In this document: positions 1 to 54,154 of the stretch, one piece after another
How the letters are laid out: every line of letters begins with the position of its first letter
Numbering within the stretch: the first letter of the stretch is position 1
Origin: a virus
DNA: 54,154 bases
Strand: one strand, 5' to 3'
IMG/VR virus record: IMGVR_UViG_3300009838_000002
Location: 1 to 54,154 of that record
The notes under the pieces: generated by a model
The model's database searches: none
The model's input: the letters and a program-made list of their open reading frames with translations, nothing else
What the model was told of the DNA's origin: nothing
Program-made: the position numbers and the translations under genes

Positions 1-123
1 CGATGTCGTTATCCTGAACCCCGATAAATGGATTTAGAGGAAGATATGTCCTGGCTTGGTTTATCTGCTGCTTGCGAGACACTTCGTCCGCCCACTTTCT
101 GAACTCTGGATCGGTTTTATGGA
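1..123. repeat. Terminal direct repeat, left copy (identical to 54032..54154); indicates a circularly closed 54,031-bp genome
   Basis: cgatgtcgttatcctgaacc...tcggttttatgga at 1-123 recurs base for base at 54032-54154; the repeat lies inside an open reading frame. Confidence 0.95.
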
Positions 124-2359
124 GTTGATCGTATAAGGATGGTCCGCCAAGCAGGATAGCGGGAATAGATGTTATTTTTATTTTTCTTGCGTCTTTCAGT
201 ATCTCTTTTATGGGAGTTCCTTTTTCAAGGTGTTCCCGAAGATACGGCAAAACCTTATCCCGAACTTCTTTTTCCGGGACGTCGAATCTCTCGTATGCCT
301 CGCTAAGAAAGTTATTTACGGCGGCTCTGTTTTCTGCTAGTGTTCCTTTGATCTTGCTCAACGGAGAGATAATGTCGGAGAGTGCAAGAGTCTTTGTTGC
401 GGGAATTTTTGCCTTAGTCTTTTCAATAAGAGACTTGACACTGGATTTTTCTATATTTTTCTGAGAAATTCCATGCTCCACTTCTGATACCTTGCTTGCA
501 TGTCTAATGTTTGCCTGAGTTTCGCTTCTATTAATAGGAGAGTTGGCGGAAATTGTCTTTATTTTATTTATCGCATCAGAAGGTGTTTCTGGTAACTTGC
601 TCTTTGGAATTTTGGACGCGACTTTAGCAGGAGGCTTAGGTTCCTGTTCCGCAAAATACTGTGCAAATTCCTGATCCTCTTTGGCCTTGCGAGCCCTTTT
701 CTTTATATTTTTTTCAACAGCCTTCGCGATTGAGTCTTCTTCTTTGGAAGCAAATTGTTCTGGCTTTATGGCTTCCGGTATTGACTTCCCCTTCTTGACT
801 CTGGCGGCGGCCTCTACAAGTTCCGACTCGGGAAGTTTGGCGGCGGCCTGCGATAGTTGAAGTGCCTCTTGGGGCGTTCCCCCCGCTTCTCTGAAGCCGA
901 TCAAAGGGATAGGGTTCTTAGGAACTACTCTGTCAAACGCCTCTGCTTCGTCGTGTATCTTTTTGACGTATGGTTCAAACTGAAGGGCTCTCGGGTTGTG
1001 TCCGGCCAACTCTGGGGCAGGGGCTTGAACATGAACAGACGGCGCCGTCGGCCTCTCCGCAAGCTGAAGCCCTTTCTGCCAAGGAGAAGGTATCCCGCGA
1101 ATGACAGAAGGCGCTTTGGGGGGTGTTCCAAGCGGCCCCGTTCTCTCGGCAAGAGAAAGGCTCTGAGAGATAGGGGCGGCAGGCGCAGAGGGTTTGGCAG
1201 GGAAGGGAATAGCCCTCGTAATTCCTGCTTCTGCGTCAGTCGGGAATGGAACTTCTGGAACTCTCCGGGGGGCAAGCTGAAGAGTCTCCTTGACTTCGGG
1301 CGTCGCTTTTGCCAATTCCTCTGCGATGGCAGGGGCTTCTTTTGCTGTTGAAGCGGCGGCCTTACCTTTTCCAAGAAACCCCGGAAGGCCAAGAAGGGCA
1401 AGGTTCGCAGTTCCCTTTAACATTCCGAGAGGAGATCCGGCCAACGATGCGGCGGCAACGTCTTCGACGGCTGGGCCGATCATGCTGGCGTAAAGCGCGT
1501 CTGGAATAGCCGCTACAAACTCCTGCGGAGATCCGGGCGGAATGAGTTTCTTGGGAATTGTATTCAAAACTGGCGCTTCGGCCCATTTCCTTGCCGCTTC
1601 AAGTGGAGTGGAACGAATGTCTTTCTTCTTTTCCTCTTCTACCGATCTCCAATAAGGCGCAACGTCCAAGTAGCCCTGTGGCTTGACAACCGGAAGCCCC
1701 ATAGCTGTTTTTGGGACTCCTTTTGGGAAAAACGGCTGAGACAGAATTTGCTTTGCCTTCTTGAAGTCGGGATCCATGAATTGCGGATGTTCGATCAACA
1801 ACTGAATGGGCGACAAGGCCCCATGTTCTTTTACGGCCCAGTCATGATCTTCCATCGCGTCATTAAGAAGTTCTTTGTTTTCTTTTTTCCTTAGCCAGTA
1901 TCGCAGTTCTCCGACTCTCTCCGGGTGCTTTTTCATCGCATCCACGGCGCCTTTTGTCAGCAGTTGCGGCCTTGCGGACAGATAAAGCCATGCGTCTCTT
2001 GACTCGGGAGGAGATGACTTGGCGGCGTCAACTAAGTCCTGGACGTTGTAGTCCAGCAGGGGCTTATTTATGGTTCCAGTTGCCCCTCCCGACTTTATAG
2101 AGGCTATGGACGGAATAGTTGTTTCCGTGGGAAGATGAGCCTTCGCATAGGGTTCCAAGTTCTGCTTGAGTTCTTGCTGGAATACTCCAAGGCTTTGTTC
2201 GGAAGACAAGGATCCGCCGAGGATGTTGGGATTGGATTTTGGAGATGGAATATGCTTTTCTACGATCCCTATGCCTTCCGCAAAAGGATCGTTTGAAGAA
2301 AGAGACTGCTTCGCATTTCCTTTTTCTACTTCTGATATTCCTTCTGCAAAGGGATCCAT
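1..2359 (-). CDS. Large virion-module protein, 5' part (816 aa once the circle is closed); function unknown, putative internal/ejection protein
   Basis: ATG at 2359 with AAGGAG 4 nt upstream. The frame stays open to the window edge, so it is absent from the ORF track. It continues in frame via 54031 to TAA at 53942-53940 (2448 nt). Confidence 0.8.
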   Translation of the reverse strand, partial: MDPFAEGISEVEKGNAKQSLSSNDPFAEGIGIVEKHIPSPKSNPNILGGSLSSEQSLGVFQQELKQNLEPYAKAHLPTETTIPSIASIKSGGATGTINKPLLDYNVQDLVDAAKSSPPESRDAWLYLSARPQLLTKGAVDAMKKHPERVGELRYWLRKKENKELLNDAMEDHDWAVKEHGALSPIQLLIEHPQFMDPDFKKAKQILSQPFFPKGVPKTAMGLPVVKPQGYLDVAPYWRSVEEEKKKDIRSTPLEAARKWAEAPVLNTIPKKLIPPGSPQEFVAAIPDALYASMIGPAVEDVAAASLAGSPLGMLKGTANLALLGLPGFLGKGKAAASTAKEAPAIAEELAKATPEVKETLQLAPRRVPEVPFPTDAEAGITRAIPFPAKPSAPAAPISQSLSLAERTGPLGTPPKAPSVIRGIPSPWQKGLQLAERPTAPSVHVQAPAPELAGHNPRALQFEPYVKKIHDEAEAFDRVVPKNPIPLIGFREAGGTPQEALQLSQAAAKLPESELVEAAARVKKGKSIPEAIKPEQFASKEEDSIAKAVEKNIKKRARKAKEDQEFAQYFAEQEPKPPAKVASKIPKSKLPETPSDAINKIKTISANSPINRSETQANIRHASKVSEVEHGISQKNIEKSSVKSLIEKTKAKIPATKTLALSDIISPLSKIKGTLAENRAAVNNFLSEAYERFDVPEKEVRDKVLPYLREHLEKGTPIKEILKDARKIKITSIPAILLGGPSLYDQLHKTDPEFRKWADEVSRKQQINQARTYLPLNPFIGVQDNDI

Positions 2360-2360
2360 G

Positions 2361-3677
2361 TTACTCCTTTATGATGACATTTCCTTTGTCGCGTGAAACA
2401 TAAACAGCGGCGTCTATTTGAGCGGGAGTCCAGTTGGGCTTTCTTTTCTTTACTGCTGCCCTTGCCTGATCCATTGTGAATATTGGAGCGCCTGTTATTG
2501 GGGTTCCACCGACAATCCTCTCTCCGACTTGCGATTGATCCGCTGGAATACCAGGAGGAAGGGGAGGGGATTCTTGCGGATATGAAGGAGTGGCCTTGGG
2601 GACTTCAGGAACTCCTTGGCGTATTTTTTTAACCAAGTCCTCAAGAGCAGGAGAAGTATATGGAGACAACTTGGCTTCTGCATCTCCCAGCGCCTCGTCA
2701 ATAGAAGGAGAGGCGTCTATAAGAGCAGCCAATTTAGCGGCTATTTCTTTTTGTTGCTTAGGCTTCAAAGAAGGGTTTTTCTGAAGGCTTGAAAGCACGG
2801 ATATTTGCTGTTTTATTTTTTCTCTGTCTGCCTTCAGCGACTCAATAGACATCTTGGCCTTAACTATTGCCATCTGGTCGAATGGCCGCGCAATAGCTTC
2901 TTCGGCTTGAAGCTGAAGCTGTTCCATTTTTATAACCAAAGACTTTCCTTTAACTTCCAAGTCTCCGGCATGTCTGGCGTTGGCCTGGGCCTGCTTAAAT
3001 TCTTCCCGGCTCATCTTTCCTCTCTCAAGTCCCTCCATAAGAATTTGTCGAGCAGACGTTGTTTTATCTATGGCCTCAAGGCGTCCAGCGATCTTGTCTT
3101 TTTCTATTTTTTGCCTCATAATTTCTCTCTGAAGTGGGATCCCTTGTTTTGTCATGTTCTCTCTCGCCATCGCCATTGTATTGGACGCGAGTTCAGGGTT
3201 GTTTCGATAAACAGACTCTATGTATTTTTGCTCCTTCGGATCAATTTTAGCCCCTGAGTCTATTTTAAAGAGATAGTTCTGAAATGCTGGAAGGGCATGT
3301 GGGTCTATTGGTTTTGGAGCGAGTCCCGCCTTCTGTGCCACCTGCTCGGGGAATTGCTGTTCTTGGGTCTCCGAAAGGGGAAGCGGAGTCCCCTTCATGG
3401 CGGCTCTTCTTGCGCCTCTCATGTAGAGGTATTTCATGTAGTCCTGATATGCCTGAGCCTTTAGGGCATCTTGTTGTGGCGCGACAGGGGGTTGCGGGGT
3501 AGGCACCTGTTTTTGTATAGGCGCGGGCATCTGAGGAGCGGGTTTTGCGGATTGCGCGGGAGTGACCTGAGGTTTCCCCTGAGATCCTCCTCTCATGGCA
3601 AAGTCAGCAAGTGTTCTCGCGAACCCAATAAGGTCGGGAGCATTTTGGATCGGCTGTCCGAATTGGTCAACTGCCAT
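2361..3677 (-). CDS. Hypothetical Q/P/K/A-rich coiled-coil protein, putative internal virion protein
   Basis: ORF 2361..3689; ATG at 3677 preceded by GGTGGAGGAA; overlaps the upstream gene end by 11 nt; sits in an unbroken same-strand virion gene string. Confidence 0.6.
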   Translation of the reverse strand: MAVDQFGQPIQNAPDLIGFARTLADFAMRGGSQGKPQVTPAQSAKPAPQMPAPIQKQVPTPQPPVAPQQDALKAQAYQDYMKYLYMRGARRAAMKGTPLPLSETQEQQFPEQVAQKAGLAPKPIDPHALPAFQNYLFKIDSGAKIDPKEQKYIESVYRNNPELASNTMAMARENMTKQGIPLQREIMRQKIEKDKIAGRLEAIDKTTSARQILMEGLERGKMSREEFKQAQANARHAGDLEVKGKSLVIKMEQLQLQAEEAIARPFDQMAIVKAKMSIESLKADREKIKQQISVLSSLQKNPSLKPKQQKEIAAKLAALIDASPSIDEALGDAEAKLSPYTSPALEDLVKKIRQGVPEVPKATPSYPQESPPLPPGIPADQSQVGERIVGGTPITGAPIFTMDQARAAVKKRKPNWTPAQIDAAVYVSRDKGNVIIKE

Positions 3678-4047
3678 AATTTCCTCCACCGAATATATTC
3701 ATAAGTGCCGCCAAGGGATTTGTCTGCGCCTGTATTGGTTGACCCCAAGGGCTTACCTGTTCTTTTGGAGCGGACTGAGCTTGAGGATGAGCCTGTTGAT
3801 AAGCCGGAAGCCATGTTTTACTGAAGAAGTCCTCAAAAGTGGGATCCTGCTCCTGAGTCCAATGAGCTTCGTCCGTCGCAAACTTCTGTTCCTGCAAATT
3901 CTGATAGTCCTCCTGAGTCTTCGCTATTCTCTGCTGGTATTGTTGCTGAGAAATGGCTTGCATAAGGGCCAAAAGCTGATCCGAGAACGAGGGCTCGGTT
4001 ACGACCGTTGTATCTCCTCGAATGATATTTGGATTGACTTGCGGCAT
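3667..4047 (-). CDS. Hypothetical Q-rich protein (126 aa)
   Basis: ORF track; ATG at 4047; tightly packed in the same-strand string. Confidence 0.55.
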   Translation of the reverse strand: MPQVNPNIIRGDTTVVTEPSFSDQLLALMQAISQQQYQQRIAKTQEDYQNLQEQKFATDEAHWTQEQDPTFEDFFSKTWLPAYQQAHPQAQSAPKEQVSPWGQPIQAQTNPLAALMNIFGGGNYGS

Positions 4048-4060
4048 TTAGATCACTCCT

Positions 4061-4945
4061 TTAAAGTCCGAACAAAGAAAGAAGCGGCAAAAGGGTGGAT
4101 ATAGGGTTGCTTGACTGCTGTTGAGTCACAACATTCGTCCCGGTTGCATAGGTAGGCGTAGTATATGGCGCCATTCCAAAAAGCTGAAGCGCATACTGAA
4201 GCGGCTTGTTGGCGGTTTCCTGATAGGTATTGTAGAGGTTCTGCATGGCCCCGGTTCCTGCCGCTCCTGCGCCCTGGATCATTCCCGGCATGGCAAGCGC
4301 GGCCTGCGATCCCTGAGACGCCATAGACGGGAATAACGACTGAAGGAATTGCTGTTGCTGTTGAAGCTGACTCATTCCCGCATTTGCAGTCGTCGTTTGA
4401 AGGTTCGTCCCGAGTTTCTGCGCCTCGTTGGCTATCAGTCTCCCCATGTCACTTGTCGAGGCCCCAAGTCCTCCGTATTCTGCCATTCCCCTATCAATGG
4501 CGTCCTGCATAGACTGTTGCCCTTGTCCTTTGGCCGCAGATATGACGCTCTGGACGGCGGGATTTGCCATCGGATCGTATCCGGCTATTTGCTGGTTCAC
4601 TTGGTCGGAGATGTTTCCCGCCGTCCGTCCCGTCATAAGGTTAAACAAGTTGGCGTTGGCGAATGGCTGCATCTGGTTTAGGCCAGAAAAAAGCCCTCCC
4701 ATTGTATTCGTGAAGCCCTGATATGAATTGGTGAGTTCCGAAGGAAGAAGAGGAGTTGCATTAGACGCCGAAGTAGAGGGCCATCCATAGGTTCCTGCCC
4801 TTGGATCAGATCCTGCCGATGGAGTCGAGGCAGGCAGTTGTCCTTCTGGCAATACTCTTGAAGTTGGAAGTCCGTTTCTGCGCCGCGAAGGGGTGTAAGT
4901 TGATGTCGGGTTATAAGATCCGGCTGTCTGGGGGTTTATACACAT
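4061..4945 (-). CDS. Hypothetical Q/G/N/T-rich low-complexity protein (294 aa)
   Basis: ATG directly follows the TAG of the upstream gene (GGGGTGAAGTAGATG). Confidence 0.6.
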   Translation of the reverse strand: MCINPQTAGSYNPTSTYTPSRRRNGLPTSRVLPEGQLPASTPSAGSDPRAGTYGWPSTSASNATPLLPSELTNSYQGFTNTMGGLFSGLNQMQPFANANLFNLMTGRTAGNISDQVNQQIAGYDPMANPAVQSVISAAKGQGQQSMQDAIDRGMAEYGGLGASTSDMGRLIANEAQKLGTNLQTTTANAGMSQLQQQQQFLQSLFPSMASQGSQAALAMPGMIQGAGAAGTGAMQNLYNTYQETANKPLQYALQLFGMAPYTTPTYATGTNVVTQQQSSNPISTLLPLLSLFGL

Positions 4946-5377
4946 CTACTTCACCCCTTTGGGAGCGTTCATTCCGGCCAGAAGACTTGCAAAATCTGCG
5001 TTGGCCTGGTTCGCTCCTGGAATTAGCGCGGCGATGTCGGAATACGCGGGATTGAGTTGCCATCCCTGTCCTGCCGCCGCCGCCTCTGACTGCCCTACAA
5101 GGTTGGGCCAAGTGGTATTCGAAGTTGTTGCTTCCCTGGGAAACTGCCCCCATTGTCCGGAGGGGGCTGCCTGTCCGGTGGTTGCCTGCGGAAACATACT
5201 CCATCCTCCGCCAAGATAAGGACCCGCCTGTTGAAGCGCGGATCCGACTTGCCCGAATAGTTCAGAGAAAAGCGGAGTCATCCATGAGGGATATTGGATC
5301 TTGTTGGGATCCATATTGAGTTCCTGAACGCTTGCCGGAACCTGGGTAACTGTCGGCTGTTGCTGTCCGAGGCACAT
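4946..5377 (-). CDS. Hypothetical Q/G-rich protein (143 aa)
   Basis: ORF track; ATG at 5377, 1 nt after the upstream TAA, with GGAGCTGG upstream. Confidence 0.55.
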   Translation of the reverse strand: MCLGQQQPTVTQVPASVQELNMDPNKIQYPSWMTPLFSELFGQVGSALQQAGPYLGGGWSMFPQATTGQAAPSGQWGQFPREATTSNTTWPNLVGQSEAAAAGQGWQLNPAYSDIAALIPGANQANADFASLLAGMNAPKGVK

Positions 5378-5378
5378 A

Positions 5379-5786
5379 TTAAACCAGCTCCTTTTCGACT
5401 ATGTAAGCTGTAATTTTGTATCCATCGTGATCGTGCTGCTTCCCCTTGCATTTGCAGATACCGCGAACCAAAGAGACTCCGCGAACCATAAGCCATTCCT
5501 CTGAGGCCCGGAGAAGTTCTTCGTCTCGAACATCTGTGGAGTATCTGTCAAAACAACCTACGAGTTTTCCGCCAGGATCGTTCCCGTAGGAAACAAAGGA
5601 AAATTTTGTCACTTCGTCGTCAACAAGGAAAGAGGAAATGGCATCCATCCCGGAAAGCATAAGGAAGAGGCGCTTTTTGTAGTCCACTCCAGACTCAAGA
5701 ACCATCTTCCCGCGAGGGGTTTCATGGAACTTATTTATGAGTTCCAGGAGCAATGGAATGTCTTTTATTTCAACTTCTCGTATCAT
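5379..5786 (-). CDS. Hypothetical protein (135 aa); weak GNAT-like N-terminus only
   Basis: ORF 5379..5801 begins with GTG; the ATG at 5786 has an AGGAGA RBS; N-terminus IREVEIKDIPLLLELI. Confidence 0.5.
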   Translation of the reverse strand: MIREVEIKDIPLLLELINKFHETPRGKMVLESGVDYKKRLFLMLSGMDAISSFLVDDEVTKFSFVSYGNDPGGKLVGCFDRYSTDVRDEELLRASEEWLMVRGVSLVRGICKCKGKQHDHDGYKITAYIVEKELV

Positions 5787-5793
5787 GTCTCTC

Positions 5794-6339
5794 CTATCCA
5801 CTCACGATGAGTTTCCAGTTATAGACTCCGAAGGCGTCTTTCAGGCAGATATAAAGAATGTCCGGAGGCCCGAGGAGTTTCATCATTACTCCGTCATAGG
5901 TTGCTGATGCGACTGGAAGCGCCGCGACTCCCCATAGCTGAAATGCCTTTGCGCTTGAAATTCCATTGGCGTAGAATATCTCGTTTGTCGTCCAAGCAAT
6001 AGGAACTCCCGCACCGGGCAGAGCGAAGTCTATCTGAATTTTAGAAGCCACAATGGTTATCAAAAAAGAGGGAACTGCGGCGTCTATCTGAACCCACTGC
6101 TTTAATTCGTTGACGCTGGCATTGAACGGTATATAAATAGCCGTAGGCGTGTCTCCTGTGGTTTCCAGAAGAACCTCTGGTATGTTATTATTGGCCGAGT
6201 TTGCCATTGAATTGAACGTATTTACGAAGTCCTGAAACCATAGATAAAATGAATAAAGCCAGTTCTGAATACTCGGATCCAGCATTGAGAAAAATGGCAT
6301 CTCCGGCATCGGCCTTAATTCCTGTATCGGATCGATCAC
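5794..6339 (-). CDS. Hypothetical virion-module protein (181 aa)
   Basis: GTG start in a GTGA overlap with the stop of 6336..7922. Confidence 0.55.
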   Translation of the reverse strand: MIDPIQELRPMPEMPFFSMLDPSIQNWLYSFYLWFQDFVNTFNSMANSANNNIPEVLLETTGDTPTAIYIPFNASVNELKQWVQIDAAVPSFLITIVASKIQIDFALPGAGVPIAWTTNEIFYANGISSAKAFQLWGVAALPVASATYDGVMMKLLGPPDILYICLKDAFGVYNWKLIVSG

Positions 6340-7922
6340 AGGTTCACCCTCCAGACTTCCCCTCTGGGCAAAACTCTGATAAGATACCGAGAAATTACAA
6401 ACGGCAAATGAGAGGTGTCGTTGGAAAACTTCAGCCCGATGGTTCTTCCGGTCCCGCTGAAGGAGACTCTGTTCCCTCCCATAAGTGGATAAGCCGCGCC
6501 AACGTCTGTTTGAATTTGTTCTACATAGTCAATGGAGTCATCGGAATTTGCGAACTGGGCCGTTATATCTATGACTCCCTTCAGGTGAACGTCAACGGCG
6601 TCCATCTTGGCGTTGTCTCCTCCAAAGTAGAAAACTTTCGACTGGTAGTGCGACTCTATCAGGGTATCCCAGTCAAGAACTTCGGCGAAGTCAACCTTCA
6701 CGACATATTTTCCGGTCCCTAAACACATGGCCTCCGCTGTCGCTGGCCTTGTGGCATCCCACGTTTCGTCGTCCATATACCACGGCTGAGTGTCTTCATC
6801 CCAAGTCGGGGCGGTTGTTTGGGAAACCGTCATATTGCACACGGTGGCCGGCTGAGTCAGTCCCCCGGTCCCCGCAATGGAGTCGTGCAGTTCAAACCTG
6901 TCCCATGTATTGTCTTGGTAGTTCCAGATAAAGCCCTTTTTGTATGTCGTGAACAGCCAATATAATTTGTTGGTTTTGTCGTGATAAGACGTGCAGTATT
7001 TAGCCAAAGTGGGATCTATTTCATTGAGGTATTTCTTGATCGGATCACCTATAGGAGTCGGGTTCTGTTGTCCAGTAGTGATCCAGTAAACATTCTCGAT
7101 ATTTCCCCCGAGGAAGGCGTGTCCTCCCTCGATGAGTTGAATTGAGTCAGGAGAGGCACTTCCCTTGTCGGTGCAAACGGTTTGGCGCGGGAAGTATATC
7201 GGGTATCCACCTTGGGAATAGGAAAATATTTTTCCCTGCTTGTAAACGAGTAGGCTTTTCCCCAACGCCTTCATTCCTGTCGCCGGAGTGAAGTCGTCAA
7301 GCAGATCGTCAAATCCCCACGATCCATTCGTAAAGTCGGTATAAGCCCTGTAGTTAGACCACATTACTCTCATTGTGTTCCAGACGGCCGGTGCAGTCTC
7401 AATGTATGCAAGCCAAAGTCTGTCGGCCCACACACACATAAGGGCGGCGCTAATAGGAGCCCCAAGCAATAAACTCATCGCGGCACAAGGGTTGGCTATG
7501 TTTCCATCCCATTCAATTATTCCATCGAGTCCGTTTGTCCATAGGTATCTAGAAGGAGCAACAAACCACTCTGCCGACTGCGGGGCATAGGGGCCGGATC
7601 CGGTAAGAGTTGCCGTAAGCGCAACCCACGTCGCTCCTACTGCGTTGTAGGCGTAAATATCATCAAGCGCGACAGCGGCAATAGGACGGGAAGAATAGAT
7701 GGTATTGTATCCTATGAAGTTTGGCGGCGCCGGAAGGACTGTAGGGATCGCAAGCCTATACCCCGGCCTTGTCCTGATCCTTCCATGTAGGCATAGAGTA
7801 TTCAGCGAGTCGGGAGACTTGTTGAGTGCGATCTCTGTGGGAATTCCAAGAGTGTCCAACCCCCCGCCGGGGTTTGGCACGTCATAAGGAACCCTTAGAA
7901 TTGTGTTCTTGACTGCGTTCAA
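6336..7922 (-). CDS. Putative tail structural protein (528 aa)
   Basis: Long ORF directly downstream of the fibre gene; TTG start 1 nt after the upstream TAA, with GGAAGGGA upstream; function assigned by position only. Confidence 0.5.
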   Translation of the reverse strand: MNAVKNTILRVPYDVPNPGGGLDTLGIPTEIALNKSPDSLNTLCLHGRIRTRPGYRLAIPTVLPAPPNFIGYNTIYSSRPIAAVALDDIYAYNAVGATWVALTATLTGSGPYAPQSAEWFVAPSRYLWTNGLDGIIEWDGNIANPCAAMSLLLGAPISAALMCVWADRLWLAYIETAPAVWNTMRVMWSNYRAYTDFTNGSWGFDDLLDDFTPATGMKALGKSLLVYKQGKIFSYSQGGYPIYFPRQTVCTDKGSASPDSIQLIEGGHAFLGGNIENVYWITTGQQNPTPIGDPIKKYLNEIDPTLAKYCTSYHDKTNKLYWLFTTYKKGFIWNYQDNTWDRFELHDSIAGTGGLTQPATVCNMTVSQTTAPTWDEDTQPWYMDDETWDATRPATAEAMCLGTGKYVVKVDFAEVLDWDTLIESHYQSKVFYFGGDNAKMDAVDVHLKGVIDITAQFANSDDSIDYVEQIQTDVGAAYPLMGGNRVSFSGTGRTIGLKFSNDTSHLPFVISRYLIRVLPRGEVWRVNL

Positions 7923-7923
7923 A

Positions 7924-9468
7924 TTATAATCCCTTCCGAAGAATGAATCCGTTTACATAGACCAATGCTGTTGCTGTTACCTCTCCGCCCACCCTTCCAT
8001 AAAGCGTTCCCGACAAAAGTGGTATCATTCCGCTTCCGTATCCATAATTATTATTGGACGCATCAACCGGAACTCGTGCGTTTATCTGGCTCGCAGATGG
8101 AGTATTATTATTGTTCAAGTCAGCCCAAGCCTGTAATGTTCCTCCGGCAAGCCTGTAGGCTTCAAGCGTGAAAATTCCGCAGTCTCCTATCGCCGGAATG
8201 GCCGCCGAATAGGTAATGGCGGTAAAAGCCCCAGAATTTATCGTTGGAGCGCATGTCTGAGGATCGTCATAGATGGACGTATAGTCAACTTGATTAAATG
8301 GAATAAAGTTGGAATATCCGTCGTTTCTTGCCGCCCCAACAAGGGTATAGTAAGTAAATCCAGAAGGTAGTGTTGGAACCAAACTTGCCGATATTAGCGA
8401 TGCCCACGTAGTAGTAACTGGGTTGTAGATAAAAAACAGGTAATACCACGTGTTTGGCGCTTCAGACCCTGTATCCAAACCATTGGTTCCCGACACCTCT
8501 ATATCTGCAGTCAGGGCAAGACTAGGAGTATTTGCGACACTATTAAGGAATACCTGGTTTGACGCAAGAGAAATCTCGTGCGCGGAGGTAGTTTTTATCC
8601 TGAGTCCATTTACTACCGGGGCGTAGTTAAATATTGGAAGCGCAAGAGGCTTAAAAATAGCGTTCCCCGTGGCGGTGTCCTTTGTTAGAAGATCCTCATT
8701 CCCGGCCCCGGCCACGGAGGTTAGCGAATCAATGGCGTCCTGCGCCGTGGTTTGCCCCGTTCCTCCTCTCGCTATTGAGGTAACGGGAATAGTCTGCATA
8801 GTAGGCAAAGCTCCGGCCCCGTTGGAAGTCAAAACCTGCCCTGCGGTTCCAAGAGAAGCTATGGCCTGAAGCACTCCTGTTCCCGTAGCTCCTCCGCACA
8901 GAACAGCATAAGGAGTAAACGCCCCGACTCCGGTTCCTCCTCTTGAAACGGGAAGATAAGACGTTGGATCTATCTGTTCGTACTCAAGACTCCAGATGGT
9001 GTAGTCCACCGGTCCCGCCCCAGCCCCTCCATAAACCGCCGAGAGAGTAAGTTCGCCGTCATTGACAACATTAAGGACTTTGTAGGTTGTTCCCGGAACG
9101 GCGTTTATTTTGAATAAGTCGTCTTTTGCTACGGTCGAAAGCCAAGCGGTTCCAGCGCCAATGACGGTTGCCGATCCGTTTACCACCGTCGCGTGTCCCG
9201 CAAAGGCCGCCGGGTTCGCAAAGTATCCCGCCTTGGTGTCGGTAGTAAAGATATGCTGTCCGTCTGGAGGGGCTACTGGGGCCAGGGCTTCCGCGACATA
9301 ATACGTTCTGGAGGCCGCCGGTTTGTGAAGGCAATCAGTTGCCGCCGCGCCAGGGAAAGTATGTTCCATGTCAAGCGCGGTATCGAGGTATGTTTTGTCA
9401 TACCTGTTCTGCGCCGGGAAGATGTTCTTCGCCGAGGTGTCGGTGGGTTTACTTAAATCCCAAGCCAT
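7924..9468 (-). CDS. Tail fibre / receptor-binding protein (514 aa)
   Basis: Repeated fibre-type motifs VSRGGTGVGAF and IARGGTGQTTAQDAIDSL; AAGGAGGAC RBS at 9472-9480. Confidence 0.65.
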   Translation of the reverse strand: MAWDLSKPTDTSAKNIFPAQNRYDKTYLDTALDMEHTFPGAAATDCLHKPAASRTYYVAEALAPVAPPDGQHIFTTDTKAGYFANPAAFAGHATVVNGSATVIGAGTAWLSTVAKDDLFKINAVPGTTYKVLNVVNDGELTLSAVYGGAGAGPVDYTIWSLEYEQIDPTSYLPVSRGGTGVGAFTPYAVLCGGATGTGVLQAIASLGTAGQVLTSNGAGALPTMQTIPVTSIARGGTGQTTAQDAIDSLTSVAGAGNEDLLTKDTATGNAIFKPLALPIFNYAPVVNGLRIKTTSAHEISLASNQVFLNSVANTPSLALTADIEVSGTNGLDTGSEAPNTWYYLFFIYNPVTTTWASLISASLVPTLPSGFTYYTLVGAARNDGYSNFIPFNQVDYTSIYDDPQTCAPTINSGAFTAITYSAAIPAIGDCGIFTLEAYRLAGGTLQAWADLNNNNTPSASQINARVPVDASNNNYGYGSGMIPLLSGTLYGRVGGEVTATALVYVNGFILRKGL

Positions 9469-9478
9469 TTAGTCCTCC

Positions 9479-9507
9479 TTGACCTTTAAAGGTTCTTGTG
9501 TTATAAT
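9479..9507 (+). promoter_or_regulatory. Sigma70-type promoter for tnpB: TTGACC-N17-TGtTATAAT
   Basis: -35 at 9479-9484, extended -10 TGTTATAAT at 9499-9507, 17-nt spacer containing the 12-bp palindrome ACCTTTAAAGGT (9482-9493). Confidence 0.55.
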
Positions 9508-10650
9508 AAACTTGTGCATAAGAACTTTAAATTTAGACTCTATCCAACAAAAAAACAATGCGGTCTTCTGCTGAATACTCTTAGAGAATGTTGCTGGCTT
9601 TATAATTATTTTCTCGATCAGAGAAAGACGGCATGGGAAGAACGAAAAGAATCTCTTGGGTTGTACGATCTCCACCGAAGACTTCCGTCCTTGAAGCTCT
9701 CTCGACCTTCCCTGAAAGGGGTTCATAGCCAAGTTCTTCAGAATGTCGCCCTTAGAATAGACTTGGCTTTTCAATCCTTCTTCCGAAGAGTAAAAGCAGG
9801 AGAAGCCCCTGGTTATCCTCGCTTTCGAGGGAACAACGGATACGACAGTTTTACTTTTCCTCAAGGATCGCCAAACGGAGGGTTTAAAATAACAAAAAGG
9901 GGTCTTAGAATTTCCAAGATAGGAACTGTCAAGGCCGCCTTTCATCGTCCTGTCGAAGGGAAAATAAAGACCTGTTGCATTAGACTCGAAAGATCCGGAA
10001 AGTGGTTCGCTACTTTCTCCTGTGTAGGCGAACCCAATCTTCTTCCAGAATCTATTAAACAGGTTGGAATAGATGTTGGACTGATTAACTTCGCCACGCT
10101 CTCTACAGGAGAAGTAATTGAAAATCCCCGCTTTTTCCGCAAAGAAGAGAAGGCGCTGGCTAATGCTCAACGCAAATTGTCGAAGGCAGAGAAGGGAACC
10201 CTTGAAAGGGCAAAGGCGCGCAAAGTAGTTTCTCGCATTCACGAGCGTATAACCAATAAGCGCACAAACTTTGCTCATCAGGAATCCAGAAAAATAATCA
10301 ATCGCTTTGGGGTGATTTCCGTGGAGGACATCCAAAGCAACCGGATTGTTCACAATCGCTGTCTTGCCAAGAGCATTATGGATGCGGCATGGGGACAATT
10401 CATCGCATATCTTTCCTGCAAAGCTGCAAACGCTGGCAGAAAATTCATTGCCGTGAATCCCGCCTACACCACTCAGGATTGTCACCGGTGCGGACACAGG
10501 CAGAAGCTCTCCCTCTCCGAGAGAGAGTATTCCTGTCCCTGCTGCGGACTCGTCATGAACCGCGATCATAATGCCTCCCTTAATATTCTAGCCTTGGGAT
10601 TACAAGGCTTGGGTATCCAATCCCTAGAAGCCGCTTTCTTGGCGGAGTAA
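9484..10650 (+). mobile_element. IS200/IS605-family TnpB-only (non-autonomous) element; boundaries inferred to within a few nt
   Basis: The only plus-strand gene in the minus arm. Removing 9484-10650 leaves stop-GTCAAGGAGGACTAA-ATG between the flanking late genes. TTGAC immediately precedes the left end. Confidence 0.6.
9514..10650 (+). CDS. tnpB: TnpB RNA-guided endonuclease (RuvC-like plus zinc finger), apparently intact
   Basis: KFRLYPT N-terminus; GIDVGL (D), ISVEDI (E), NRDHNAS (D); CHRCG...CPCCG zinc finger. The start is either GTG 9514 or TTG 9496. Confidence 0.85.
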   Translation: MHKNFKFRLYPTKKQCGLLLNTLRECCWLYNYFLDQRKTAWEERKESLGLYDLHRRLPSLKLSRPSLKGVHSQVLQNVALRIDLAFQSFFRRVKAGEAPGYPRFRGNNGYDSFTFPQGSPNGGFKITKRGLRISKIGTVKAAFHRPVEGKIKTCCIRLERSGKWFATFSCVGEPNLLPESIKQVGIDVGLINFATLSTGEVIENPRFFRKEEKALANAQRKLSKAEKGTLERAKARKVVSRIHERITNKRTNFAHQESRKIINRFGVISVEDIQSNRIVHNRCLAKSIMDAAWGQFIAYLSCKAANAGRKFIAVNPAYTTQDCHRCGHRQKLSLSEREYSCPCCGLVMNRDHNASLNILALGLQGLGIQSLEAAFLAE

Positions 10651-11607
10651 TCACGCATTTGCAATTCCTCTCGCCCCTGTCTTTGGCACAAGAAGTTCAA
10701 TGTCGCCGGTGGTTTTCTGCTGGTAGTGCATCCTGAGTTGCTGAAGCGCTGCCTGGAATTTTGCTTCATGGGCTTGTTCTTTTGCCGTCTCTCCACTCCA
10801 GTTGAACAGTTCGGCCAGCGCCCCGTCTATCAGAATGTGAGGGTAAGTCACCGTCAGGTAGTTTGTTGGGTTTGACGCCGGATCGAGATCGAGGAGGTTC
10901 TTTTTCACCATCGCTATCGCAACGAGGGTCGGAGTTGTGGGGATGGGCGCAAAACGCAGAAGCGTCCCGTTGGCGTTGTCGTAGAATATCACCTTAGTCG
11001 GATCTCCTGTCGCGAAATACGAGGAGTCTGAGAAGAAATTCTGTTCAGCGCCTATTGCAAGCTCATCGGAATATGTTCCAAGCGTAGGATCGTATTTTTT
11101 GGCCCACCTGATCTTCTGGATGAATTCCTTGTTTGCGAGAACGTCTCCATGAACCGGATACTCACTCTGGCCGGGAGTTATGACGAGCCATCCCTGATAC
11201 AACCATCCGTCGTTGCGAGTCAGGGAACAATCAATGGTTGAAGGGGAAGAAACCGTGGGGCCGGCGTAGGGAGTAGTGAGCGTGATAGTTGTGTCGGCTG
11301 GAACCGCCAATACGGTGTAAACCGCACCAGCAGTAGTCCAGAACTTATCTCCGATCTGGGCCGTAGTGAGCCAGTTAGTACCGACTCCAGTAACCGTAGG
11401 AGAAGAGTTTATAACCGTGCATTTCTCAATGACCGGAATAAGCGACGTCTGGGCCGACGGGTAGATGTCGAGAAACCAGAAAGGGAAATACTCGCAGAGC
11501 ATCCTCTGTCTCTTGTTAATCCATTCCGTTACGGTAGCAACGGCAGTGGCGTCGTCAGAGGCCCCTCCCTGTCGTAGAATTGAAGTTTTAAGCTGAGTGA
11601 GGTTCAT
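10651..11607 (-). CDS. Hypothetical virion protein (318 aa), possible head-tail adaptor by position
   Basis: ORF track; its stop abuts the tnpB stop (TAA|TCA); the ATG overlaps the upstream stop. Confidence 0.5.
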   Translation of the reverse strand: MNLTQLKTSILRQGGASDDATAVATVTEWINKRQRMLCEYFPFWFLDIYPSAQTSLIPVIEKCTVINSSPTVTGVGTNWLTTAQIGDKFWTTAGAVYTVLAVPADTTITLTTPYAGPTVSSPSTIDCSLTRNDGWLYQGWLVITPGQSEYPVHGDVLANKEFIQKIRWAKKYDPTLGTYSDELAIGAEQNFFSDSSYFATGDPTKVIFYDNANGTLLRFAPIPTTPTLVAIAMVKKNLLDLDPASNPTNYLTVTYPHILIDGALAELFNWSGETAKEQAHEAKFQAALQQLRMHYQQKTTGDIELLVPKTGARGIANA

Positions 11608-11915
11608 TACTTACCACCACCCTTCTTTCCCTTGTTCTTCGGAACGAAGTCTTTGTCGTCGGGAAGGACTTCGGAAAGGATGTCTTCAACCTGCGCCGGA
11701 GTCGGCTCTTCCTTTGCAAGAGGATTGTTGGAGAACTGGTAAGTCTTTACCGGGTGGCCTGGAGAAGCATATCCCAAAGGAACGCCATCCTCTATTCTTC
11801 CGATAGGAGATCGGCTGTTTGGAGCGTGTCCATCGTAGATAAGCCCCGCCTGGGTAAGAGTGGGTTTCAGATCCTTTCCTCCATGAAGTTCATGCGGCTT
11901 CCGTTTGTCGAACAT
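11607..11915 (-). CDS. Hypothetical protein (102 aa) with basic K/G tail
   Basis: ORF track; ends ...PKNKGKKGGGK; RBS AAGGAGGATG upstream of the ATG at 11915. Confidence 0.55.
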   Translation of the reverse strand: MFDKRKPHELHGGKDLKPTLTQAGLIYDGHAPNSRSPIGRIEDGVPLGYASPGHPVKTYQFSNNPLAKEEPTPAQVEDILSEVLPDDKDFVPKNKGKKGGGK

Positions 11916-11939
11916 TGTTACATCCTCCTTAAAATTTGT

Positions 11940-12338
11940 TTAATCAAAAAGTTCATAGAAGCATAGCCCAAGGCATCCGGTAACATTAGGGAGAGAAAAT
12001 GCCTGATCGGCTGTCTTTCTTATGAACAAATTTCCATCGTTGCATTTCAAAGAAGTATCCATCGTGAGGCTATACTCCGGACTGACAATCGTTATTCCGG
12101 CAGGAATATTAACCGGGTCTATCGTGAATCTAACAAGCTGAATTGCTCCCGTTAGCTGAATGTCAAATTCTATAGGATCGCTTGAAACCAAGTCGTTTTC
12201 AGATATAAAATAAAGCCATTTAAGACGGAACTTGCGTGGAAAGCGATACAGGAATTTAAAGCCCGCCGTAGTTAAGTCCATCTTAAACGGGACAAATTCC
12301 GTTATAAGGGACATATATCTATCGTGTAATGCGCCCAT
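11940..12338 (-). CDS. Paralog 3 of a tandem triplet downstream of the capsid gene (132 aa)
   Basis: N-terminus MGALHDRY...FRFPRKF and C-terminus ..CFYELFD, shared with the two upstream genes. Confidence 0.6.
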   Translation of the reverse strand: MGALHDRYMSLITEFVPFKMDLTTAGFKFLYRFPRKFRLKWLYFISENDLVSSDPIEFDIQLTGAIQLVRFTIDPVNIPAGITIVSPEYSLTMDTSLKCNDGNLFIRKTADQAFSLPNVTGCLGLCFYELFD

Positions 12339-12758
12339 TTATGCCTCTGACCTGTAGAATTTTTCGTATGCGATAATTTCCAGATAAACGGTTCCGCTAA
12401 CTCCGGGGCTTACCAGCTCAATGCTTAAGTCTCCGTCTATGTAGTATGGAGCGGATGTTAAGTATGGAGACATTATCATGCTTCCGGAGGGCGTCATTGG
12501 ATACGGGTAGCCCTGTGCGTCGAATCCTGAATTTAAAGAACTAGGCGGGTTGTCGAATTCAAACTTAAACATTACGGGAACTGGATTTGGCGACACCCCC
12601 TGATGAATTATATCGCTCTGGGCCAAGAATGCGGTGTACGCAATGTAAAATGGCCTTGGGAACCGGAATACAATCTTTTTCCCAACTTCCGAAACGTCAA
12701 TTTCGTCGGGAAGGAAAAATAGTATCGGCTTCTGGTATCTTTCATGCGCATACCCCAT
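12339..12758 (-). CDS. Paralog 2 of the tandem triplet (139 aa)
   Basis: MGYAHERY...FRFPRPF...; its stop directly abuts the start of paralog 3. Confidence 0.6.
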   Translation of the reverse strand: MGYAHERYQKPILFFLPDEIDVSEVGKKIVFRFPRPFYIAYTAFLAQSDIIHQGVSPNPVPVMFKFEFDNPPSSLNSGFDAQGYPYPMTPSGSMIMSPYLTSAPYYIDGDLSIELVSPGVSGTVYLEIIAYEKFYRSEA

Positions 12759-12777
12759 TCTTGGCCTCCGCCTATCC

Positions 12778-13170
12778 CTAAGCGAACATCTCGTTGAGCA
12801 ACAGGTAGAAGTATCCCTTGCCTGCCGTGGTTGCGGCAGTCTTGAGACACAGAGCTACGATCCCGTCAGAAAACTCAATGGCTCCGGAACTTGCCGGAGT
12901 CCCGAGTTCGTCAGAATTCAACTGCGACTTAGCTGCGGTCCCGGTGGGGATATTCAGAGTAGCCTTCTCCGTCCCGCTGGAATTCTTTACGGAGATCACG
13001 GTGTCGCCCGTCGAGTTGAATGTGGTTGAAACCTGAAAGCCAAGCTTTCTGAGCGTTACAGGCATTCCGAAATCGAGAGTGAATTCCGTGGCCGTGGCCC
13101 CGGAGCAATCCAGTTCAATCGGATGAACATAGGGCTTTTTGGACTGATACCTTTCATCTGCGAAACCCAT
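12778..13170 (-). CDS. Paralog 1 of the tandem triplet (130 aa)
   Basis: MGFADERY...; C-terminus YFYLLLNEMFA; 17 nt downstream of the capsid gene. Confidence 0.6.
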   Translation of the reverse strand: MGFADERYQSKKPYVHPIELDCSGATATEFTLDFGMPVTLRKLGFQVSTTFNSTGDTVISVKNSSGTEKATLNIPTGTAAKSQLNSDELGTPASSGAIEFSDGIVALCLKTAATTAGKGYFYLLLNEMFA

Positions 13171-13187
13171 GTTTTTTTCCTCCTTTC

Positions 13188-14132
13188 CTATGCGGAATAG
13201 ACTCTGAGAACGTGAGTCTCGCCCTCAGTTTCATAGTCCCATGTGATCTCGAAACCCTCCAGGGAGATCCAGCAGAGCCCTTTCTGCCTGCCGAAGTCGC
13301 GGGGAATGTCGTATCGAATCTCAGGCGCCATCGCCAATCCCTGCACGGCCGGATCGGCTCCGAAGAATATAACCTCTCCACAACCTCCGGGAAGAGATCC
13401 ATTCAGAGAGTTGTTCTCTTCGAGGAACCTGACTCCGGAGTAGTTTTTGATCTCTCCAGTGAACAGTCTCTCTGGATCTCCATAGAGAGCCGCCCTCTCG
13501 AAAGTAGGGTCGTCGGACAGATCGGCAAATCCATTCACCGATCCCACGGCCATGAAGTTCTGCCCGTCAAACAACGGAATGTTGTAAATCTTCATCAGCC
13601 GGTTTATGACTTTAACGTCATAAGTCGAGATCCCGCGAGTCGAGGCCACAAGGGGAGTTCCCGTGGTGTAGAGCGTGTAGGTCGGAGCCGCCAGAGTTCC
13701 GGTAGGAACGTAAACCAACTTGGTTTTCTGGAACGCGGCGGCGGCGGCCTTGTCTCTGACTTTCGCCATGTCGTCTCGAAGAGCCCGGTGGATGATGTTG
13801 TCTGGGCTGAACTGAGACAGAAGCTCCAGCTTCCCGGTGTAGTCAATGGCGTTCATGTATTCCGATACAATGATCTCGCCTTTGTAGGTCTGCACCTTGG
13901 TCTTGGGGGAAATCTCGTCTTCGGCTACCGCCCTTCCCTCTGTCTGGACATTGGAAACTTTGTCGAAGTTGATCTTGTCGGACTTTCCTTTTCCATAGTC
14001 CTTTTCAATGCGGACGAATCCGGGCTGAAGGAACCGCATTAGGGGCTGGGCCGCTACTCTGAGTTCTCTGCTGAGTCCCTCATTGGCCCACGCTCCGCCG
14101 TCCGCGGTCACTAGCCATTGCTGTTGTGGCAT
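13188..14132 (-). CDS. Major capsid protein (HK97-fold type, 314 aa)
   Basis: Size, position after the scaffold gene, and overall resemblance to HK97-type coat proteins; strong AGGAGGTG RBS. Confidence 0.8.
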   Translation of the reverse strand: MPQQQWLVTADGGAWANEGLSRELRVAAQPLMRFLQPGFVRIEKDYGKGKSDKINFDKVSNVQTEGRAVAEDEISPKTKVQTYKGEIIVSEYMNAIDYTGKLELLSQFSPDNIIHRALRDDMAKVRDKAAAAAFQKTKLVYVPTGTLAAPTYTLYTTGTPLVASTRGISTYDVKVINRLMKIYNIPLFDGQNFMAVGSVNGFADLSDDPTFERAALYGDPERLFTGEIKNYSGVRFLEENNSLNGSLPGGCGEVIFFGADPAVQGLAMAPEIRYDIPRDFGRQKGLCWISLEGFEITWDYETEGETHVLRVYSA

Positions 14133-14140
14133 ATTTACAC

Positions 14141-14166
14141 CTCCTGAATTTTAGCGCATTCAGGAG
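14141..14166 (-). promoter_or_regulatory. 9-bp stem-loop that sequesters the capsid-gene Shine-Dalgarno
   Basis: CTCCTGAAT (14141-14149) pairs with ATTCAGGAG (14158-14166) around an 8-nt loop; the 3' arm on the mRNA contains AGGAG of the capsid RBS. Confidence 0.5.
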
Positions 14167-14179
14167 CTATGCCGTTTAG

Positions 14180-14923
14180 TTATTTCAGGCCCGCTCTTTT
14201 GTTGGCGAGATCCCTTTGTCTGGCAACTTCTTCGTCGAGAGCCCTTGATCGCTCTTTGTCGCCATAAACCCTATCGGAAACTCCGGTTGTCGGAGTAAAC
14301 CCCGCTGGCCTTTCTGGACTGGACCCCGCCCTTGGAGTAGGAGTAGAAACGCTTTTCGGCTTGCTCATGTTTGCGCTTTTTTGGTATTCATCGTATCTCC
14401 TGACCACCTCGTCCAGCGCAGCTCTCATGGTTTTGAATCCGCCTTCGGCCATCACTTGCTTAATAAACAAATTCACCAAGGGCCTGTTTTGGCCCAGATC
14501 CGGCCTCTTAGAAAGGTATTCCTGTTCTAAGGCAGCGGCTTCTTGTTGGTTTCTTTGAAATTGAACAATGGTGTTGGCGGCGGCGTTTGCTGCTTCCTGG
14601 GCGGCTTGCCTTCTCACGTTTTCTGCCCATCCTTTGGGGTCCGTGTAGAGGTCTGGCTCTACTTCGGGGTATCCCGGCGGCGTAGTGATCGGCTGTTGCG
14701 GAACCTGTTGCGGCTCCATTCGGGTAGCCTGTTCGAGCAATGCGTTCTGATGCTGAGTGAATTCCCGAAGCTGTCTGGCCTCTTCTCCCAACTCAGAAAT
14801 CTTGCGCTGGGATTCTTCATATCGGGACTTCCATTCGCTGTCAGAAAGTTGCTCTGGCTGCTCATCTGTTGGCTGGGCGCCGGAGTTTTCTTCGGCGGTA
14901 TCCAGCATGGTGTCTTCTGGCAT
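14180..14923 (-). CDS. Scaffolding protein (247 aa)
   Basis: Acidic, Q/E-rich and coiled-coil-like; lies immediately upstream of the capsid gene. Confidence 0.65.
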   Translation of the reverse strand: MPEDTMLDTAEENSGAQPTDEQPEQLSDSEWKSRYEESQRKISELGEEARQLREFTQHQNALLEQATRMEPQQVPQQPITTPPGYPEVEPDLYTDPKGWAENVRRQAAQEAANAAANTIVQFQRNQQEAAALEQEYLSKRPDLGQNRPLVNLFIKQVMAEGGFKTMRAALDEVVRRYDEYQKSANMSKPKSVSTPTPRAGSSPERPAGFTPTTGVSDRVYGDKERSRALDEEVARQRDLANKRAGLK

Positions 14924-14924
14924 A

Positions 14925-15203
14925 TTACCTCCTTCTTGTTGCTTCCGATTTCCTGATAATCAAACTTTGCATCGCCGACTCCTGTTCTCGAAGGGCGACA
15001 AGTTTCATCTGGATGCCAATAAGAACCTCATAAGGAAGCGGCTCCTTGCTCCGCGCCATGTCGTCAACTGCTTTTTTTTCTATGACGGGCCGGAGTTTTT
15101 CAGAGAAGAATTTCATATATGACTCAGCTTGTGAGCCCAAAGAAATATCTTCTGCGAGAGAAGGATCGAATCGAGGTATCTTACTGACATCTGGAGAAGG
15201 CAT
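14925..15203 (-). CDS. Hypothetical head-module protein (92 aa)
   Basis: ORF track; the ATG directly follows the TAG of the upstream small ORF. Confidence 0.55.
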   Translation of the reverse strand: MPSPDVSKIPRFDPSLAEDISLGSQAESYMKFFSEKLRPVIEKKAVDDMARSKEPLPYEVLIGIQMKLVALREQESAMQSLIIRKSEATRRR

Positions 15204-15293
15204 CTACTTCTTGCCCTTCTTTCCGTGGCCTTCGAGTTTATTGGCCTTGGCCTGGGTAACTTTGGTTCCCTTTTTACCTGCGGCTTTCTTCAC
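15204..15293 (-). CDS. Small lysine-rich protein (29 aa)
   Basis: GTG at 15293, 8 nt after GGGAGG; VKKAAGKKGTKVTQAKANKLEGHGKKGKK; stop-start abutted on both sides; below the ORF-track size cutoff. Confidence 0.4.
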   Translation of the reverse strand: MKKAAGKKGTKVTQAKANKLEGHGKKGKK

Positions 15294-15294
15294 G

Positions 15295-15522
15295 TCATTT
15301 ACCTCCCTTCTTGTGTCTTCGTCCCGGCGGAATCCATCTTTTCCCCCCACCAATACTGGACTCAGCCGAATTCTTTCCGGTTATTTTGTCCGGATCCGAA
15401 ACTCTCTCAACCTTGTTTTCGGGAGCAGTTGAGACGGTTTTCACTTCGGGATCGTGCTGTGGAATGGTTCTGAAAAAGCCTTTCTTGTGTTCCTCTAAGG
15501 CGTCTGGAACATGATGAGACAT
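15295..15522 (-). CDS. Hypothetical protein (75 aa) with basic tail
   Basis: ATG at 15522 preceded by GGAGGTG; first gene after the promoter at 15559-15587; ends ..GRRHKKGGK. Confidence 0.55.
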   Translation of the reverse strand: MSHHVPDALEEHKKGFFRTIPQHDPEVKTVSTAPENKVERVSDPDKITGKNSAESSIGGGKRWIPPGRRHKKGGK

Positions 15523-15540
15523 AATGACACCTCCATGTTT

Positions 15541-15555
15541 GATACCCCTAGCCTT
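15541..15555 (-). promoter_or_regulatory. Copy of the AAGGCTAGGGGTATC motif, 5 nt downstream of a -10 box
   Basis: Minus strand reads TATATT-GTAAA-GGCTAGGGGTATC; the identical 15-mer is at 20338-20352. Confidence 0.7.
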
Positions 15556-15558
15556 TAC

Positions 15559-15587
15559 AATATAACACCAAAATATACCAAAGTCAA
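15559..15587 (-). promoter_or_regulatory. Sigma70-type promoter for the head-gene operon: TTGACT-N17-TATATT
   Basis: Minus-strand -35 at 15587-15582 and -10 at 15564-15559; sits in the 99-nt gap after the portal gene. Confidence 0.55.
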
Positions 15588-15621
15588 TACTTTTCTCCTT
15601 AATTCTTTGAAATTCGACGTT

Positions 15622-17589
15622 TTACTGCGGTATTTGGCCGCCAACCTGCTGGAGTATTTGCGCGACTTGCGGAGGAACTTGTACCTGAGGAGGAGTCGGC
15701 GCCTGCGGCCCCTGCGGTTGCTGTGCGTTTCCTCCGGCGCGAGACGTTGGAGACATTCCTCCGGCCTGCATCTGTGCCATGCGTTGCATCAGTTCAGGAT
15801 CTCCGTCTCTGTATAGCATCTCGTCGGCTTCCCAGTTAAACGACTCCATGAATTTTCCAAGAACTGCGTCGTCTTTCATTCTGATTTGCCATCTCGGGTT
15901 CTGGCCCAATATCTTCGCAAACATCCCAATCTTTTCAAGCTCCTGAGCCCGTCCAAGAACATAAGACAGCCCATGAACAACGAAAGTGGTGTCGGTTCCA
16001 AGAAATTCGTATCTGGCCTCTGGAGACATATTTGCCAACTGATATGCCTCTGGAATTGAACGAACGAACTTTGGGTTGCTCCAGTCTTTTTGATACTGAA
16101 GCATTGTAAGAAAGAATTTCTCAAGGTATTTTTCTACCCAAGTCTTTTCAAGATCGGTGATGAAATACTCGAAGAGCATTGAAGACTCGCCGCTTTTCAA
16201 TGAGGCTTCGAGCGCCGAAACCCTTCCCTTTAAGCGGGGAGCCCCCGTCATCATTTCGCCTATACCGGAGAACATGGACTCCTTGTCAAGACCCTGGTAC
16301 AGGTTCCATACTCCACTCGGGACTCCGGGCTGCGCGATCTGGTTTATGAGATGTCCCGGCCCCTTCATTTTCCATACTTTTGCCGGTATGATCCCGGTTT
16401 CAAGTTGCTTCGGATCGAATAGGTTCTCCATGTCCATTTCGTATTGCTGAAGCGTGGAAAGACTCATTGAGTCTATGATAAGATTCAACAGCTCGATAAG
16501 GGCGTCAACGGTTCCCATCGCCATTCCGACAAGAGACTTGTGGTAGTTCGAGAATGGAACGTCTAGTATTCCGGCCACGACGTATGGGTTCTGTCGGTGG
16601 AAGAATGGGTTCTTCGTGGGTCTTCTTATGACATAGGACTCGTTGGCTATCGTGTAAGTTATGTTTTTCTGAAGCAGGTTTCCAGAAGTATCGTATAGGT
16701 TGCCCCAGTAGTGATCCATGACGATCTGAGGCTCATCGGGAACAGGTTCGTCAACTTCTCCTTTTCTCTGAGACTCCTCGTATTTCTCCTGCGTATTCCT
16801 GAAGTCCTGAGTGCCTTCCATTAACTCTGGAACATATTCATAGACTCCTTCGTCGCAAAGCTGGCGATACTCCCATAGTGGGTGGTAGGTTCTTTCGATA
16901 CAACACTCTTCATCTCTCCAGAAAAAGTACGGGTTCACGAGTTCGACTTCCGGGAAGTCGTCCTCTACGTCAACGAACTCGCCGTCTCTCATAACCTCTC
17001 TTTTGCGATACGACCACCCTATTCTTGCGATAAGAAGCTGGGAGAGAAGCCCTGTTTTAATGGCCTTGGAGAAGAAATGAAACCAGTCTGTTTTGTCCAG
17101 CCAGAACCTCATCATGCGCTTTATCATGTCAATGTAGGGCTGTTTTTCCGGAGCCACGTCAACCGTGAACCACTCTTTGACTTTCGCAAGTCCCTTGGTA
17201 AACGTAGATGCGGCTTTTTCCACCATGAAGAATACGCGCGGAGGGACGATCTGAGACTGCCAGTCGGCCTTTGTCGAGAAGTCGTAGAGGCCGTTGTATC
17301 TGTCCCAGTTTTGATCCCACTGACGCTTATGAATAAGTCTTCTGTCGTCGAGGTTGTGCCTTCTGGTATTAAGTCGAGTTACGAGTTCTGCGTCAGACAT
17401 CTCGCCGTATTTTTTAGACGTGGTGTCCGAGTCGTGCATTTTTATGGGGATACTTCCATCGTCCGGGGCCTCAGTCATCAGAGCTTCGGCTATGGACATT
17501 TCCCGGGTTCCCTCTCTAGTATTCGTCCCTTGATCCACGACAGTAGGCTCGGCGATCCCAGCTTCGAGCATTTCTCTTGTGGCGTCCAT
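15622..17589 (-). CDS. Portal protein (655 aa)
   Basis: Size and position immediately after TerL; C-terminal Q/P-rich tail. Confidence 0.75.
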   Translation of the reverse strand: MDATREMLEAGIAEPTVVDQGTNTREGTREMSIAEALMTEAPDDGSIPIKMHDSDTTSKKYGEMSDAELVTRLNTRRHNLDDRRLIHKRQWDQNWDRYNGLYDFSTKADWQSQIVPPRVFFMVEKAASTFTKGLAKVKEWFTVDVAPEKQPYIDMIKRMMRFWLDKTDWFHFFSKAIKTGLLSQLLIARIGWSYRKREVMRDGEFVDVEDDFPEVELVNPYFFWRDEECCIERTYHPLWEYRQLCDEGVYEYVPELMEGTQDFRNTQEKYEESQRKGEVDEPVPDEPQIVMDHYWGNLYDTSGNLLQKNITYTIANESYVIRRPTKNPFFHRQNPYVVAGILDVPFSNYHKSLVGMAMGTVDALIELLNLIIDSMSLSTLQQYEMDMENLFDPKQLETGIIPAKVWKMKGPGHLINQIAQPGVPSGVWNLYQGLDKESMFSGIGEMMTGAPRLKGRVSALEASLKSGESSMLFEYFITDLEKTWVEKYLEKFFLTMLQYQKDWSNPKFVRSIPEAYQLANMSPEARYEFLGTDTTFVVHGLSYVLGRAQELEKIGMFAKILGQNPRWQIRMKDDAVLGKFMESFNWEADEMLYRDGDPELMQRMAQMQAGGMSPTSRAGGNAQQPQGPQAPTPPQVQVPPQVAQILQQVGGQIPQ

Positions 17590-17599
17590 AGTGGGCCTC

Positions 17600-19900
17600 C
17601 TATCTGAATCTGTAGCTTGGAGTTATTTCTTTGCCTTGAAAAGGGCTTTCTCGCGTCGTGGGAGCCCCGGTTTCGAGGTAATTTATGACGGTAAATTGAA
17701 GACAATCCTGGCAGTTGTGAACCATTATTCCGTTGGCGGGGAAGTTGTGGTATTTTTCTACTTCTAAGTTATAGACATCCTCAAATCCAAAAGGAGTAAT
17801 GCTTATTACTTTGTGGTTGTGGAACGAAGTCGCCTTTCCTCTTCTTTTTCTTGAAGTCATCCTCCAAAGGCAGGATTGAGAGCAATACATCTGCTTTGGA
17901 GTTCCTTGGTATTTTTCTCCGCATCCTTCACATATTTTTTCAATTCTACTCGCGTCAATAAATGCTCTCATGCTTTTCCCGACTTTATCTCTACTCTCTT
18001 GTGTCCAAGGATTTAGGCTTTTGCCTGGAGAATTTTTGACAAATTCTTTTACGTTTTTTCTTAGACTATTTATCCTTGTAATCTCGTGTTCTTTTTTACT
18101 TAATAGCATCAGGTTTTCCGGGTTGTTGTTTCTTCCATTTCCGTCTATGTGATGAATAATTGATCCCTTATTGTCGAATCCACCGAACCAATGCCATATG
18201 TAGTGATGCTCATAAGTAAAGCTGCCGTCGTTAAGCTCTATAGAAGTATGTCCAGTTGTTTTTACGTTTTCATAGAGCGGCATCAGCGAGTCTCCCCCTT
18301 TAAGATCGCGCAATGCCCTATAAGATCCGTCTCGCATCATAATTAAGTGATCTGGGGTGGCTATTATTTCTCCGTTGTCGTATGTCAATTTCCAAACCTC
18401 TGCGTTCTCTCTTGTCTTGCGGACTCCAGTTGCCTTCGCGGGAATAAGTCTTTTGTGCTCTTCTGAGTAGGCATAGGTGTAAAATTCTTGTCCCACAAGT
18501 TCTTTTATTGGCTTCCAGCCATTCAGAGTCCTAACCAACGAGCTTCCGGACAGGCAATGCTCATAATACGAATCGGCGGCTGGATGGCGTTTTTCGGCTT
18601 CATTCTTCGGTTCTTTGGCCCAAACATAGCCGTCTTCCATTCCCTCAATGAGTATCGGGCAATATCTTCCGTCTATCTGCAATGCAGGCTTTCCAGACAC
18701 CATGCGGTTTAACATGGCCACTACTTTTCCAATGCGATATTCATAGGTGGCTTTCTTGAATTTGGGCGACAAATTGAACGGAGGGTTTTTCATAATGTCC
18801 AGCCTGGTCTTCTCGCTCAAGTCTGACTTCATCACTCCCTGGGAGTCGCAACAGTCCACAAAGTCAAAGTCGGCGAACCAATCCAGGCTTCGCTCAAGGC
18901 CAAGTTCCAGGAAGCGCTCTATTTGAATTTTCTCCGGCATGAACTCGCGAAGGACGTTGAGTCTGTTTCCGGGGAGTCGCTGAGAAAAAAGAAGCGCCGG
19001 CCGATGGTAGCCAAAATCCCATGATCGAATGATCGGGAAGTCGTATTCTGGTTTTAAGCCTTCTCCTGAAACGTGAGTTTCCTTGTTGAATGTCCCGTGA
19101 TAAACCGGATCGCCGTAAATATCAGAACCCCATTCTCCAAGAACGTATCGCTTGTAGAGCGAAGGAGAATGGGCATATTGGCGCTTAATGGTTTCTTTGT
19201 ATCGTTCAGAAACATAAGGAACGTCGTCTATCGAGGCAGAGAAAACAAAAAAACCTTCGGTTCTTTCTTTCTCAAACCTCTTGAATAGCCAATGCCCTTT
19301 ATTCGGAGGGTTTGTCATGAGAAGGCACCACCAAGGGTATCCGTCTCCTTGCCTTCCAATTCTTCCAAGGGCGGTGTCGAAGTATAGTTCTGCAAGTTCA
19401 TTGGCTTCTTCAAATACTGCGAATGAAAGAGGAAGGCCGCCGAGCTTAGCGGCCATGTCGCTTGATCTGAAAAGGACTCTGGACCTGTTTGGAAATAAAA
19501 CCCAGTCTTCTTTTTTGTTTTCTTTGAATGGAATATTGCTTTCTTGTAGGTCCTGAATGAACTCTGCGCGTATCGAATCCCCCATCTCGCGGTAGGTCTT
19601 GCGCCCGATCATTCCTTGTATTCCGGGGTATTTGCGGCACGTTTCTTTAACAACGTCTATTGCAAGTGCTGTCTTTCCGGTGTGCAATGCGCCCTTGAAA
19701 AGAACCACATTTGGCGAACCTGAACTCGGGGCGTAAAGCCTATCTTTTACTTTCTGCTGAATTTCTCCGTGGACTCGATCCTTCGAGTTGTCATACTCTT
19801 CCATCTCCACCTGAGACTGCATAATGTCGGCCATCTGCTGAAACATTATCTCTTCAGGAGAAGGGAAGCGCCCGCCCTGGATCTGGACAGTCTCTTTCAT
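17600..19900 (-). CDS. terL: Terminase large subunit, interrupted by an in-frame intein
   Basis: Walker A GALHTGKT; Walker B LSFAVFEEA. The nuclease motif is split as ..ADSYYEH | intein | CQDCLQF..; the exteins total 485 aa. Confidence 0.85.
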   Translation of the reverse strand: MKETVQIQGGRFPSPEEIMFQQMADIMQSQVEMEEYDNSKDRVHGEIQQKVKDRLYAPSSGSPNVVLFKGALHTGKTALAIDVVKETCRKYPGIQGMIGRKTYREMGDSIRAEFIQDLQESNIPFKENKKEDWVLFPNRSRVLFRSSDMAAKLGGLPLSFAVFEEANELAELYFDTALGRIGRQGDGYPWWCLLMTNPPNKGHWLFKRFEKERTEGFFVFSASIDDVPYVSERYKETIKRQYAHSPSLYKRYVLGEWGSDIYGDPVYHGTFNKETHVSGEGLKPEYDFPIIRSWDFGYHRPALLFSQRLPGNRLNVLREFMPEKIQIERFLELGLERSLDWFADFDFVDCCDSQGVMKSDLSEKTRLDIMKNPPFNLSPKFKKATYEYRIGKVVAMLNRMVSGKPALQIDGRYCPILIEGMEDGYVWAKEPKNEAEKRHPAADSYYEHCLSGSSLVRTLNGWKPIKELVGQEFYTYAYSEEHKRLIPAKATGVRKTRENAEVWKLTYDNGEIIATPDHLIMMRDGSYRALRDLKGGDSLMPLYENVKTTGHTSIELNDGSFTYEHHYIWHWFGGFDNKGSIIHHIDGNGRNNNPENLMLLSKKEHEITRINSLRKNVKEFVKNSPGKSLNPWTQESRDKVGKSMRAFIDASRIEKICEGCGEKYQGTPKQMYCSQSCLWRMTSRKRRGKATSFHNHKVISITPFGFEDVYNLEVEKYHNFPANGIMVHNCQDCLQFTVINYLETGAPTTRESPFQGKEITPSYRFR
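17714..18556 (-). other. Intein (281 aa, residues 449-729 of TerL) carrying an HNH endonuclease and a zinc ribbon
   Basis: Starts at Cys (TGC 18556-18554; CLSGSSLV), has TPDH block B, ends ..GIMVHN (AAC 17716-17714) and is followed by Cys+1. Internal HHIDGNGRNNNPENLMLLSKKEHE and CEGCGEKY..YCSQSC. Confidence 0.85.
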
Positions 19901-20355
19901 TCCTCGTGTTCCTTGAGCATATTTGCCTTTTGAACCTCATAGGCAACGGGGTTTATATGCGAAGCAAACGATCTGGTGGCGTCAAGAATTGCCCTGCGCT
20001 GCGCCGGATCGGTGATACACACGAACACCACTTCATTGACGTAGCGCATGAGCATATTCTGGTTTATATCAACCTTCAGGGTTATTCCATCTTGAATTTC
20101 CTTGGCGCGTTTGGCTGTTCTGGAAACACTTTCCAGCATGTCGGTGATGGTTTTCAGGTTCGCAAGGTAGCCCGGTTCAAACTTTGAAGGAGGAACGTCT
20201 TTTCTCTCTTCAACCTCATCCTGGGCCATATAAACAAGAGTCCGCATCTTTGCCATCTCGTCCACGAGAGACATTGGCGCCGGACTCCGTAGAAATTCCT
20301 GATAGGTTTTCTTATATTTTTCTGGAATGTTGCACGTAAGGCTAGGGGTATCCAT
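19897..20355 (-). CDS. Putative terminase small subunit (152 aa)
   Basis: ATGA overlap with terL; no SD; the ATG lies 6 nt after a -10 box. Confidence 0.55.
   Translation of the reverse strand: MDTPSLTCNIPEKYKKTYQEFLRSPAPMSLVDEMAKMRTLVYMAQDEVEERKDVPPSKFEPGYLANLKTITDMLESVSRTAKRAKEIQDGITLKVDINQNMLMRYVNEVVFVCITDPAQRRAILDATRSFASHINPVAYEVQKANMLKEHEE
20338..20352 (+). promoter_or_regulatory. Copy of the AAGGCTAGGGGTATC motif, antisense over codons 2-6 of the putative terS
   Basis: Exact 15-mer shared with 15541-15555; lies at about +4 to +18 of the leaderless transcript. Confidence 0.7.
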
Positions 20356-20361
20356 GCTGAC

Positions 20362-20390
20362 ATTCTAGCACATGGAAATTTATTTGTAAA
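20362..20390 (-). promoter_or_regulatory. Sigma70-type promoter TTTACA-N17-TGcTAGAAT, 6 nt from the ATG (leaderless)
   Basis: Minus strand reads TTTACA aataaatttccatgtgc TAGAAT gtcagc ATG. Confidence 0.55.
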
Positions 20391-20589
20391 GGGTTTGCTT
20401 CGTTTTTCTAGTTATTTCTTTGATATTCGAGGTTATTCTGGGTTAATTACTCTTCTGAGTCCTTCGAGAATTATATTGATCCTGGCGATGGAAACTAAAC
20501 TTTTTTGAACATCTTTTTCTATGGCCGAAAGCCTCATTTCAAACTCAGCTTCTTCCTGAGACTCAACCGAAGGCTTGGCGAAGCGGCTT

Positions 20590-20748
20590 TTATTCGGGAA
20601 GTTTTCCGGCATCTACGATCTTCCCTTCGATGGAGGTTTCAAAAGAAACAGGAGGAATCTCTACGTCAGGTCCATTTCCTCGTGCTTTCTGTAATGACAA
20701 AATTTTTTCGAGCTCCATTTGAATTTGAGGACTTTCCACATCAGACAT
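20590..20748 (-). CDS. Hypothetical small protein (52 aa)
   Basis: ATG at 20748 overlaps the stop of 20741..21310 (ATGTCTGA); below the ORF-track size cutoff. Confidence 0.4.
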   Translation of the reverse strand: MSDVESPQIQMELEKILSLQKARGNGPDVEIPPVSFETSIEGKIVDAGKLPE

Positions 20749-21310
20749 TTTTCATCAACATTTCTTTCTTTATTTTGTTTCTACACCTGATAGGATGTTT
20801 GTTTATCTCCTCCTCCGTGAGTCTCAATGTTCTATATCCCTTAAAACCCAGCAGAACATCTTTGTTTATGTCCTTGTCTTTGGCTTTTTGTGGCGAGTGC
20901 CAATACCTTCCATCTGCCTCAATTCTTAAATCAGGAGGAATGAAAAAGTCGGCTATGCAAATACCCTCTATTCTCTTTTGCGTCTCGTAGGCAATGCCAA
21001 GTGAGTCCAGGATCTTCATCGTTTTTATTTCGATGGAGGTTTCTTTATTGGGCATTTGTGACTTGCAATAAATGCCGTTGCAACGATAAGAGCAGAATAC
21101 ATTTTGCCTTTTCATTCCAGATGGTCGCCTTATTAGTTCTTTGCCACACTGTTTACACTTTACCGTTTCTCTCTTCATTCGGGCTTTTCCGTGGCAAGTA
21201 TTAGAGCAAAACAATCCCCCGCCGATTTCAATGTAAAAGGGAGTCGTCTTAAATTCTTTACCGCATTGTTGGCATATTCGTATTATGGCTTTTCTATAAG
21301 AGATGCCCAT
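20741..21310 (-). CDS. PD-(D/E)XK (Vsr/DUF559-like) endonuclease with zinc-ribbon repeats; probable free-standing homing endonuclease
   Basis: CQQCGKEF..FCSNTC and CKQCGKEL..FCSYRC repeats; C-terminus ..ADFFIPPDLRIEADGRYWH.. Confidence 0.65.
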   Translation of the reverse strand: MGISYRKAIIRICQQCGKEFKTTPFYIEIGGGLFCSNTCHGKARMKRETVKCKQCGKELIRRPSGMKRQNVFCSYRCNGIYCKSQMPNKETSIEIKTMKILDSLGIAYETQKRIEGICIADFFIPPDLRIEADGRYWHSPQKAKDKDINKDVLLGFKGYRTLRLTEEEINKHPIRCRNKIKKEMLMKNV

Positions 21311-21350
21311 ACATTTTCGAGAACAGAATTTTCCTCCACCGGCTTTAATT

Positions 21351-21470
21351 CTAGGAATACTTTTGCTGTGTTTTACCGATACTGCAACACTGCAGAGAAC
21401 AGTATTTTTTCCGATTTCGACAAGGATAAGTTTTGAATTCTTTTCCGCAAATCTCGCAATTAGATATCAT
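21351..21470 (-). CDS. 39-aa ORF encoding a third zinc-ribbon repeat, one frame off from 20741..21310 (possible frameshifted 5' end)
   Basis: MISNCEICGKEFKTYPCRNRKKYCSLQC..; the downstream gene's frame is open back to 21466. Confidence 0.4.
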   Translation of the reverse strand: MISNCEICGKEFKTYPCRNRKKYCSLQCCSIGKTQQKYS

Positions 21471-21542
21471 TGCTTCTCTTAAACGTGAAAAAACATTTTT
21501 TTCGTTCAAAGAATAGGGTGATGTTGTAAAATTACTTCTCGC

Positions 21543-21827
21543 TCACTTCTTTTTCGCGATGCTGACGGACTTCACCGGATACGGCACCGAGAACTTGATG
21601 TCCTGTATGGCGAAAAACCCGCACTTCGCGCAGGCCTTTCCCGTAGCCGTCACCCCTAGTTCCGGGGTATCCACGTCAATGTTCACCGGAATCGTCCATT
21701 TCCCAATAAACCAGAACTGGAAAATCTTGTCAACCTTGATCTGGATAGGGGGAATAGTCAAGGGGATTTCTTTTTCAACATATAATCCAGAGGGGAAATC
21801 TTTTTCCGCGCACTTAGGGCAACTCAT
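21543..21827 (-). CDS. Hypothetical Cys-containing protein (94 aa)
   Basis: ATG at 21827 (MSCPKCAEKD..) with AAGGA upstream; the longer ORF-track extension is R/G-rich off-frame sequence. Confidence 0.5.
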   Translation of the reverse strand: MSCPKCAEKDFPSGLYVEKEIPLTIPPIQIKVDKIFQFWFIGKWTIPVNIDVDTPELGVTATGKACAKCGFFAIQDIKFSVPYPVKSVSIAKKK

Positions 21828-21883
21828 TTTTGCACCGTCCTTCTTTGTTTTTGCAATGTTGCTACAATGTTGTTGTAATGTTG

Positions 21884-22174
21884 CTATTTTGCCGTTGCTG
21901 CGTCCGCCGCGTCCTGCGCCGCTTGTTCCGCCGCCAGCTTCGCCCGGAAAAATTTCAGCGTGCTCTCGACAATCGGGCCGCCCATCGCTCCCGCCGCCGT
22001 CACTACGAGCCACCCCTGCAGGCCGTGGAAGCTCTTGAGCAGGTCCAGAATCATGCCCAGGTTTCCGGCCGCGAACGTCGCCGCGCCGACAATGACGCTG
22101 TAGAGATAGATTCTCAGTAGCCTGTTCCATGCCAACTGAGCAGGAGTCGGCGGAGCCTTTACTTTCTCAACCAT
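21884..22174 (-). CDS. Hypothetical membrane protein (96 aa)
   Basis: ATG at 22174 (MVEKVK..) overlaps the upstream stop by 8 nt; hydrophobic segments IYLYSVIVGAATFAAG and WLVVTAAGAMGGPI. Confidence 0.5.
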   Translation of the reverse strand: MVEKVKAPPTPAQLAWNRLLRIYLYSVIVGAATFAAGNLGMILDLLKSFHGLQGWLVVTAAGAMGGPIVESTLKFFRAKLAAEQAAQDAADAATAK

Positions 22175-22274
22175 TGTCGTCGTCCTCGCTTTCGTCAAAG
22201 AAGTATCCGCATCCAGGGCAATTCCATTCTTTTCCAATATGGATCATTGCCGATCCGCACACCGGGCAGTTCAC
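22167..22274 (-). CDS. Small zinc-ribbon protein (35 aa)
   Basis: GTG in a GTGA overlap with the upstream stop; VNCPVCGSAMIHIGKEWNCPGCGYFFDESEDDDNG. Confidence 0.45.
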   Translation of the reverse strand: MNCPVCGSAMIHIGKEWNCPGCGYFFDESEDDDNG

Positions 22275-22588
22275 GCGACTGAATTAACCTTGCAGACTGA
22301 CTCCTGTTTCTTGATCTGGGCCTTGACTGCGTTCACGCCAACCTTGCCAGTTCTTTCGCGAAGTTCGGATAGGTGAGTCTGATCGTTGAGTCGAGAAAAC
22401 TCTCCGAGATCGTCCTCCAGGGTTCCGAGGTGTTTGGCGCCGGAAGTCTTGCGAAGAGAACCGTCCTTGTCTCTGTGACGATGGCCGGGCATCTTTGGAG
22501 GATCATGAGGGCAATTCTCATTGTGGGTGCAGGGCAATTTTTCTCCGGGGCTATAGGGGCTGATCGGAGTCCTTGAAAGGCTATCCAT
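22271..22588 (-). CDS. Hypothetical protein (105 aa)
   Basis: ATG at 22588 preceded by AAGGAGGAA; about 170-nt leader from the promoter at 22763-22791. Confidence 0.55.
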   Translation of the reverse strand: MDSLSRTPISPYSPGEKLPCTHNENCPHDPPKMPGHRHRDKDGSLRKTSGAKHLGTLEDDLGEFSRLNDQTHLSELRERTGKVGVNAVKAQIKKQESVCKVNSVA

Positions 22589-22762
22589 GCTGTTCCTCCT
22601 TGGGGAGTGCATCCGAAGTCGGATGAGGCCGACTTACAACGACTCAATGAGTCTGGTTCGCTTTCGGCGATAAACTGCGGCCACATCCGCTTCGCTTAAA
22701 TATTTTGGGCGGGCTTAGGGCGGAGGGGTTGCGTCCTTCCGTGGGTAAACCCGCCAAAAAGA

Positions 22763-22791
22763 ATATTATCACATACCCCTAGCCTTGTCAA
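22763..22791 (-). promoter_or_regulatory. Sigma70-type promoter TTGACA-N17-TAATAT with the 14-mer motif filling the spacer
   Basis: Minus strand reads TTGACA AGGCTAGGGGTATGTGA TAATAT; the motif occupies 22773-22786. Confidence 0.55.
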
Positions 22792-22793
22792 TG

Positions 22794-23093
22794 CTATGGG
22801 GAGAAAATTTTACTATCTTTAAGCGCAGCCAACAAGTCTTTGACTATGCCACAAAATTGATGATGATCGAACGAGAATAGCTGTCCGCCTTTGTCGTCAT
22901 TCCAATAGCAATGCAGTTTTTCAACCAGGATGATCTCCAGTATTTCGTGCAGTAGGTTCTCTTTTGTCGCGGCGCACTTGGTCCCGATAGTAATTGTTCT
23001 GGTTTTAAAGACTCCTTCGGCGCCTTCTGTTTTGGGGTCATAGACAACTTTCCATTCGTAGCCGCAAATGCTAAGGGTTTTTGGGAGACTCAC
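22794..23093 (-). CDS. Hypothetical protein (99 aa)
   Basis: ORF track; GTG start 1 nt after the upstream TGA. Confidence 0.5.
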   Translation of the reverse strand: MSLPKTLSICGYEWKVVYDPKTEGAEGVFKTRTITIGTKCAATKENLLHEILEIILVEKLHCYWNDDKGGQLFSFDHHQFCGIVKDLLAALKDSKIFSP

Positions 23094-23094
23094 T

Positions 23095-23538
23095 TCACAG
23101 CCCCCTTATCCAGTCGAACACCGAGAACTTGGGCTTTGGCTCGACGAAGGATGTCTGTTGTTTTTTCAGGGCCTCTTCGTATTCTTCCTTCGCCTTTTTC
23201 TCGGCCTCCTCGGATGCCTTTATCTGTTCTTTTTTCCATGCGATCAACTGTTCTATGGTTTGAGGGGAGTCGAATAGCGGGGAAACTTGATTGAAATATG
23301 TCCTTCCGTAAAAATTAGCCAATGGATTATTAAACACGGGAACTTGAACATCAAGAATTATGTCTCCGTCTTTGTTGACAGAGGAAACCTCCAGCAACTC
23401 AGGAGTCAGATCTGCCTCGAATTTCTGGTCCTGCTTCCCGTCCCCTCCCTGTCGAATAGACTCCTTCTGGCCGGATTGGGACAGGTAGTAGATGACGGTT
23501 ACTTTCTTATTCATGAGATCTGGCTCTTCCCCTTTCAT
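23095..23538 (-). CDS. Hypothetical protein (147 aa; alternative start at 23514)
   Basis: ORF track; ATGA overlap with the upstream ORF. Confidence 0.5.
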   Translation of the reverse strand: MKGEEPDLMNKKVTVIYYLSQSGQKESIRQGGDGKQDQKFEADLTPELLEVSSVNKDGDIILDVQVPVFNNPLANFYGRTYFNQVSPLFDSPQTIEQLIAWKKEQIKASEEAEKKAKEEYEEALKKQQTSFVEPKPKFSVFDWIRGL

Positions 23539-23801
23539 CTTTCAGGTACTTCTTTTTTTTTCAAGGAGAGAGAGTCCGACGGCGAAGCCGGAGTCTCTTC
23601 TTCGGCTTCGGTTACGGGTACGGTTACGGATACGGTTACGGATACTTGTTTGGCATACCCTTCCGGCAACGGTTCTTCTAACCCTTTAGGAAAGGGTTTA
23701 AGTAACCCTTCAAGTAAGGGTTTCAAGAATGGCTTATCAAGGCCTCTAGGGCTGTTACAATTCCAAGAGGAGCAACCACGGCGCCGTGGTTCTTGCACCA
23801 C
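23535..23801 (-). CDS. Possible small P/K/E-rich protein (88 aa); coding status uncertain
   Basis: ATGA-coupled to the next gene, but the segment is packed with hairpins and tandem repeats and has a weak RBS. Confidence 0.3.
   Translation of the reverse strand: MVQEPRRRGCSSWNCNSPRGLDKPFLKPLLEGLLKPFPKGLEEPLPEGYAKQVSVTVSVTVPVTEAEEETPASPSDSLSLKKKEVPER
23610..23645. repeat. 12-nt tandem repeat x3 (GGTTACGGRTAC)
   Basis: ggttacgggtac ggttacggatac ggttacggatac. Confidence 0.9.
23774..23791. promoter_or_regulatory. Perfect 18-bp palindrome AACCACGGCGCCGTGGTT, 32 nt downstream of the RHH gene
   Basis: Read directly; no T-tract follows on either strand. Confidence 0.6.
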
Positions 23802-23822
23802 TCTTCTGCTTTATTGGCGAGT

Positions 23823-24122
23823 TCAAGTCGTTTGGAAAATAACATCATGGGCGCCCCCAGGAAAGTCTTTTTGTTCGCACATAACCATCCTATTTCCCAT
23901 TTTGTATATCCCAGACGGAACGGGAAGAGATCCGTGCAGCAGTTCGTCTAGGTTCTTGATCTCCAATGCCTCTAATTCAGAAAAAGGTTTCAAGATCGCC
24001 TTCTCCATCTCCGCCAGCACCAAGCGATCCAAAACTTTCACCATGCTTTCTCCGGTAAGCGCAGAGATCAGCTTTAACTTCTTCGCAGTCTCGGTGTATA
24101 TCTTTATGGTTTTCTGGCTCAT
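23823..24122 (-). CDS. Putative ribbon-helix-helix transcriptional regulator (99 aa)
   Basis: N-terminus KTIKIYTETAKKLKLISALTGESMVKVLDRLVLAE (beta strand then two helices); first gene of the minus arm at the divergent control region. Confidence 0.5.
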   Translation of the reverse strand: MSQKTIKIYTETAKKLKLISALTGESMVKVLDRLVLAEMEKAILKPFSELEALEIKNLDELLHGSLPVPSGIYKMGNRMVMCEQKDFPGGAHDVIFQTT

Positions 24123-24128
24123 GGTGGA

Positions 24129-24158
24129 ATTATACTACTTCGACTACTAATTTGTCAA
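24129..24158 (-). promoter_or_regulatory. Sigma70-type promoter TTGACA-N18-TATAAT, 6 nt from the ATG (leaderless)
   Basis: Minus strand reads TTGACA aattagtagtcgaagtag TATAAT tccacc ATG; no SD. Confidence 0.55.
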
Positions 24159-24160
24159 GA

Positions 24161-24171
24161 GGCTAGGGGTA
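24161..24171 (+). promoter_or_regulatory. Motif copy GGCTAGGGGTA abutting the -35 of the RHH promoter
   Basis: tgtcaa-ga-GGCTAGGGGTA-ggg. Confidence 0.6.
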
Positions 24172-24672
24172 GGGCAAAATTGAAACCCGATCCAAACCAA
24201 TTTTCCCCACACAGGCAGAGAAAAGGCAAGCGGACGGGGAGAGGAAATAGGGAAGTTCGTAATGGCGTCAAAAACGCACGGAAAAGACTTTGGGCGTGGA
24301 AAGATACCGACGGGCTAAAAAGAAAGCGGTTTTGACGGCAAAGAATAGGGCGGGTTTCGGAATTTGGTTTTGGTTGGAGGCTAATTTTCCTGGAGAGAGG
24401 AGAGAAAGGTCAGAGGCACGGAAAGAGAAAATAGCAAATTCGGTTTCGGAAAGGGGGAATAATGGCGCGGTTGTCGAGGAATTATGCGGAAGAGTTTTTC
24501 TGAGGCTGAACGAGGGGAGGGGGAGAGGAGGGGAATATGTCTGGTAAATGCTTGCTACGTTACCTGTGGGAAGATAGGGAAGTTCACTGCATGAAGACAA
24601 AAGGTATATCATAGCTGGCGGCCTACGGCATCGCAGCGCGGCGGACGCTCCGCCCCGTCCCCGCCCCCCCCC

Positions 24673-24707
24673 TTTCGCGCCTGGTTTTCCTCTCTTTTCG
24701 CGCCTGG
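24673..24707 (+). repeat. Direct repeat TTTCGCGCCTGG x2, 23 bp apart, upstream of the early promoter
   Basis: Copies at 24673-24684 and 24696-24707, 39-73 nt upstream of the -35. Confidence 0.8.
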
Positions 24708-24745
24708 AGATCGGCTTCTCATGCGCTTCTTCGGCTGCCTGCCTT

Positions 24746-24774
24746 TTGACATTATAATTGACATATGCTATAAT
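24746..24774 (+). promoter_or_regulatory. Perfect consensus early promoter TTGACA-N17-TGcTATAAT
   Basis: -35 at 24746-24751 and -10 at 24769-24774 with an upstream TG; embedded in duplicated TATAATTGAC (24753-62 and 24769-78); followed by GGCTAGAGGCA at 24785-24795. Confidence 0.75.
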
Positions 24775-24814
24775 TGACTCATCAGGCTAGAGGCAACAGA
24801 GAGGAGGCGAGATC

Positions 24815-25438
24815 ATGCGGACGAGAGAAGGCAAGGCTTCCGGGACACAGGCTCCCGACGGAAATCCCGGCAATCCCGGCACCAGCGGCACCGTGACGCT
24901 TTCCTCCGGCGGGGCGGCCACGCAGATCGCGCCCATTACCGCCGCAAACCTCCTGCTCCTCGGGTCGGGCGCTTTCACACTCACCGATTCATCCAACGGA
25001 ATTGACACACTGGCCGCCAACATGACCGGATCCGGTTCCTTAAGCTTCACCGGCGGCACCGACTTAGAAGTGGGAACTGTCGGGAGCACCACCGGAATCA
25101 CGACCGCCGGGGGGGCGGTAAGCATGGAAACTGCCGGGACTTTGACGGTCAATAGTTCCATTAACACAAGCGCCGCCTACGGAGGAGATCTCCTCTGTGG
25201 CGGGGCGGTCAATATTTCGGCTGCTGGGGATGTGGCCATTCATGAAGGAATATATACCAACGGCGGCGGCAGGGACGATATCTGGGGAGGAAGCGGGGCC
25301 GGAGGCAGTATATCGATCTCGGCTGCCGGCGGAGGGAACATTGAAATAACCGGCGCCATTACCACGAACGGCGGCACCGGCGGCTGGTACGGCGGCGGCG
25401 GATGGGATAGACTTCGGGACTTAGCCGGCGGGCTCTAA
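24815..25438 (+). CDS. Gly/Thr/Ala-rich beta-helix-like repeat protein (207 aa), first early gene
   Basis: GGAGG RBS; repeats such as GGAVNISAAGDVAI and GGSISISAAGGGNIEITGAITTNGG; no signal peptide seen. Confidence 0.6.
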   Translation: MRTREGKASGTQAPDGNPGNPGTSGTVTLSSGGAATQIAPITAANLLLLGSGAFTLTDSSNGIDTLAANMTGSGSLSFTGGTDLEVGTVGSTTGITTAGGAVSMETAGTLTVNSSINTSAAYGGDLLCGGAVNISAAGDVAIHEGIYTNGGGRDDIWGGSGAGGSISISAAGGGNIEITGAITTNGGTGGWYGGGGWDRLRDLAGGL

Positions 25439-25457
25439 GCGCAGAAGGAGGAGAAGT

Positions 25458-25724
25458 ATGCTAACATATTTTGATCATGGCTTCATAGACGCCAAAACAG
25501 GCGGCAGGCTTTCCAAGCTGGGACAGTGCTTCATGTCCGTTGCCGAGGTGGAAGAATACGGGAACGGCTTTATAGCTGGCGGCAGCGGGCGGACCCTGGA
25601 AGAGGCCAGGTCCATGCGTCGGACACAGCTTGCAAGAGGCGAGAGAACGCGGCTAACGTGGGACGCGATCCGGTTCGGCTATCCCGGCGAGAAACTGCCC
25701 GTTTCCATTGCCCGTAATATATAG
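25458..25724 (+). CDS. Hypothetical early protein (88 aa)
   Basis: GAAGGAGGAG RBS then ATG. Confidence 0.6.
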   Translation: MLTYFDHGFIDAKTGGRLSKLGQCFMSVAEVEEYGNGFIAGGSGRTLEEARSMRRTQLARGERTRLTWDAIRFGYPGEKLPVSIARNI

Positions 25725-25895
25725 AGGAAGGATCATAATTAACCGAACAGACTTTCGCCTTTTGTCGGCTGAGGCGAAGATCAAGACAGGAAGCCGACTT
25801 CCCGAAAAGGCGGTGCTAAGAAACGCCGGGCCGGGAACTTTAACCGGGGCTAAAAGGAGGTTCGCAGACTCCAAATTTTCCACGCCCTAAAACTC

Positions 25896-26153
25896 TTGAC
25901 AAAACACGAAAGGAGGCGAATTTATGTCTCTTCTGGCCCACAAATCCGCCGGCCAACATCGGCGCGTGACTGCCGCGAATGGCTAGAGGCTGAACTTGAC
26001 GCCCAGGGCGAAAAGGCCGTCCATAACAGGTATGGTGGCGTTGACGGTGGCCTAAAGGCTGTCATCGAGACTTACGGAGAAATGATGTTCTCCCTCGGCA
26101 GAGACGACGCAAGGACCGCTTCGCTGCCGGATTCCTCTCTCAGAAGGAAATAG
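25896..26153 (+). CDS. Hypothetical protein; start unresolved
   Basis: The ORF opens with TTG and no SD, while the good GGAGG-N7-ATG at 25924 is in another frame and stops after 20 codons. Confidence 0.3.
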   Translation: MTKHERRRIYVSSGPQIRRPTSARDCREWLEAELDAQGEKAVHNRYGGVDGGLKAVIETYGEMMFSLGRDDARTASLPDSSLRRK

Positions 26154-26161
26154 AGGAGTGC

Positions 26162-26476
26162 ATGAAGGCCGAGGCTTTCGCGATCCTGGCCAACGAGGCG
26201 CCCTACCAAAAACTCAAGGCCGCCGACATCTGCACCTGCGAATACCGGGAGGACGACTCCTGCGGCGTAGAATTCTCCTCTGGTCCGGCGGAGTCCGTGA
26301 CGGCGGAACAGTGGGACGAGATCCAGAGGATCAAGGCGCTCCTTCCTGGCTCCGAGGTGCGGCTCTTCTGGCACCAGGGCGAGGGCCAGGACTGCGAGAA
26401 TCTCGTCACCGCATATTCCTACGAGGTCAAGATCCAGGTCGGATCCTACGAATTCGTGAAGCACCTGAACGCATAA
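26162..26476 (+). CDS. Hypothetical acidic early protein (104 aa)
   Basis: GAGGAG RBS then ATG; ORF track. Confidence 0.6.
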   Translation: MKAEAFAILANEAPYQKLKAADICTCEYREDDSCGVEFSSGPAESVTAEQWDEIQRIKALLPGSEVRLFWHQGEGQDCENLVTAYSYEVKIQVGSYEFVKHLNA

Positions 26477-26486
26477 CAAGAAAGGG

Positions 26487-26514
26487 GGCCGGGCTGGCTT
26501 CGGCTGGCCCGGCC
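26487..26514 (+). promoter_or_regulatory. Stable 12-bp GC-rich stem capped by a UUCG tetraloop
   Basis: GGCCGGGCTGGC-TTCG-GCTGGCCCGGCC (two G-U pairs); no U-tract follows. Confidence 0.55.
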
Positions 26515-26537
26515 AAGAAGAGAGAGGAGGAAGGGAA

Positions 26538-26789
26538 GTGTTTCTAACCGCGATTTGTAAAGACGGAGAGAAGCAAGTTTACTTTGACACAGATTCCAAA
26601 AACTATTATCCAGAGGCAGGAATTTATTTCCCCTCTGAGGAGAGCTACGGAATCAAGGGAAATTTAATCTTGCTAGTCCACGCAGGAGGCCCAGAAATTT
26701 GGGCCGAAGAAATTACAGCCCAACAAGCAAAAAATATCATAGATAAGATCACGTCCTTGCTGGCAGAAGCAATGGGGAAAATCGCATGA
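26538..26789 (+). CDS. Hypothetical protein (83 aa)
   Basis: GTG start after GAGGAGGAAGGGAA. Confidence 0.55.
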   Translation: MFLTAICKDGEKQVYFDTDSKNYYPEAGIYFPSEESYGIKGNLILLVHAGGPEIWAEEITAQQAKNIIDKITSLLAEAMGKIA

Positions 26790-26829
26790 AGGCCCTAAGC
26801 GTCAGGCAGAAAAAGAAGGAGGCTAAATT

Positions 26830-27318
26830 ATGAAAACTCTCTCGGCAGAACTCCTGCGAGGGCAGGAGATAACCTGGTGCCACCCCGGAGAAAGCGTCGG
26901 CGTGATGCAAGGCATGGCCCTGAACAAGCTGAACCAGCTTTACCCGACGAAGAAGCCTGCAAGGTGCGGGTATTTCCTCTACTCTCCGGGGATCAATTCG
27001 GATCCCTTGGGGCTGGCTGAAGCCTGCTACTACCTGATCGAAAGAAAAGTTACCCCGGATGCAGGAGGCCCGGCGCGGCCCTGTCTGGTGGCTTTTCGGG
27101 AAGATGGAGACGCCATCGCGGGAGCGGCTATCTTCGAGGGATCGGACTGCTTGGAGGAGTATGAGATCGTCGAGGTTCCCGGCGGCGCTTTCTACGTCTC
27201 GCAGGTTGGGAATATTTACACCCGCGAGGGGGCACTTGTGGCATCCTGCGGCACGGTCGAGGCGGCGCGTAAGCATATTGAAGAAAAGCTCACTGTTTGG
27301 CAGGGGGTGAGGACGTGA
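26830..27318 (+). CDS. Hypothetical protein (162 aa)
   Basis: AGGAGG RBS then ATG; ORF track. Confidence 0.6.
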   Translation: MKTLSAELLRGQEITWCHPGESVGVMQGMALNKLNQLYPTKKPARCGYFLYSPGINSDPLGLAEACYYLIERKVTPDAGGPARPCLVAFREDGDAIAGAAIFEGSDCLEEYEIVEVPGGAFYVSQVGNIYTREGALVASCGTVEAARKHIEEKLTVWQGVRT

Positions 27319-28391
27319 AAACCTACACCTATGGGGAGAGGCTGAGGGCGCCGGAGTGTTTCAAGGCAAGGAAAGACTGCAAGGCCGTTCTCGTCGAACC
27401 CGCCAAAGAAGGTTTCTTTCAGGCGGCAGACGGGAAAGCCTACGCCGTAACCCCTGACGGGCTGAAAGCCATCTCGGACATTCCGCCGGACATCGAACCG
27501 ATCTCAGAGGCTTTCGCCCGTTCGGCTTTCTCTTGGAACTCGATGGATCCGGAGAAACGCGGCAGGCAGGTTGCCAGAGAATACGAGGAAACCCTCCGGG
27601 AGGACTGGAGAAACCTTTTCAAACATGCCGACAGCCCGGAGAAGATCGCCATATTAAAAGAGGAATTTTCCCGCTACCAGGCAGGCTACCGAACCCGATA
27701 CCTGAAATGGCTCTCTTCTTTGTCTCGCTGTGCGTCGGCTTTCGTGACTGGTGGAAGCAATTTCCCGGCCCGGCAGATGGAGAAACGAAATGACATCGAA
27801 CACCGGCGATCCGTGGAGTATATGGAGTATAGGGAGCGAGCCCTGGACGCCATCAGGAAGGCCCTCCATCCAGAGTTAAGGCCCATTATGGCGGGTGACT
27901 CTGACGCCTGCGCCAGACTCCGAGAAAAGATCGCCAAGGCCGAAGAACTACAGGAGAAAATGAGGGCCGTCAACAAGTGCGTGAAACGCAAGAAGGGAGG
28001 CCCGGATCTGGATGGGCTTCGGGCAATGGGATACTCTGAGAAGACTATCGAGAGACTTCTTGAGCCCGACGAACTCAGGCGGATCGGCTATCCCGACTAT
28101 GAATTAACAAACAATACCGCCAACATTCGCCGGATGAAACTACGCCTGGAGAAGATCGAGCGGGACCAAGCCGCAGAATTTACCACCGAGGAGAGGGAGA
28201 ACGCCATCCTGGAGGACTGCCCGGCAGACAACAGGATCAAGCTGTTCTTTGGTGGGATCCCGTCGGTTGAAGTGCGGACGAAGCTGAAGAGAAACGGGTT
28301 TCGCTGGACGCCCTCCGGCGGGTATTGGGGGGCATATCGGAACTACAATTCAGCGCAGACGGCGAAGGAGATCGCGGGAGAATTGAAATGA
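27315..28391 (+). CDS. DUF3560-like protein (358 aa)
   Basis: GTGA overlap start; motifs YELTNNTANIRRMKLRLEKIE and C-terminal LKRNGFRWTPSGGYWGAY, recalled from DUF3560-type proteins. Confidence 0.45.
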   Translation: MKTYTYGERLRAPECFKARKDCKAVLVEPAKEGFFQAADGKAYAVTPDGLKAISDIPPDIEPISEAFARSAFSWNSMDPEKRGRQVAREYEETLREDWRNLFKHADSPEKIAILKEEFSRYQAGYRTRYLKWLSSLSRCASAFVTGGSNFPARQMEKRNDIEHRRSVEYMEYRERALDAIRKALHPELRPIMAGDSDACARLREKIAKAEELQEKMRAVNKCVKRKKGGPDLDGLRAMGYSEKTIERLLEPDELRRIGYPDYELTNNTANIRRMKLRLEKIERDQAAEFTTEERENAILEDCPADNRIKLFFGGIPSVEVRTKLKRNGFRWTPSGGYWGAYRNYNSAQTAKEIAGELK

Positions 28392-29980
28392 TCGGCACCC
28401 GCTTTTTCCTCGAACTCTCCGGCGGCCAGGTGCAGGTTCGCTTCGACGCCGACCCGTTTACGGCCGGAACCGTCGCGAAGATCAAAGGGGCGGTTCAATG
28501 GTCAGACTGCTGGACTGTGCCCCTTTCGCGCGTCCGAGAAGTCACGACAAAGGAACAATACGGAGCGGAGATCGTCCTCGGGCCTAAACTTCAGGCCTTT
28601 ATGCGGAAGGGTGGCCGCGAGGAGGTTGATCTTTCTGGTTATTCCTTCGTTTTTCAACCGTATTCTCATCAGATCTCCGGAATTAGCTATTTATTGACTC
28701 GACGAAAGTTCGGACTTTTCGACGAGATGGGTTTAGGGAAAACGCTTCAGGTATTGGCGGCCTTCGACATCCTGCGAAGCAGGGGAAAGGCGTCCAGGCT
28801 TCTTGTGGTATGTCCTAAGACTGCGAGGAAGCATTGGGCGAAGGAGATCAAGAAACACACGCCGCACCTGTCCTTTTCTTTTTTTCCAAAAATAGAGGCC
28901 GAAGTTATACTCATAAATTATGACATCTTGGCCCGCATGGAGCCCATCTGGGGCGCTGTTCTGGTGGCAGACGAAGCCCATAAGATCAAGAACCCGCAGG
29001 CCCAGAGGACGAAAGCCTTCCTGCGCCATGCCGAGGCCGCCTCTCGCGTCTGGCTTGTCACCGGAACCCCGATGAGCAACAAGCCCGAGAGTCTTTATGT
29101 TCCCCTTCGGATCCTGGATCCCATCATGGCTGGGGATGAAGCCTTCTTCCTTGGTAGATACACGATCCAAGAGAAGAAACATTACGCCTCGGGATACAAG
29201 CGGTTGGATGAACTGCGGGAGATCGTCTCCTCTGTTTCGATCCGCCGGCTGAAAAAAGACTGCCTTGATCTCCCACCAATAGTCCGAAAGGCACAATACA
29301 TCGAACTTGAAGGAGATCAACTCGAAGCCTACCGACACATGAACGCGTTCTTTCATGCCGAGGTTGAAAGAACTTCTCAGGAGAAGATACTTGTCCGGGC
29401 GCCTCAATTCCTGGCCCGAATGACTAGACTCAGACAGATCGCGGCGCATCATCAGCTTCTCACTGGAGAGGTTTCCGGGCCCGTCTCAAAGGTTCTGGCC
29501 CTGGATGAACTCCTCGAAGACATCCTGGGAAACGGCGGGCAGGCCGTGGTTTCAACCTGCTACCGAGAGATGAATAAATACCTGGCCCGACGATACAACG
29601 CCGCCTCTCTCCACGGCGGGACCACCGAGAGACAGAGGGCGAAGAGGATCGAGGACTTCCAGGCCGGGATCATTCCTCTGCTTGTAATTCACCCCGAAGT
29701 TGGCGGAATTTCCGTGGATTTGACAAATGCCGCAATTTTGATAAACTACGATAAGGGGTTCTCGTATTCCGAGTGGCTACAAGCAGCCGGCAGAATTCAC
29801 CGCATCGGGCAGAATAAAACCTGCGTCGTGATGGACTTGATCGCGGAAGGAACGATGGATGAGTATATCAACGAGGTTTTGGACTGGAAAGCGTTTCTTG
29901 AGGGGAAGGTGATGAATGAACGAGAAATTACGGAGAAAGTTCTGGATCGAGACAGACTACTCGAATTTTTAAGGAGGTAA
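28388..29980 (+). CDS. SNF2-family helicase (530 aa)
   Basis: ATGA overlap start; DEMGLGKT (motif I), VADEAHKIKN (motif II), later GGISVDLT and AAGRIHRIGQ. Confidence 0.8.
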   Translation: MIGTRFFLELSGGQVQVRFDADPFTAGTVAKIKGAVQWSDCWTVPLSRVREVTTKEQYGAEIVLGPKLQAFMRKGGREEVDLSGYSFVFQPYSHQISGISYLLTRRKFGLFDEMGLGKTLQVLAAFDILRSRGKASRLLVVCPKTARKHWAKEIKKHTPHLSFSFFPKIEAEVILINYDILARMEPIWGAVLVADEAHKIKNPQAQRTKAFLRHAEAASRVWLVTGTPMSNKPESLYVPLRILDPIMAGDEAFFLGRYTIQEKKHYASGYKRLDELREIVSSVSIRRLKKDCLDLPPIVRKAQYIELEGDQLEAYRHMNAFFHAEVERTSQEKILVRAPQFLARMTRLRQIAAHHQLLTGEVSGPVSKVLALDELLEDILGNGGQAVVSTCYREMNKYLARRYNAASLHGGTTERQRAKRIEDFQAGIIPLLVIHPEVGGISVDLTNAAILINYDKGFSYSEWLQAAGRIHRIGQNKTCVVMDLIAEGTMDEYINEVLDWKAFLEGKVMNEREITEKVLDRDRLLEFLRR

Positions 29981-29982
29981 AG

Positions 29983-30261
29983 ATGGCTTATAGAGAAATT
30001 AAAGAGGCCGTTGATGCGGCAAGAAGAGAGTTCGACGCTTGGAGCGAAGAGATCGAATTAAAGCTAGGGAAATGGGGCTTAAAAGGGAAATGTCGTGCGA
30101 TCAATGGCACAATAATTTTGATGTGGACTACAATGGAGCATGTGCAGGCAGTTGAGGAAAGAATCGAGAAGATCGAAAAAGAAGCGGAGCTGCTCGAAGA
30201 GCGGCTATCTGCCTTGGAAGCCTCCTGGAATCAAGGTAAGATAAAATCGTTGAATTTTTAA
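29983..30261 (+). CDS. Hypothetical coiled-coil protein (92 aa), bracketed by 15-nt direct repeats
   Basis: GAATTTTTAAGGAGG at 29963-29977 and 30252-30266. Confidence 0.6.
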   Translation: MAYREIKEAVDAARREFDAWSEEIELKLGKWGLKGKCRAINGTIILMWTTMEHVQAVEERIEKIEKEAELLEERLSALEASWNQGKIKSLNF

Positions 30262-30276
30262 GGAGGACATGCGTTT

Positions 30277-30612
30277 ATGACAAAAGCAGAAGAGCTTTTT
30301 GAGAGGCAAACCAAAAAGATCGAAAGATGGGTCAAAAAAGAAAGACAGAAAGCGCCTCAATGGGTTGTCGAATTTTGGAGAGAATTAGAGAAAAAAGAAA
30401 AGACATTATTCAGCCGCATAGATGAATTCCCGCAAGAACTCACAAAAAGGGTAACGCTCCTTGAGAATCAAGTCAAGGACGCAGTTTTATGGGAGAGGCT
30501 CAGAAGGATCGAGAAGGCTCTTAACTTAACAAAACTAACTCCCAAGAAAAAAGAACAACTGAGAAAATTATTCAAGTTCATAAAATTGGCGCAACAGGAG
30601 GGGGTCTTATGA
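30277..30612 (+). CDS. Hypothetical K/E-rich coiled-coil protein (111 aa)
   Basis: AGGAGG RBS; ORF track. Confidence 0.6.
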   Translation: MTKAEELFERQTKKIERWVKKERQKAPQWVVEFWRELEKKEKTLFSRIDEFPQELTKRVTLLENQVKDAVLWERLRRIEKALNLTKLTPKKKEQLRKLFKFIKLAQQEGVL

Positions 30613-31010
30613 CAAAAGAATTTGTGCAAATGCTTAAACTCGCCGACAGCCTGGGGGTGGACGTGAAAGACGAACTCCCCGAGGCCGTGGCCCAAATGGA
30701 AACCGTAAAGGAACTGGAAGACGAAGAACTGCCGATCCTCTTCCAGGTGAAACGGCAGACAACGGTTCTCATGCACGTCCTTCAGGCTCTCAAAGACCTG
30801 CAAAGAGAGATCGCAAATACAAACCTCGTCCTAGAAACCCCCCATTACCCCACTCCTCCCTCTTCGGACGCATTAAGGGCCGCATACCTATTCAAGGAGC
30901 TTTCTGAAGCCAAGGTCAAGGCTTGTGGAGGACAAGGCGCGGCCATCCAGGGGATCATTGATCTGCGAGAGCTTGACTGCAAGGTGCCGGAGGTGATGCA
31001 ATTATGCTGA
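30609..31010 (+). CDS. Hypothetical protein (133 aa)
   Basis: ATGA overlap start; ORF track. Confidence 0.55.
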   Translation: MTKEFVQMLKLADSLGVDVKDELPEAVAQMETVKELEDEELPILFQVKRQTTVLMHVLQALKDLQREIANTNLVLETPHYPTPPSSDALRAAYLFKELSEAKVKACGGQGAAIQGIIDLRELDCKVPEVMQLC

Positions 31011-31306
31011 AACATTCGCCAGGCTGGGGCGGGGCGAGGCCGAGAAAGAGACTTCCCGGGTATTGGGAGGTTGAGGATCCCATCGTAAAAAGGACGGGCA
31101 AGAAGTCGGCCGTCCATTACTATCCCAAACAGGAAATTGTTTCCCTGGCCGCAAACGTGGAATACGAAGGCGTCTGTGTGTATTCAAGAAATAAAGCCTG
31201 TGTGTCCAAGGCCGCCTTGTTGGAATACCCGGAGGCCCTGCTTTTTCTGCGAGATTTATTCGAGCTTTGGGCTCAAGAGCTTCCGCGAAAGAAGGAATCA
31301 AAATGA
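31004..31306 (+). CDS. Hypothetical protein (100 aa)
   Basis: ORF track; overlaps the upstream gene by 7 nt. Confidence 0.5.
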   Translation: MLKHSPGWGGARPRKRLPGYWEVEDPIVKRTGKKSAVHYYPKQEIVSLAANVEYEGVCVYSRNKACVSKAALLEYPEALLFLRDLFELWAQELPRKKESK

Positions 31307-31554
31307 AACCAGAGATAGTAAAGCCGGAAAAGGTAGAGCTTGAAATGGTAACAGGAAAGTTCATCCGGGCCGTCCGCAAGAGGTTCCGGTTAACTCAGGG
31401 ACAATTTGCCAAGGAGCTAGGTTTGCACCTATGGCAAATATACCGTATGGAAAAATACGGCAAGAAGATCCCTCGCGTTCATCTTTCAACAAGGATCGTC
31501 CTGCTGAAGGGTCTTTTTGACCTGATGAAAAAATACAAGAACCTTAAAAATTGA
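31303..31554 (+). CDS. XRE-family helix-turn-helix regulator (83 aa)
   Basis: ATGA overlap start; IRAVRKRFRLTQGQFAKELGLHLWQIYRMEKYGKKIP. Confidence 0.65.
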   Translation: MKPEIVKPEKVELEMVTGKFIRAVRKRFRLTQGQFAKELGLHLWQIYRMEKYGKKIPRVHLSTRIVLLKGLFDLMKKYKNLKN

Positions 31555-31683
31555 TAGCCCGCCTTCCCGGCCGTCTGCCCTGGCGCCGTTCAGTTTCTCT
31601 GCGTAGAGTCGCTGAAGATCACTTGTCCCTAACTTCTGAAGCGGGATCCTTCCGATAGTGGGGATCAGGTGCAAGGTATAACT
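31552..31683 (-). pseudogene. Remnant of a tyrosine integrase (N-terminal core-binding segment only)
   Basis: SYTLHLIPTIGRIPLQKLGTSDLQRLYAEKLNGARADGREGGLS, with a stop upstream. The reading frame then runs into the antisense of the HTH gene, and no catalytic domain is present anywhere in the genome. Confidence 0.6.
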
Positions 31684-31834
31684 TTATGCCATGTTCGTCC
31701 ATAATTTTTCTGACAAGCAAAGCCGGCCCGCTGTTCGGAACGCCTTTGTAAAGAGCTAAGATAGGCATAATATCAGTATTCACCCCCATTCAAAACATTC
31801 CTTCGGCATGGATAAAAATATTTTCCGCAAGGGC

Positions 31835-31863
31835 TTGACAAAGTAAAAGGGATCCGTTACAAT
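31835..31863 (+). promoter_or_regulatory. Sigma70-type promoter TTGACA-N17-TACAAT
   Basis: -35 at 31835-31840 and -10 at 31858-31863; 37 nt upstream of the ATG at 31900. Confidence 0.6.
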
Positions 31864-31899
31864 AAGGTTACGGAAGTTATAGGAAGGGACGAAAGCAGA

Positions 31900-32187
31900 A
31901 TGGAAAACCATATCAGCAAAAACGCGCCAAAAGGAATTTCCGACGACATCATACGCCATATCTATGAAGCCATGTATAAGCAACAGGGAAAAACCCTGGA
32001 AGAATGCGGCGCGGAAATAGGGCTGACGAAGCAGGGAATTAAATATCGCTTCAAAGCATTGGGGCTTGAAACTCGTCAGGTTCACTGGGACTTCCTTGCC
32101 GGGAGGAAGTCTTGCCCTCCCGGCGGGGCTCCTAATTCTAATGTAGCACAGTTCGCAGACTTTGTGTCGGAAAGGAAAAGTTTGTGA
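31900..32187 (+). CDS. Putative HTH DNA-binding protein (95 aa)
   Basis: GKTLEECGAEIGLTKQGIKYRFKALG resembles a helix-turn-helix; first gene after the promoter. Confidence 0.45.
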   Translation: MENHISKNAPKGISDDIIRHIYEAMYKQQGKTLEECGAEIGLTKQGIKYRFKALGLETRQVHWDFLAGRKSCPPGGAPNSNVAQFADFVSERKSL

Positions 32188-32732
32188 ACATCGAGATCGC
32201 AAGAATAAAAATAGGCCCTCGCTTTCGGCAGGATCTTGGGAGCATCGAAGCCCTCGCCGCCTCCATTTCAGAGGTGGGCCTGCTTCATCCTGTAGTCCTC
32301 ACAAAAGACGGAACCCTAATTGCCGGGAAGCGCCGGATCGAAGCCGCTAAAACCTTGGGATGGACGGAGATCCCGGCAACCATGATCGACCTGAAGGAGA
32401 TCGTTAAGGGAGAATTCGCGGAGAATGTGGCCCGAAAGGACTTCGCATCTTCTGAGGCGTGGGCCATCGCGCAGGCGATAGAACCAGAACTTAAAGAGCA
32501 GGCAAGGGAAAGGCAGGCTACTTCGACGGGCGGAGTCACTCCTCAGCTTAAGGAAAATTTCCTGAAGCTGGACAAAGGACAGACCCGCGATCAAGTGGCC
32601 CGCTTCGTGGGCATAAGCGGAAGGACTTTAGACAAGGCTCGAGCCGTCGTAGAAGCGGCAAAAGAGGATCCCGAGAAGTTCGGCCCCGTCGTTGAGGAAA
32701 TGGACAGGACGGGCAAAGGGGATCGTTGTTGA
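32184..32732 (+). CDS. ParB-like nuclease-domain protein (182 aa)
   Basis: GLLHPVVLTKDGTLIAGKRRIEAAKTLGW (ParB/Srx N-terminal motif); GTGA overlap start. Confidence 0.7.
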   Translation: MNIEIARIKIGPRFRQDLGSIEALAASISEVGLLHPVVLTKDGTLIAGKRRIEAAKTLGWTEIPATMIDLKEIVKGEFAENVARKDFASSEAWAIAQAIEPELKEQARERQATSTGGVTPQLKENFLKLDKGQTRDQVARFVGISGRTLDKARAVVEAAKEDPEKFGPVVEEMDRTGKGDRC

Positions 32733-32759
32733 AGAAGAAGAGGAATAGGAGGTGAGAGA

Positions 32760-32849
32760 GTGAGCTTATTTGACTGGGTAGTCGTGGGCTTCGCGATACT
32801 GGTTTGGGCCATCGCGACGCACCAGGAAAAGGAAAGCGGCCTTCTGTAG
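32760..32849 (+). CDS. Small membrane peptide (29 aa)
   Basis: AGGAGGTG RBS, then GTG; VSLFDWVVVGFAILVWAIATHQEKESGLL. The 3' end overlaps the hairpin GCGGCCT-N7-AGGCCGC (32836-32856). Confidence 0.4.
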   Translation: MSLFDWVVVGFAILVWAIATHQEKESGLL

Positions 32850-32878
32850 AGGCCGCAAAGAGAAAGGAGACAATTACC

Positions 32879-33064
32879 ATGAACAGTTTACCACAAACAT
32901 TCTGCGAAGTCAACCCCGAGAAGCCTGAAACAATACTCTCTGCCCTGAACGATCTCAACGAAATCGAACGCAAGCAAGAGCAGGCCGTCCGCAACATCTT
33001 GGGGCCATGCCTGCAAGCGCTGGACGACATCGAGAGAATCTTCTCGGGAGGCGTCCATGCGTAA
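32879..33064 (+). CDS. Hypothetical protein (61 aa)
   Basis: ATG at 32879 after AAGGAGA. Confidence 0.5.
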   Translation: MNSLPQTFCEVNPEKPETILSALNDLNEIERKQEQAVRNILGPCLQALDDIERIFSGGVHA

Positions 33065-33269
33065 AGAGGACGTAAGGATAGGCCACGTTTATGCCGTGAA
33101 AGTCTCCGGCAAGATCGTTCCCGTCCGCATAACCCGCAAGTCAGACATGGGCGGCTGGGTGGGCATAAGCCTTGAGACGGGCCGGGACGTGCGGATCAAG
33201 ACGGCGGGGAAGCTGAGAAGCGAAGTTTTTGTGGCGGAAAAGATCCTGTCAGAGAAGGAGGCCCAATGA
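33057..33269 (+). CDS. Hypothetical protein (70 aa)
   Basis: ORF track; overlaps its neighbours by a few nt. Confidence 0.5.
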   Translation: MRKEDVRIGHVYAVKVSGKIVPVRITRKSDMGGWVGISLETGRDVRIKTAGKLRSEVFVAEKILSEKEAQ

Positions 33270-34312
33270 ACATCCTCGATCACTGCGAGATCATAGGAAG
33301 CACCAGCGACGACGAACATTCAAACGCCCGTTGGCTGGAATTAAGAACTCACGGCATAGGGGGAAGCGAAGTCGCGGCTTTGGCTGGCTTGAACCCCTGG
33401 AAGAGTCCGCTTGCCGTCTATTTAGAAAAGACTGGGCAGGGAATGGAAACCCCCGACAATGAAGCGATGGAGGCTGGGCGCGACTTGGAGCCCGTGATCC
33501 TCAAGAGACTTCAGAGAAACCTCCCGAAGCTGGCCGAGATGGGAGTTAATACCGACGGCCTGCCAACCAACGGGATCGTTGTGCCGGGATCAGCTCTCTA
33601 TCGCTCCAGCGATCACCCGCTTATGCTGGCCACCCTAGACGGATTTCTGTGTGACGCAGATAACCCGGAAACCGGGATCTTCGAAAACACGCTGTCCCAT
33701 GAACCCATTGCCGGGATCGAAGCCAAAACCTGCGGCGAGAGATCGGCCCACCAATGGGACGAAGGCGTTCCCGACTACTACCTGACCCAAGTCTATCACT
33801 ACATGGCCGTAACTGGCCTGCGGATCTTCCTCGTTCCCGTCCTGATCGGCGGCAGAGAGTTCAAAGTCTTCCGGGTGGACTATGATGAGGAAGTCTGCAA
33901 CCGCCTGATCGAACTGGAGGAGAAGTTTTGGAAGGATCACGTCCTTGCAAGAGTTCCTCCAATGGCCGGATCATGTGATCGAACAGCCCTTGACTTTATG
34001 TTCCCTGCGTCCTCAACGAAGCCAGAACCCGTCTCCCTGCCGGACGAAGCAGAAGCTATATTACAAGCCTTCCTCCGGGCCAGGGAGGAAGAAAAAGCGC
34101 AGGGGTTAGCCAAAGACTGCGCGGCCAACCGCTTGAAGCAAATGATGGGCGATGCGGAGACAGCATTTTGCGGGACAGAAAGGATCAGTTGGAAGGCGCA
34201 GGTTACAAAGCGATTAGACTCCGACAGGCTGAAGCGCGAAAGGCCGGAGATCGTGAAGGAATTTACCGTCGAAAAGGCCAGCCGAGTTTTCAGGGTAGCT
34301 GAAAACAAGTGA
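33266..34312 (+). CDS. YqaJ-like recombination exonuclease (348 aa)
   Basis: WLELRTHGIGGSEVAALAGLNPWKSPLAVY, characteristic of YqaJ/lambda-exo-type nucleases. Confidence 0.75.
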   Translation: MNILDHCEIIGSTSDDEHSNARWLELRTHGIGGSEVAALAGLNPWKSPLAVYLEKTGQGMETPDNEAMEAGRDLEPVILKRLQRNLPKLAEMGVNTDGLPTNGIVVPGSALYRSSDHPLMLATLDGFLCDADNPETGIFENTLSHEPIAGIEAKTCGERSAHQWDEGVPDYYLTQVYHYMAVTGLRIFLVPVLIGGREFKVFRVDYDEEVCNRLIELEEKFWKDHVLARVPPMAGSCDRTALDFMFPASSTKPEPVSLPDEAEAILQAFLRAREEEKAQGLAKDCAANRLKQMMGDAETAFCGTERISWKAQVTKRLDSDRLKRERPEIVKEFTVEKASRVFRVAENK

Positions 34313-34324
34313 GGAGGAGAGACA

Positions 34325-35809
34325 ATGCTAAACAGGGTTGAAATTCGCAACGTACTGGGGATCGAACTAAGAGAAGTGGACTTCGACAAGATCAATATCC
34401 TTGTCGGAGACAACGGCACAGGGAAAACTTCCTTTCTGGAAGCCCTGGAAAAACTGTTCACAAACGGCGAGAGAAGGGCCAATTTCATCCGCACCGGATC
34501 CGACACAGCTTCCATCCATGCGGAAATGACGGTGGACGGAAAGAGTGTCATAGCCGACAAAACTTTCAAACGCGCCGGAAAAGACACAACGAAGCTGAAA
34601 ATTGAGGGCGACGTTCAGCGCGGCCCGGAGACGCTTCTCAAAGAACTTATCGGGATCGGCAAGTATTCCTTCAGCCTGAACCCGGTTGACTTCGTTGAGG
34701 CAGACTCCAAGGAACAGGTGGAGATCCTGCTGTCGCTTATGAAGATCGAACTCTCTCCGGAGAAGATCAAGGAGTGGTGCGACGGAGAATTCCCGGCCGT
34801 AAACCTCAAACAAAACCCCCTCCAGGTTTGCCGTGCCTTGACGGAACTCTACTACAACCGCAGGCATCAAGCCAACGCAGACGCCAAGGCGTTGAACGAT
34901 CAGTCTGAGGCATTGACGGCGCAACTGCCCGACAACTACGATCCCGAGGAGTGGAGAGAACTTCAGCTTCGGGACAAATACGAAGAGCTGCACATGGCAG
35001 AGCAGATCAATGCGAATCGGGAGAAGGCCGCCTCTGTCGTTGCCGGCCAGGACGCAGAGATAGCCCTTCTGCGCCAGCAGGCCGACAAGGAGAAGGCCGA
35101 GGACGCTTCTGTTTCCAGAATACAGATCGCGGACCTGGAAGAGAAGATCGAAAAACTCATGGCGCAGATCATTGAACTCCAAAACCAGCAGAAAACCCTT
35201 GAGTCCAACATTGCTACCGAGGCCGCCATTGTGGACTCCAAGACGGAGGAAAAGATCGCCGCGGTTATCGAAAAGTCAAAGAAGGCAAAGGAATACCTCG
35301 ATAGACAGCCCGCCATTGACACCGCGCCCATGAAAGCCGAGGCAGAAGAGGCCGAGAGGATGAAGGGCTTCGTCCAGATCGCAGATCAGGCCACGCAGGC
35401 CAGAACGAAAATGGCCCTCATAGAAGAACTCGCACGGCAGGCCGACGAAAAAGTAACCTTCTTCCGGCAGTTGCCGCATCAGCTTTTTAGGACCGCCGAG
35501 AAGCCCATTACGGGCATGGATGTTGACGACGAAGGGAACGTCACTCTCCCGAATCTGAAGGGCGAACAACAGCCGCTTCAAAATCTTAGTCAGGGAGAAC
35601 AGATCCTCGCCGCCATACAGATCGCAGAGGCGACAAGCGGCCCTCTTGGCATAATTCTGGTGGACGAATTCCAGAGACTCGACGACACAAACCAGCGCGT
35701 CTTTATTGAGGCGGCACAGAAAAGCAAATACCGCTTCGTGCTGACGGCGACAAAGGTTGCGGATGGAATTGCCAGCCAGGACGGCGTAAAAGTTCTGGCT
35801 ACAAAGTAG
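34325..35809 (+). CDS. SMC/RecF-like AAA ATPase with long coiled-coil insert (494 aa)
   Basis: Walker A GDNGTGKTS at the N-terminus, Walker B GIILVDEFQRLD near the C-terminus, coiled-coil in the middle. Confidence 0.7.
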   Translation: MLNRVEIRNVLGIELREVDFDKINILVGDNGTGKTSFLEALEKLFTNGERRANFIRTGSDTASIHAEMTVDGKSVIADKTFKRAGKDTTKLKIEGDVQRGPETLLKELIGIGKYSFSLNPVDFVEADSKEQVEILLSLMKIELSPEKIKEWCDGEFPAVNLKQNPLQVCRALTELYYNRRHQANADAKALNDQSEALTAQLPDNYDPEEWRELQLRDKYEELHMAEQINANREKAASVVAGQDAEIALLRQQADKEKAEDASVSRIQIADLEEKIEKLMAQIIELQNQQKTLESNIATEAAIVDSKTEEKIAAVIEKSKKAKEYLDRQPAIDTAPMKAEAEEAERMKGFVQIADQATQARTKMALIEELARQADEKVTFFRQLPHQLFRTAEKPITGMDVDDEGNVTLPNLKGEQQPLQNLSQGEQILAAIQIAEATSGPLGIILVDEFQRLDDTNQRVFIEAAQKSKYRFVLTATKVADGIASQDGVKVLATK

Positions 35810-35831
35810 CAGAAAGAGGAGGAGGCAAACA

Positions 35832-36899
35832 ATGAAAAACAATGAGGATCTGAAGGGAACTGAGCTCGCTGTCAGAGAGGTGGCTCTCCCGGCCCCGGTA
35901 GGGGTCTATGACGTGAACCGAAGCCTGGAACTTCACCGGATCGCCTGTAAACTGTTTCAGTCAGGTCTTTTCCCTAACGCCAAAAGCGAGGCTGGCGCCT
36001 TCGCCATCGTAGAGTATGGGGACGAACTCGGGGTGCCGCCAATGATCGCCCTCCAAAACATCAACAACATTCAGGGAAAACTCAGCACCGGCGCACAGCT
36101 TATGTTGGCCCTGGCTATGCGGCGCGGGGTTGAGTATCAGATCGTCGAAGAGTCGGAGGAAACCTGCCATATCCATTTCACGCGGGGGGCCGCAGTTGTG
36201 GAGTCTATCTTCACGATCAAAGACGCGCAAAGGGCGGGGCTCGTCAGGCAGAACTCTCCATGGGCAACTGCCCCAGCGACAATGCTGTTCCACCGGGCCG
36301 CTTCAAGAGGCGTCCGCAAGATCGCCCCGGACGCCGTGACGGGCCTTCTGCTGGACGATGAAGCCAGAGAGATCGCCCCGGAACCTTCTTCGGTGAATGA
36401 GGCCGCCAACGGACTGAAAGAGGCTCTGAAGAAACACGCAGACGAGGAGATCGCCAAAGCTGAGTCGCAGTTCAAGGCAGAGACGGAGAGGAGTCTGGCG
36501 GGCAAGTCCCCGGATCCTGGATCCGAGAAGCCCGTCCTGCCGCCGACTCCAAGAGTTCCTGCGCCGAACGCCTCACCAGTCCCGCCCAAAGTCAAGGCGC
36601 CCGAAGCCCCAAAAGTCGAGAAGCCAGGGAACGGAACGCCTGAGACGCCCCCGACCATTGCCCCTGAAACACTCGAAGCCCTCAAGGGCGTCTATGCGAT
36701 AAGCCGCAAGGCCGGAATCCCCAAAAACGAAGTTTTAGCCGCGATGCAGGAAATCGTTCCGATGGCCGCTTCTTTGGACGATCTGGAGAAGTGGGGCGCG
36801 GACGAATTAAACAGGCTACAGGGATCTCTCACGTTCGTCGCCGAGGGAAAAAAGAAAGTTAAGGCGCCTACAGTTCCCTTCCCGGACGAGTTGGCATAA
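35832..36899 (+). CDS. recT: RecT-like single-strand annealing protein with P-rich C-terminal extension (355 aa)
   Basis: GDELGVPPMIALQNINNIQGK.. and DAQRAGL..SPWATAPATMLFHRAASRGVRKIAPD; adjacent to the exonuclease. Confidence 0.6.
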   Translation: MKNNEDLKGTELAVREVALPAPVGVYDVNRSLELHRIACKLFQSGLFPNAKSEAGAFAIVEYGDELGVPPMIALQNINNIQGKLSTGAQLMLALAMRRGVEYQIVEESEETCHIHFTRGAAVVESIFTIKDAQRAGLVRQNSPWATAPATMLFHRAASRGVRKIAPDAVTGLLLDDEAREIAPEPSSVNEAANGLKEALKKHADEEIAKAESQFKAETERSLAGKSPDPGSEKPVLPPTPRVPAPNASPVPPKVKAPEAPKVEKPGNGTPETPPTIAPETLEALKGVYAISRKAGIPKNEVLAAMQEIVPMAASLDDLEKWGADELNRLQGSLTFVAEGKKKVKAPTVPFPDELA

Positions 36900-36990
36900 C
36901 CCCCTTCCTCCGGGGCCAGTAGCTTCCGTGGCTTATGGGAAAGACGGCCCCCCAGCTGGCTCCGGGGGAACACAAAGAAAGGAGACTCAC

Positions 36991-37173
36991 GTGGTTTACT
37001 ACGATAACAGCCCCACATATCAGCGGGACTATAAACAAGAGGAAATGGAGATACAGGAGGCCCAAATAAGGGCCGAGAGAAGGGCGAAGAAAGCCTGCCC
37101 CGCTTGCGCCACGCCGCTGACAGCAGAGGACTTCTGTTCGAGCTGCGAGACTTTCGCGGAGGTGAAGCCATGA
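36991..37173 (+). CDS. Hypothetical Cys-containing protein (60 aa; alternative GTG start at 36928)
   Basis: AGGAGA RBS before the GTG at 36991. Confidence 0.45.
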   Translation: MVYYDNSPTYQRDYKQEEMEIQEAQIRAERRAKKACPACATPLTAEDFCSSCETFAEVKP

Positions 37174-37376
37174 TAGAACACCGCGAGAACAAAATCAACT
37201 TACATCGCGCCACGCACACGCGGCCACACTGCCTGCGGGAGAAACGCTATGTCGTGGACACCGATTCGCAGCCCTGGAGCGCCTGGGACATCCTGAAGGC
37301 CGTGGCGACGTTCGCGATCGGATCCTGGATCGCCTGGCGAGTCCTGGACATCCTGGCCGGAGGGGGCGCGAAGTGA
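37170..37376 (+). CDS. Hypothetical protein with C-terminal TM segment (68 aa)
   Basis: ATGA overlap start; ..AVATFAIGSWIAWRVLDILAG. Confidence 0.5.
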   Translation: MIEHRENKINLHRATHTRPHCLREKRYVVDTDSQPWSAWDILKAVATFAIGSWIAWRVLDILAGGGAK

Positions 37377-37708
37377 AAGCACAAGTCCTCACTATCCTTC
37401 AAGCTCACCAAGGCCAGGCAGAGGCTATCACGGCGCGGGAGCTGGCCGGTTCTCTTGGCTTCCGTGACTCCCGGCAGATTAGACGGGCCATTCGCGACCT
37501 GCGGATGGAGGGCTATCCGATAGCGTCCAGCCCCACCGGGAGGCCGGGATACTTTTTTCCAACAGACCCAGATGAGGCGGCGCACTGTCTCGCCGTGATG
37601 ACGAACCAGATCCGGGAGATTGTCGTTGTTCAGCGCGCCGTAGGCCGTGCGTTCAACCTGGCTCTCCCGGCAGAGGCGCAACAGTTGCGATTCGAGGTGG
37701 CGGCGTAG
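37373..37708 (+). CDS. Putative winged-helix DNA-binding protein (111 aa)
   Basis: GTGA overlap start; ITARELAGSLGFRDSRQIRRAIRDLRMEGYPI. Confidence 0.45.
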   Translation: MKAQVLTILQAHQGQAEAITARELAGSLGFRDSRQIRRAIRDLRMEGYPIASSPTGRPGYFFPTDPDEAAHCLAVMTNQIREIVVVQRAVGRAFNLALPAEAQQLRFEVAA

Positions 37709-37894
37709 ATGGACAAGGACGCCCAGGCTATCCTCCAGGCGTTCGCCGACGGGCTGAATTTGTTTCGGGCTGAGATGCTCGAAGGGATACAGATTTTGCG
37801 GGGCGAGATTCAAAAAATCAAGGTTGACTCGGTAATTATTGAGGGGCGGAAATATGTCCTCGAAGACGGCTACGGCTACGGCTACGGCATATAA
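37709..37894 (+). CDS. Hypothetical protein (61 aa) ending GYGYGYGI
   Basis: ORF track; contains (GGCTAC)x3 at 37868-37885. Confidence 0.5.
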   Translation: MDKDAQAILQAFADGLNLFRAEMLEGIQILRGEIQKIKVDSVIIEGRKYVLEDGYGYGYGI

Positions 37895-37924
37895 ACCTAG
37901 TGAGAGGGAACTAAGGAGTAAATA

Positions 37925-38791
37925 ATGGCGTCTCCGCAAGTCGAAGATGGATATTGCAAAATAGCCAACGAGCTTCTTGAAGCCAAGGCTAAGATCCGTA
38001 TTTCTGGAGAAGAAAACCAGATATGGGACGTAATACTCCGTAAAACCTATGGCTTTAATAAAAAAACAGATAGAATATCAATCAGCCAGTTTGTTCTTTC
38101 TACTGGTATGAAACGAGGGAATGTTTACAGGGCGATAAAGAACCTAATTGCCCGTAAAATTATTCTCAATATTGCAACACCTGAGGGCGTAGAGTATGGC
38201 CTGCAAAAGGATTTTTCAAAGTGGGTTGTGGTGCAAAAAAGCAACACCCCGTTGCAATATTGCAACACCCCCGAAGATAAAATTCTCAATATTGCAACAC
38301 CTGTAGAAGAAAAAGCGGATAATGACGCCCTTCCTGAAAAGGAAAAATTGTCTCAATATGACAACCCCCCCGAAGTTGCCTGTTGCAATATTGAGACAAA
38401 ACCCGTTGCAATATTGCAACTACAAAAGACAACATATACAAAAGACAATAGTAGTAGTAAGCCCCCGTTGCAATATTGCAACACCCCGGAGATGGAAATT
38501 TTAAGATCAATTCCTGGGTATCCCTTCGATATTAAAAAAGACTCAGCTTTATTGGACGAATTAAAGAAAGCCTTCCCAGATATTGACGCCGTTAAAGAAA
38601 TTCATAAGTTTAAAATATGGCTTATTGACAACCCTTTAAAGGCGAAGTCAAAACCGAGAAGCAGAATAAGCAATTGGTTTGCCAATGCCAAGAAATTTCA
38701 GGAAAGAGATGAACGAAATGGAACTCACAAAACTGGCCTGCTCCAGCCTTCAAAAACCGACTGGTCCAAAGAACCTGCAACCCTCCTCTGA
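37925..38791 (+). CDS. Lambda-O-like replication initiator (288 aa)
   Basis: DGYCKIANELLEA...ISGEENQIWDVILRKTYGFNKKTDRISISQF..GNVYRAIKNLIARKII matches the Phage_rep_O N-terminal domain pattern; iterons lie inside the gene. Confidence 0.8.
   Translation: MASPQVEDGYCKIANELLEAKAKIRISGEENQIWDVILRKTYGFNKKTDRISISQFVLSTGMKRGNVYRAIKNLIARKIILNIATPEGVEYGLQKDFSKWVVVQKSNTPLQYCNTPEDKILNIATPVEEKADNDALPEKEKLSQYDNPPEVACCNIETKPVAILQLQKTTYTKDNSSSKPPLQYCNTPEMEILRSIPGYPFDIKKDSALLDELKKAFPDIDAVKEIHKFKIWLIDNPLKAKSKPRSRISNWFANAKKFQERDERNGTHKTGLLQPSKTDWSKEPATLL
38167..38482. repeat. Origin iterons: seven copies or half-copies of the palindrome GTTGCAATATTGCAAC
   Basis: Perfect 16-mers at 38251-66, 38405-20 and 38467-82; variants at 38167-78, 38287-98, 38354-66 and 38382-97. 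Confidence 0.8.
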
Positions 38792-39467
38792 GTGCGAATG
38801 GTGTCCTCTGGTGCAGGGTCTTTCGCTGGACGACTGCCAGAAGCGCCCGGAGAGACTTTACGCGGCTGAATGTCTGCCGATAAAGGCCCTCTGGAAGAAG
38901 ATACTGCGGAAGGCCGACGTTCCGGCGCGGTTTGAAAAGGCCAATTTCGGCTCACTTGTTGTCCCGCCATACCTGGAAGAACAGGCGGAGAAGGTTACTG
39001 CATTTGCGCGGGACCTGAAGCAGAACTTGGAGCAGGGGCAAGGGCTCATACTGAAGGGCTCCGTCGGGACCCTAAAAACCACCCTGGCTGTTGCCGTCCT
39101 CCAGGAGGTTCTTACCGCTGGATTCGATGGAATGTTTGTTACCATGCCCTCCCTTCTGGATACTATTTTCAGCCTGAAGGAAATAAACCCGGCTGAGTGG
39201 GTAGCCTTCGAACAGAGGCTCAGGAAGTCAAAGCTGCTTGTTCTGGACGATCTGGGCTATGAGAGGTCGGAGGGATGGGTCACAACCAAAGTTGACGCAA
39301 TAATTTCCGAGAGATACAACAGCGTGGTTTCTACCATCGCCACAACGAACCTTTCGGCGGCGGCGCTCAAAGGGCGATACGCGGAAAAGCTACTGGACAG
39401 ACTCGGAAGCACCTGCCAGCCGGTGACATTCACCGGGGCTAGCCTGAGAGAACAGAAGAAAGCCTGA
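38709..39467 (+). CDS. DnaC/IstB-like helicase loader ATPase (252 aa; alternative start at 38679)
   Basis: Walker A GSVGTLKT, Walker B LLVLDDLG; overlaps the end of the O-like gene by 83 nt. Confidence 0.7.
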   Translation: MNEMELTKLACSSLQKPTGPKNLQPSSECEWCPLVQGLSLDDCQKRPERLYAAECLPIKALWKKILRKADVPARFEKANFGSLVVPPYLEEQAEKVTAFARDLKQNLEQGQGLILKGSVGTLKTTLAVAVLQEVLTAGFDGMFVTMPSLLDTIFSLKEINPAEWVAFEQRLRKSKLLVLDDLGYERSEGWVTTKVDAIISERYNSVVSTIATTNLSAAALKGRYAEKLLDRLGSTCQPVTFTGASLREQKKA

Positions 39468-39485
39468 GAAAGAAGGCCGCCTGAA

Positions 39486-39896
39486 ATGAGACACTGCGTG
39501 ATCTGCGGAGCCGAAATAATTCTACGCCAAGGAGAATACCTATGCGCCTTCAAGAAGCGCCAGACCTGCGGCATGGAGCACAAAAGAGCTTTGCTCCGGA
39601 GAATCCACCTCGGGCAAATACCCGGCAATTACGCCCGCGTCGGCCGGCCGGAGGTCTCCGCAGTCCAGCGAGAGCAATTCTCGGGCTCGATAGAAAGCAT
39701 TATGCGGGCCTGCTTGTTGCGGATCGGCTGGAGGGGCGAGATCTGGACGCTCGACGATTGGTGGCAGGCGTTCTGGATGAGCGGGAAGAAGAGCGAGCGG
39801 CGGAGATTATTGCAGCAGGTGACACACGCGGCGTTAAACCAGAGCTCGCGGATCAACACGGACGTGAGGTTCGGGCCACGATCCATGAGTCGCTGA
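39486..39896 (+). CDS. Hypothetical Cys-containing protein (136 aa); 3' end ambiguous
   Basis: ORF track; the overlapping ORF 39542..39994 is the one ATGA-coupled to the next gene. Confidence 0.45.
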   Translation: MRHCVICGAEIILRQGEYLCAFKKRQTCGMEHKRALLRRIHLGQIPGNYARVGRPEVSAVQREQFSGSIESIMRACLLRIGWRGEIWTLDDWWQAFWMSGKKSERRRLLQQVTHAALNQSSRINTDVRFGPRSMSR

Positions 39897-39990
39897 CCAC
39901 TCGCGACATGATCTCGGCGGAGGGGCTAGCCCGGAAAACCGCACCGGGAGCGGAAGCGGAAAATAAAGTGACGGAAAGAAAGGGGACGAG

Positions 39991-40509
39991 ATGAAAAAAA
40001 CATTTGCGGAAAAACTCAAGGAAATGGACGCCTGCTCCGGGGCTGTGGAGTGGGTGGGAAAGAGGACTTTCAAACAGGCTTTTGCAGAGTGCGAGAGAGG
40101 GGATTGGTTGCTGTGGTATTTAGGGAAAATTGCAAAAACTAAGGCAGAGGAAAACGCTGTTGCTCTCGCTGCCTGTGACTGTGCGGAACGGGCATTGAAG
40201 TTTGTTCCAGCAGGTGAAGATCGGCCCAGGTTGGCGATTGAGGCGGCAAGAAAATATCTGGAATTTCCAACAGAGTTGAATAAGTCCGCCGCCCATGCCG
40301 CCTATGCCGCTGCCCATGCCGCCTATGCCGCTGCCCATGCCTTCGCCAATGCCGCCTATGCTGCCAATGCCGCCGATGCCACCTATGCCACCTATGCCGC
40401 CTATGCCGCCTATGCCGCCTATGCCGCCGCCGATGCCGCCGAAGCCGCCGAAAGTAAAATACAGGCAGATATTGTTCGCAAGCGATGGGTAGAGAAAGGG
40501 GAGAGATGA
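39991..40509 (+). CDS. Ala/Tyr-repeat protein (172 aa)
   Basis: N-terminus ..MDACSGAVEWV..CERGDWLLWYL.., then AAHAAYAAAHAAYAAAHAFANAAYAANAADATYATYAAYAAYAAYAAADAAEAAE. Confidence 0.65.
   Translation: MKKTFAEKLKEMDACSGAVEWVGKRTFKQAFAECERGDWLLWYLGKIAKTKAEENAVALAACDCAERALKFVPAGEDRPRLAIEAARKYLEFPTELNKSAAHAAYAAAHAAYAAAHAFANAAYAANAADATYATYAAYAAYAAYAAADAAEAAESKIQADIVRKRWVEKGER
40288..40452 (+). repeat. GC-rich tandem repeat (9/12/24-nt periods, GCCGCCTATGCC-like)
   Basis: Read directly; open in all frames, which generates shadow ORFs 40120..40815, 40139..40600 and 40295..40492. Confidence 0.9.
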
Positions 40510-40877
40510 TGGACGGAATTGATACGGGGACGATGCGGAAAAGATACGAGATTTGGCGTAATAGCTGCACCCGAGAACAGGCGCATGTGCATATTGACAT
40601 CTACACCCTCTGCGACGCCCTGGACGTCTGCCGTAAGGAGAGGGATGAGTTTCGCGAGAGACTTGAGCAACTGCAAGTTCAACTCGCTGGATGTGGACTC
40701 TGCGGAGAGTTGGGCGCGGATAAATATGCGGCTCCTGAGCATTGGCCAGGAGAACAGAAGCCGGATGGGCCACTCGTTCATTCGAGTTGTGAGCAGGCGG
40801 AGCGCAAAAGAGCATTTAACGCGCTTACGACTCGGCAGCGAGAAGAAACCCTGGACTGCATAAGGAGGCGGATGTGA
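40506..40877 (+). CDS. Hypothetical protein (123 aa)
   Basis: ATGA overlap start. Confidence 0.55.
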   Translation: MMDGIDTGTMRKRYEIWRNSCTREQAHVHIDIYTLCDALDVCRKERDEFRERLEQLQVQLAGCGLCGELGADKYAAPEHWPGEQKPDGPLVHSSCEQAERKRAFNALTTRQREETLDCIRRRM

Positions 40878-41308
40878 ACGCGCTGAGACTTCGCCTTCCA
40901 TTGCCCCCAACGCAGAACCACATCTGGAAACTCCGCAGAGGTGGGCGCGGCGTGTATCTGACGACAGAGGGGCAGGAAGTTAAGCAGGAGATAGCCGTTG
41001 AAGCATTCAAGGCGTCAGACGACGAGGAATGGGGAACAAGGCCCTGTCTTCGCGCCTGCCCGTGGCTTCGCGTGTCCATTCTCTACTACCTTCCCGACAA
41101 GCGCAGGCGGGACTTGTCGAACCTGAATAAGCTCCTGTTAGACGGCATCAGCGACGGCATCGGCGTGGACGACAGCAGGTTCCTTGTGCTGGAAATTCCA
41201 CCTTGTTTCGACAAGGCGCGGCCCCGGTGCGAGGTTGTCATTACGGGCCTGACTGAAGAACAAGCCGAAGCGCAGAGGCGGGCGTTTAAGGAGGCGTTTC
41301 AGGGATGA
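40874..41308 (+). CDS. rusA: RusA-type Holliday junction resolvase (144 aa)
   Basis: LPLPPTQNHIW..., YYLPDKRRRDLSNLNKLLLDGI..GVDDSRF. Confidence 0.8.
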   Translation: MNALRLRLPLPPTQNHIWKLRRGGRGVYLTTEGQEVKQEIAVEAFKASDDEEWGTRPCLRACPWLRVSILYYLPDKRRRDLSNLNKLLLDGISDGIGVDDSRFLVLEIPPCFDKARPRCEVVITGLTEEQAEAQRRAFKEAFQG

Positions 41309-41499
41309 AGCGGGTGGCGTATCAACTTGTTGTCAACGAGGCAGGAGTCATGGAACACATAATTTGCAAAACAAAAACGGCGGAACGCAAATGCCTCTCT
41401 TGTCCTTTTAGGCAAGAATGTAAAAAGTGTGGCTCTGTTTTTGATTCGTGGGATGAATACTGTAACGCCATGAAAAAACGGGAGGAGGTTGAGGGATGA
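41305..41499 (+). CDS. Hypothetical Cys-rich protein (64 aa)
   Basis: ATGA overlaps at both ends. Confidence 0.55.
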   Translation: MKRVAYQLVVNEAGVMEHIICKTKTAERKCLSCPFRQECKKCGSVFDSWDEYCNAMKKREEVEG

Positions 41500-41645
41500 A
41501 AATATGCGACAAGAAAAAAAGTGGCAAATGCAAACTAAGGAAAAAAGATTGCACTCACAGCGTCAAGCACGATGAAACACCTGCTTGCACCTGTCCTCCT
41601 TGCTCTCATTTTCCAAAGGCAAAATGCAAGGAGGCTGAGAGATGA
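41496..41645 (+). CDS. Small Cys/Lys-rich protein (49 aa)
   Basis: ATGA overlaps at both ends; MKICDKKKSGKCKLRKKDCTH...; below the ORF-track size cutoff. Confidence 0.5.
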   Translation: MKICDKKKSGKCKLRKKDCTHSVKHDETPACTCPPCSHFPKAKCKEAER

Positions 41646-41869
41646 AGGGCTTGTCAATACAGGATTTTTTATTAGTGGCTATACTTGTTTTTACGACAAT
41701 GTTATCGTCTTGGAGTATAAATACCCGCCTCGCGGCCATCTCACGCAACGCCGCCCGACTGGTTGTCGTGCAGGAGGCACAACTGCGGGAGCTACGGCGC
41801 GGAGTGAAGACAAGCATTGATTGGACGATACCTGCGGTGCTGCCGAAGAAGTTGGCGGAGGAAAGATAA
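41642..41869 (+). CDS. Small membrane protein (75 aa)
   Basis: TM segment FLLVAILVFTTMLSSW; its last 10 codons are duplicated at the end of the next gene. Confidence 0.55.
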   Translation: MKGLSIQDFLLVAILVFTTMLSSWSINTRLAAISRNAARLVVVQEAQLRELRRGVKTSIDWTIPAVLPKKLAEER

Positions 41870-43101
41870 TGCTCACTCATATTGATCTCTTCAGCGGCAT
41901 CGGCGGTTTCTCCCTGGCCGCTGGATGGGCAGGTTTCGAGACTGTGGTTTTCTGCGAGAAAGATAAATTTTGCCAGAGGGTTCTAAAAAAGCATTGGCCG
42001 GAGGTGCCTTGTGAAAGTGACATCCGCGACTTCGACGGAACAAAATTTAGAGGGGCAACTCTACTTACCGGGGGCTTCCCCTGCCAGCCGTTTTCCTGCG
42101 CCGGACAGCGAAGAGGCAAGGCAGATGACCGTTACCTCTGGCCTCAAATGTTGCGCGTTATTGCCGAAGCAAGGCCCGCTTGGATCGTCGCTGAGAATGT
42201 TGCTGGTATCATCGAGATGGAGCTCGAAGGCGTGTGTGTTGACCTGGAGGCCGAAGGCTATGAAGTCTGGCCGGTTATTATTCCAGCTTGTGCCGTCGGT
42301 GCCCCGCACAGAAGGGATCGAGTCTGGATTATTGCGAACGCCACAGGCCGGGGATGCGGATCACGGAGGCCCTCATGCAAGGGACTCATCAGGGGCACCA
42401 CACTTGACGGGGCAGATCGCCTTGTTAAGGACACCAGATGCGGGGTGCAGCCGCGGGAACTATGCCAGCAGGGAAACCCGGAAAGAGAGGATCGAGGCCA
42501 AGGGTTTGCCTCTAAACCTAAACAGCCAGTTACAGGGAATAGCGATGGGACTTCTGCCGACGCCCCGCGCAGAGAAGCAGTCTCCGCAGAGTCGGGAGGA
42601 CTTTACGCCGAACCTGGCGGCGAGGCTGGCGATGTTGCCAACTCCGATGAGCGGATTCTCGGAGGCGTCACATGGGAGGGCCAACGGGAATTTCGAGCAG
42701 AAAACATTGGCGATAGCAAATTCCCTTCTGCCGACTCCCAAAAGCCAGAACGCCAACTCTCCGGCAATTCACGGCAACGGTGGCCAGGATCTACAGACTG
42801 CAATTCAGATGCTTCCGACGCCGACACAGAGAGACTACAAGAGCGGCAAGGGAAAATGCCAGGAGGAGCGGGAGAGAACGGCGGGGCCATCTCTTTCGGA
42901 GCAGATAGAGGCCCCTGGAAAGAACATTGGCTTCAAGCTCTGGCCCGAATTTGTAGAGCACATGATGGGCTACCTCGAAGGCTTCACCGAGCTTCCCGAC
43001 TGAAGGCGCTGGGAAACAGTATTGTCCCGCAAGTGGCCTACGAGATACTGCGGGGGATTGCAGAAATGGAGCTTCCGCCGAAAGTAGCTGAGGAAAGATA
43101 A
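41869..43101 (+). CDS. DNA (cytosine-5) methyltransferase; catalytic motifs in this frame, central region apparently coded in the +1 frame
   Basis: DLFSGIGGF (I), GGFPCQPFS (IV), ENV (VI), RRDRVWII (VIII) and LGNSIVPQV (X). Residues from about 160 to 380 are R/G/S/D-rich and carry no motif. Confidence 0.6.
   Translation: MLTHIDLFSGIGGFSLAAGWAGFETVVFCEKDKFCQRVLKKHWPEVPCESDIRDFDGTKFRGATLLTGGFPCQPFSCAGQRRGKADDRYLWPQMLRVIAEARPAWIVAENVAGIIEMELEGVCVDLEAEGYEVWPVIIPACAVGAPHRRDRVWIIANATGRGCGSRRPSCKGLIRGTTLDGADRLVKDTRCGVQPRELCQQGNPEREDRGQGFASKPKQPVTGNSDGTSADAPRREAVSAESGGLYAEPGGEAGDVANSDERILGGVTWEGQREFRAENIGDSKFPSADSQKPERQLSGNSRQRWPGSTDCNSDASDADTERLQERQGKMPGGAGENGGAISFGADRGPWKEHWLQALARICRAHDGLPRRLHRASRLKALGNSIVPQVAYEILRGIAEMELPPKVAEER
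42329..43003 (+). other. +1-frame segment encoding the probable target-recognition region of the methyltransferase
   Basis: Six (L/M)L(P/R)TP repeats and LWPEFVEHMMGYLEGFTELPD, followed by TGA at 43001-43003; part of ORF 42011..43003. Confidence 0.5.
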
Positions 43102-43847
43102 TGCTGAGAGAAGATACGCTTTTTGGATACGTGGATAAAGTAGCAATATCCATTTCCCGCTTACAAGAGTTTGAACCGAAGGAGGGTTATTATTTGGCCT
43201 TTTCGGGCGGCAAGGATAGCGTTGTTCTTCTGGCTCTCGCGAAGGCGGCAGGGGTAAAATTCGATGCCCATTACAGCCTTACGACAGTTGATCCTCCAGA
43301 GCTAGTGCGCTTTATATGGGATAATTTCCCAGAGGTAAAGACGGAATATCCGAGAGAAACGATGTGGCAACTTATACGGAGAAAAAGAATGTTGCCCACG
43401 AGACTGGCCCGCTATTGTTGTGAAGCCCTTAAAGAAGGAGGCGGCTATGGGCGCTATGTCTTAACCGGTATTCGATGGCAGGAAAGTAATGCGCGGAAAA
43501 AACGGCAGATGTTCGATGCCTGCGGCAAGAAAGGCAAGGTGTTTCTTCACCCGATAATTGACTGGGTTACGACTGAAATATGGCAATACATACGAGAAAA
43601 CAACCTGCCGTATTGCAAGCTCTACGACGAAGGGTTCAAGCGCTTGGGCTGCGTGATGTGTCCGATGTCAGGTAAAAAAGGTCGGCTGCGGGATATGGCG
43701 AGATGGCCGAAAATAGCGCGGTCATATCAGGAAGCGACAAAGGTGATTTTTGAGAGCAGGAAGGCGCGTGGAAATTGCCGCTGGCAGTCATGGGAAGAGA
43801 TGTGGGCTTGGTGGATGGAGCTTCCGCCATGCGTGGGGGCGAAATGA
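43101..43847 (+). CDS. PAPS-reductase-family PP-loop protein (248 aa)
   Basis: YLAFSGGKDSVVLL PP-loop motif; TAATG overlap start. Confidence 0.7.
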   Translation: MLREDTLFGYVDKVAISISRLQEFEPKEGYYLAFSGGKDSVVLLALAKAAGVKFDAHYSLTTVDPPELVRFIWDNFPEVKTEYPRETMWQLIRRKRMLPTRLARYCCEALKEGGGYGRYVLTGIRWQESNARKKRQMFDACGKKGKVFLHPIIDWVTTEIWQYIRENNLPYCKLYDEGFKRLGCVMCPMSGKKGRLRDMARWPKIARSYQEATKVIFESRKARGNCRWQSWEEMWAWWMELPPCVGAK

Positions 43848-44671
43848 AGATAGCCAGGGTTTTTCCAAGCAGAACTTCCTTTTCGCCGACGGATCCCGAT
43901 GCCTATTTCGGCCCACCGGATATGTTCACGCCGCGATATGACGAAGCCAGAATTTCAGTCTGCTTCACCTGGGATCTGAACAAGGCGGCGCGACTGGCCC
44001 ACGAATGGAGTTATAACGCAACTTCTGTTCATATCGGAGGCCCAGCGATGGGTTCTCCGGGTGGGGAATTTTTTCCTGGAATGTATCTTCGCCAAGGCGT
44101 GACGCTTACTTCAAGAGGTTGTCCTAACTCCTGCCCGTTCTGCTTGGTTCCGAAGCGGGAAGGAAAACTCCGAGAACTCGAGATCCGGCCCGGAAACATC
44201 ATCCAAGATAATAACATTCTGGCCTGTAGCTCTGGGCATCTCCTGAAAGTCTTCGCCATGCTTCGCAGGCAAAAGCAAATTGAATTTAAGGGCGGCCTTG
44301 AGGCGTCGCGGTTGACGCCGGATATTTGCGATGAACTCGCAAGCCTGAGCATCCGTTCCCTGTGGTTCGCCTGCGATACTCCAGGGGCCTTGCCGGGGCT
44401 TAAAAAAGCGCAGGCACTTTTAAACAGAGCGGGCTTCAAGCGAGATAAACTTTTCTGTTACGTCCTGATCGGAGACGACATGCAGGAAAATGAGGGCCGG
44501 TTGCGTTCCGTATGGGAGGCGGGCTTCATGCCTTTCGCACAGCTATTCCAGCCCGAGAAGAAAATTATTTACACTCGGGAATGGAAGCAGTTTGTCAGAA
44601 CATGGTCCCGGCCTGCAGCTTACAAAAGCAAGCTGTCCAAAGAAGCGATGGCGAGAAAGGAGAGGCAGTGA
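43844..44671 (+). CDS. Radical SAM protein (275 aa)
   Basis: TSRGCPNSCPFC (CX3CX2C); ATGA overlap start. Confidence 0.65.
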   Translation: MKIARVFPSRTSFSPTDPDAYFGPPDMFTPRYDEARISVCFTWDLNKAARLAHEWSYNATSVHIGGPAMGSPGGEFFPGMYLRQGVTLTSRGCPNSCPFCLVPKREGKLRELEIRPGNIIQDNNILACSSGHLLKVFAMLRRQKQIEFKGGLEASRLTPDICDELASLSIRSLWFACDTPGALPGLKKAQALLNRAGFKRDKLFCYVLIGDDMQENEGRLRSVWEAGFMPFAQLFQPEKKIIYTREWKQFVRTWSRPAAYKSKLSKEAMARKERQ

Positions 44672-44877
44672 TAAAAGTTGGAGACAAGGTGGACTACCAC
44701 AGCATTATTGGCGGCGCGGTAACTTCAACGGGGCATATTGTAACCAAAATATACCCAGAACCGAACAACTTCGGATGTCCTGTCGCGTTTATTTCGGATA
44801 AATGCGGAGTCGTGGCCATGTCGGCACTAACGCCCGCCACCGGCCAACCGGATGCGGAGAAAGAGAGGGAGAAATGA
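44668..44877 (+). CDS. Hypothetical protein (69 aa)
   Basis: GTGA overlap start. Confidence 0.5.
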   Translation: MIKVGDKVDYHSIIGGAVTSTGHIVTKIYPEPNNFGCPVAFISDKCGVVAMSALTPATGQPDAEKEREK

Positions 44878-45137
44878 ACCAGAATAGCGATGCGAAATTT
44901 GATAAGGCGGTAGAAAAAGCCTATAAAACAAGAAGAATTGCGTTCGACAAGGCCGAGGAAACGAGGCTACTTGCCCGCAATAAATGGGATTATGCACAGA
45001 GAAGATTTGCAGATGCCATGGCTAAGGCAAACGCAAAATATGATGTGGCAGTGGCAGTTGCTCGCGAAAAGCGAGAGAAAGAGAAAGAGAAAGAGAAAGA
45101 GAAAGAGAAAGAGGTGAGACAATGCCAGATAAAATAA
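44874..45137 (+). CDS. Hypothetical coiled-coil protein with (EK)n tract (87 aa)
   Basis: ATGA overlap start; ..REKREKEKEKEKEKEKEV.. Confidence 0.55.
   Translation: MNQNSDAKFDKAVEKAYKTRRIAFDKAEETRLLARNKWDYAQRRFADAMAKANAKYDVAVAVAREKREKEKEKEKEKEKEVRQCQIK
45075..45113 (+). repeat. Hexanucleotide microsatellite (GAGAAA)x6
   Basis: Six perfect units at 45075-45110 plus GAG. Confidence 0.95.
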
Positions 45138-45301
45138 AAAAAGCCACTGCAAAAACAGAGAGGGCTTATAAGGTTTTCTGTGCGGCCAGAAGATCCCTTC
45201 GGGAAGCTCAAATGAATTATATCAGAGCTTGCACTGTTTTCGATTTGGCGCATGAGCAACTTTTCAAGATAAAGCTGGCGGAGAAAGGAGGGAAGGGATG
45301 A
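45122..45301 (+). CDS. Hypothetical protein (59 aa)
   Basis: ATG at 45122 after GAGGTGAGAC; ATGA overlap with the next gene; below the ORF-track size cutoff. Confidence 0.45.
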   Translation: MPDKIKKATAKTERAYKVFCAARRSLREAQMNYIRACTVFDLAHEQLFKIKLAEKGGKG

Positions 45302-45606
45302 GTTTCATGGATGATGTGGACGATTTGATGGATGCGCGAAAAGAGAAGCCTACCTCCTGCCCCGACTGCGCAGCCAAGGACAAGCAGATCGAGGAGCTGG
45401 AGGATGCGCTGGTGGAGGTGCTGAGGGAAAACTTCCCGGCTGTCACCGTAAACTCCGGCGTCTTTCGAACTTGCTTTAATGGTGAAATCAAGGCTTTGCG
45501 TCTACTAGAAAACAGGGGGGTCTTTGAAATTACGGGCGAAACCGATCTTGGTATTCAGGGCCGCTTCCTCCCGCGCCGGGAGACGAAGAAAGGAGCGAAA
45601 GGGTAA
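45298..45606 (+). CDS. Hypothetical protein (102 aa)
   Basis: ORF track; coupled at both ends. Confidence 0.55.
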   Translation: MSFMDDVDDLMDARKEKPTSCPDCAAKDKQIEELEDALVEVLRENFPAVTVNSGVFRTCFNGEIKALRLLENRGVFEITGETDLGIQGRFLPRRETKKGAKG

Positions 45607-45821
45607 TGCACGAAGACACCGGAGAACTCAGGATGTTAGCGGAAAACGAGACTCCACCCCCAGGATGTATTATAGTTCCAACGAGATACGAAAAGCGGGC
45701 CATGAAGTTAGTCAGAGAGGGCAAGGCAGCAACTTCTTTGCACATTCTTAAAAAAAGAGGCGAGGCTATAAATATACGGCGCGGAGTATGGATAGCGAAA
45801 GAGGAGGCATTATGTTTATAG
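45606..45821 (+). CDS. Hypothetical protein (71 aa)
   Basis: TAATG overlap start. Confidence 0.5.
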   Translation: MHEDTGELRMLAENETPPPGCIIVPTRYEKRAMKLVREGKAATSLHILKKRGEAINIRRGVWIAKEEALCL

Positions 45822-46498
45822 TGGTCAGCGGAAGTATATCCGCCGGGAAGTCAACCGTCACCCGGGAGGCCGCGAAAGACCTGGGATATGAGCCCCTTTT
45901 CGAGACAGTCAAGGGCCATCCATATCTGGCGAAGTTTTACAAGAACCCGAAGGAATTTGCCTTCCGCACCCAGTCTTTCTTCCTCTGGGATCGCTTCAAC
46001 AAGCATTACCACGCCGTCAAAAGCGGCAAGGACATTATCGCGGATCGCTCCATCTATGAGGACGCCATATTTGCCAAGCTCCAGAACATGCGCGGAGACA
46101 TGGACGACGACGACTACTTCCGCACCTATCTGCCGCACTTCGAGTTGCTGTGCAACATCCTCAAACCGCCGGATCTGCTGATTTACCTTCGGGCCGGGCT
46201 GCCGTCCCTGCTCCATCGAAAGGCCAGGCGCGACAGGCAGATGGAGAAGGACATGGATCCGGAATACATGGAGCAGCTCCTTGGGCTTTACGAGGAGTGG
46301 TTCGACAGCTACCCATACCGGAAGATGGTCGTGGACACGGACAGCGTGCAGCTCATTCGAGAGATACCGAAGAGCACGGATGGAGAGCCGGGTGCCGCCT
46401 GGCCGACATTTATGCAGACGGTCAAAAGAAAATTGGAGCAGAAGGACGCGTGGGTGGAACTTACGGCCAGAGAAGAGGCTTGGGAGGTGACGCCATAA
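45812..46498 (+). CDS. Deoxynucleoside kinase (228 aa)
   Basis: P-loop VSGSISAGKST, DRSIYED motif; GAGGAGG RBS before the ATG at 45812. Confidence 0.7.
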   Translation: MFIVVSGSISAGKSTVTREAAKDLGYEPLFETVKGHPYLAKFYKNPKEFAFRTQSFFLWDRFNKHYHAVKSGKDIIADRSIYEDAIFAKLQNMRGDMDDDDYFRTYLPHFELLCNILKPPDLLIYLRAGLPSLLHRKARRDRQMEKDMDPEYMEQLLGLYEEWFDSYPYRKMVVDTDSVQLIREIPKSTDGEPGAAWPTFMQTVKRKLEQKDAWVELTAREEAWEVTP

Positions 46499-46677
46499 TG
46501 TTTTCAGTTCAGCAAAAACGCGACATCGCAGACAAGGTGCAGACAATACTCAGGGAGACAGGCCACCCGGAACTGCCAGAAGGCGAAATTGAATTTGCCT
46601 TGCACGTGGACGGGGCGGTTACGAACCCCGACGTGAACCCCTGGAACGAGAAGCAGGCTCAGGAGGTGGAGGGATGA
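46498..46677 (+). CDS. Hypothetical protein (59 aa)
   Basis: TAATG overlap start; ATGA overlap at the end. Confidence 0.45.
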   Translation: MFSVQQKRDIADKVQTILRETGHPELPEGEIEFALHVDGAVTNPDVNPWNEKQAQEVEG

Positions 46678-47414
46678 TGTGGAAGGTTTTCGCTTTTGCG
46701 GGTATGATTTTATGCTTTGCGACATTTTTTTCCGTCCTCTACGGTATTGAAAGCGAGGTGAAGGAAAAGGGCGGCAAGTTGCGCCTGTGGATCGTTGGCT
46801 TGATGATGTTGTTTTTCGTTCTGGCCGTTGTTTGCGCTATGGCCCACGCCGCGCCGCTCCCAAAACCCATTCCCTATGTGCCTTATGTTAATGGCATGGA
46901 AACGGGTGTGGGATTCCCCGAGAGGGCCAATTTAATAGCAGACAAGATGCCCCTCCCTACTCCCTCCGCACACGCAGATCCTCTGCACGTGCGAAGCTGG
47001 AGCATCACGGAATACTGCCTCAGCATAGAGTTTGCAACGGCTACCGGGGCATTGGCCGAAACCGTGCGAATACAGCGCAAGGAAGGGCGGCTTGTGATAA
47101 CGACGGAGCCAGCGCCGGAGGAGGGGGACAAGCTGACCGGGCGACTAAGGCCAAAAGACGAAAACAGCAGGTTTAAAGAGGTTTTCTTTCCCGGCTACAA
47201 TTTAGACAGCAAGCCGAGTGAAGGCCAATGTCCCTTTTGCGGCGGGAAAGTTACCAGCGAAATAACAGGTTGCCCCGAAGGGAAAATAGGTTGCACGGTT
47301 GCCCACTTCGGCTTAATGTGTTCGAAATGCGGAAGAATTTTAGAGCGGTTGCCGGAGGAACTCACCGGGACGCTGACGCCGGGAGAGGTAAAGAGGGGAG
47401 GGGTGGGGCGATGA
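46674..47414 (+). CDS. Membrane protein with two TM segments and a C-terminal zinc ribbon (246 aa)
   Basis: FAFAGMILCFATFFSVLYGI and LWIVGLMMLFFVLAVVCAMAHA; CPFCGG...CSKCG. Confidence 0.55.
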   Translation: MMWKVFAFAGMILCFATFFSVLYGIESEVKEKGGKLRLWIVGLMMLFFVLAVVCAMAHAAPLPKPIPYVPYVNGMETGVGFPERANLIADKMPLPTPSAHADPLHVRSWSITEYCLSIEFATATGALAETVRIQRKEGRLVITTEPAPEEGDKLTGRLRPKDENSRFKEVFFPGYNLDSKPSEGQCPFCGGKVTSEITGCPEGKIGCTVAHFGLMCSKCGRILERLPEELTGTLTPGEVKRGGVGR

Positions 47415-47767
47415 CTTCCAGCGAAGAAAAGAGTCTTGATCTTCTCTGGGGTCGCATAATAGCAGAACGAGATGGCCCCTGCTGTAAAAAGTGCGGTTCG
47501 ACATGGCAAGTAACTTCCGCGCATATCGTTCCACGCAGGCACCGAAAAACAAGGCATGATCCAAGAAACGGGACTCGCCTATGTGGAGACTGTCACTACC
47601 GATACGATAAACACTACCCCGAAGAAGTCAGGTGGATGAAAGGCTACTGCGGAAAAGAACTTTGGGAGGAGTTGCAGGCGGCAAAAAAGGGATATGTGCG
47701 AGACAGATGCTACAAGGAAATAGTATCGTTCCTAACTAAAAAAGCGCAGGAGATGAAGGCGGCATGA
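47411..47767 (+). CDS. ninG: NinG/Rap-like recombination endonuclease (118 aa)
   Basis: CCKKCGS..TSAHIVPRRH..RHDPRNGTRLCGDCH; ATGA overlap start. Confidence 0.55.
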   Translation: MTSSEEKSLDLLWGRIIAERDGPCCKKCGSTWQVTSAHIVPRRHRKTRHDPRNGTRLCGDCHYRYDKHYPEEVRWMKGYCGKELWEELQAAKKGYVRDRCYKEIVSFLTKKAQEMKAA

Positions 47768-48366
47768 TCCTTTCCCTTCACTCCCTCCCTCGCGCCAACG
47801 GAGACGACTTGATCGCGGAACTTATTCGACGTGGAAACATGGCTTTTGAGGATCCCATACCCGGAGGACGAGGAATTATTATGTTTCTCCCTCCTTATAG
47901 GCGGCCGCTGAACCACTTGGAAATGATCGGCCTGACTTCTCCCAGGGTTGTTCAAATGCTTATGCTTCGTTCCTCGAACAAGGGGATCTACTTCGTCGGC
48001 GGGTCCATCATGGCCGACAAATTTATCACGGCAGAGCTTCTTCTGGAGACGGGACTCCTAACCCGGCCGGACTACATGCTTTACGACAATTACCTTTTCA
48101 ACATCACGCGCCAATTCGGAGAGGCGCTAACCCCGGATGCTTCGATCTTCGCGGACTACTCTCCAGACTCGATCCGGGCCGAAGTCGCGCAGTTTGGAAC
48201 GGACGAAGAAAAGGAGTTTCTAACGCCAAATATTCTCTGCCGCATGAGAAAGAAGTTCTTGGACAATATCTCCTACCTTTCGCCGGCCAATTTCATCTTG
48301 CCAGAGGGATACTCAGTCGAGACAATGGCAGAAGTCATAGAATATACTGCAAGGAGGATGGCATGA
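47764..48366 (+). CDS. Hypothetical protein (200 aa)
   Basis: ATGA overlaps at both ends. Confidence 0.55.
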   Translation: MILSLHSLPRANGDDLIAELIRRGNMAFEDPIPGGRGIIMFLPPYRRPLNHLEMIGLTSPRVVQMLMLRSSNKGIYFVGGSIMADKFITAELLLETGLLTRPDYMLYDNYLFNITRQFGEALTPDASIFADYSPDSIRAEVAQFGTDEEKEFLTPNILCRMRKKFLDNISYLSPANFILPEGYSVETMAEVIEYTARRMA

Positions 48367-48752
48367 AAGACTACCCTTTGTCCAAGCACTTTATGAGAAG
48401 TCAGCTTCAATGCCGATGCTGTGGGAACATTGGGCCATACCCGGAGAACCTGAAAAAACTCTTGGAAAAGCTGGAAGCTTTATGGCAGGCCATCAAGGAC
48501 AAATACAAAAAACCCTATGATATTCACTTCAGTTGCGCGTATCGTTGCCCAAAACACAATGCCGAAATTCCGGGTAGCGCCCCGAACAGTTACCATACTC
48601 AGGACATGGCCGCCGACATCTGGCTAAAAGAGGCCGACGTTGACTCTCTGGCGAACTTAGCCAAGAAAGTGGGCTTCGGAGGAATAGGCAGATACTACGC
48701 GCAAGAATTTGTCCACGTGGATGTTGGGCCTTCGCGGGAGTGGGAGGAGTAA
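48363..48752 (+). CDS. Peptidase M15-type endolysin (129 aa)
   Basis: SCAYRCPKHNAEIPGSAPNSYHTQDMAADI...GGIGRYYAQEFVHVDV (zinc ligands H, D, H). Confidence 0.75.
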   Translation: MKDYPLSKHFMRSQLQCRCCGNIGPYPENLKKLLEKLEALWQAIKDKYKKPYDIHFSCAYRCPKHNAEIPGSAPNSYHTQDMAADIWLKEADVDSLANLAKKVGFGGIGRYYAQEFVHVDVGPSREWEE

Positions 48753-48832
48753 TGGAATACTTTATTGGATTGTTGGGCGGCCTTATTGCGAGTGCCTTTG
48801 TGGCGTTTTTATACCTAAAGAGCGCCATCTAG
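48752..48832 (+). CDS. Small hydrophobic peptide (26 aa), possible lysis accessory
   Basis: TAATG overlap with the endolysin stop; MEYFIGLLGGLIASAFVAFLYLKSAI. Confidence 0.4.
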   Translation: MEYFIGLLGGLIASAFVAFLYLKSAI

Positions 48833-48948
48833 TTTGACGCATTTGACGAGGAAAATTTCAATAGCCCTTGGATGGACTGCAGATCTATTCATGGCGAGAA
48901 CGGAGAGGACATAGTATTGTTTACCGGAGAGATCGCAAGCTATTCCGG

Positions 48949-48967
48949 GATACTAGCCCCTAGCCTT
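48949..48967 (-). promoter_or_regulatory. Degenerate motif copy (AAGGCTAGGGGCTAGTATC)
   Basis: Plus strand GATACTAGCCCCTAGCCTT; carries a 4-nt TAGC insertion relative to the consensus; no good promoter nearby. Confidence 0.4.
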
Positions 48968-49021
48968 CTGGCATAGGCAAAAACGATGAGGAAGCCTCTT
49001 GAATGATTACCGTAAATAAAG

Positions 49022-49045
49022 AAAGGGGCCAAGAAGGCCCCTTTT
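49022..49045. terminator. Bidirectional rho-independent terminator between the convergent arms
   Basis: AAAGGGGCC-aagaa-GGCCCCTTT, with a T-run on the plus strand and TTTCTTTATTT on the minus strand. Confidence 0.75.
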
Positions 49046-49069
49046 GAGTCGTGTTTCTGGGATTATGGT

Positions 49070-49972
49070 TTATATCTGTTCGTACCAGATCCAGAAGTAA
49101 GAAGGCTGTCCGCCGCTGGACGTAGCAGTAATATTCGTATCTGCTGTTGCCTGTGTAAAACTGCCTGATGTTCCAAGCTGAAGATCAATGAAGTAGTTGC
49201 ATAAAAACACACCCGCAGAATCGCTTAGAGTTGTTGTTGATGACGTTGAATTTGACTGAATTATTCTGTGGATCCTGTATTTCTTTCCCCCTGTGAGGGC
49301 TGGAAGCATTTCCGCCCCGGAAGCAATGGATCCCGTGGCAACAAATGTATATTGGCTGTATGGATCAACAATTTTAGCCAAGTCGGCAACAACGATACCA
49401 ACGCGCCCAATATCGGTGCCAGCAGTAAATTTTGCATTCATCGCGGAGAGGGTAGTCTGAGTGGCGAAGTCCTTGCCCGCGATAGTTGCTAAGTTTCCAC
49501 CAGTTTCCAGGGCAAGCAAAGAAGTGTTAAGATTCGTTCCTGCGTTTGCTGTTACAGTTCCTGCAATAGCCCCGGTATTACAGGTGAATCCTGCAATAGT
49601 TCCTGTGTTTGTTGCAATAGTATCAAGGTTTCCTCCTGTTTCCAGCGCCAATAGTGAGGTATTGAGGTTTGTTCCTGCATTGGCAGTAACAGCTCCGGTT
49701 ATGGCGGGCAGAGACAACACATCGATGGCGGGCATGGTCAGAACGTCAACCTGTAATTCTCCGTTGGAGTCGGTCTTGAACGCCCGGGCGTTGGTTCCGT
49801 CGGATCCAACAACCAAAAGGCCGGTAGTCGCCACGGCCGTTGCTACCGGAGAGCGCATCTGCATGATGAGCTGTTCGATGGAATACCAGATGGCATGAGA
49901 GGGCATCGCGGCGGATACCACGAACCCCAGGATCAGAATAAGGGAAAGGACTTTTAATTTCAAACTTTTCAC
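49070..49972 (-). CDS. Secreted repeat protein (300 aa) with signal peptide
   Basis: GTG at 49972, 8 nt after AAGGAGG; MKSLKLKVLSLILILGFVVSAAMPSHA; VTANAGTNLNTSLLALETGGNL occurs twice, 45 aa apart. Confidence 0.6.
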   Translation of the reverse strand: MKSLKLKVLSLILILGFVVSAAMPSHAIWYSIEQLIMQMRSPVATAVATTGLLVVGSDGTNARAFKTDSNGELQVDVLTMPAIDVLSLPAITGAVTANAGTNLNTSLLALETGGNLDTIATNTGTIAGFTCNTGAIAGTVTANAGTNLNTSLLALETGGNLATIAGKDFATQTTLSAMNAKFTAGTDIGRVGIVVADLAKIVDPYSQYTFVATGSIASGAEMLPALTGGKKYRIHRIIQSNSTSSTTTLSDSAGVFLCNYFIDLQLGTSGSFTQATADTNITATSSGGQPSYFWIWYEQI

Positions 49973-50019
49973 TTTACATTCCTCCTTGTTTTTGTGCTTT
50001 CCGGGAACCGATGCCGAAG

Positions 50020-50298
50020 TCAATCTCCTGCGCTATCCCTCCTTTCGGACTTTTTCGTATCTGAAACCCGTTTTTTAGGCGGGTTGAATTTGAAACCGCA
50101 CTCGCAGGAGAAATCCTCGTCCAGGTATTTTTCCCCGCATTGCGGGCATTTAACCCCGGAGGGCATCTTTTCGACTCTCTCCCTCATCTGGCTAAGGCCG
50201 TCGGCAACCATCTCTACAAAAGCCTTTGCTTCTGCCTTGAAGGAACTCGCCGCTATCAGGGCGTTGCTGAAGAAAATTGCATGGCTATTTTTGGGCAT
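50020..50298 (-). CDS. Zinc-ribbon protein (92 aa)
   Basis: AGGAGGGA RBS; CPQCGEKYLDEDFSCECG. Confidence 0.55.
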   Translation of the reverse strand: MPKNSHAIFFSNALIAASSFKAEAKAFVEMVADGLSQMRERVEKMPSGVKCPQCGEKYLDEDFSCECGFKFNPPKKRVSDTKKSERRDSAGD

Positions 50299-50527
50299 CT
50301 TTCCCTCCTACAAAGAGAATGATCTCTTTTACTCCCTTTATGGCCTCCCCCAGGACAGTCATGGCCTCAGTGTTGGCTTTAAGGACGGCCAACAGATCGC
50401 ATTTGTCTTTGCGCTGACTTTCTTCCCTGTTTTTCCACGTGGTTAATTCGAACCAGACAAAAAGCCCAAAACCAATCCCGGCTATTCCGAAGTCAGCGAG
50501 AACCTTTAATACTCCTATATCCATCAT
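50285..50527 (-). CDS. Small membrane protein (80 aa), holin-like by size only
   Basis: TM segment FGIAGIGFGLFVWFEL; ORF track. Confidence 0.5.
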   Translation of the reverse strand: MMDIGVLKVLADFGIAGIGFGLFVWFELTTWKNREESQRKDKCDLLAVLKANTEAMTVLGEAIKGVKEIILFVGGKDAQK

Positions 50528-50697
50528 TTTTTCTTCTTTTTCGACTTGGCGTAAGCCGCCGCTGCCGCTATCTTCTTTGCCTGGGCCATGCTTTTCGGAT
50601 GAGCATTGCCGATCTTTCCGGTTGCCTTAAACTTATGAAGCATCTCTCCGATATTTTCTGAACGCACCTTTTTGGACGAACCTCTTTTTAGGGGCAT
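50524..50697 (-). CDS. Small basic protein (57 aa) with poly-Lys tail
   Basis: ATG 1 nt after the ATP-grasp TAA; MPLKRGSSKKVRSENIGEMLHKF...AAAAAYAKSKKKKK; ATGA-type overlap with the next gene. Confidence 0.5.
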   Translation of the reverse strand: MPLKRGSSKKVRSENIGEMLHKFKATGKIGNAHPKSMAQAKKIAAAAAYAKSKKKKK

Positions 50698-50698
50698 C

Positions 50699-52030
50699 TT
50701 ATTTCACCCTCCTATTCTTCAGCATCCCGAACTTATGAAGCTCCGGGATCTGTTTTATTGCCCGCCGGCCAATATCAATTCTGGCCTGCTTATTAGGAAC
50801 TTTGAGCAACTTCAGCATATCGTAAGCCCCATGCCTTGCGGCTTCGATAGTCTCTCCCGTGGCGCATAGACTTCCAATTACTCCGTCGTCTCCGGCGCAC
50901 CTCAGATCGCCTTCTGAGTCCACGAAGACATCCAGCCAGTAGCAACTCTCCTCGAACCCCTCGAAGCCTTCTATTTTGACGTTTTTAGCTCGTTCAAGCA
51001 GGGCCTCTCTGCACTTGTCTTTGAGTCCCTTTGGCATACCGGGAGGGAATTCCATGTGAGGATATGGAGGAATTGAAACCCGGAGGGCGATGCAGTAGTC
51101 TTGGGAGAACTCGACATCTCCGACTTTGCCTCTTCCGAGAGAGACAAGGAATTCTCCCCAGTCTCCCTTGAAGAGGGCGAGTTCGTTTTCTAGGGCGCAA
51201 TACCCAGTGCGCGAACAAAATTCGAGCGCCCAGGGCTTGCCCTTGCCATCCACGATGGTATTCAAGTCTATTTCGCCCCGGTAGTTGTTGGCCCTGAGAA
51301 TAGAAGTCATGCGCTTCAGGTTTTTTACAAGCCTATCGGAAGGATCGTCGTTAAAGAACACAAGGGATCCCTCTGATCCCGTAGTTGATCCGAGTCCTCC
51401 CGTCATAAACTTCTTTTCTTCTATTGTGTGGTTAAAGGACTGTGGAACGAAGTCGTTTCCGTCGAAGGTGCCTGCGGTGCTTATTTCTATTCCCTCGACA
51501 AATACTTGCAGGACGAAGCCTTTTTTGGAGTCAAATAGCTTCTCTCTTTCCATGTGTTCGATCATCTCGATCATGTCTTCCGGGGAGTCGGAGACGTAGG
51601 ACGTGAAGCAACTCTGGTTGTCGTCAACCTTAACGACGTATCTTTCCGGGTTTTGTTCGACGAAACGAATGGCTTCTTTGGGGGAATTAAACTCATGGGT
51701 TTCGGGGAAGTTTATCCCCGCTATCTTCATCAGCTTCATTCCGTAGGCCCGATCTAGTTCCGCCCTGTCGTTAAACGCCCCTCCGCCAACGACGTTGTAG
51801 GTTCTCTTCAAGTAGTCTGCGATCTTCCCGTCGCCTACCATGTCAAAAAACACAACATCCGGGTTTGTCCTCAGGCCGTCTTCGAGAGTATTTACTTTCT
51901 CGGTCATGCCTTCATAAGCCCTCCGATGATCCTTCTCTTTGATGAAGACGCAAACACTATGCCCCTCGCGCTGTAGCCGAGGAACCATGAACAGAGAGTC
52001 GCCCTCTTTGGAGTAGATCAATATTTTCAA
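50699..52030 (-). CDS. PurD-like ATP-grasp protein (443 aa)
   Basis: Length and layout resemble GAR synthetase: Rossmann-like N-terminus MKILIYSKEGD, ..RYVVKVDD.., FMTGGLGSTTGSEG (compare GPNTGGMG), LEFCSRTGY (compare EFNxRFGDPE). Confidence 0.6.
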   Translation of the reverse strand: MKILIYSKEGDSLFMVPRLQREGHSVCVFIKEKDHRRAYEGMTEKVNTLEDGLRTNPDVVFFDMVGDGKIADYLKRTYNVVGGGAFNDRAELDRAYGMKLMKIAGINFPETHEFNSPKEAIRFVEQNPERYVVKVDDNQSCFTSYVSDSPEDMIEMIEHMEREKLFDSKKGFVLQVFVEGIEISTAGTFDGNDFVPQSFNHTIEEKKFMTGGLGSTTGSEGSLVFFNDDPSDRLVKNLKRMTSILRANNYRGEIDLNTIVDGKGKPWALEFCSRTGYCALENELALFKGDWGEFLVSLGRGKVGDVEFSQDYCIALRVSIPPYPHMEFPPGMPKGLKDKCREALLERAKNVKIEGFEGFEESCYWLDVFVDSEGDLRCAGDDGVIGSLCATGETIEAARHGAYDMLKLLKVPNKQARIDIGRRAIKQIPELHKFGMLKNRRVK

Positions 52031-53940
52031 GGTTGTCCTCCTGGAGTGTTTTTGAATAGAGGTTTTTCGTCCCCTCCCTGGATCGCGTCAAGGTATTCCT
52101 GCGCCTTGCTTCCCGCTTTCTCGAACAGGTTTCTTCTCGTCGGGTTTTTGGCTTTCCAAGCCGCCTCTCGCATTTCTTTCATGTCTAAGTTGGGGAAGTC
52201 GAACATCTGAGGAACCTCGACAAACGGATCCCATTCCCCTTCGTCTATGCCCTTCTTGATGGACTTGAATATCTTGGCCCCGAACCTTCCTCCGGGAACC
52301 CACAGGGGGGCTAATCGAGCGAACTCCTTGAACGCCTTATGTGAACTGTATTCATCGCCTTCGGCCCAGTTTTTCATCGCGCTTCCAAGCTGGTAGAAGC
52401 TATTCAGGATCGGAGAAATGCCTGTAGGGAGAACCCCCATGCCAACCTTTGAGGAAACGTCCAACCCAAGGCCCTTGAAGGCATGAAGAATGGCCGCCAA
52501 ATAAAGCGCATACATCCCGGCCTTCGTCCAGTTTCCTCCCTTAATGTCGTGGGCCAACATCTCGAAGGTGTTGATCGGAAAGCTCCAGAACATTGTCGCT
52601 ACTTTCCCTAGAGGGTGACGCATCATCATGGGGGTGTCTATGGAGCCATAAAAGTATTGAGTCTTCCCTGTTATTGCTTCGGCATACTGTTCCGCCGCCG
52701 CTTTCATATTGCCAGCCGTCCAATGCCCTTTTATGATCTTGGCGTCGTCACTCAGAACGTCTTTGAGTAGTTGTGCCCGAGTTTTTGGGTCTTTTGCCAG
52801 ATCCATTGCCTTGTCGTAAGCTCCGACAAAGGCAACTTTCCTGTTCGGAATCTCCGCCATTTGAAACGGTTTCATTGCAACGTCTTCCGCTTTATGAAGT
52901 CCTCTTGCGATAGTGCCTGATCCAAAACCAGTTTTACTCTGATCTCCAAGTATTTCATGTGGAAGCAAGTCTTCAAGTAATCCCCTTCGCTTCAATGCGT
53001 CTTCAATCTCTGGGCTTACCTGTTTAAATACGACTTTTTTCAACGCTGGGGCAAAATACTTTGGCCCAAGCTCAACAAGAGTATTTCCCTGCTGAAAAAA
53101 GTTGGTGAACGCCGATCCTGGAGATCCAAGCGCCCCGGACATCACAAGCCTTGTTGCCTCTCTGACAAATGGCTGTGCGTTTCTCTCCCATTGCGACAGA
53201 GGATCTTTCGGCCTTAGAATGTAGTCCATCAGCCTCTGAGTATAGTTCTGAAGGTTCAAGCTGACATTGGAGTTTCCGACGATGTTATCTCTGACGTGAT
53301 CTACTGCTGGTTGAAAGGCGATCTTTCTTTCCGCGTCGTTGGCGTAAGTCAGGAAGGCGGTTACCGGGTTCTTTTCGTATCCCTCTGCTCCTGTTCTGCT
53401 TTTGGCCCACCTGAACCCCGGCCCTCTCCCGATAGCAGACTCTATTTCGGCGGCGTATTCCGGGGGCTTATTAAAGACGTGCGTCATGTAGTTCTGAAGC
53501 TCTCCTTTAATTCCAAGGGTTTCTCCGTGAACATCGTGGTAGTATTTCCACTTGTCTTTCAAAACCTTGGCGAGGTTTATGTCTTGCTCCGTTAGCAAAG
53601 ACGGATCAACCCCTCCGGTCTTGCCCTCGATGAGCCTTCCGACTCGATGCGCTCTTTCAATAGCTTCTTCTGGTTTAAGAATGTTGAGGTATTTAGACGC
53701 TTCGTCAACGGCCTTGTGGACTTCCAGGAAACCTGCGTGGGCTTGATTCTGCGCCCCTCTTAATTTTGGATACAATTCTGTTCCGTCCAAAACATAGCGG
53801 ACGGGCTCCATGTTGAGACGCGCTCTTTCAATCGCGCTTTTAGTAGCTTTTCCAAGAAGCGTAGCCCCCTCTTCGCCGAGGAGTTTCTTGCCGACGTTCC
53901 ATGCGCCTTTTCCCAGGGCTTCCATTATGAAACCGCCCAT
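52027..53940 (-). CDS. Large virion-module protein (637 aa), function unknown
   Basis: TAATG-type 1-nt overlap with the stop of the 816-aa gene; ATGA overlap with the ATP-grasp gene. Confidence 0.65.
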   Translation of the reverse strand: MGGFIMEALGKGAWNVGKKLLGEEGATLLGKATKSAIERARLNMEPVRYVLDGTELYPKLRGAQNQAHAGFLEVHKAVDEASKYLNILKPEEAIERAHRVGRLIEGKTGGVDPSLLTEQDINLAKVLKDKWKYYHDVHGETLGIKGELQNYMTHVFNKPPEYAAEIESAIGRGPGFRWAKSRTGAEGYEKNPVTAFLTYANDAERKIAFQPAVDHVRDNIVGNSNVSLNLQNYTQRLMDYILRPKDPLSQWERNAQPFVREATRLVMSGALGSPGSAFTNFFQQGNTLVELGPKYFAPALKKVVFKQVSPEIEDALKRRGLLEDLLPHEILGDQSKTGFGSGTIARGLHKAEDVAMKPFQMAEIPNRKVAFVGAYDKAMDLAKDPKTRAQLLKDVLSDDAKIIKGHWTAGNMKAAAEQYAEAITGKTQYFYGSIDTPMMMRHPLGKVATMFWSFPINTFEMLAHDIKGGNWTKAGMYALYLAAILHAFKGLGLDVSSKVGMGVLPTGISPILNSFYQLGSAMKNWAEGDEYSSHKAFKEFARLAPLWVPGGRFGAKIFKSIKKGIDEGEWDPFVEVPQMFDFPNLDMKEMREAAWKAKNPTRRNLFEKAGSKAQEYLDAIQGGDEKPLFKNTPGGQP

Positions 53941-54154
53941 TAAAACCTCCCGAAAAGCTGTTCGATGTCTTTGTTGTCTCCGCTCGGCATGAACATTCCC
54001 GCCATGTCCTCGAAGGAATTTACAAAGTCCTCGATGTCGTTATCCTGAACCCCGATAAATGGATTTAGAGGAAGATATGTCCTGGCTTGGTTTATCTGCT
54101 GCTTGCGAGACACTTCGTCCGCCCACTTTCTGAACTCTGGATCGGTTTTATGGA
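53940..54154 (-). CDS. 3' end of the 816-aa gene that starts at 2359 (wraps the circle)
   Basis: Frame is open from the right edge to TAA at 53942-53940; (2359+54031-53942)/3 = 816 codons exactly. Confidence 0.8.
   Translation of the reverse strand, partial: HKTDPEFRKWADEVSRKQQINQARTYLPLNPFIGVQDNDIEDFVNSFEDMAGMFMPSGDNKDIEQLFGRF
54032..54154. repeat. Terminal direct repeat, right copy
   Basis: Identical to 1-123. Confidence 0.95.

What the first reader, a model, noticed from the sequence alone, without database searches (positions are those of the whole stretch)
9479..10675. Intact TnpA-less TnpB element inserted scarlessly, on the opposite strand, between two late structural genes
What the sequence shows:
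- A 1.17-kb plus-strand unit interrupts an otherwise unbroken 29-kb minus-strand virion operon.
- The TnpB ORF keeps the RuvC D/E/D residues (GIDVGL, SVEDI, NRDHNAS) and the CxxC..CxxC zinc finger, so it looks active. No TnpA is present anywhere in the genome.
- Deleting 9484-10650 recreates a normal compact junction on the minus strand: gcaaatgcgTGA-GTCAAGGAGGACTAA-ATG (stop, SD, start).

What follows from this:
- The predicted empty site on the plus strand is CCTCCTTGAC|TCACGCATTTGC.
- TTGAC (9479-9483) then sits where a TAM is expected, and 10651 onward would be the guide-matched flank.
- The omega-RNA scaffold would overlap the tnpB 3' end. Local hairpins there include GCCTTG-N6-CAAGGC at 10591-10608.
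- The -35 of the tnpB promoter is built from the flank plus the element end.

In a phage, such an element could act as an RNA-guided homing endonuclease against IS-free co-infecting relatives. Late transcription must also read through 1.2 kb of antisense tnpB.
Basis: partly seen in the sequence, partly recalled or inferred. Interest (0 to 1): 0.8.

Follow-up and report, generated by a model that had tools for sequence, protein, structure and literature searches.

The report
Left-end-less TnpB element with two-way reading frame
A phage tail-gene operon carries an apparently working RNA-guided nuclease gene (TnpB) that has lost the end it needs to jump, and this gene, like its relatives, is kept free of stop codons on its reverse strand, a feature so far described only in some RNA viruses.

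Summary
The TnpB gene is real and looks intact. It has the Pfam domains, the ISDra2 catalytic D/E/D residues and zinc finger, its own promoter, and a structured 3' end supported by covariation.

- The right end is ...GGAGTAATCAC at 10654, not 10650. The neighbouring adaptor gene's TGA stop codon is therefore element DNA.
- TTGAC is the element's internal -35 box, not the TAM. The family TAM is TTTAC/TTAY.
- The roughly 75-110 nt left end with its hairpin is missing. The copy is neither intact nor scarless and cannot be moved by TnpA.

The predicted guide is GCATTTGCAATTCCTC (10655-10670). The inferred ancestral junction is GCAAATGC(G/A)-TAA-ATGGCT. No insert-free relative of the phage could be found, so homing remains untested.

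Unexpected result: across 33 related copies (Chloroflexota genomes plus metagenome and viral contigs), the codon-aligned antisense frame of tnpB is kept open. TTA/CTA/TCA codons number 10 against 173 expected, with no sign of amino-acid constraint. In this phage that frame forms a 366-codon ORF with a ribosome-binding site and ATG. Its stop codon abuts the start of the next tail gene, so it could carry translation across the insert.

The parts
9514..10650 (+). tnpB, 378 codons. GTG start at 9514, only 6 nt after the -10 box, so the mRNA is probably leaderless. TAA stop at 10648-10650.
   Evidence: Pfam domains. End-to-end alignment to ISDra2 TnpB 8bf8 (E 6e-59) with D191/E278/D361 and the zinc finger conserved. 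N-terminus MHK..F.YRLYP matches homologues of 366-380 aa.
9479..9507 (+). tnpB promoter: TTGACC, 17 nt, TG-extended TATAAT. This is element DNA, not flank or TAM.
   Evidence: 11 of 12 consensus match. The same TTGACY-17-TAnAAT-6-start layout occurs inside the left part of relatives.
9468..9478 (.). Non-canonical left junction. TTTA (9468-9471) is the likely remnant of the TAM TTTAY and reads TAA plus the A of ATG on the minus strand. GTCCTCC (9472-9478) reads GGAGGAC on the minus strand and is the ribosome-binding site of the 514-aa gene. The left-end hairpin that should lie here is missing.
   Evidence: Relatives have TTTAC/TTAY followed by 75-110 nt containing the hairpin GAAAGCCCC..GGGGAT upstream of the -35 box. 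The window has 10 nt between the neighbour's ATG and the -35 box.
10591..10608 (+). Hairpin SL-a of the right end / omega-RNA scaffold: GCCTTG, GGATTA, CAAGGC.
   Evidence: Six pairs, five with compensatory changes across 28 relatives, 98.8% of cells paired.
10611..10624 (+). Hairpin SL-b: GGG, 8-nt loop, CCC.
   Evidence: The outer pair covaries (GC in 19, CG in 7, UA in 1 sequences).
10630..10646 (+). Hairpin SL-c, the subterminal right-end hairpin: GCCGC, tttcttg, GCGG. It is weaker here than in relatives.
   Evidence: Seven pairs in the family model, four with compensatory changes, 90% of cells paired. The window's own fold contains it.
10644..10654 (+). Right-end terminus GGAGTAATCAC. The element ends at 10654. 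It contains the tnpB stop codon (TAA) and, on the minus strand, the TGA stop codon of the adaptor gene (10653-10651).
   Evidence: GGAGTAxTCAC is conserved in 76 loci, with unrelated flanks immediately after it. It occurs once in the window.
10655..10670 (+). Predicted omega-RNA guide and target-matching flank, GCATTTGCAATTCCTC. This is the antisense of the last codons of the adaptor gene.
   Evidence: It lies directly 3' of the conserved right-end terminus. It is unique in the window. The 16-nt guide length is assumed by analogy with ISDra2 and was not tested.
9469..10569 (-). Antisense ORF of 366 codons, codon-aligned with tnpB. ATG at 10569-10567, preceded by GGGAGG 4 nt upstream. TAA stop at 9471-9469, directly abutting the ATG (9468) of the next late gene.
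   Evidence: ORF list. Called as a gene in the public assembly. P = 3e-4 under the phage's synonymous codon usage. The same open frame occurs in 33 related loci.
10651..11607 (-). SU10-type head-tail adaptor gene. The third base of its last codon and its stop codon are supplied by the element's right end.
   Evidence: Pfam SU10_adaptor 6e-12. Junction sequence.
7924..9468 (-). Downstream late gene (514 aa, no Pfam family). Its start codon abuts the antisense ORF's stop codon.

Best explanation
The insert (about 9472-10654) is a tnpB-only element of the IS200/IS605 family (IS1341 type) from a lineage common in Chloroflexota.

How it got there (inferred):
- It landed on the strand opposite to the late operon, exactly at the adaptor gene's stop codon.
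- The family TAM TTTAY reads RTAAA on the other strand, and the right-end terminus ...GTCAC reads GTGAC. The insertion therefore swapped a TAA stop for a TGA stop without changing the adaptor protein.
- Later the left end (TnpA-binding hairpin, about 75-110 nt) was lost. The copy can no longer be excised or transposed.

What remains (shown): a promoter, a probably leaderless and catalytically intact tnpB, and a right-end/omega-RNA module with three covariation-supported hairpins.

What it would do (inferred from the established TnpB mechanism):
- TnpB bound to an omega-RNA carrying the guide GCATTTGCAATTCCTC cuts TTTAY-GCATTTGC... junctions, which exist only in insert-free relatives.
- Cutting would either copy the insert into them by recombination or eliminate them.
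- The resident copy is protected because the right end replaces the TAM.

The reverse strand:
- Shown: selection keeps the reverse strand of tnpB free of in-frame stop codons across this lineage (an 'ambigrammatic' gene).
- Inferred: in this phage the result is an ORF with its own ribosome-binding site and ATG that ends on the TAA next to the following gene's ATG. Ribosomes could then cover the 1.1 kb of antisense RNA and hand over to the tail gene, limiting polarity.
For: - TnpB identity and integrity.
- Right-end terminus and flank divergence in 76 loci.
- Three right-end hairpins: 95.2% of cells paired against 37-61% when partners are slid; covariation score 0.48 against 0.13 in shuffles, with 0 of 500 shuffles reaching it.
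- Internal promoter conserved in relatives.
- TAM TTTAC/TTAC/TTAT defined from multi-copy genomes.
- Left end absent in the window and also in L088.
- A convergent gene ends on the right-end TGA in the window, L088, L090, L096 and, by the spacing of the called genes only (no DNA held), P0036. Overall 15 of 76 loci have at least 80 open codons in that frame.
- The guide sequence is unique in the genome.
- A recombination module is present (YqaJ, weak RecT).
- Antisense frame: 10 observed against 173 expected TTA/CTA/TCA codons. Control codons are near expectation. The same trinucleotides number 544 and 439 in the other two phases. Outgroup clades show 140 against 116 expected.
- Of 33 loci, 23 have zero and 9 have one antisense stop in the first 340 codons.
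- The His codon of RDHNAS is CAT in the window and the six closest relatives read (L087, L088, L091, L094, L096, plus L089, a second contig of the L088 copy), giving an antisense ATG.
Against: - No insert-free allele or related phage was found, so the ancestral junction, the order of events and homing are all inferred.
- There are no expression data for the omega-RNA, TnpB or the antisense ORF.
- Rfam gave no omega-RNA match.
- The window's terminal hairpin has only about 4 base pairs.
- Only the last 75 nt or so of the presumed scaffold shows covariation. Those hairpins could equally serve TnpA as single-stranded DNA.
- Across the wider clade, elements are not enriched in the antisense-within-operon orientation (4 loci flanked '-,-' against 7 flanked '+,+'). 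This weakens the anti-polarity reading.
- The antisense ATG lies 81 nt from the adaptor stop codon, so coupling at that end is not tight.
Confidence: 0.6

Rival explanations
1. One reading: an intact element spanning 9484-10650, inserted scarlessly 3' of a TTGAC TAM, with the guide starting at 10651 and the empty site CCTCCTTGAC|TCACGCATTTGC.
For: TTGAC resembles the ISDra2 TAM TTGAT (from memory). Deleting 9484-10650 does give a readable stop, ribosome-binding site and start on the minus strand.
Against: TCAC is the conserved last four bases of the right end in 76 loci. TTGACY is the internal -35 box at fixed spacing in relatives that carry a further 75-110 nt of left end. TAMs defined from multi-copy genomes are TTTAC/TTAC/TTAT.
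Confidence: 0.04
2. Inert passenger: a recently acquired, immobilised copy on its way to decay. TnpB and the omega-RNA do nothing for the phage, and the ORFs are intact only because too little time has passed.
For: The left end is lost and the copy is single. The terminal hairpin is weaker than in relatives. No close relatives exist to show purifying selection, and the public contig that was retrieved and compared is identical to the window.
Against: The ORF is full-length with all catalytic and zinc ligands, a near-consensus promoter and every right-end hairpin retained. The left junction looks reworked rather than randomly damaged, with a ribosome-binding site and a stop-start abutment for the next gene. 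A second left-end-less copy with the same layout exists in an unrelated contig (L088).
Confidence: 0.2
3. The antisense ORF is a by-product of codon bias or chance and has no selective meaning.
For: Long frame -0 ORFs occur in other genes of this phage, with open runs up to 302 codons. The antisense protein has no family and only one weak homologue. Its start and ribosome-binding-site-like sequences derive from conserved TnpB residues.
Against: The depletion is 17-fold, specific to the three codons and to the codon phase, absent from flanking genes of the same loci and from outgroup tnpB clades, and repeated in 33 loci whose synonymous sites are near saturation.
Confidence: 0.05
4. The antisense ORF encodes a protein whose sequence matters: a true overlapping gene, for example a regulator of the element or a virion component.
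For: It has a start codon, a ribosome-binding site and operon-style junctions. Gene callers prefer it to tnpB.
Against: Codon identity at conserved four-fold sites is no higher than in outgroup clades (0.32-0.38 against 0.32-0.33 at 50-65% amino-acid identity). Antisense proteins are about 32% identical where the TnpBs of this clade are about 55-68% identical. The C-terminal end point varies from 3 to 354 nt beyond the tnpB start and reaches 453 nt in L090, sometimes running into flanking DNA.
Confidence: 0.1
5. Domesticated nuclease: the phage keeps TnpB and its omega-RNA for its own benefit against a target other than its own empty site, such as a host or competitor locus.
For: The copy is immobilised yet expressed-looking. 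Phage-encoded nucleases used in competition are known (review PMC13565253).
Against: The guide is simply the adjacent adaptor-gene sequence, as in any unmodified element. The only other exact matches to the first 18 bases of the guide-side flank, in viral contigs, lack a TAM and share no flank, so they are chance hits.
Confidence: 0.08

Closest known systems
ISDra2 TnpB / omega-RNA (IS200/IS605 family, OMEGA systems; PDB 8bf8, 8ex9, 8h1j)
   Same: - The proteins align end to end (E 6e-59) with identical RuvC D/E/D residues and zinc finger.
- The guide RNA scaffold overlaps the tnpB 3' end and the right end, and the guide is the adjacent flank.
- The expected role is cutting the vacated or empty site (Karvelis 2021, PMC8612924; preprint 10.1101/2023.11.20.567912, both listed).
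   Different: - No tnpA.
- The protein is 378 aa rather than 408 aa, and its stop codon lies 4 nt from the transposon end, so the whole scaffold sits inside the coding region.
- The TAM is TTTAY rather than TTGAT.
- The left end is deleted.
- The antisense frame is kept open.
IS1341-type tnpB-only elements with 3' sense-overlapping RNAs (PMC4615843)
   Same: Both are tnpB-only elements with a non-coding RNA at the 3' end of the gene, mobilised only in trans.
   Different: This copy lacks the left end needed even for mobilisation in trans. It sits in a phage late operon.
Ambigrammatic narnaviruses (PMC6884476, PMC8316113, PMC8155312)
   Same: - A codon-aligned (frame -0) reverse ORF spans almost the whole forward gene.
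- It is produced by avoiding UUA/CUA/UCA.
- It is conserved across divergent relatives without evident constraint on the reverse protein sequence (the abstract of PMC8155312 reaches the same conclusion for narnaviruses).
   Different: Those are eukaryotic RNA viruses whose gene is an RdRp. Here the gene is a DNA transposon nuclease in bacteria and phages, and the reverse ORF is read from a host or phage operon transcript. No report for TnpB or any bacterial transposon was found.
Free-standing homing endonucleases of phages (for example T4 SegF; reviewed in PMC13565253)
   Same: A nuclease gene sits between conserved phage genes and is expected to cut relatives that lack it, spreading by recombinational repair or excluding competitors.
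   Different: Target recognition here would be by guide RNA plus TAM rather than by protein. Self-protection comes from the insert replacing the TAM.
TldR (nuclease-dead TnpB-like repressors)
   Same: Both are immobilised TnpB relatives that keep a guide RNA.
   Different: TldRs have lost the catalytic residues. Here D/E/D are intact, so this is not a TldR.

Membership tests
IS200/IS605 family, tnpB-only (IS1341-type) element | TnpB ORF with HTH, OrfB_IS605 (RuvC) and zinc-ribbon domains | tested here: met
   Pfam E-values 3.5e-10, 1.3e-22 and 1.5e-23, all above the gathering scores.
IS200/IS605 family, tnpB-only (IS1341-type) element | Right end with a subterminal hairpin and a conserved cleavage terminus shared with mobile copies | tested here: met
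   GGAGTAATCAC ends at 10654, matching 76 loci that include multi-copy genomes. Hairpins are supported by covariation.
IS200/IS605 family, tnpB-only (IS1341-type) element | Left end with a subterminal hairpin immediately 3' of the target/TAM | tested here: not met
   Relatives have TTTAC/TTAY plus 75-110 nt with a hairpin before the -35 box. The window has only 10 nt between the neighbour's ATG and the -35 box.
IS200/IS605 family, tnpB-only (IS1341-type) element | Y1 (HUH) TnpA available in the same genome | tested here: not met
   No Y1_Tnp family among the listed Pfam families when 110 ORFs of at least 100 aa were scanned. 25 of 37 matched families were shown, and the unlisted ones are weaker than E = 1.5e-5. 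ORFs shorter than 100 aa were not scanned.
IS200/IS605 family, tnpB-only (IS1341-type) element | More than one copy, or empty sites, as evidence of mobility | tested here: not met
   Single copy in the window. No empty site was found. Relatives in bacterial genomes are multi-copy.
OMEGA TnpB / omega-RNA nuclease | RuvC D-E-D catalytic triad and CxxC..CxxC zinc finger | tested here: met
   Aligned to ISDra2 D191, E278 and D361 and both cysteine pairs.
OMEGA TnpB / omega-RNA nuclease | Conserved structured RNA scaffold overlapping the tnpB 3' end and ending at the transposon boundary | tested here: inconclusive
   Three hairpins in the last 65 nt or so are supported by covariation. However, they could act as single-stranded DNA for TnpA, nothing upstream of them was resolved, and Rfam gave no match.
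OMEGA TnpB / omega-RNA nuclease | TAM-dependent, guide-dependent cleavage of double-stranded DNA | not testable with these tools
   Needs a biochemical or in vivo interference assay.
Ambigrammatic gene (as defined for narnaviruses) | Codon-aligned reverse ORF covering nearly the whole forward ORF | tested here: met
   366 of 378 codons in the window. Between 330 and 494 codons in most of the 33 relatives.
Ambigrammatic gene (as defined for narnaviruses) | Avoidance of TTA/CTA/TCA beyond codon-usage expectation, conserved across divergent relatives | tested here: met
   10 observed against 173 expected, specific to the codon phase (10 against 544 and 439), and absent in outgroups.
Ambigrammatic gene (as defined for narnaviruses) | Translation of the reverse ORF | not testable with these tools
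   Only a ribosome-binding site, an ATG and operon-style junctions are seen.
TldR (nuclease-dead TnpB-like repressor) | Loss of RuvC catalytic residues | tested here: not met
   D/E/D are intact.

The most novel reading that the evidence does not exclude
This TnpB lineage has evolved an ambigrammatic gene. Selection removes every stop codon from the codon-aligned reverse frame so that ribosomes can translate straight across the element when it sits backwards inside an operon. Together with a TAM and right-end pair that replaces the upstream gene's TAA with TGA, this would make insertions at gene ends nearly harmless. It would allow the nuclease to become a fixed resident of phage and bacterial operons, as seen in the window, L088, L090, L096 and P0036. 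It would be the first ambigrammatic gene outside narnaviruses, and a new way for a transposon to reduce its cost to the host.
Probability: 0.35. Interest if true: 0.85.

Novelty: new variant of a known kind. Interest (0 to 1): 0.6.

Why it matters
A TnpB gene in a phage is not new in itself. Three things here are worth knowing.

1. This is an immobilised copy that still looks functional, with a fully specified predicted target (TAM TTTAY plus GCATTTGCAATTCCTC). RNA-guided homing or competitor exclusion between phages becomes directly testable.

2. The family inserts at TAA stop codons of convergent genes and restores the stop from its own end. That explains how such elements persist inside compact operons.

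3. A whole clade of tnpB genes is kept stop-free on the reverse strand. The only described parallel is the ambigrammatic narnaviruses, whose reverse ORF is still unexplained. A bacterial DNA example, with a testable rationale (avoiding polarity on downstream genes), offers a tractable system for that open question.

There is also a practical consequence. Gene callers pick the antisense ORF here, so this TnpB is missing from protein databases.

Tried and rejected
- Rfam scan of 9300-10900 at E up to 10 gave only three chance-level hits and no omega-RNA family.
- Searches for relatives of the phage or an empty site all failed. These were GenBank phages by blastn; IMG/VR with the adaptor and portal proteins; a protein search with the adaptor, which found only itself; and two metagenome DNA scans, one with the flank and one with the predicted empty junction.
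- An 18-mer from the guide-side flank matched two IMG/VR contigs. They share no flank and have no TAM, so they are chance hits.
- The public contig that was retrieved and compared (ENA, L086) is 100% identical to the window, and the other contigs carrying these proteins were not shown separately, so no polymorphism is available for dN/dS.
- Is the antisense protein itself under selection? Codon identity at conserved four-fold sites is not elevated relative to outgroups, and only one weak homologue exists. The idea of a sequence-constrained overlapping protein was rejected.
- Are clade members preferentially antisense to their neighbours? Not in the 25 genome loci. Five of the seven closest relatives with context are antisense, but the sample is too small to decide.
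- TTTAC at 9450-9454 was considered as the true TAM, with the neighbour's N-terminus lying inside the left end. This was rejected because no left-end hairpin follows it and the spacing does not fit.
- A hairpin at 9428-9447 lies on the wrong side of that TTTAC.
- Terminator-like sites on the minus strand inside the insert are weak. The total for both strands of 9000-11800 is 6 against 3.3 +/- 1.7 in shuffles, which is not above the shuffle range.
Full report
**What is at the coordinates.** The plus-strand ORF 9496-10650 (most likely starting at GTG 9514) encodes a TnpB. It carries the three Pfam domains HTH_OrfB_IS605, OrfB_IS605 and Cas12f1-like_TNB. It lies between two minus-strand genes: 7924-9468 (514 aa, no family) and 10651-11607 (SU10-type head-tail adaptor). 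The window is a phage genome. It encodes a portal, an adaptor, a terminase, an M15 peptidase, a replication protein O, RusA and a YqaJ exonuclease. From about 2.4 kb to 25 kb the long ORFs run on the minus strand. The public assembly of the same phage calls every gene in this region on that strand.

**Integrity of TnpB.** The protein aligns over residues 2-369 with ISDra2 TnpB (PDB 8bf8, 8ex9, 8h1j; E 6e-59). GIDVGL, SVEDI and NRDHNAS fall on D191, E278 and D361, and both CxxC pairs align. TTGACC-17-TATAAT, with a TG extension, lies at 9479-9507. The -10 box is 6 nt from the GTG, as in relatives, so the mRNA is probably leaderless. No Y1 transposase family appeared among the listed Pfam families when 110 ORFs of at least 100 aa were scanned.

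**Relatives.**
- The protein has thousands of homologues, the best at 60-69% identity.
- Genome hits are mostly Ktedonobacteraceae and other Chloroflexota. More distant ones are in Latescibacterota and Armatimonadota. This suggests, as an inference, a Chloroflexota host.
- Multi-copy genomes define the element ends. Identical copies in one Chloroflexia genome (L014, L015, L020) share DNA from 111 nt upstream of the start to 16 nt beyond the stop. Other groups behave likewise.

**Right end.**
- In 76 loci the element ends with GGAGTAxTCAC, and the flanks are unrelated from the next base on.
- The window has GGAGTAATCAC ending at 10654. In many relatives, as here, the tnpB stop codon is the TAG/TAA inside this motif, 4 nt from the end.
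- The boundary is therefore 10654, not 10650. The adaptor gene's TGA (10653-10651 on the minus strand) and the third base of its last codon are element DNA.
- An alignment of 28 right ends (A1) gives three hairpins with abundant compensatory change. 95.2% of cells are paired, against 37-61% when partners are slid. The covariation score is 0.48 against 0.13 in shuffles, and 0 of 500 shuffles reach it.
- These are the expected right-end/omega-RNA module. The data cannot tell whether they act as RNA, as single-stranded DNA for TnpA, or both. Rfam has no matching family.

**Left end.**
- Relatives read TAM, then about 17 nt, then a hairpin (GAAAGCCCC...GGGGAT), then a spacer, then TTGACY-17-TAnAAT-6-start codon.
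- The conserved base run immediately 5' of the shared DNA is TTTAC in Chloroflexia copies, and TTAC or TT(T)AT in others.
- The window's TTGACC aligns with the internal -35 box, not with the TAM.
- Only 10 nt separate the -35 box from the neighbouring gene's ATG. The left end is therefore missing.
- A copy without it cannot be excised or inserted by a TnpA supplied in trans (established IS200/IS605 mechanism; my knowledge).
- L088 is the only one of the seven closest relatives with flanking context that also lacks the left end (65% identity, in an unrelated virus-like contig). It too lies between same-strand genes on the opposite strand.

**Reconstruction of the insertion (inference).**
- With the TAM TTTAY to the left of 10655, the empty site on the minus strand would read GCA AAT GC(G/A) TAA. 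This gives the same ...A-N-A C-terminus of the adaptor, with a TAA stop.
- The right end replaces TAA with TGA.
- The left flank still reads CATTTA (9466-9471), which is TAA-ATG on the minus strand. A plausible ancestral junction is therefore GCAAATGC(G/A)-TAA-ATGGCT, with the stop abutting the next start.
- Such abutting junctions also occur at 12338/12339 and 4945/4946 in this operon.
- The same use of the right-end TGA by a convergent gene is seen in L088, L090 and L096, and is implied by the spacing of the called genes at the P0036 locus, for which no DNA was held. Overall, 15 of 76 loci have at least 80 open codons in that frame.
- No insert-free relative could be found to test this.

**Predicted activity (inference from the known TnpB mechanism; PMC8612924 and 10.1101/2023.11.20.567912, listed).** The guide would be the flank starting at 10655 (GCATTTGCAATTCCTC), which is unique in the genome. 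The target would be TTTAY followed by that sequence, a combination present only in genomes lacking the insert. The resident copy has AATCAC in place of the TAM. The phage encodes a YqaJ exonuclease and a weak RecT-like protein, so repair from an insert-bearing co-infecting genome is plausible.

**The antisense frame in the window.**
- The minus strand carries a 366-codon ORF (10569-9469) in codon register with tnpB.
- Public gene callers annotate this ORF, and the TnpB protein is absent from the 15-billion-protein collection.
- Its ATG is preceded by GGGAGG 4 nt upstream. Its TAA abuts the ATG of the 514-aa gene.
- tnpB has no TTA, CTA or TCA codon in its first 352 codons but three in the last 25. 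The probability is 3e-4 under the phage's own synonymous usage.

**The antisense frame across the clade.**
- In 26 related loci at 53-62% TnpB identity to the window copy, these three codons occur 10 times in the first 350 codons. Synonymous usage in flanking ORFs predicts 173.
- Control codons are near expectation: ATA 63/61, GTA 85/109, GCA 119/109.
- In the 27 loci including the window, the same trinucleotides occur 544 and 439 times in the other two phases.
- Outgroup clades show no depletion (140 observed against 116 expected).
- With six further close relatives added, 23 of 33 loci have no antisense stop in the first 340 codons, and 9 have one.
- Synonymous sites are not otherwise constrained.
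- The antisense proteins are poorly conserved, and their C-terminal ends vary.
- Selection therefore acts on openness, not on the protein sequence.
- In the window and the six closest relatives read (one of them, L089, a second contig of the L088 copy), the His codon of RDHNAS is CAT. This gives an antisense ATG behind a GAGG.

**Closest parallel for the antisense frame.** The only described parallel is the ambigrammatic narnaviruses. They also avoid UUA/CUA/UCA to keep frame -0 open (PMC6884476). Their reverse ORF appears not to encode a conserved protein (PMC8155312), yet it must be translated (PMC8316113). I found no report of this for TnpB or any bacterial transposon.

**How the antisense frame may work (hypothesis).**
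- When the element sits backwards at the end of a gene inside an operon, the operon transcript contains about 1.2 kb of antisense tnpB.
- Untranslated, that stretch would expose the RNA to Rho-dependent termination and decay. Downstream genes would then suffer polarity.
- An internal ribosome-binding site and ATG, followed by a stop-free frame that ends at the next gene's start, would prevent this.
- Consistent observations:
  - In the window the antisense stop abuts the next ATG.
  - In L088 the antisense stop lies 8 nt past the next ATG.
  - In L090 the frame runs 494 codons and ends in a 4-nt overlap with the next gene.
  - In L096 its tail is called as a gene.
- Five of the seven closest relatives with context lie antisense between same-strand genes.
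- Against the hypothesis: the wider clade shows no orientation bias, and nothing shows translation.

**Comparison and novelty.**
- By protein and right end, this is a member of the IS200/IS605 tnpB-only group and of the TnpB/omega-RNA nucleases.
- It fails the left-end test, so it should be filed as an immobilised derivative rather than an intact IS.
- It is not a TldR, because the catalytic residues are intact.
- Its likely behaviour is that of a free-standing phage homing endonuclease that uses an RNA guide.
- The ambigrammatic reverse frame and the stop-codon-neutral insertion geometry are, to my knowledge and from the searches above, undescribed for this family.

**Caveats.**
- All functional statements are inferred from sequence.
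- Expected codon counts come from stop-to-stop ORFs in the flanks rather than curated genes.
- The clade's loci are related to one another. However, their synonymous sites are near saturation.
- The order of events (insertion, then left-end loss) and the origin of 9472-9478 cannot be resolved without an empty site.

Noticed in passing
window 9469-10569 (minus); loci L001-L032, L069, L087-L096: The codon-aligned antisense frame of tnpB is kept free of stop codons across a clade of copies found in Chloroflexota genomes and in metagenome and viral contigs. TTA/CTA/TCA codons number 10 against 173 expected, while the other two phases carry 544 and 439. There is no extra synonymous constraint. The only known parallel is the ambigrammatic narnaviruses.
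   Followed up: yes
window 9469-10569; L086 6900-8000: Public gene calls annotate the antisense ORF (366 aa, no family) instead of tnpB. As a result this TnpB is absent from the 15-billion-protein collection, although both neighbouring proteins are present.
   Followed up: yes
window 10651-10654; L088 2891-2894; L090 4132-4135; L096 4077-4080: The right-end terminus TCAC supplies the TGA stop codon of the convergent upstream gene in several unrelated loci. The TAM TTTAY is the complement of RTAAA, so insertion at a TAA stop is silent for that gene. In 15 of 76 loci at least 80 open codons end on this TGA.
   Followed up: partly
L088 1692-2894 (ENA ERZ27247769 k141_66943): A second left-end-less tnpB (65% identical) sits antisense between same-strand genes of an unrelated virus-like contig. 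Even the antisense stops inside the right-end hairpins are removed, leaving 408 open codons. The frame ends 8 nt past the next gene's ATG.
   Followed up: partly
window 17600-19900 (minus): The large terminase subunit carries an intein with an HNH endonuclease domain (residues about 463-729). This is a second homing-type selfish element in the same late operon.
   Followed up: partly
window 33266-36899 (plus): The region holds a YqaJ-like exonuclease, an AAA/SMC-like ATPase and a weak RecT-family hit. Together they form a recombination module that could support homing by repair.
   Followed up: no
window 9502-9516; relatives L014, L094 and others: The -10 box lies 6 nt from the tnpB start codon and there is no ribosome-binding site, both here and in relatives. 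This suggests leaderless tnpB mRNAs in this clade.
   Followed up: partly
window 10567-10569; L087, L088, L091, L094, L096: The RuvC-III motif reads RDHNAS (His instead of the usual Leu/Glu) in the closest subclade, and the His codon is always CAT. This creates the antisense ATG behind a GAGG.
   Followed up: partly
alignment A1 columns 112-114 with 208-210 (window about 10562-10564 with 10650-10652): RNAalifold pairs the GAY of the RD(x)N codons with the GTC/ATC just before the terminal AC. This could be a long-range closing helix or pseudoknot of the omega-RNA. Two of the three pairs are invariant, so there is little covariation evidence.
   Followed up: no
L091-L093 (JGI/ENA contigs, P0017): A 64%-identical tnpB lies in the same orientation as all its neighbours in phage-like contigs from three samples. 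The next gene's start overlaps the tnpB stop by 4 nt, so the right end would lie inside that gene.
   Followed up: no

What the first reader, a model, noticed from the sequence alone, without database searches (positions are those of the whole stretch)
15541..24171. A 14-mer, AAGGCTAGGGGTAT, recurs at promoters of the minus arm: candidate operator or phage-specific promoter element
Exact copies of AAGGCTAGGGGTAT occur three times:
- 15542-15555 (minus strand), starting 4 nt after the -10 of the head-operon promoter.
- 22773-22786 (minus strand), filling the -35/-10 spacer of the promoter at 22763-22791.
- 20338-20351 (plus strand), covering +4 to +17 of the putative terS transcript in inverted orientation.

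Related copies:
- GGCTAGGGGTA abuts the -35 of the RHH-gene promoter (24161-24171).
- GGCTAGAGGCA lies at about +5 of the early plus-strand promoter (24785-24795).
- GGCTAGAGGCT is at 25981-25991.
- A copy with a 4-nt insertion is at 48949-48967.

Three identical 14-mers in 54 kb cannot be chance. Their fixed association with promoters points to a shared regulator site. Candidate regulators are the RHH protein 23823-24122, the XRE protein 31303-31554 and the winged-helix protein 37373-37708.
Basis: seen in the sequence. Interest (0 to 1): 0.65.

Follow-up and report, generated by a model that had tools for sequence, protein, structure and literature searches.

The report
Shared operator at phage promoters
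A 12-base sequence (AGGCTAGGGGTA) sits on or beside five of the six strongest promoters of an uncultivated 54-kb phage and is most likely the binding site of one phage regulator that switches those promoters together, which is an ordinary kind of phage control element in a new phage.

Summary
AAGGCTAGGGGTAT occurs three times exactly, where none is expected. The conserved unit is the 12-mer AGGCTAGGGGTA, with four exact copies (15543-, 20339+, 22774-, 24160+). There are also two plausible degenerate copies (24784+, 48950-48967-).

The window is a complete circular phage genome. It has a SU10-type portal and adaptor, a lambda-like replication module, and no integrase, sigma factor or RNA polymerase that I could detect.

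All four exact copies lie within 45 nt of the predicted start of a near-consensus sigma70-type promoter (P about 2.5e-7). Five of the six strongest sense-oriented promoters carry the motif. Position and orientation differ from promoter to promoter: upstream of -35, in the spacer, across +1, and inside terS codons 2-6. That fits an operator and not a promoter element.

A relative with 79% nucleotide identity keeps the core at both sites that could be checked. More distant relatives carry different private motifs at the same promoter positions.

Best reading: an asymmetric operator for a phage-encoded repressor. The binder is unidentified. The Arc-like ribbon-helix-helix protein next to copy 4 is the leading candidate, and it is only a candidate.

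This is a new member of a known kind, of moderate interest.

The parts
15543..15554 (-). Motif copy 1 (core AGGCTAGGGGTA; 14-mer 15542-15555). Spans -2..+10 of the head-operon promoter, forward orientation.
   Evidence: conserved as AAGGCTAGGGGTATCA in relative L004
15559..15587 (-). Predicted sigma70-type promoter TTGACT-17-TATATT with TG, between the portal gene and the 75-aa head-operon gene (ATG 15522, Shine-Dalgarno GGAGG).
   Evidence: the -35, the -10 function and the ribosome-binding site are conserved in L004
20339..20350 (+). Motif copy 2, inverted relative to the promoter. Spans +6..+17, inside terS codons 2-6 (D T P S L).
   Evidence: the core and all its synonymous sites are kept in relative L130
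20362..20390 (-). Predicted promoter TTTACA-17-TAGAAT with TG. The terS ATG (20355) lies exactly 7 nt after the -10, which is leaderless geometry.
   Evidence: The terS start is fixed by homology of the N-terminus. L001/L005 and L002 have the same geometry.
22774..22785 (-). Motif copy 3. Fills -29..-18 of the spacer, forward orientation. The first A of the 14-mer is the last base of the -35.
22763..22791 (-). Predicted promoter TTGACA-17-TAATAT with TG. It precedes a roughly 170-nt leader and the small-gene/HNH operon upstream of terS.
24160..24171 (+). Motif copy 4 (GAGGCTAGGGGTAG as a 14-mer). Spans -49..-38 of the RHH promoter, inverted. It is also in the spacer, forward, of a candidate rightward promoter TTGTCA-17-CAAAAT (24152-24180).
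24129..24158 (-). Predicted promoter TTGACA-18-TATAAT (12/12). The ATG of the RHH gene (24122) lies 7 nt after the -10, which is leaderless geometry. The spacer holds the unique repeat AGTAGT-CGA-AGTAGT (24134-24148).
24784..24795 (+). Degenerate copy AGGCTAGAGGCA (2 mismatches) at +4..+15 of the early rightward promoter.
24746..24774 (+). Predicted early promoter TTGACA-17-TATAAT (12/12, TG) ahead of the plus arm (first ATG 24815).
48950..48967 (-). Degenerate copy AAGGCTAGGGG[CTAG]TAT in the convergent intergenic region, 55 nt past the late-operon terminator (49022-49044). Its function is uncertain.
23823..24122 (-). Candidate regulator: a 99-aa protein with an N-terminal Arc-like ribbon-helix-helix domain (residues 1-45). 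It is the first gene of the leftward arm.
   Evidence: AF2 with a 17-sequence alignment gave pLDDT 88 and strand-helix-helix topology. The top Foldseek matches are Arc, CopG, MatP, PutA and TacA (TM 0.6-0.78, E > 0.1). Pfam gave only weak RHH-clan hits.
31303..31554 (+). Candidate regulator: an XRE-type HTH protein.
   Evidence: Pfam HTH_3 4.9e-5; PHROG transcriptional regulator
37373..37708 (+). Candidate DNA-binding protein (HTH_11), immediately upstream of the replication O gene.
   Evidence: Pfam HTH_11 1.3e-5; phrog_2113

Best explanation
The repeated sequence is an operator: a 12-bp, non-palindromic binding site (AGGCTAGGGGTA) for one sequence-specific DNA-binding protein, most probably encoded by the phage.

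The phage relies on the host sigma70 RNA polymerase. Its strongest promoters are near-consensus and need no activator. The site overlaps or abuts the core of five of them:
- the head operon, at -2..+10;
- terS, at +6..+17, inverted;
- the operon upstream of terS, in the spacer at -29..-18;
- the early rightward promoter, at +4..+15, as a weaker variant;
- the divergent RHH control region, at -49..-38 of the leftward promoter and in the spacer of a candidate rightward one.

A protein bound at these positions would block RNA polymerase binding, open-complex formation or promoter escape. One regulator could therefore hold these promoters down together and release them together. Release might come from titration as the genome replicates, or from an antagonist.

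**Shown:** the sites, their statistics, their placement in predicted promoters, and their conservation.

**Inferred:** that a protein binds, that it represses, and that it is phage-encoded.

The Arc-like RHH protein encoded next to copy 4 is the leading candidate binder. I put that at about 0.3.
For: - Four exact 12-mers and three exact 14-mers where 0 are expected.
- All four cores lie 3.5-43.5 nt from the predicted +1 of one of only 12 genome-wide sites scoring 10/12 or better as sigma70-like. The analytic P is 2.5e-7.
- Five of the six such sites that are intergenic and sense-oriented carry the motif.
- Position and orientation vary relative to -35 and -10 (sequence). This is typical of operators and incompatible with a fixed promoter element.
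- The promoters are themselves near-consensus, most with an extended -10. The leaderless geometry at terS and at the RHH gene makes them credible.
- Phylogenetic footprint at the head promoter: in a relative with 79% nucleotide identity, the head intergenic region keeps only three blocks, namely the -35, a 16-nt block AAGGCTAGGGGTATCA, and the ribosome-binding site.
- Phylogenetic footprint at terS: the terS copy keeps all 12 core bases, including three synonymous sites, while about 13% of the neighbouring bases differ.
- More distant relatives have the same promoter positions but different private motifs. L001/L005 carry ACTACATATAGT, twice just after the -10 of the head promoter and in the spacer of the TerL promoter. 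L002 carries GTCAAC..TTGAC at the -35 of the terS and head promoters. This is as expected for co-evolving regulator and operator pairs.
- An Arc-like RHH gene is the first gene next to copy 4.
- The closest RHH homologue, which has the same beta-strand QKTIKI, has GGATAAGGGGTAT in its own promoter. This is a weak hint.
Against: - There is no experimental transcription start or binding data. All promoters are consensus predictions, and the host is unknown.
- The site is not a dyad, and it is a single site. RHH and XRE proteins usually read repeated or palindromic subsites.
- The RHH promoter has its own unique direct repeat, which may be the true RHH site.
- No lysogeny module was found. A repressor of late promoters therefore needs a release mechanism that I cannot see.
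- Only two of the sites could be checked in the close relative.
- No relative allowed a regulator/motif co-variation test. The RHH protein has no close homologues.
Confidence: 0.65

Rival explanations
1. The motif is the binding site of a host protein (a global transcription factor or nucleoid protein) that the phage uses to tie its strong promoters to host physiology.
For: - No phage binder is identified.
- The sites sit on host-type promoters.
- A CTAG-containing sequence is the kind of rare word that specific host factors often read.
Against: - Relatives with the same promoter layout carry unrelated motifs at the same places. They include one from the same metagenome sample as the close relative.
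- The 14-mer gave only single, scattered chance hits in 2.9 million viral contigs.
- The host is unknown, so host promoters could not be scanned.
Confidence: 0.12
2. The motif is a promoter element read by a phage-encoded sigma factor or RNA polymerase, as in the phiEco32 and 7-11 phages. Those phages share the SU10-type structural module, and their late promoters keep their genome positions but not their sequences.
For: - PMC8948821 reports that promoters dependent on phage sigma factors sit at conserved positions with lineage-specific sequences in phiEco32-like phages.
- I see lineage-specific motifs at conserved positions here.
- Copies 1 and 3 point the same way as the downstream genes.
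Against: - Two of the four exact copies are inverted relative to the local genes.
- Distances to the start codons are inconsistent.
- Every copy is embedded in a full -35/-10 host-type promoter.
- No Sigma70 or RNA polymerase domain was found in the ORFs scanned: nearly every ORF of 100 aa or more plus many smaller ones (Pfam; PHROGs).
- No homologue of phiEco32 gp36 was found (phmmer --max and tblastn).
- In L001/L005 the private motif is tandemly duplicated just after a perfect TTGACA-17-TATAAT, which looks like an operator pair.
Confidence: 0.08
3. The motif is a DNA-level site unrelated to transcription: a packaging site, a nick site, a homing-endonuclease target or a recombination site. 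Or it is a remnant of promoter duplication.
For: - One copy lies in terS, where pac sites often are.
- The phage has three HNH-type nucleases: the intein in TerL, the one at 20741-21310, and the one at 47228-47767.
Against: - The copies are spread over 9 kb, all at promoters and on both strands (P 2.5e-7).
- The flanks are unrelated, so this is not a duplication.
- pac sites are clustered, not dispersed.
- Relatives have different motifs at the same promoter positions.
Confidence: 0.07
4. The motif acts in RNA. The 5' end of the head-operon mRNA (AAGGCUAGGGGUAUC) is perfectly complementary over 15 nt to +4..+18 of the leaderless terS mRNA. Pairing would couple their translation or stability.
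For: Copies 1 and 2 share a 15-mer in opposite orientation, and both fall in predicted transcripts.
Against: - Copies 3 and 4 lie upstream of their promoters' start sites.
- In the relative the flanks of the terS copy changed (CAGG..GTAC) without matching change in the head copy. Complementarity therefore shrinks to the 12-nt core with no compensatory change.
Confidence: 0.05

Closest known systems
Phage P1 C1 repressor operators
   Same: A single asymmetric operator sequence is dispersed over the genome, usually as single sites at promoters of separate operons. PMC8546580 describes 22 operators with the 17-bp asymmetric consensus ATTGCTCTAATAAATTT.
   Different: There are only 4-6 sites of 12 bp here. 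No plasmid-prophage or immunity functions were recognised. No C1 homologue was looked for specifically, and the binder is unknown.
Mycobacteriophage L5 / cluster A gp71 operators and stoperators
   Same: An asymmetric 13-mer is read by a monomeric repressor, and the operator overlaps the -35 of the early promoter (PMC9283540). Here copy 3 starts at the last base of TTGACA and copy 4 sits one base from it.
   Different: L5 has more than 20 sites, many of them in non-promoter intergenic gaps, and their orientation is tied strictly to the direction of transcription. Here all good copies are at promoters and two of four are inverted. No integrase or immunity cassette was found.
P22 Arc/Mnt (immI) and other RHH repressors such as CopG or omega of pSM19035
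   Same: The neighbouring first gene has an Arc-like fold: the top Foldseek match is the Arc-operator complex 1par (TM 0.70). From general knowledge, Arc and Mnt operators lie between -35 and -10 or over the start site, and omega regulates several promoters through sites in either orientation.
   Different: From general knowledge, those operators are built from two or more repeated subsites (a 21-bp dyad for Arc, heptad arrays for omega). Here there is a single 12-bp site with at most a weak internal hexamer repeat (AGGCTA/GGGGTA). Binding is untested.
phiEco32 / 7-11 late promoters (Kuravirus, SU10-type structural module)
   Same: A related structural module (SU10 portal and adaptor). Lineage-specific short motifs sit at conserved positions ahead of late genes (PMC8948821).
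   Different: Those motifs are promoters for a phage sigma factor and replace the host -35/-10. Here the motif accompanies complete host-type promoters in variable position and orientation, and no sigma gene is present.

Membership tests
Sigma70-type bacterial promoters (the sites that carry the motif) | -35 TTGACA-like and -10 TATAAT-like hexamers 16-18 bp apart, upstream of and co-oriented with genes | tested here: met
   The sites at 15587, 20390 and 22791 score 10/12. Those at 24158 and 24746 score 12/12. Four of the five have a TG extension. In the 12-kb region, 23 sites were found against 9.7 expected in shuffles.
Sigma70-type bacterial promoters (the sites that carry the motif) | Transcription starts about 7 nt after the -10 | not testable with these tools
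   The support is indirect. The terS and RHH ATG codons lie exactly 7 nt after the -10 with no Shine-Dalgarno sequence.
Phage operator (repressor binding site) | A repeated specific sequence that overlaps core promoter elements | tested here: met
   Four exact cores at -49..-38, -29..-18, -2..+10 and +6..+17, plus a variant at +4..+15 (and the sequence).
Phage operator (repressor binding site) | Conserved in relatives beyond the level of the flanking non-coding DNA | tested here: met
   L004 keeps a 16-nt block in an intergenic region that is about 75% identical. L130 keeps 12 of 12 core bases, including the synonymous sites. Only two sites could be tested.
Phage operator (repressor binding site) | A cognate DNA-binding protein binds the site and changes transcription | not testable with these tools
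   Candidate proteins exist (RHH, XRE, HTH_11). None can be linked to the site.
Classical dyad-symmetric operators (lambda CI/Cro type) | Two-fold sequence symmetry | tested here: not met
   Only the central CTAG is palindromic. The halves AAGGCT and ACCCCT match at 3 of 6 positions (read from the sequence).
L5/cluster A stoperator system | Asymmetric 13-14-bp site | tested here: met
   The core is 12 bp and asymmetric.
L5/cluster A stoperator system | More than 20 sites, many in non-promoter intergenic gaps | tested here: not met
   Four exact copies and two plausible degenerate copies. Copies with 2 mismatches or fewer: 9 against 3.1 expected.
L5/cluster A stoperator system | Orientation correlated with the direction of transcription | tested here: not met
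   Two of the four exact copies are inverted relative to the local genes.
L5/cluster A stoperator system | A gp71-like repressor (HTH plus stoperator domain) and a lysogeny module | tested here: inconclusive
   Pfam and PHROGs scans found no integrase and no repressor family beyond a small XRE protein. gp71 itself was not used as a query.
Promoters for a phage sigma factor (phiEco32/7-11 type) | The phage encodes a sigma factor | tested here: not met
   No Sigma70 domain in any scanned ORF. phiEco32 gp36 has no match in any ORF of 50 aa or more (best E 0.37). A very divergent sigma factor cannot be excluded.
Promoters for a phage sigma factor (phiEco32/7-11 type) | Fixed orientation and distance to the genes served | tested here: not met
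   Orientation is mixed and positions are variable (sequence).
Ribbon-helix-helix (Arc/MetJ/CopG) superfamily, for the protein at 23823-24122 | N-terminal strand-helix-helix fold | tested here: met
   - AF2 on a 17-sequence alignment gave pLDDT 88: extended residues 1-9, then helices 10-23 and 27-44.
- Nearly all top PDB matches are RHH proteins (Arc 1par TM 0.70, rmsd 1.6 A). Foldseek E-values are above 0.1 because the domain is short.
Ribbon-helix-helix (Arc/MetJ/CopG) superfamily, for the protein at 23823-24122 | Significant match to an RHH sequence profile | tested here: inconclusive
   - ParD E = 0.1.
- PSK_trans_fac is matched by 5 of 17 homologues, best E 0.0016, all below the gathering score.
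- Nothing was found in earlier Pfam, PHROG or PDB searches.
Dispersed repeat / miniature mobile element | Similarity extends beyond the short core, with terminal repeats | tested here: not met
   The flanks of the five copies do not align.

The most novel reading that the evidence does not exclude
This is one instance of a family-wide design in uncultivated SU10-type podophages. Late genes are driven by constitutive, near-consensus host promoters at fixed genome positions (ahead of terS, ahead of TerL, and between the portal and head genes). Each promoter is gated by a private, rapidly exchanged operator/regulator pair. Late timing in an apparently virulent phage would then be set by de-repression, for example by operator titration during replication, and not by an activator or a phage sigma factor. 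Specificity would diversify as immunity specificities do in temperate phages.
Probability: 0.15. Interest if true: 0.55.

Novelty: new member of a known kind. Interest (0 to 1): 0.35.

Why it matters
If the reading is right, the motif gives a ready handle on gene regulation in a phage lineage known only from metagenomes. That includes a defined 12-bp operator, five defined promoters and a short list of candidate regulators, all of which can be tested in vitro without the unknown host.

Related phages keep the promoter positions but swap the motif. The sigma-factor-dependent relatives phiEco32 and 7-11 keep promoter positions too. Together these would show two different solutions to the same late-gene layout.

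As it stands, this is a conventional type of element, a phage operator, and not a new mechanism.

Tried and rejected
**Searches for relatives that gave little or nothing**
- No close relative in GenBank phages (megablast). tblastn with the portal found only a 21% match to a Microcystis phage.
- IMG/VR with portal peptides found nothing. The portal profile found only L005, which is the same phage as L001, plus three distant contigs.
- A scan of viral contigs for the 14-mer returned only single chance hits, unrelated to the window.
- Metagenome scan with concatenated proteins from the RHH region: nothing.
- Metagenome scan with the 18-mer TTGACAAGGCTAGGGGTA: one hit, inside an unrelated 493-aa ORF, judged to be chance.
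- Genome-contig scan with the portal profile: nothing. So there is no prophage or host information.

**Searches on the RHH protein and other candidates**
- The RHH protein has no close homologues in the 5.8-billion-protein set.
- The single-sequence AF2 model was useless (pLDDT 45).
- Contexts of distant RHH homologues showed no shared operator, apart from one weak GGGGTAT resemblance.
- PDB sequence searches for the 105-aa, HTH_11 and 246-aa proteins gave nothing.

**Other negative results**
- Rfam: no RNA family in the window.
- A k-mer search of intergenic regions for a second motif was dominated by ribosome-binding sites and terminator stems.
- No tRNAs.

**Interpretations rejected**
- A longer dispersed repeat.
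- A pac, cos or nick site.
- A promoter for a phage sigma factor.
Full report
**1. The observation**

AAGGCTAGGGGTAT occurs exactly at 15542-15555 (-), 20338-20351 (+) and 22773-22786 (-). None is expected in dinucleotide-preserving shuffles.

The unit that recurs is the 12-mer AGGCTAGGGGTA. It has four exact copies, the fourth at 24160-24171 (+), again against an expectation of zero.

With up to two mismatches there are nine sites against 3.1 expected. Two of these look meaningful:
- 24784-24795 (AGGCTAGAGGCA), at the early promoter.
- 48950-48967 (AAGGCTAGGGG-CTAG-TAT), in the convergent intergenic region behind the late terminator.

The flanks of the copies do not align, so this is a short site and not part of a longer repeat. 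CTAG is generally avoided in this genome (observed/expected 0.48). GTAC is avoided even more strongly (0.13).

**2. What the window is**

The two ends share 123 identical bases, so the window is a complete circular assembly of about 54,031 bp. It is identical over 20 kb to a 54.2-kb contig from JGI metagenome 3300010429.

The leftward arm runs 24122 -> 1 and wraps to 49070. In order, it encodes:
- a small Arc-like protein and several small ORFs;
- an HNH/DUF559 nuclease;
- terS;
- a large terminase interrupted by an HNH intein;
- a SU10-type portal, head genes, a SU10-type adaptor and tail genes.

The rightward arm (24815 -> about 48846) encodes:
- a primase-like protein and an SNF2 helicase;
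- YqaJ exonuclease, an AAA ATPase and RecT;
- an HTH_11 protein, a lambda O-like initiator with internal iterons, and a DnaC-like loader;
- RusA, a C5 methylase, a PAPS reductase-like protein, dNK and an M15 peptidase.

Nearly every ORF of 100 aa or more was scanned, and none showed an integrase, a sigma factor or an RNA polymerase. phiEco32 gp36 has no homologue here. The phage therefore appears to depend on host sigma70 polymerase. There are no close relatives among sequenced phages.

**3. Where the motif sits**

A genome-wide scan finds only 12 distinct sigma70-like sites scoring 10/12 or better. Six of them are non-coding and point the same way as the local genes. Five of those six carry the motif.

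Taking +1 as 7 nt after the -10, the placements are:

| Promoter | Sequence | Motif position | Orientation |
|---|---|---|---|
| P24158(-) | TTGACA-18-TATAAT | core at -49..-38 | inverted |
| P22791(-) | TTGACA-17-TAATAT | core at -29..-18, filling the spacer | forward |
| P15587(-) | TTGACT-17-TATATT | core at -2..+10 | forward |
| P24746(+) | TTGACA-17-TATAAT | variant at +4..+15 | forward |
| P20390(-) | TTTACA-17-TAGAAT | core at +6..+17, inside terS codons 2-6 | inverted |

Copy 4 also lies, in forward orientation, in the spacer of a weaker rightward promoter candidate, TTGTCA-17-CAAAAT (24152-24180). Its -35 overlaps that of P24158.

The chance that four random positions all fall within 50 nt of one of the 12 predicted starts is about 2.5e-7.

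The promoters are credible for three reasons:
- At terS and at the Arc-like gene, the ATG lies exactly 7 nt after the -10 with no Shine-Dalgarno sequence. This is leaderless geometry.
- Homology of the terS N-terminus fixes that ATG as the start.
- The same geometry recurs at terS in L001/L005 and L002.

**4. Conservation**

A relative from JGI 3300037067 has a portal 87% identical in protein and is 79% identical in DNA.
- It keeps AAGGCTAGGGGTATCA at the head promoter. About a quarter of the intergenic bases differ. The only other conserved blocks are the -35 and the ribosome-binding site.
- In its terS gene the core TACCCCTAGCCT is unchanged, including three synonymous positions. About 13% of the neighbouring bases, and the two outer bases of the 14-mer, differ. 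This agrees with copy 4 in showing that the 12-mer is the constrained unit.

More distant relatives keep the promoter positions but not the motif.
- L001/L005 (portal 51%) have ACTACATATAGT twice in tandem directly after a perfect TTGACA-17-TATAAT between the portal and head genes. The same motif appears once in the spacer of the TerL promoter and elsewhere. These phages also have a second, palindromic motif, TTTGTATACAAA.
- L002 has GTCAAC(AA)CTTATTGAC overlapping the -35 of both the terS and head promoters.

Lineage-specific sequences at fixed promoter positions are what co-evolving regulator/operator pairs produce.

**5. Mechanism**

The variable position and orientation, the overlap with the spacer, the -10 or the start site, and the intrinsic strength of the promoters all point to a repressor operator and not an activator site or a promoter element.

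I therefore propose that one sequence-specific protein binds AGGCTAGGGGTA and occludes or traps RNA polymerase at the terS, head, pre-terS and early/divergent promoters. These promoters would then be controlled as a set. Binding, repression and the identity of the protein are all inferred.

The neighbouring first gene (23823-24122) is the leading candidate:
- With an alignment of 16 distant homologues, AlphaFold gives a confident strand-helix-helix model (pLDDT 88).
- The best PDB matches to that model are Arc, CopG, MatP, PutA and TacA (TM 0.6-0.78).
- Sequence profiles give only weak RHH-clan hits.
- Its closest homologue, with the same beta-strand QKTIKI, has GGATAAGGGGTAT in its own promoter. 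This is a weak hint.

Against the RHH protein as binder:
- The site is not built of clear repeats.
- The RHH promoter contains a unique repeat, AGTAGT-CGA-AGTAGT, that could be its real operator.

The XRE (31303-31554) and HTH_11 (37373-37708) proteins are confirmed as HTH proteins but cannot be linked to the site.

**6. Rivals**

- **Phage-sigma promoter.** This had to be considered. phiEco32 and 7-11, which share the SU10-type structural module, have late promoters at conserved positions with lineage-specific sequences (PMC8948821). Three things speak against it: the absence of any sigma gene (and the Pfam scans), the mixed orientation, and the presence of complete host-type promoters at every copy.
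- **Host factor.** This is hard to square with relatives carrying different motifs at the same positions, but it cannot be excluded without the host.
- **pac, nick or endonuclease site.** The dispersed, promoter-bound distribution does not fit.
- **RNA pairing.** The 15-nt complementarity between the head mRNA leader and the terS mRNA is real. However, copies 3 and 4 are not in the matching transcripts, and the relative shows no compensatory change.

**7. Comparison with known systems**

The closest functional analogues are the dispersed asymmetric operators of P1 C1 (22 sites, 17 bp; PMC8546580) and of mycobacteriophage L5 gp71 (more than 20 13-mers, including stoperators; PMC9283540).

This case shares the asymmetry and the one-site-per-promoter layout. 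It fails the defining features of the stoperator system: many non-promoter sites, and orientation tied to transcription. No lysogeny module is recognisable.

P22 Arc and Mnt are the closest by fold of the candidate protein and by operator placement, but their operators are dyads.

I file the element as a new member of a known kind, a phage operator, with an unknown binder.

**8. Verdict**

The operator reading holds, the promoter-element reading does not, and the regulator is unassigned.
- Interest is moderate (0.35). The element is conventional. The conserved promoter layout with private motifs, and the leaderless terS and RHH genes, make a tidy and testable system in an uncultivated phage lineage.

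Noticed in passing
window 1-123 and 54032-54154: The two ends are identical over 123 bp, so the window is a complete circularly assembled phage genome of about 54,031 bp. It is 100% identical over 20 kb to JGI 3300010429 contig Ga0116241_10001042.
   Followed up: yes
window 17600-19900 (-): The large terminase gene is interrupted by an intein that carries an HNH endonuclease (Intein_splicing 2.2e-17, HNH_3 4.5e-10). Relative L002 has it too. The L001 and L003 terminases are intein-free.
   Followed up: partly
window 20355 and 24122; L135, L136, L137, L138/L139: terS and the Arc-like gene start 7 nt after a consensus -10 with no Shine-Dalgarno sequence, which is leaderless geometry. Distant homologues of the Arc-like protein in unrelated contigs likewise have a consensus -10 followed 6-8 nt later by their ATG, often as the first gene at a divergent junction.
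   Followed up: partly
window 24134-24148 (-): A unique direct repeat, AGTAGT-CGA-AGTAGT, lies in the spacer and -10 of the Arc-like gene's promoter. It is a possible autoregulatory operator distinct from the 12-mer.
   Followed up: partly
window 24180-24740: A purine-rich stretch of about 560 bp with internal imperfect repeats and no convincing ORF lies between the divergent promoters. A weak rightward promoter candidate (24152-24180) precedes it.
   Followed up: no
whole window: GTAC is almost absent (12 sites, observed/expected 0.13), CTAG is depleted (0.48) and GATC is enriched (1.60). This suggests restriction avoidance. The phage also encodes a C5 cytosine methylase (41821-43101).
   Followed up: no
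window 38164-38480 (+): Nine copies of CAATATTGCAAC, some as palindromic pairs, lie inside the lambda O-like replication gene. They are probably origin iterons.
   Followed up: no
window 40295-40425 (+): Tandem 9-bp repeats (ATGCCGCCT) lie inside ORF 39991-40509.
   Followed up: no
window 9479-9507 (+): A strong promoter-like site (TTGACC-17-TATAAT with TG, 11/12) lies antisense to the tail genes, at a gene junction in the leftward arm.
   Followed up: no
window 31555-31900: This region holds the only strong sense promoter without the motif (TTGACA-17-TACAAT, 31835-31863). It is divergent from a small minus-strand ORF (31619-31789) embedded in the rightward arm, just after the XRE gene.
   Followed up: partly
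window 48763-48846 (+): An unannotated 27-codon ORF with a strong ribosome-binding site encodes a hydrophobic peptide right after the M15 peptidase gene. It may be a lysis accessory.
   Followed up: no
L001 1635, 5068, 5133, 5866 (and L005): The 51% relative has a second motif family, the palindrome TTTGTATACAAA, in its control regions. This is in addition to ACTACATATAGT at its late promoters.
   Followed up: partly
L006 5531 and L007 548, 5901: Distant SU10-portal contigs have perfect TTGACA-16-TATAAT promoters that share GTTCTA in the spacer. This may be another lineage-specific promoter-embedded site.
   Followed up: no
L009 (ENA ERZ795054): A second sample holds the same phage with one difference in 726 bp: ATG to CTG at the leaderless start codon of the Arc-like gene. 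Coverage is about 2x, so it may be a sequencing error.
   Followed up: no

What the first reader, a model, noticed from the sequence alone, without database searches (positions are those of the whole stretch)
17714..18556. HNH-type intein splits the nuclease motif of the large terminase
Residues 449-729 of the 766-aa TerL ORF have the canonical splice junctions. These are Cys1 (CLSGSSLV), block B TPDH, a C-terminal ..MVHN, and a following Cys+1.

Removing this segment joins ..AADSYYEH to CQDCLQFTVINY. That restores an H-x-x-D-x-L-Q-F motif of the kind found at the TerL nuclease active site.

The homing module is an HNH nuclease (HHIDGNGRNNNPENLMLLSKKEHE) plus a zinc ribbon, not LAGLIDADG. Packaging therefore depends on protein splicing.
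Basis: partly seen in the sequence, partly recalled or inferred. Interest (0 to 1): 0.65.

Follow-up and report, generated by a model that had tools for sequence, protein, structure and literature searches.

The report
HNH intein inside terminase nuclease motif
The phage's DNA-packaging enzyme (large terminase) is interrupted, between two metal-binding residues of its DNA-cutting site, by a self-splicing mobile protein element (intein) that carries an HNH nuclease; the call is real and well supported, but it is a new example of a known kind of element.

Summary
The 766-aa TerL ORF (17600-19900, minus strand) carries a 281-aa insert, aa 449-729 (nt 18556-17714).

- **Intein signatures.** The insert matches Pfam Intein_splicing, NCBIfam intein_Nterm and intein_Cterm, and Pfam HNH_3, all above the curated cut-offs. 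It has Cys1, TPDH, terminal HN and Cys+1.
- **Fold.** An AF2 model (pLDDT 87) matches solved mini-inteins.
- **Composition.** The insert is GC-poor: 0.41 against 0.47 for the exteins.
- **Empty site.** A 47%-identical TerL from a syntenic phage contig lacks exactly this segment (…YYEH|LQDALQF…). A 50%-identical TerL carries an allelic intein at the same point.
- **Position in the active site.** Profile alignment to SPP1 G2P places H448 on His400 and D732 on Asp403. Those two residues bind Mn2+ and are required for nuclease activity.
- **Mobility.** A related HNH intein (50% identity) sits two residues away in a TerL that is only 28% identical.
- **Recurrence.** Inteins occupy this same motif in cultured phages BL3 and CL2 (split inteins) and TJE1, and in several metagenomic TerLs.

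Verdict: this is a genuine class-1 HNH intein and a new member of a known kind. That splicing is required for packaging, and that the HNH drives homing, are inferred rather than shown.

The parts
17600..19900 (-). TerL precursor ORF: 766 aa plus the stop codon.
   Evidence: ORF listing. Pfam Terminase_3 and Terminase_6N in aa 70-259. PHROG 2 'terminase large subunit'.
18557..19900 (-). N-extein, aa 1-448. It holds the ATPase domain and nuclease motifs I and II, and ends in His448.
   Evidence: Alignments A1 and A2. The extein profile matches D6E TerL 5OE8 with E=4e-13. The AF2 model of the spliced extein matches D6E, Sf6, T4 and HK97 TerL.
19670..19693 (-). Walker A / P-loop, GALHTGKT (aa 70-77).
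   Evidence: Read directly from the sequence. It lies inside the Terminase_3/6N match and aligns to the G-x-x-x-x-GKT of SPP1 G2P.
19016..19018 (-). Asp295 (SWDFG), nuclease motif I catalytic Asp.
   Evidence: Invariant in A2 and A4. Falls in the 'GLDFGY' block of SPP1 G2P in the hhalign alignment.
18845..18847 (-). Asp352 (CCDSQG), nuclease motif II acidic residue.
   Evidence: Invariant in A2 and A4.
18557..18559 (-). His448, the -1 residue of the intein. It is the equivalent of SPP1 G2P His400, a metal ligand.
   Evidence: Invariant in A2 and A4. hhalign against SPP1 G2P. PMC2685612.
17714..18556 (-). Intein, 281 aa (precursor aa 449-729).
   Evidence: Absent from the intein-free homolog P0003/L004. 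GC 0.413 against 0.474 for the exteins. AF2 pLDDT 86.9. Foldseek top hits are mini-inteins.
18257..18556 (-). N-terminal splicing lobe (about aa 449-548). Block A is Cys449 (CLSGSSLV). Block B is TPDH (aa 515-518).
   Evidence: TIGR01445 intein_Nterm, aa 449-521. T67 and H70 (intein numbering) are invariant in A3.
18083..18211 (-). HNH_3 endonuclease core (aa 564-606), containing IIHHIDGNGRNNNPENLMLLSKKEHE.
   Evidence: Pfam HNH_3, 39.5 bits against a cut-off of 24.8. PHROG 15471, 1891 and 99, all named 'HNH endonuclease'. The motif is conserved in allele P0002.
17870..17932 (-). Putative zinc ribbon, C657-x2-C660-x12-C673-x3-C677.
   Evidence: The four Cys are conserved in P0002 and P0139. 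Beta strands are predicted at intein residues 206-208 and 215-217. PHROG 1271 matches aa 650-691. Zinc binding is inferred.
17714..17833 (-). C-terminal splicing lobe (about aa 690-729). Blocks F and G read ...DVYNLEVEKYHNFPANGIMVHN, with Asn729 terminal.
   Evidence: TIGR01443 intein_Cterm, 38 bits against 15.6. phmmer matches to the C-terminal lobes of DnaB and DnaX mini-inteins.
17603..17713 (-). C-extein, aa 730-766. It starts with Cys730 (+1 nucleophile), then Gln, then Asp732.
   Evidence: Predicted helix 447-461 in the spliced model.
17705..17707 (-). Asp732, the equivalent of SPP1 G2P Asp403 (essential metal ligand).
   Evidence: Conserved in 90% of A2 sequences. hhalign. PMC2685612.

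Best explanation
The terL gene of this phage carries a contiguous, in-frame class-1 intein. The intein's two HINT splicing lobes flank an HNH_3 endonuclease and a Cys4 zinc-ribbon DNA-binding module.

It is inserted one residue into the C-terminal helix of the RNase-H-like nuclease domain. That places it between His448 and Cys730-Gln-Asp732, so it separates the two residues of the H-x-x-D metal-binding motif.

Inferred mechanism:
1. The 766-aa precursor is translated.
2. Cys449 performs the N-S acyl shift.
3. Cys730 attacks to form the branched intermediate.
4. Asn729 cyclises.
5. A 485-aa TerL with an intact H-C-Q-D motif is released, together with a free 281-aa intein.

Only the spliced TerL is expected to cut concatemeric DNA, so making infectious particles should require splicing.

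The freed (or precursor-embedded) HNH module is expected to cut or nick intein-less terL alleles during co-infection. Recombinational repair would then copy the intein in, together with the Cys+1 codon.

Shown here: the anatomy, family membership, the empty-site allele, the position in the active-site motif, and the signatures of horizontal mobility. Inferred: splicing activity, inactivity of the precursor nuclease, and HNH cleavage specificity.
For: Intein identity:
- Intein_splicing, intein_Nterm, intein_Cterm and HNH_3 are all above curated cut-offs.
- The AF2 intein model has pLDDT 86.9. Its top Foldseek hits are solved mini-inteins, with target-normalised TM-score up to 0.86.
- Cys1, TxxH, HN and Cys+1 are present and conserved across 21 relatives.

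Empty site and allelic copy:
- P0003 (486 aa, 47% identical, on a syntenic 53.9-kb contig) lacks exactly the 281 aa and has Leu at +1.
- P0002 (50% identical TerL) carries an allelic intein at the same point.

Signatures of mobility:
- Intein GC is 0.41 against 0.47 for the exteins, in both alleles.
- The two allelic inteins are 61.6% identical while their exteins are 50.1% identical.
- The P0139 intein is 50.5% identical to this one while the exteins are only 27.9% identical.
- The same intein family gave at least 457 confirmed stretches in IMG/VR, in many different host proteins.

Active-site position:
- H448 is invariant and D732 is 90% conserved in the extein family.
- The extein profile aligns this motif to NDHQLDADRY of D6E TerL.
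- hhalign aligns it to DNH400TID403ATRY of SPP1 G2P.
- His400 and Asp403 coordinate Mn2+, and H400A and D403N abolish nuclease activity (PMC2685612).

The site tolerates splicing elements in viable phages:
- Brochothrix phage BL3 gp2/gp3 and Lactobacillus phage CL2 carry split inteins at H|C-x-D-A.
- Tetrasphaera phage TJE1 carries an intein one residue downstream.
Against: - No experiment shows splicing or homing.
- The block-F position-4 Asp, which assists catalysis in well-studied class-1 inteins (my own knowledge of the Mtu RecA intein), is Asn here (VYNLEV). The same Asn is found in BL3, CL2, TJE1 and P0002, so it is probably tolerated.
- The HNH segment has no detectable sequence relative with a solved structure, so its catalytic residues are assigned by family profile only.
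- The genome is a metagenomic assembly of unknown host, so viability of this particular phage is not established.
- The spliced-extein model is only moderately confident (pLDDT 69.8).
Confidence: 0.85

Rival explanations
1. The splicing lobes still work, but the HNH module has decayed and no longer promotes homing. The element would then be a vertically inherited passenger on the way to becoming a mini-intein.
For: - Mini and degenerate versions exist at the same TerL site. L053 is a mini-intein at DDH|CADALRY. P0172, P0075 and TJE1 have mid-regions with no HNH signal.
- The HNH/middle region is the least conserved part between the two alleles: 51.5% identity against 71-72% in the splicing lobes.
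Against: - The HNH_3 match is well above the Pfam cut-off.
- The motif HH-D-NGRNNNP-NL...SKK-H and all four zinc-ribbon Cys are retained in P0002 and P0139 despite 38-50% overall divergence.
- The ORF has no frameshift or stop.
- Intein identity far exceeds extein identity with P0139, which argues for relatively recent lateral movement.
Confidence: 0.2
2. The insert is a splicing-dead relic. TerL would be non-functional and the contig would represent a defective phage or prophage remnant.
For: - Block-F Asp is replaced by Asn.
- No experimental data exist, and this is a metagenomic assembly.
Against: - All primary nucleophiles and the TxxH and HN residues are intact in two alleles that have diverged to 62% identity.
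- The Asn variant is shared with cultured, plaque-forming phages BL3, CL2 and TJE1.
- The surrounding structural module is intact and syntenic with relatives.
Confidence: 0.05
3. The HNH module has been co-opted as a packaging accessory nuclease, like the HK97 gp74-type HNH proteins that assist terminase at cos sites, rather than acting as a homing endonuclease.
For: [quoted passage not shown] 2014, cited in PMC10448857; PMC3592412 abstract).
Against: - The domain belongs to HNH_3 and to PHROGs that also annotate free-standing homing-type HNH genes.
- The intein-free relative L004 has no gene with an HNH Pfam hit among the 15 genes on either side of terL, so this lineage packages DNA without one.
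- The same intein family carries the same HNH module in unrelated host proteins such as dCTP deaminase and the gp25-like baseplate protein.
Confidence: 0.03
4. Splicing is conditional, for example redox-gated through Cys449/Cys730 or dependent on DNA or assembly. It would then work as a post-translational switch that keeps the terminase nuclease off until late infection.
For: - The position lies between two metal ligands.
- Cys is present at both 1 and +1.
- Inteins recur at all three nuclease motifs of this TerL family.
- Published proposals hold that intein placement in active sites can be regulatory (discussion in PMC5050341).
Against: - There is no direct evidence.
- Conserved active-site motifs are also the expected safe havens for selfish elements.
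- An intein-free relative with the same genome organisation exists, so no such switch is needed.
Confidence: 0.08

Closest known systems
Mycobacteriophage TerL inteins (Kelley et al. 2016, mBio; PMC5050341)
   Same: - Inteins are embedded in catalytic motifs of phage large terminases.
- They are shown there to splice, and some to cleave intein-less alleles.
- The logic is the same: splicing is needed to rebuild an active site.
   Different: - All seven insertion points reported there lie in the N-terminal ATPase domain. This one lies in the C-terminal nuclease domain, inside the H-x-x-D metal-binding motif.
- Only an 'identifiable HEN domain' is mentioned there for the TerL inteins, with no type given in the passages read. 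This one carries HNH_3 plus a zinc ribbon.
In-frame HNH inteins (Dalgaard et al. 1997; actinobacteriophage survey, bioRxiv 10.1101/2025.01.02.630785)
   Same: - The architecture is the same: an HNH endonuclease in frame between the two splicing lobes.
- The survey describes this as a rare, non-canonical type, and lists terminase large subunit among the four host proteins that carry non-canonical homing endonucleases (of which in-frame HNH is one of four types).
   Different: - Sequence identity to anything in cultured phages is low, at most 40% and only over the N lobe.
- The insertion point in the nuclease motif is not described in the passages I could read.
Split TerL inteins of Brochothrix phage BL3 (gp2/gp3) and Lactobacillus phage CL2
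   Same: - The insertion point is identical: ...NH|C-I-D-A-T-R-Y in BL3 and ...DH|C-M-D-A-T-R-Y in CL2.
- The N lobe is related (39.8% identity to BL3).
- Block F carries the same Asn.
- The free-standing CL2 HNH gene has the same HNH plus CxxC...CSxxC zinc-ribbon make-up.
   Different: - Those are split inteins in a 'fractured gene' layout. BL3 has no endonuclease between the halves, and CL2 has a separate HNH ORF.
- They sit in PBSX/SPP1-type TerLs.
- The window element is one contiguous polypeptide in a distant TerL lineage.
Fractured genes with split inteins and free-standing endonucleases (Dassa et al. 2009; PMC2677866)
   Same: A homing endonuclease associated with an intein inside phage DNA-metabolism and packaging genes, including a gp17-like terminase.
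   Different: - Those loci are split, with GIY-YIG or Vsr-like endonucleases.
- Here the gene is unbroken and the endonuclease is HNH.
SPP1 G2P / D6E large terminase nuclease domain (PDB 2WBN family, 5OE8)
   Same: - The extein is a homolog: profile E=4e-13 to D6E and hhalign probability 96.5% to G2P.
- It has the same D...D...H-x-x-D catalytic constellation.
   Different: - These proteins are intein-free.
- Identity is only 15-20%.

Membership tests
Intein (class 1) | HINT-fold splicing domain detected by curated models (blocks A/B and F/G). | tested here: met
   - PF14890: 63.8 bits against a cut-off of 35.8.
- TIGR01445: 28.6 bits against 24.5.
- TIGR01443: 38 bits against 15.6.
- The AF2 model matches solved mini-inteins.
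Intein (class 1) | Nucleophile at intein position 1 (Cys/Ser) and at +1 of the C-extein (Cys/Ser/Thr). | tested here: met
   Cys449 and Cys730. The +1 Cys column is nearly invariant in A3.
Intein (class 1) | Block B TxxH, and terminal His-Asn in block G. | tested here: met
   TPDH at intein residues 67-70 and ...MVHN at residues 278-281. T67 and H70 are invariant and N281 is nearly invariant.
Intein (class 1) | Block F position-4 Asp. | tested here: not met
   The residue is Asn (DVYNLEV). The same Asn occurs in P0002, BL3, CL2, TJE1, L012 and L015. Other relatives have Asp or Cys. The residue is common in class-1 inteins but not universal, so this is a caveat and not a ground for exclusion.
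Intein (class 1) | In-frame insert precisely absent from homologous host proteins, and excision restores a conserved host motif. | tested here: met
   P0003 reads ...YYEH|LQDALQF... with no insert. More than 3,000 TerL relatives exist, and most of the 150 listed are 430-550 aa long.
Intein (class 1) | Demonstrated protein splicing (ligated exteins plus free intein). | not testable with these tools
   This needs expression followed by western blot or mass spectrometry.
Class 3 intein | WCT triad, with Cys at block F position 4 as the first nucleophile and usually no Cys1/Ser1. | tested here: not met
   Cys1 is present and block F position 4 is Asn.
HNH homing endonuclease (HNH_3 type) nested in an intein | HNH (beta-beta-alpha-metal) motif recognised by the family profile. 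| tested here: met
   PF13392: 39.5 bits against a cut-off of 24.8, aa 564-606. PHROG HNH families down to E=6e-14.
HNH homing endonuclease (HNH_3 type) nested in an intein | Located between the N- and C-terminal splicing lobes, at the canonical endonuclease insertion point. | tested here: met
   Mini-intein structures align to both ends of the model across roughly 280 columns, leaving the ~140-aa middle as an insert. The Pfam Intein_splicing match spans aa 463-729 around the HNH.
HNH homing endonuclease (HNH_3 type) nested in an intein | Site-specific cleavage of the intein-less allele, and homing. | not testable with these tools
   Only indirect signs are available: low GC, and intein identity higher than extein identity.
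Large terminase (TerL), RNase-H-like nuclease domain | N-terminal P-loop ATPase of the terminase families. | tested here: met
   - Terminase_3: 46.3 bits against a cut-off of 23.2.
- Terminase_6N: 26.7 bits against 22.
- Foldseek to D6E, Sf6, T4 and HK97 TerL.
Large terminase (TerL), RNase-H-like nuclease domain | Catalytic acidic residues plus the H-x-x-D metal-binding motif (SPP1 D266, D321, H400, D403). | tested here: met
   D295, D352 and H448 are invariant and D732 is 90% conserved. H448/D732 align to H400/D403. The functional role comes from PMC2685612.
Naturally split intein / fractured gene | Host gene broken into two ORFs, each carrying one intein half. | tested here: not met
   A single uninterrupted 766-aa ORF. 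BL3 and CL2 are the split counterparts.
Packaging-associated HNH protein (HK97 gp74 type) | Separate small HNH gene next to the terminase genes that is required for cos cleavage. | tested here: not met
   The HNH lies inside an intein. The relative L004 has no gene with an HNH hit near terL.

The most novel reading that the evidence does not exclude
The third nuclease motif of TerL (H-x-x-D), and the other two catalytic motifs of the TerL nuclease domain, form a widely used intein hot spot that I did not find described in the literature I could search. It is occupied by contiguous HNH inteins, mini-inteins and naturally split inteins. In this reading, splicing at this position is conditional and works as a post-translational gate: TerL's DNA-cutting activity stays off until the right moment of infection.
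Probability: 0.1. Interest if true: 0.6.

Novelty: new member of a known kind. Interest (0 to 1): 0.33.

Why it matters
- **Annotation.** The true TerL of this phage lineage is a 485-aa spliced product, not a 766-aa protein.
- **Intein biology.** The one systematic TerL intein survey I could read (mycobacteriophages) found only ATPase-domain sites. This case extends TerL inteins to the nuclease active site.
- **A small comparative series at one site.** Contiguous HNH, mini, degenerate and naturally split forms all occupy the same few residues of a conserved motif. Such a series could be used to study how inteins become split and how endonucleases enter and leave them.
- **Possible tools.** The BL3 and CL2 split inteins at this site are candidate protein-ligation tools. 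This is my inference and was not tested.

None of this changes current understanding of inteins or terminases.

Tried and rejected
**Searches that found nothing**
- blastn of the whole gene against 50,697 phage records: no match.
- phmmer of the single spliced extein against PDB sequences: nothing. A family profile was needed instead.
- phmmer of the HNH/zinc-ribbon segment against PDB: only a spurious calmodulin hit. No catalytic-residue mapping onto a solved HNH was therefore possible.
- Scan of all six frames of the window for a second intein or HNH paralog: none.
- Search for flanking direct or inverted repeats, as a transposon-like signature: only short chance matches, none at the junctions. 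This is what homing, as opposed to transposition, would leave.

**Literature**
- Five full-text searches found TerL inteins and HNH inteins. None described an insertion in the TerL H-x-x-D motif or the BL3/CL2 split terminases. Subscription papers are not covered, so prior description cannot be excluded.

It was re-run as A4.

**Ideas rejected**
- The first catalytic candidate I considered for the third motif was D443 (AADS), because it was invariant among the four closest sequences. I rejected it after the ten-sequence alignment and the SPP1 and D6E alignments placed the conserved pair at H448/D732.
- Class 3 intein and packaging-HNH readings were rejected; see the membership table.
Full report
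**1. Observation**

The minus-strand ORF 17600..19900 encodes 766 aa. CLSGSSLV begins at residue 449 and ...MVHN ends at residue 729. That is nt 18556..17714, exactly the coordinates given. Removing these 281 residues leaves a 485-aa protein in which ...AADSYYEH is joined to CQDCLQFTVINY.

Curated models recognise the insert:
- Pfam Intein_splicing: E=2e-17, 63.8 bits against a cut-off of 35.8.
- Pfam HNH_3: E=4.5e-10, 39.5 bits against 24.8, aa 564-606.
- NCBIfam intein_Nterm (aa 449-521) and intein_Cterm (aa 708-730), both above cut-off.

The flanks match Terminase_3 and Terminase_6N and PHROG 2, 'terminase large subunit'.

GC falls to 0.36-0.40 inside the insert, against 0.47-0.51 around it. 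Over the whole segments, the intein is 0.413 and the exteins 0.474.

No second intein or HNH paralog exists in the window. No repeats flank the insert.

**2. It is an intein, with an empty-site allele**

Only ten proteins in the 5.8-billion-sequence collection resemble the spliced extein at E<=1e-5.
- P0003 (486 aa, 47% identical) lacks the segment precisely and reads ...DDGYYEH|LQDALQFLAINY.
- P0002 (779 aa, 50% identical) has an allelic intein at the same point, with CLSGETQ...MVHN|CQDALQF.

The contigs encoding these two proteins share with the window the order of the upstream ORF, terL, the SU10-like portal and the major head protein. They are therefore related phages, one with the insert and one without.

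Across 21 related inteins, T67 and H70 of block B are invariant. The terminal Asn and the +1 Cys are nearly invariant.

An AlphaFold2 model of the intein has mean pLDDT 86.9. Its best PDB matches are solved mini-inteins: Ssp and Npu DnaB, Spl DnaX and Mtu RecA, with target-normalised TM-score up to 0.86. These align to both ends of the model and leave the ~140-aa middle as an insert. So the HNH sits at the canonical endonuclease insertion point.

**3. Where it sits in TerL**

In a ten-sequence extein alignment, D295 (SWDFG), D352 (CCDSQG) and H448 are invariant. The Asp three residues after H448 in the spliced protein (D732 of the precursor) is conserved in 90% of sequences.

A profile of this alignment finds the D6E large terminase (5OE8, E=4e-13) and aligns the motif to NDHQLDADRY.

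hhalign against SPP1 G2P gives 96.5% probability and E=1e-9. It aligns YEHCQDCLQFTVI to DNH400TID403ATRYAFE.

Smits et al. 2009 showed that His400 and Asp403 coordinate the soaked Mn2+, and that H400A and D403N disrupt nuclease activity (PMC2685612).

The AF2 model of the spliced extein has pLDDT 69.8 overall, and about 88 for residues 451-460. It places H448 and D451 at the start of one helix, residues 447-461. The model as a whole matches the TerL structures of D6E, Sf6, T4 and HK97.

It follows from the helix position and the ligand roles that the precursor nuclease should be inactive. That step is an inference, not a result.

**4. Homing module**

The middle of the intein carries IIHHIDGNGRNNNPENLMLLSKKEHE (HNH_3) and a Cys4 motif, C657-x2-C660-x12-C673-x3-C677. 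Both are conserved in P0002 and in P0139.

The Cys4 region matches PHROG 1271 and 15471, both named 'HNH endonuclease'. The model predicts it as a short beta-hairpin followed by a helix.

No solved structure is detectably similar in sequence to this region. Catalytic residues and zinc binding are therefore assigned by family profile and by pattern only.

**5. Evidence of mobility**

- The two allelic inteins are more alike (61.6%) than their exteins (50.1%).
- P0139 is a TerL only 27.9% identical in its exteins. It carries an HNH intein 50.5% identical to this one, inserted two residues upstream at ...DDFY|SH..., using Ser as the +1 nucleophile.
- The intein family, marked by DSLMPLY and DVY[CDN] motifs, gave at least 457 confirmed stretches in IMG/VR. 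By the names and Pfam hits of the relatives, its hosts include dCTP deaminases and a gp25-like baseplate protein.

This is the pattern expected of an element that moves laterally into conserved motifs.

**6. How unusual is it?**

Inteins in phage terminases are well known, and TerL is the commonest intein host in mycobacteriophages. However, all seven sites reported there are in the ATPase domain (PMC5050341).

In-frame HNH inteins are a recognised but rare type. Terminase large subunit is among the four host proteins that carry non-canonical homing endonucleases in that survey (bioRxiv 10.1101/2025.01.02.630785).

I found no paper describing an intein in the TerL H-x-x-D motif. Public sequences nevertheless show that the site is used repeatedly.

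| Source | Junction or position | Form |
|---|---|---|
| Brochothrix phage BL3 gp2/gp3 | ...DKDNH\|C...HN\|CIDATRYAFE | split intein |
| Lactobacillus phage CL2 | ...KAHDH\|C... | fractured gene: free-standing HNH plus zinc-ribbon ORF, with an unannotated IntC/C-extein frame |
| Tetrasphaera phage TJE1 | one residue downstream | contiguous intein |
| IMG/VR L012, L015 | DHA\|CDAL | HNH intein |
| IMG/VR L053 | DDH\|CADALRY | mini-intein |
| IMG/VR L046, L009 | same region; L046 reads ...ENNH\|SRKALSY | HNH inteins |
| P0172, P0075 | H\|CxDA | no HNH motif evident in the mid-region |

Within the same TerL family, other inteins sit next to the other catalytic motifs:
- P0074 and P0151, next to motif I.
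- P0050, next to motif II.
- P0141, just after the motif III Asp.

The window element is thus a new, divergent member of a known kind, at most 38-40% identical to anything outside its own lineage. The site is a recurrent target, not a one-off.

**7. Mechanism and rivals**

The best explanation (confidence 0.85) is an active class-1 intein whose excision rebuilds the H-C-Q-D motif. Nuclease activity, and hence packaging, would depend on splicing. The HNH module would promote homing into intein-less terL alleles, with co-conversion of the Leu-to-Cys +1 codon.

The main caveat is Asn in place of the block-F Asp. Three cultured phages share it at this site, so it is probably tolerated.

Rivals:
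- A decayed HNH in a still-splicing intein (0.2; this overlaps with the main explanation).
- A splicing-dead relic (0.05).
- A packaging-helper HNH (0.03).
- Conditional, regulatory splicing (0.08).

**8. Verdict**

Novelty: new member of a known kind. Interest is about 0.33. It is a clean, correct call and a useful annotation, and it points to a little-described intein hot spot in the terminase nuclease domain. It does not challenge current understanding.

Noticed in passing
window 20741-21310 (-): A 189-aa free-standing ORF with two CxxC...CSxxC zinc ribbons followed by a DUF559/Vsr-like endonuclease domain (Pfam DUF559, 24.5 bits against a cut-off of 20.6). Its zinc-ribbon part hits PHROG 1271 and 15471, the same families that the intein's middle region hits. 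It lies in a GC-poor stretch (0.39-0.42) about 400 bp upstream of the ORF that precedes terL. It has no counterpart in the syntenic relatives L004 and L006. It is probably a second, independent homing-endonuclease gene.
   Followed up: partly
L001 (Lactobacillus phage CL2, NC_028835) 506-2760: terL is a fractured gene with three parts. The annotated 'terminase large subunit' ends inside an N-intein half (...KAHDH|CLTGDT...). A separate HNH plus zinc-ribbon ORF follows. An unannotated frame from about 2481 encodes the C-intein half and the C-extein (...DVYNMEVESHHNFAVDGGFIVHN|CMDATRYF...).
   Followed up: partly
L002 (Brochothrix phage BL3, NC_015254) 727-2607: gp2 ('terminase large subunit') and gp3 (unnamed, 98 aa) together form a naturally split intein. 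It sits at exactly the same TerL position as the window's intein...DKDNH|CVTGDT... in gp2 and ...GGFIIHN|CIDATRYAFE in gp3. The spliced junction is nearly identical to SPP1 G2P DKDNH400TID403ATRYAFE.
   Followed up: partly
P0050, P0074, P0151, P0141, P0139 (relatives of the extein; no window coordinates): In the same TerL family, inteins lie beside all three nuclease motifs:
- after WDFGxxxP|C (motif I; P0074, P0151);
- at FC|...|CDPAG (motif II; P0050);
- at HPMD|C (P0141). The first three have ...CGN|C and P0141 ...AGN|C termini; P0141 shows LAGLIDADG-like motifs.
- at Y|SH (P0139), an HNH intein 50.5% identical to the window's although the exteins are only 27.9% identical.
   Followed up: partly
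L012 414-1145 and 1634-3607; L015 887-1585 and 1573-3612: In these IMG/VR contigs the TerL profile matches two separate reading frames, one covering the ATPase part and one the nuclease part. This is in addition to the HNH intein in motif III. A further intervening element, a frameshift or a split gene may be present.
   Followed up: no
window 18011-18013 (Asn711, intein residue 263): Block F position 4 is Asn instead of the usual Asp. The same substitution occurs in P0002, BL3, CL2, TJE1, L012 and L015, all of them TerL motif-III inteins. Relatives in other host proteins have Asp or Cys. This may be a lineage marker or an adaptation to this extein context.
   Followed up: partly
window 41821-43101 (+), 28325-29980 (+), 50699-52030 (-): Other genes of the contig: a C-5 cytosine DNA methylase (E=5e-43), an SNF2-family helicase (E=2e-35) and an ATP-grasp protein resembling phosphoribosylglycinamide synthetase (GARS_A, E=8e-11). 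The last is unusual for a phage.
   Followed up: no
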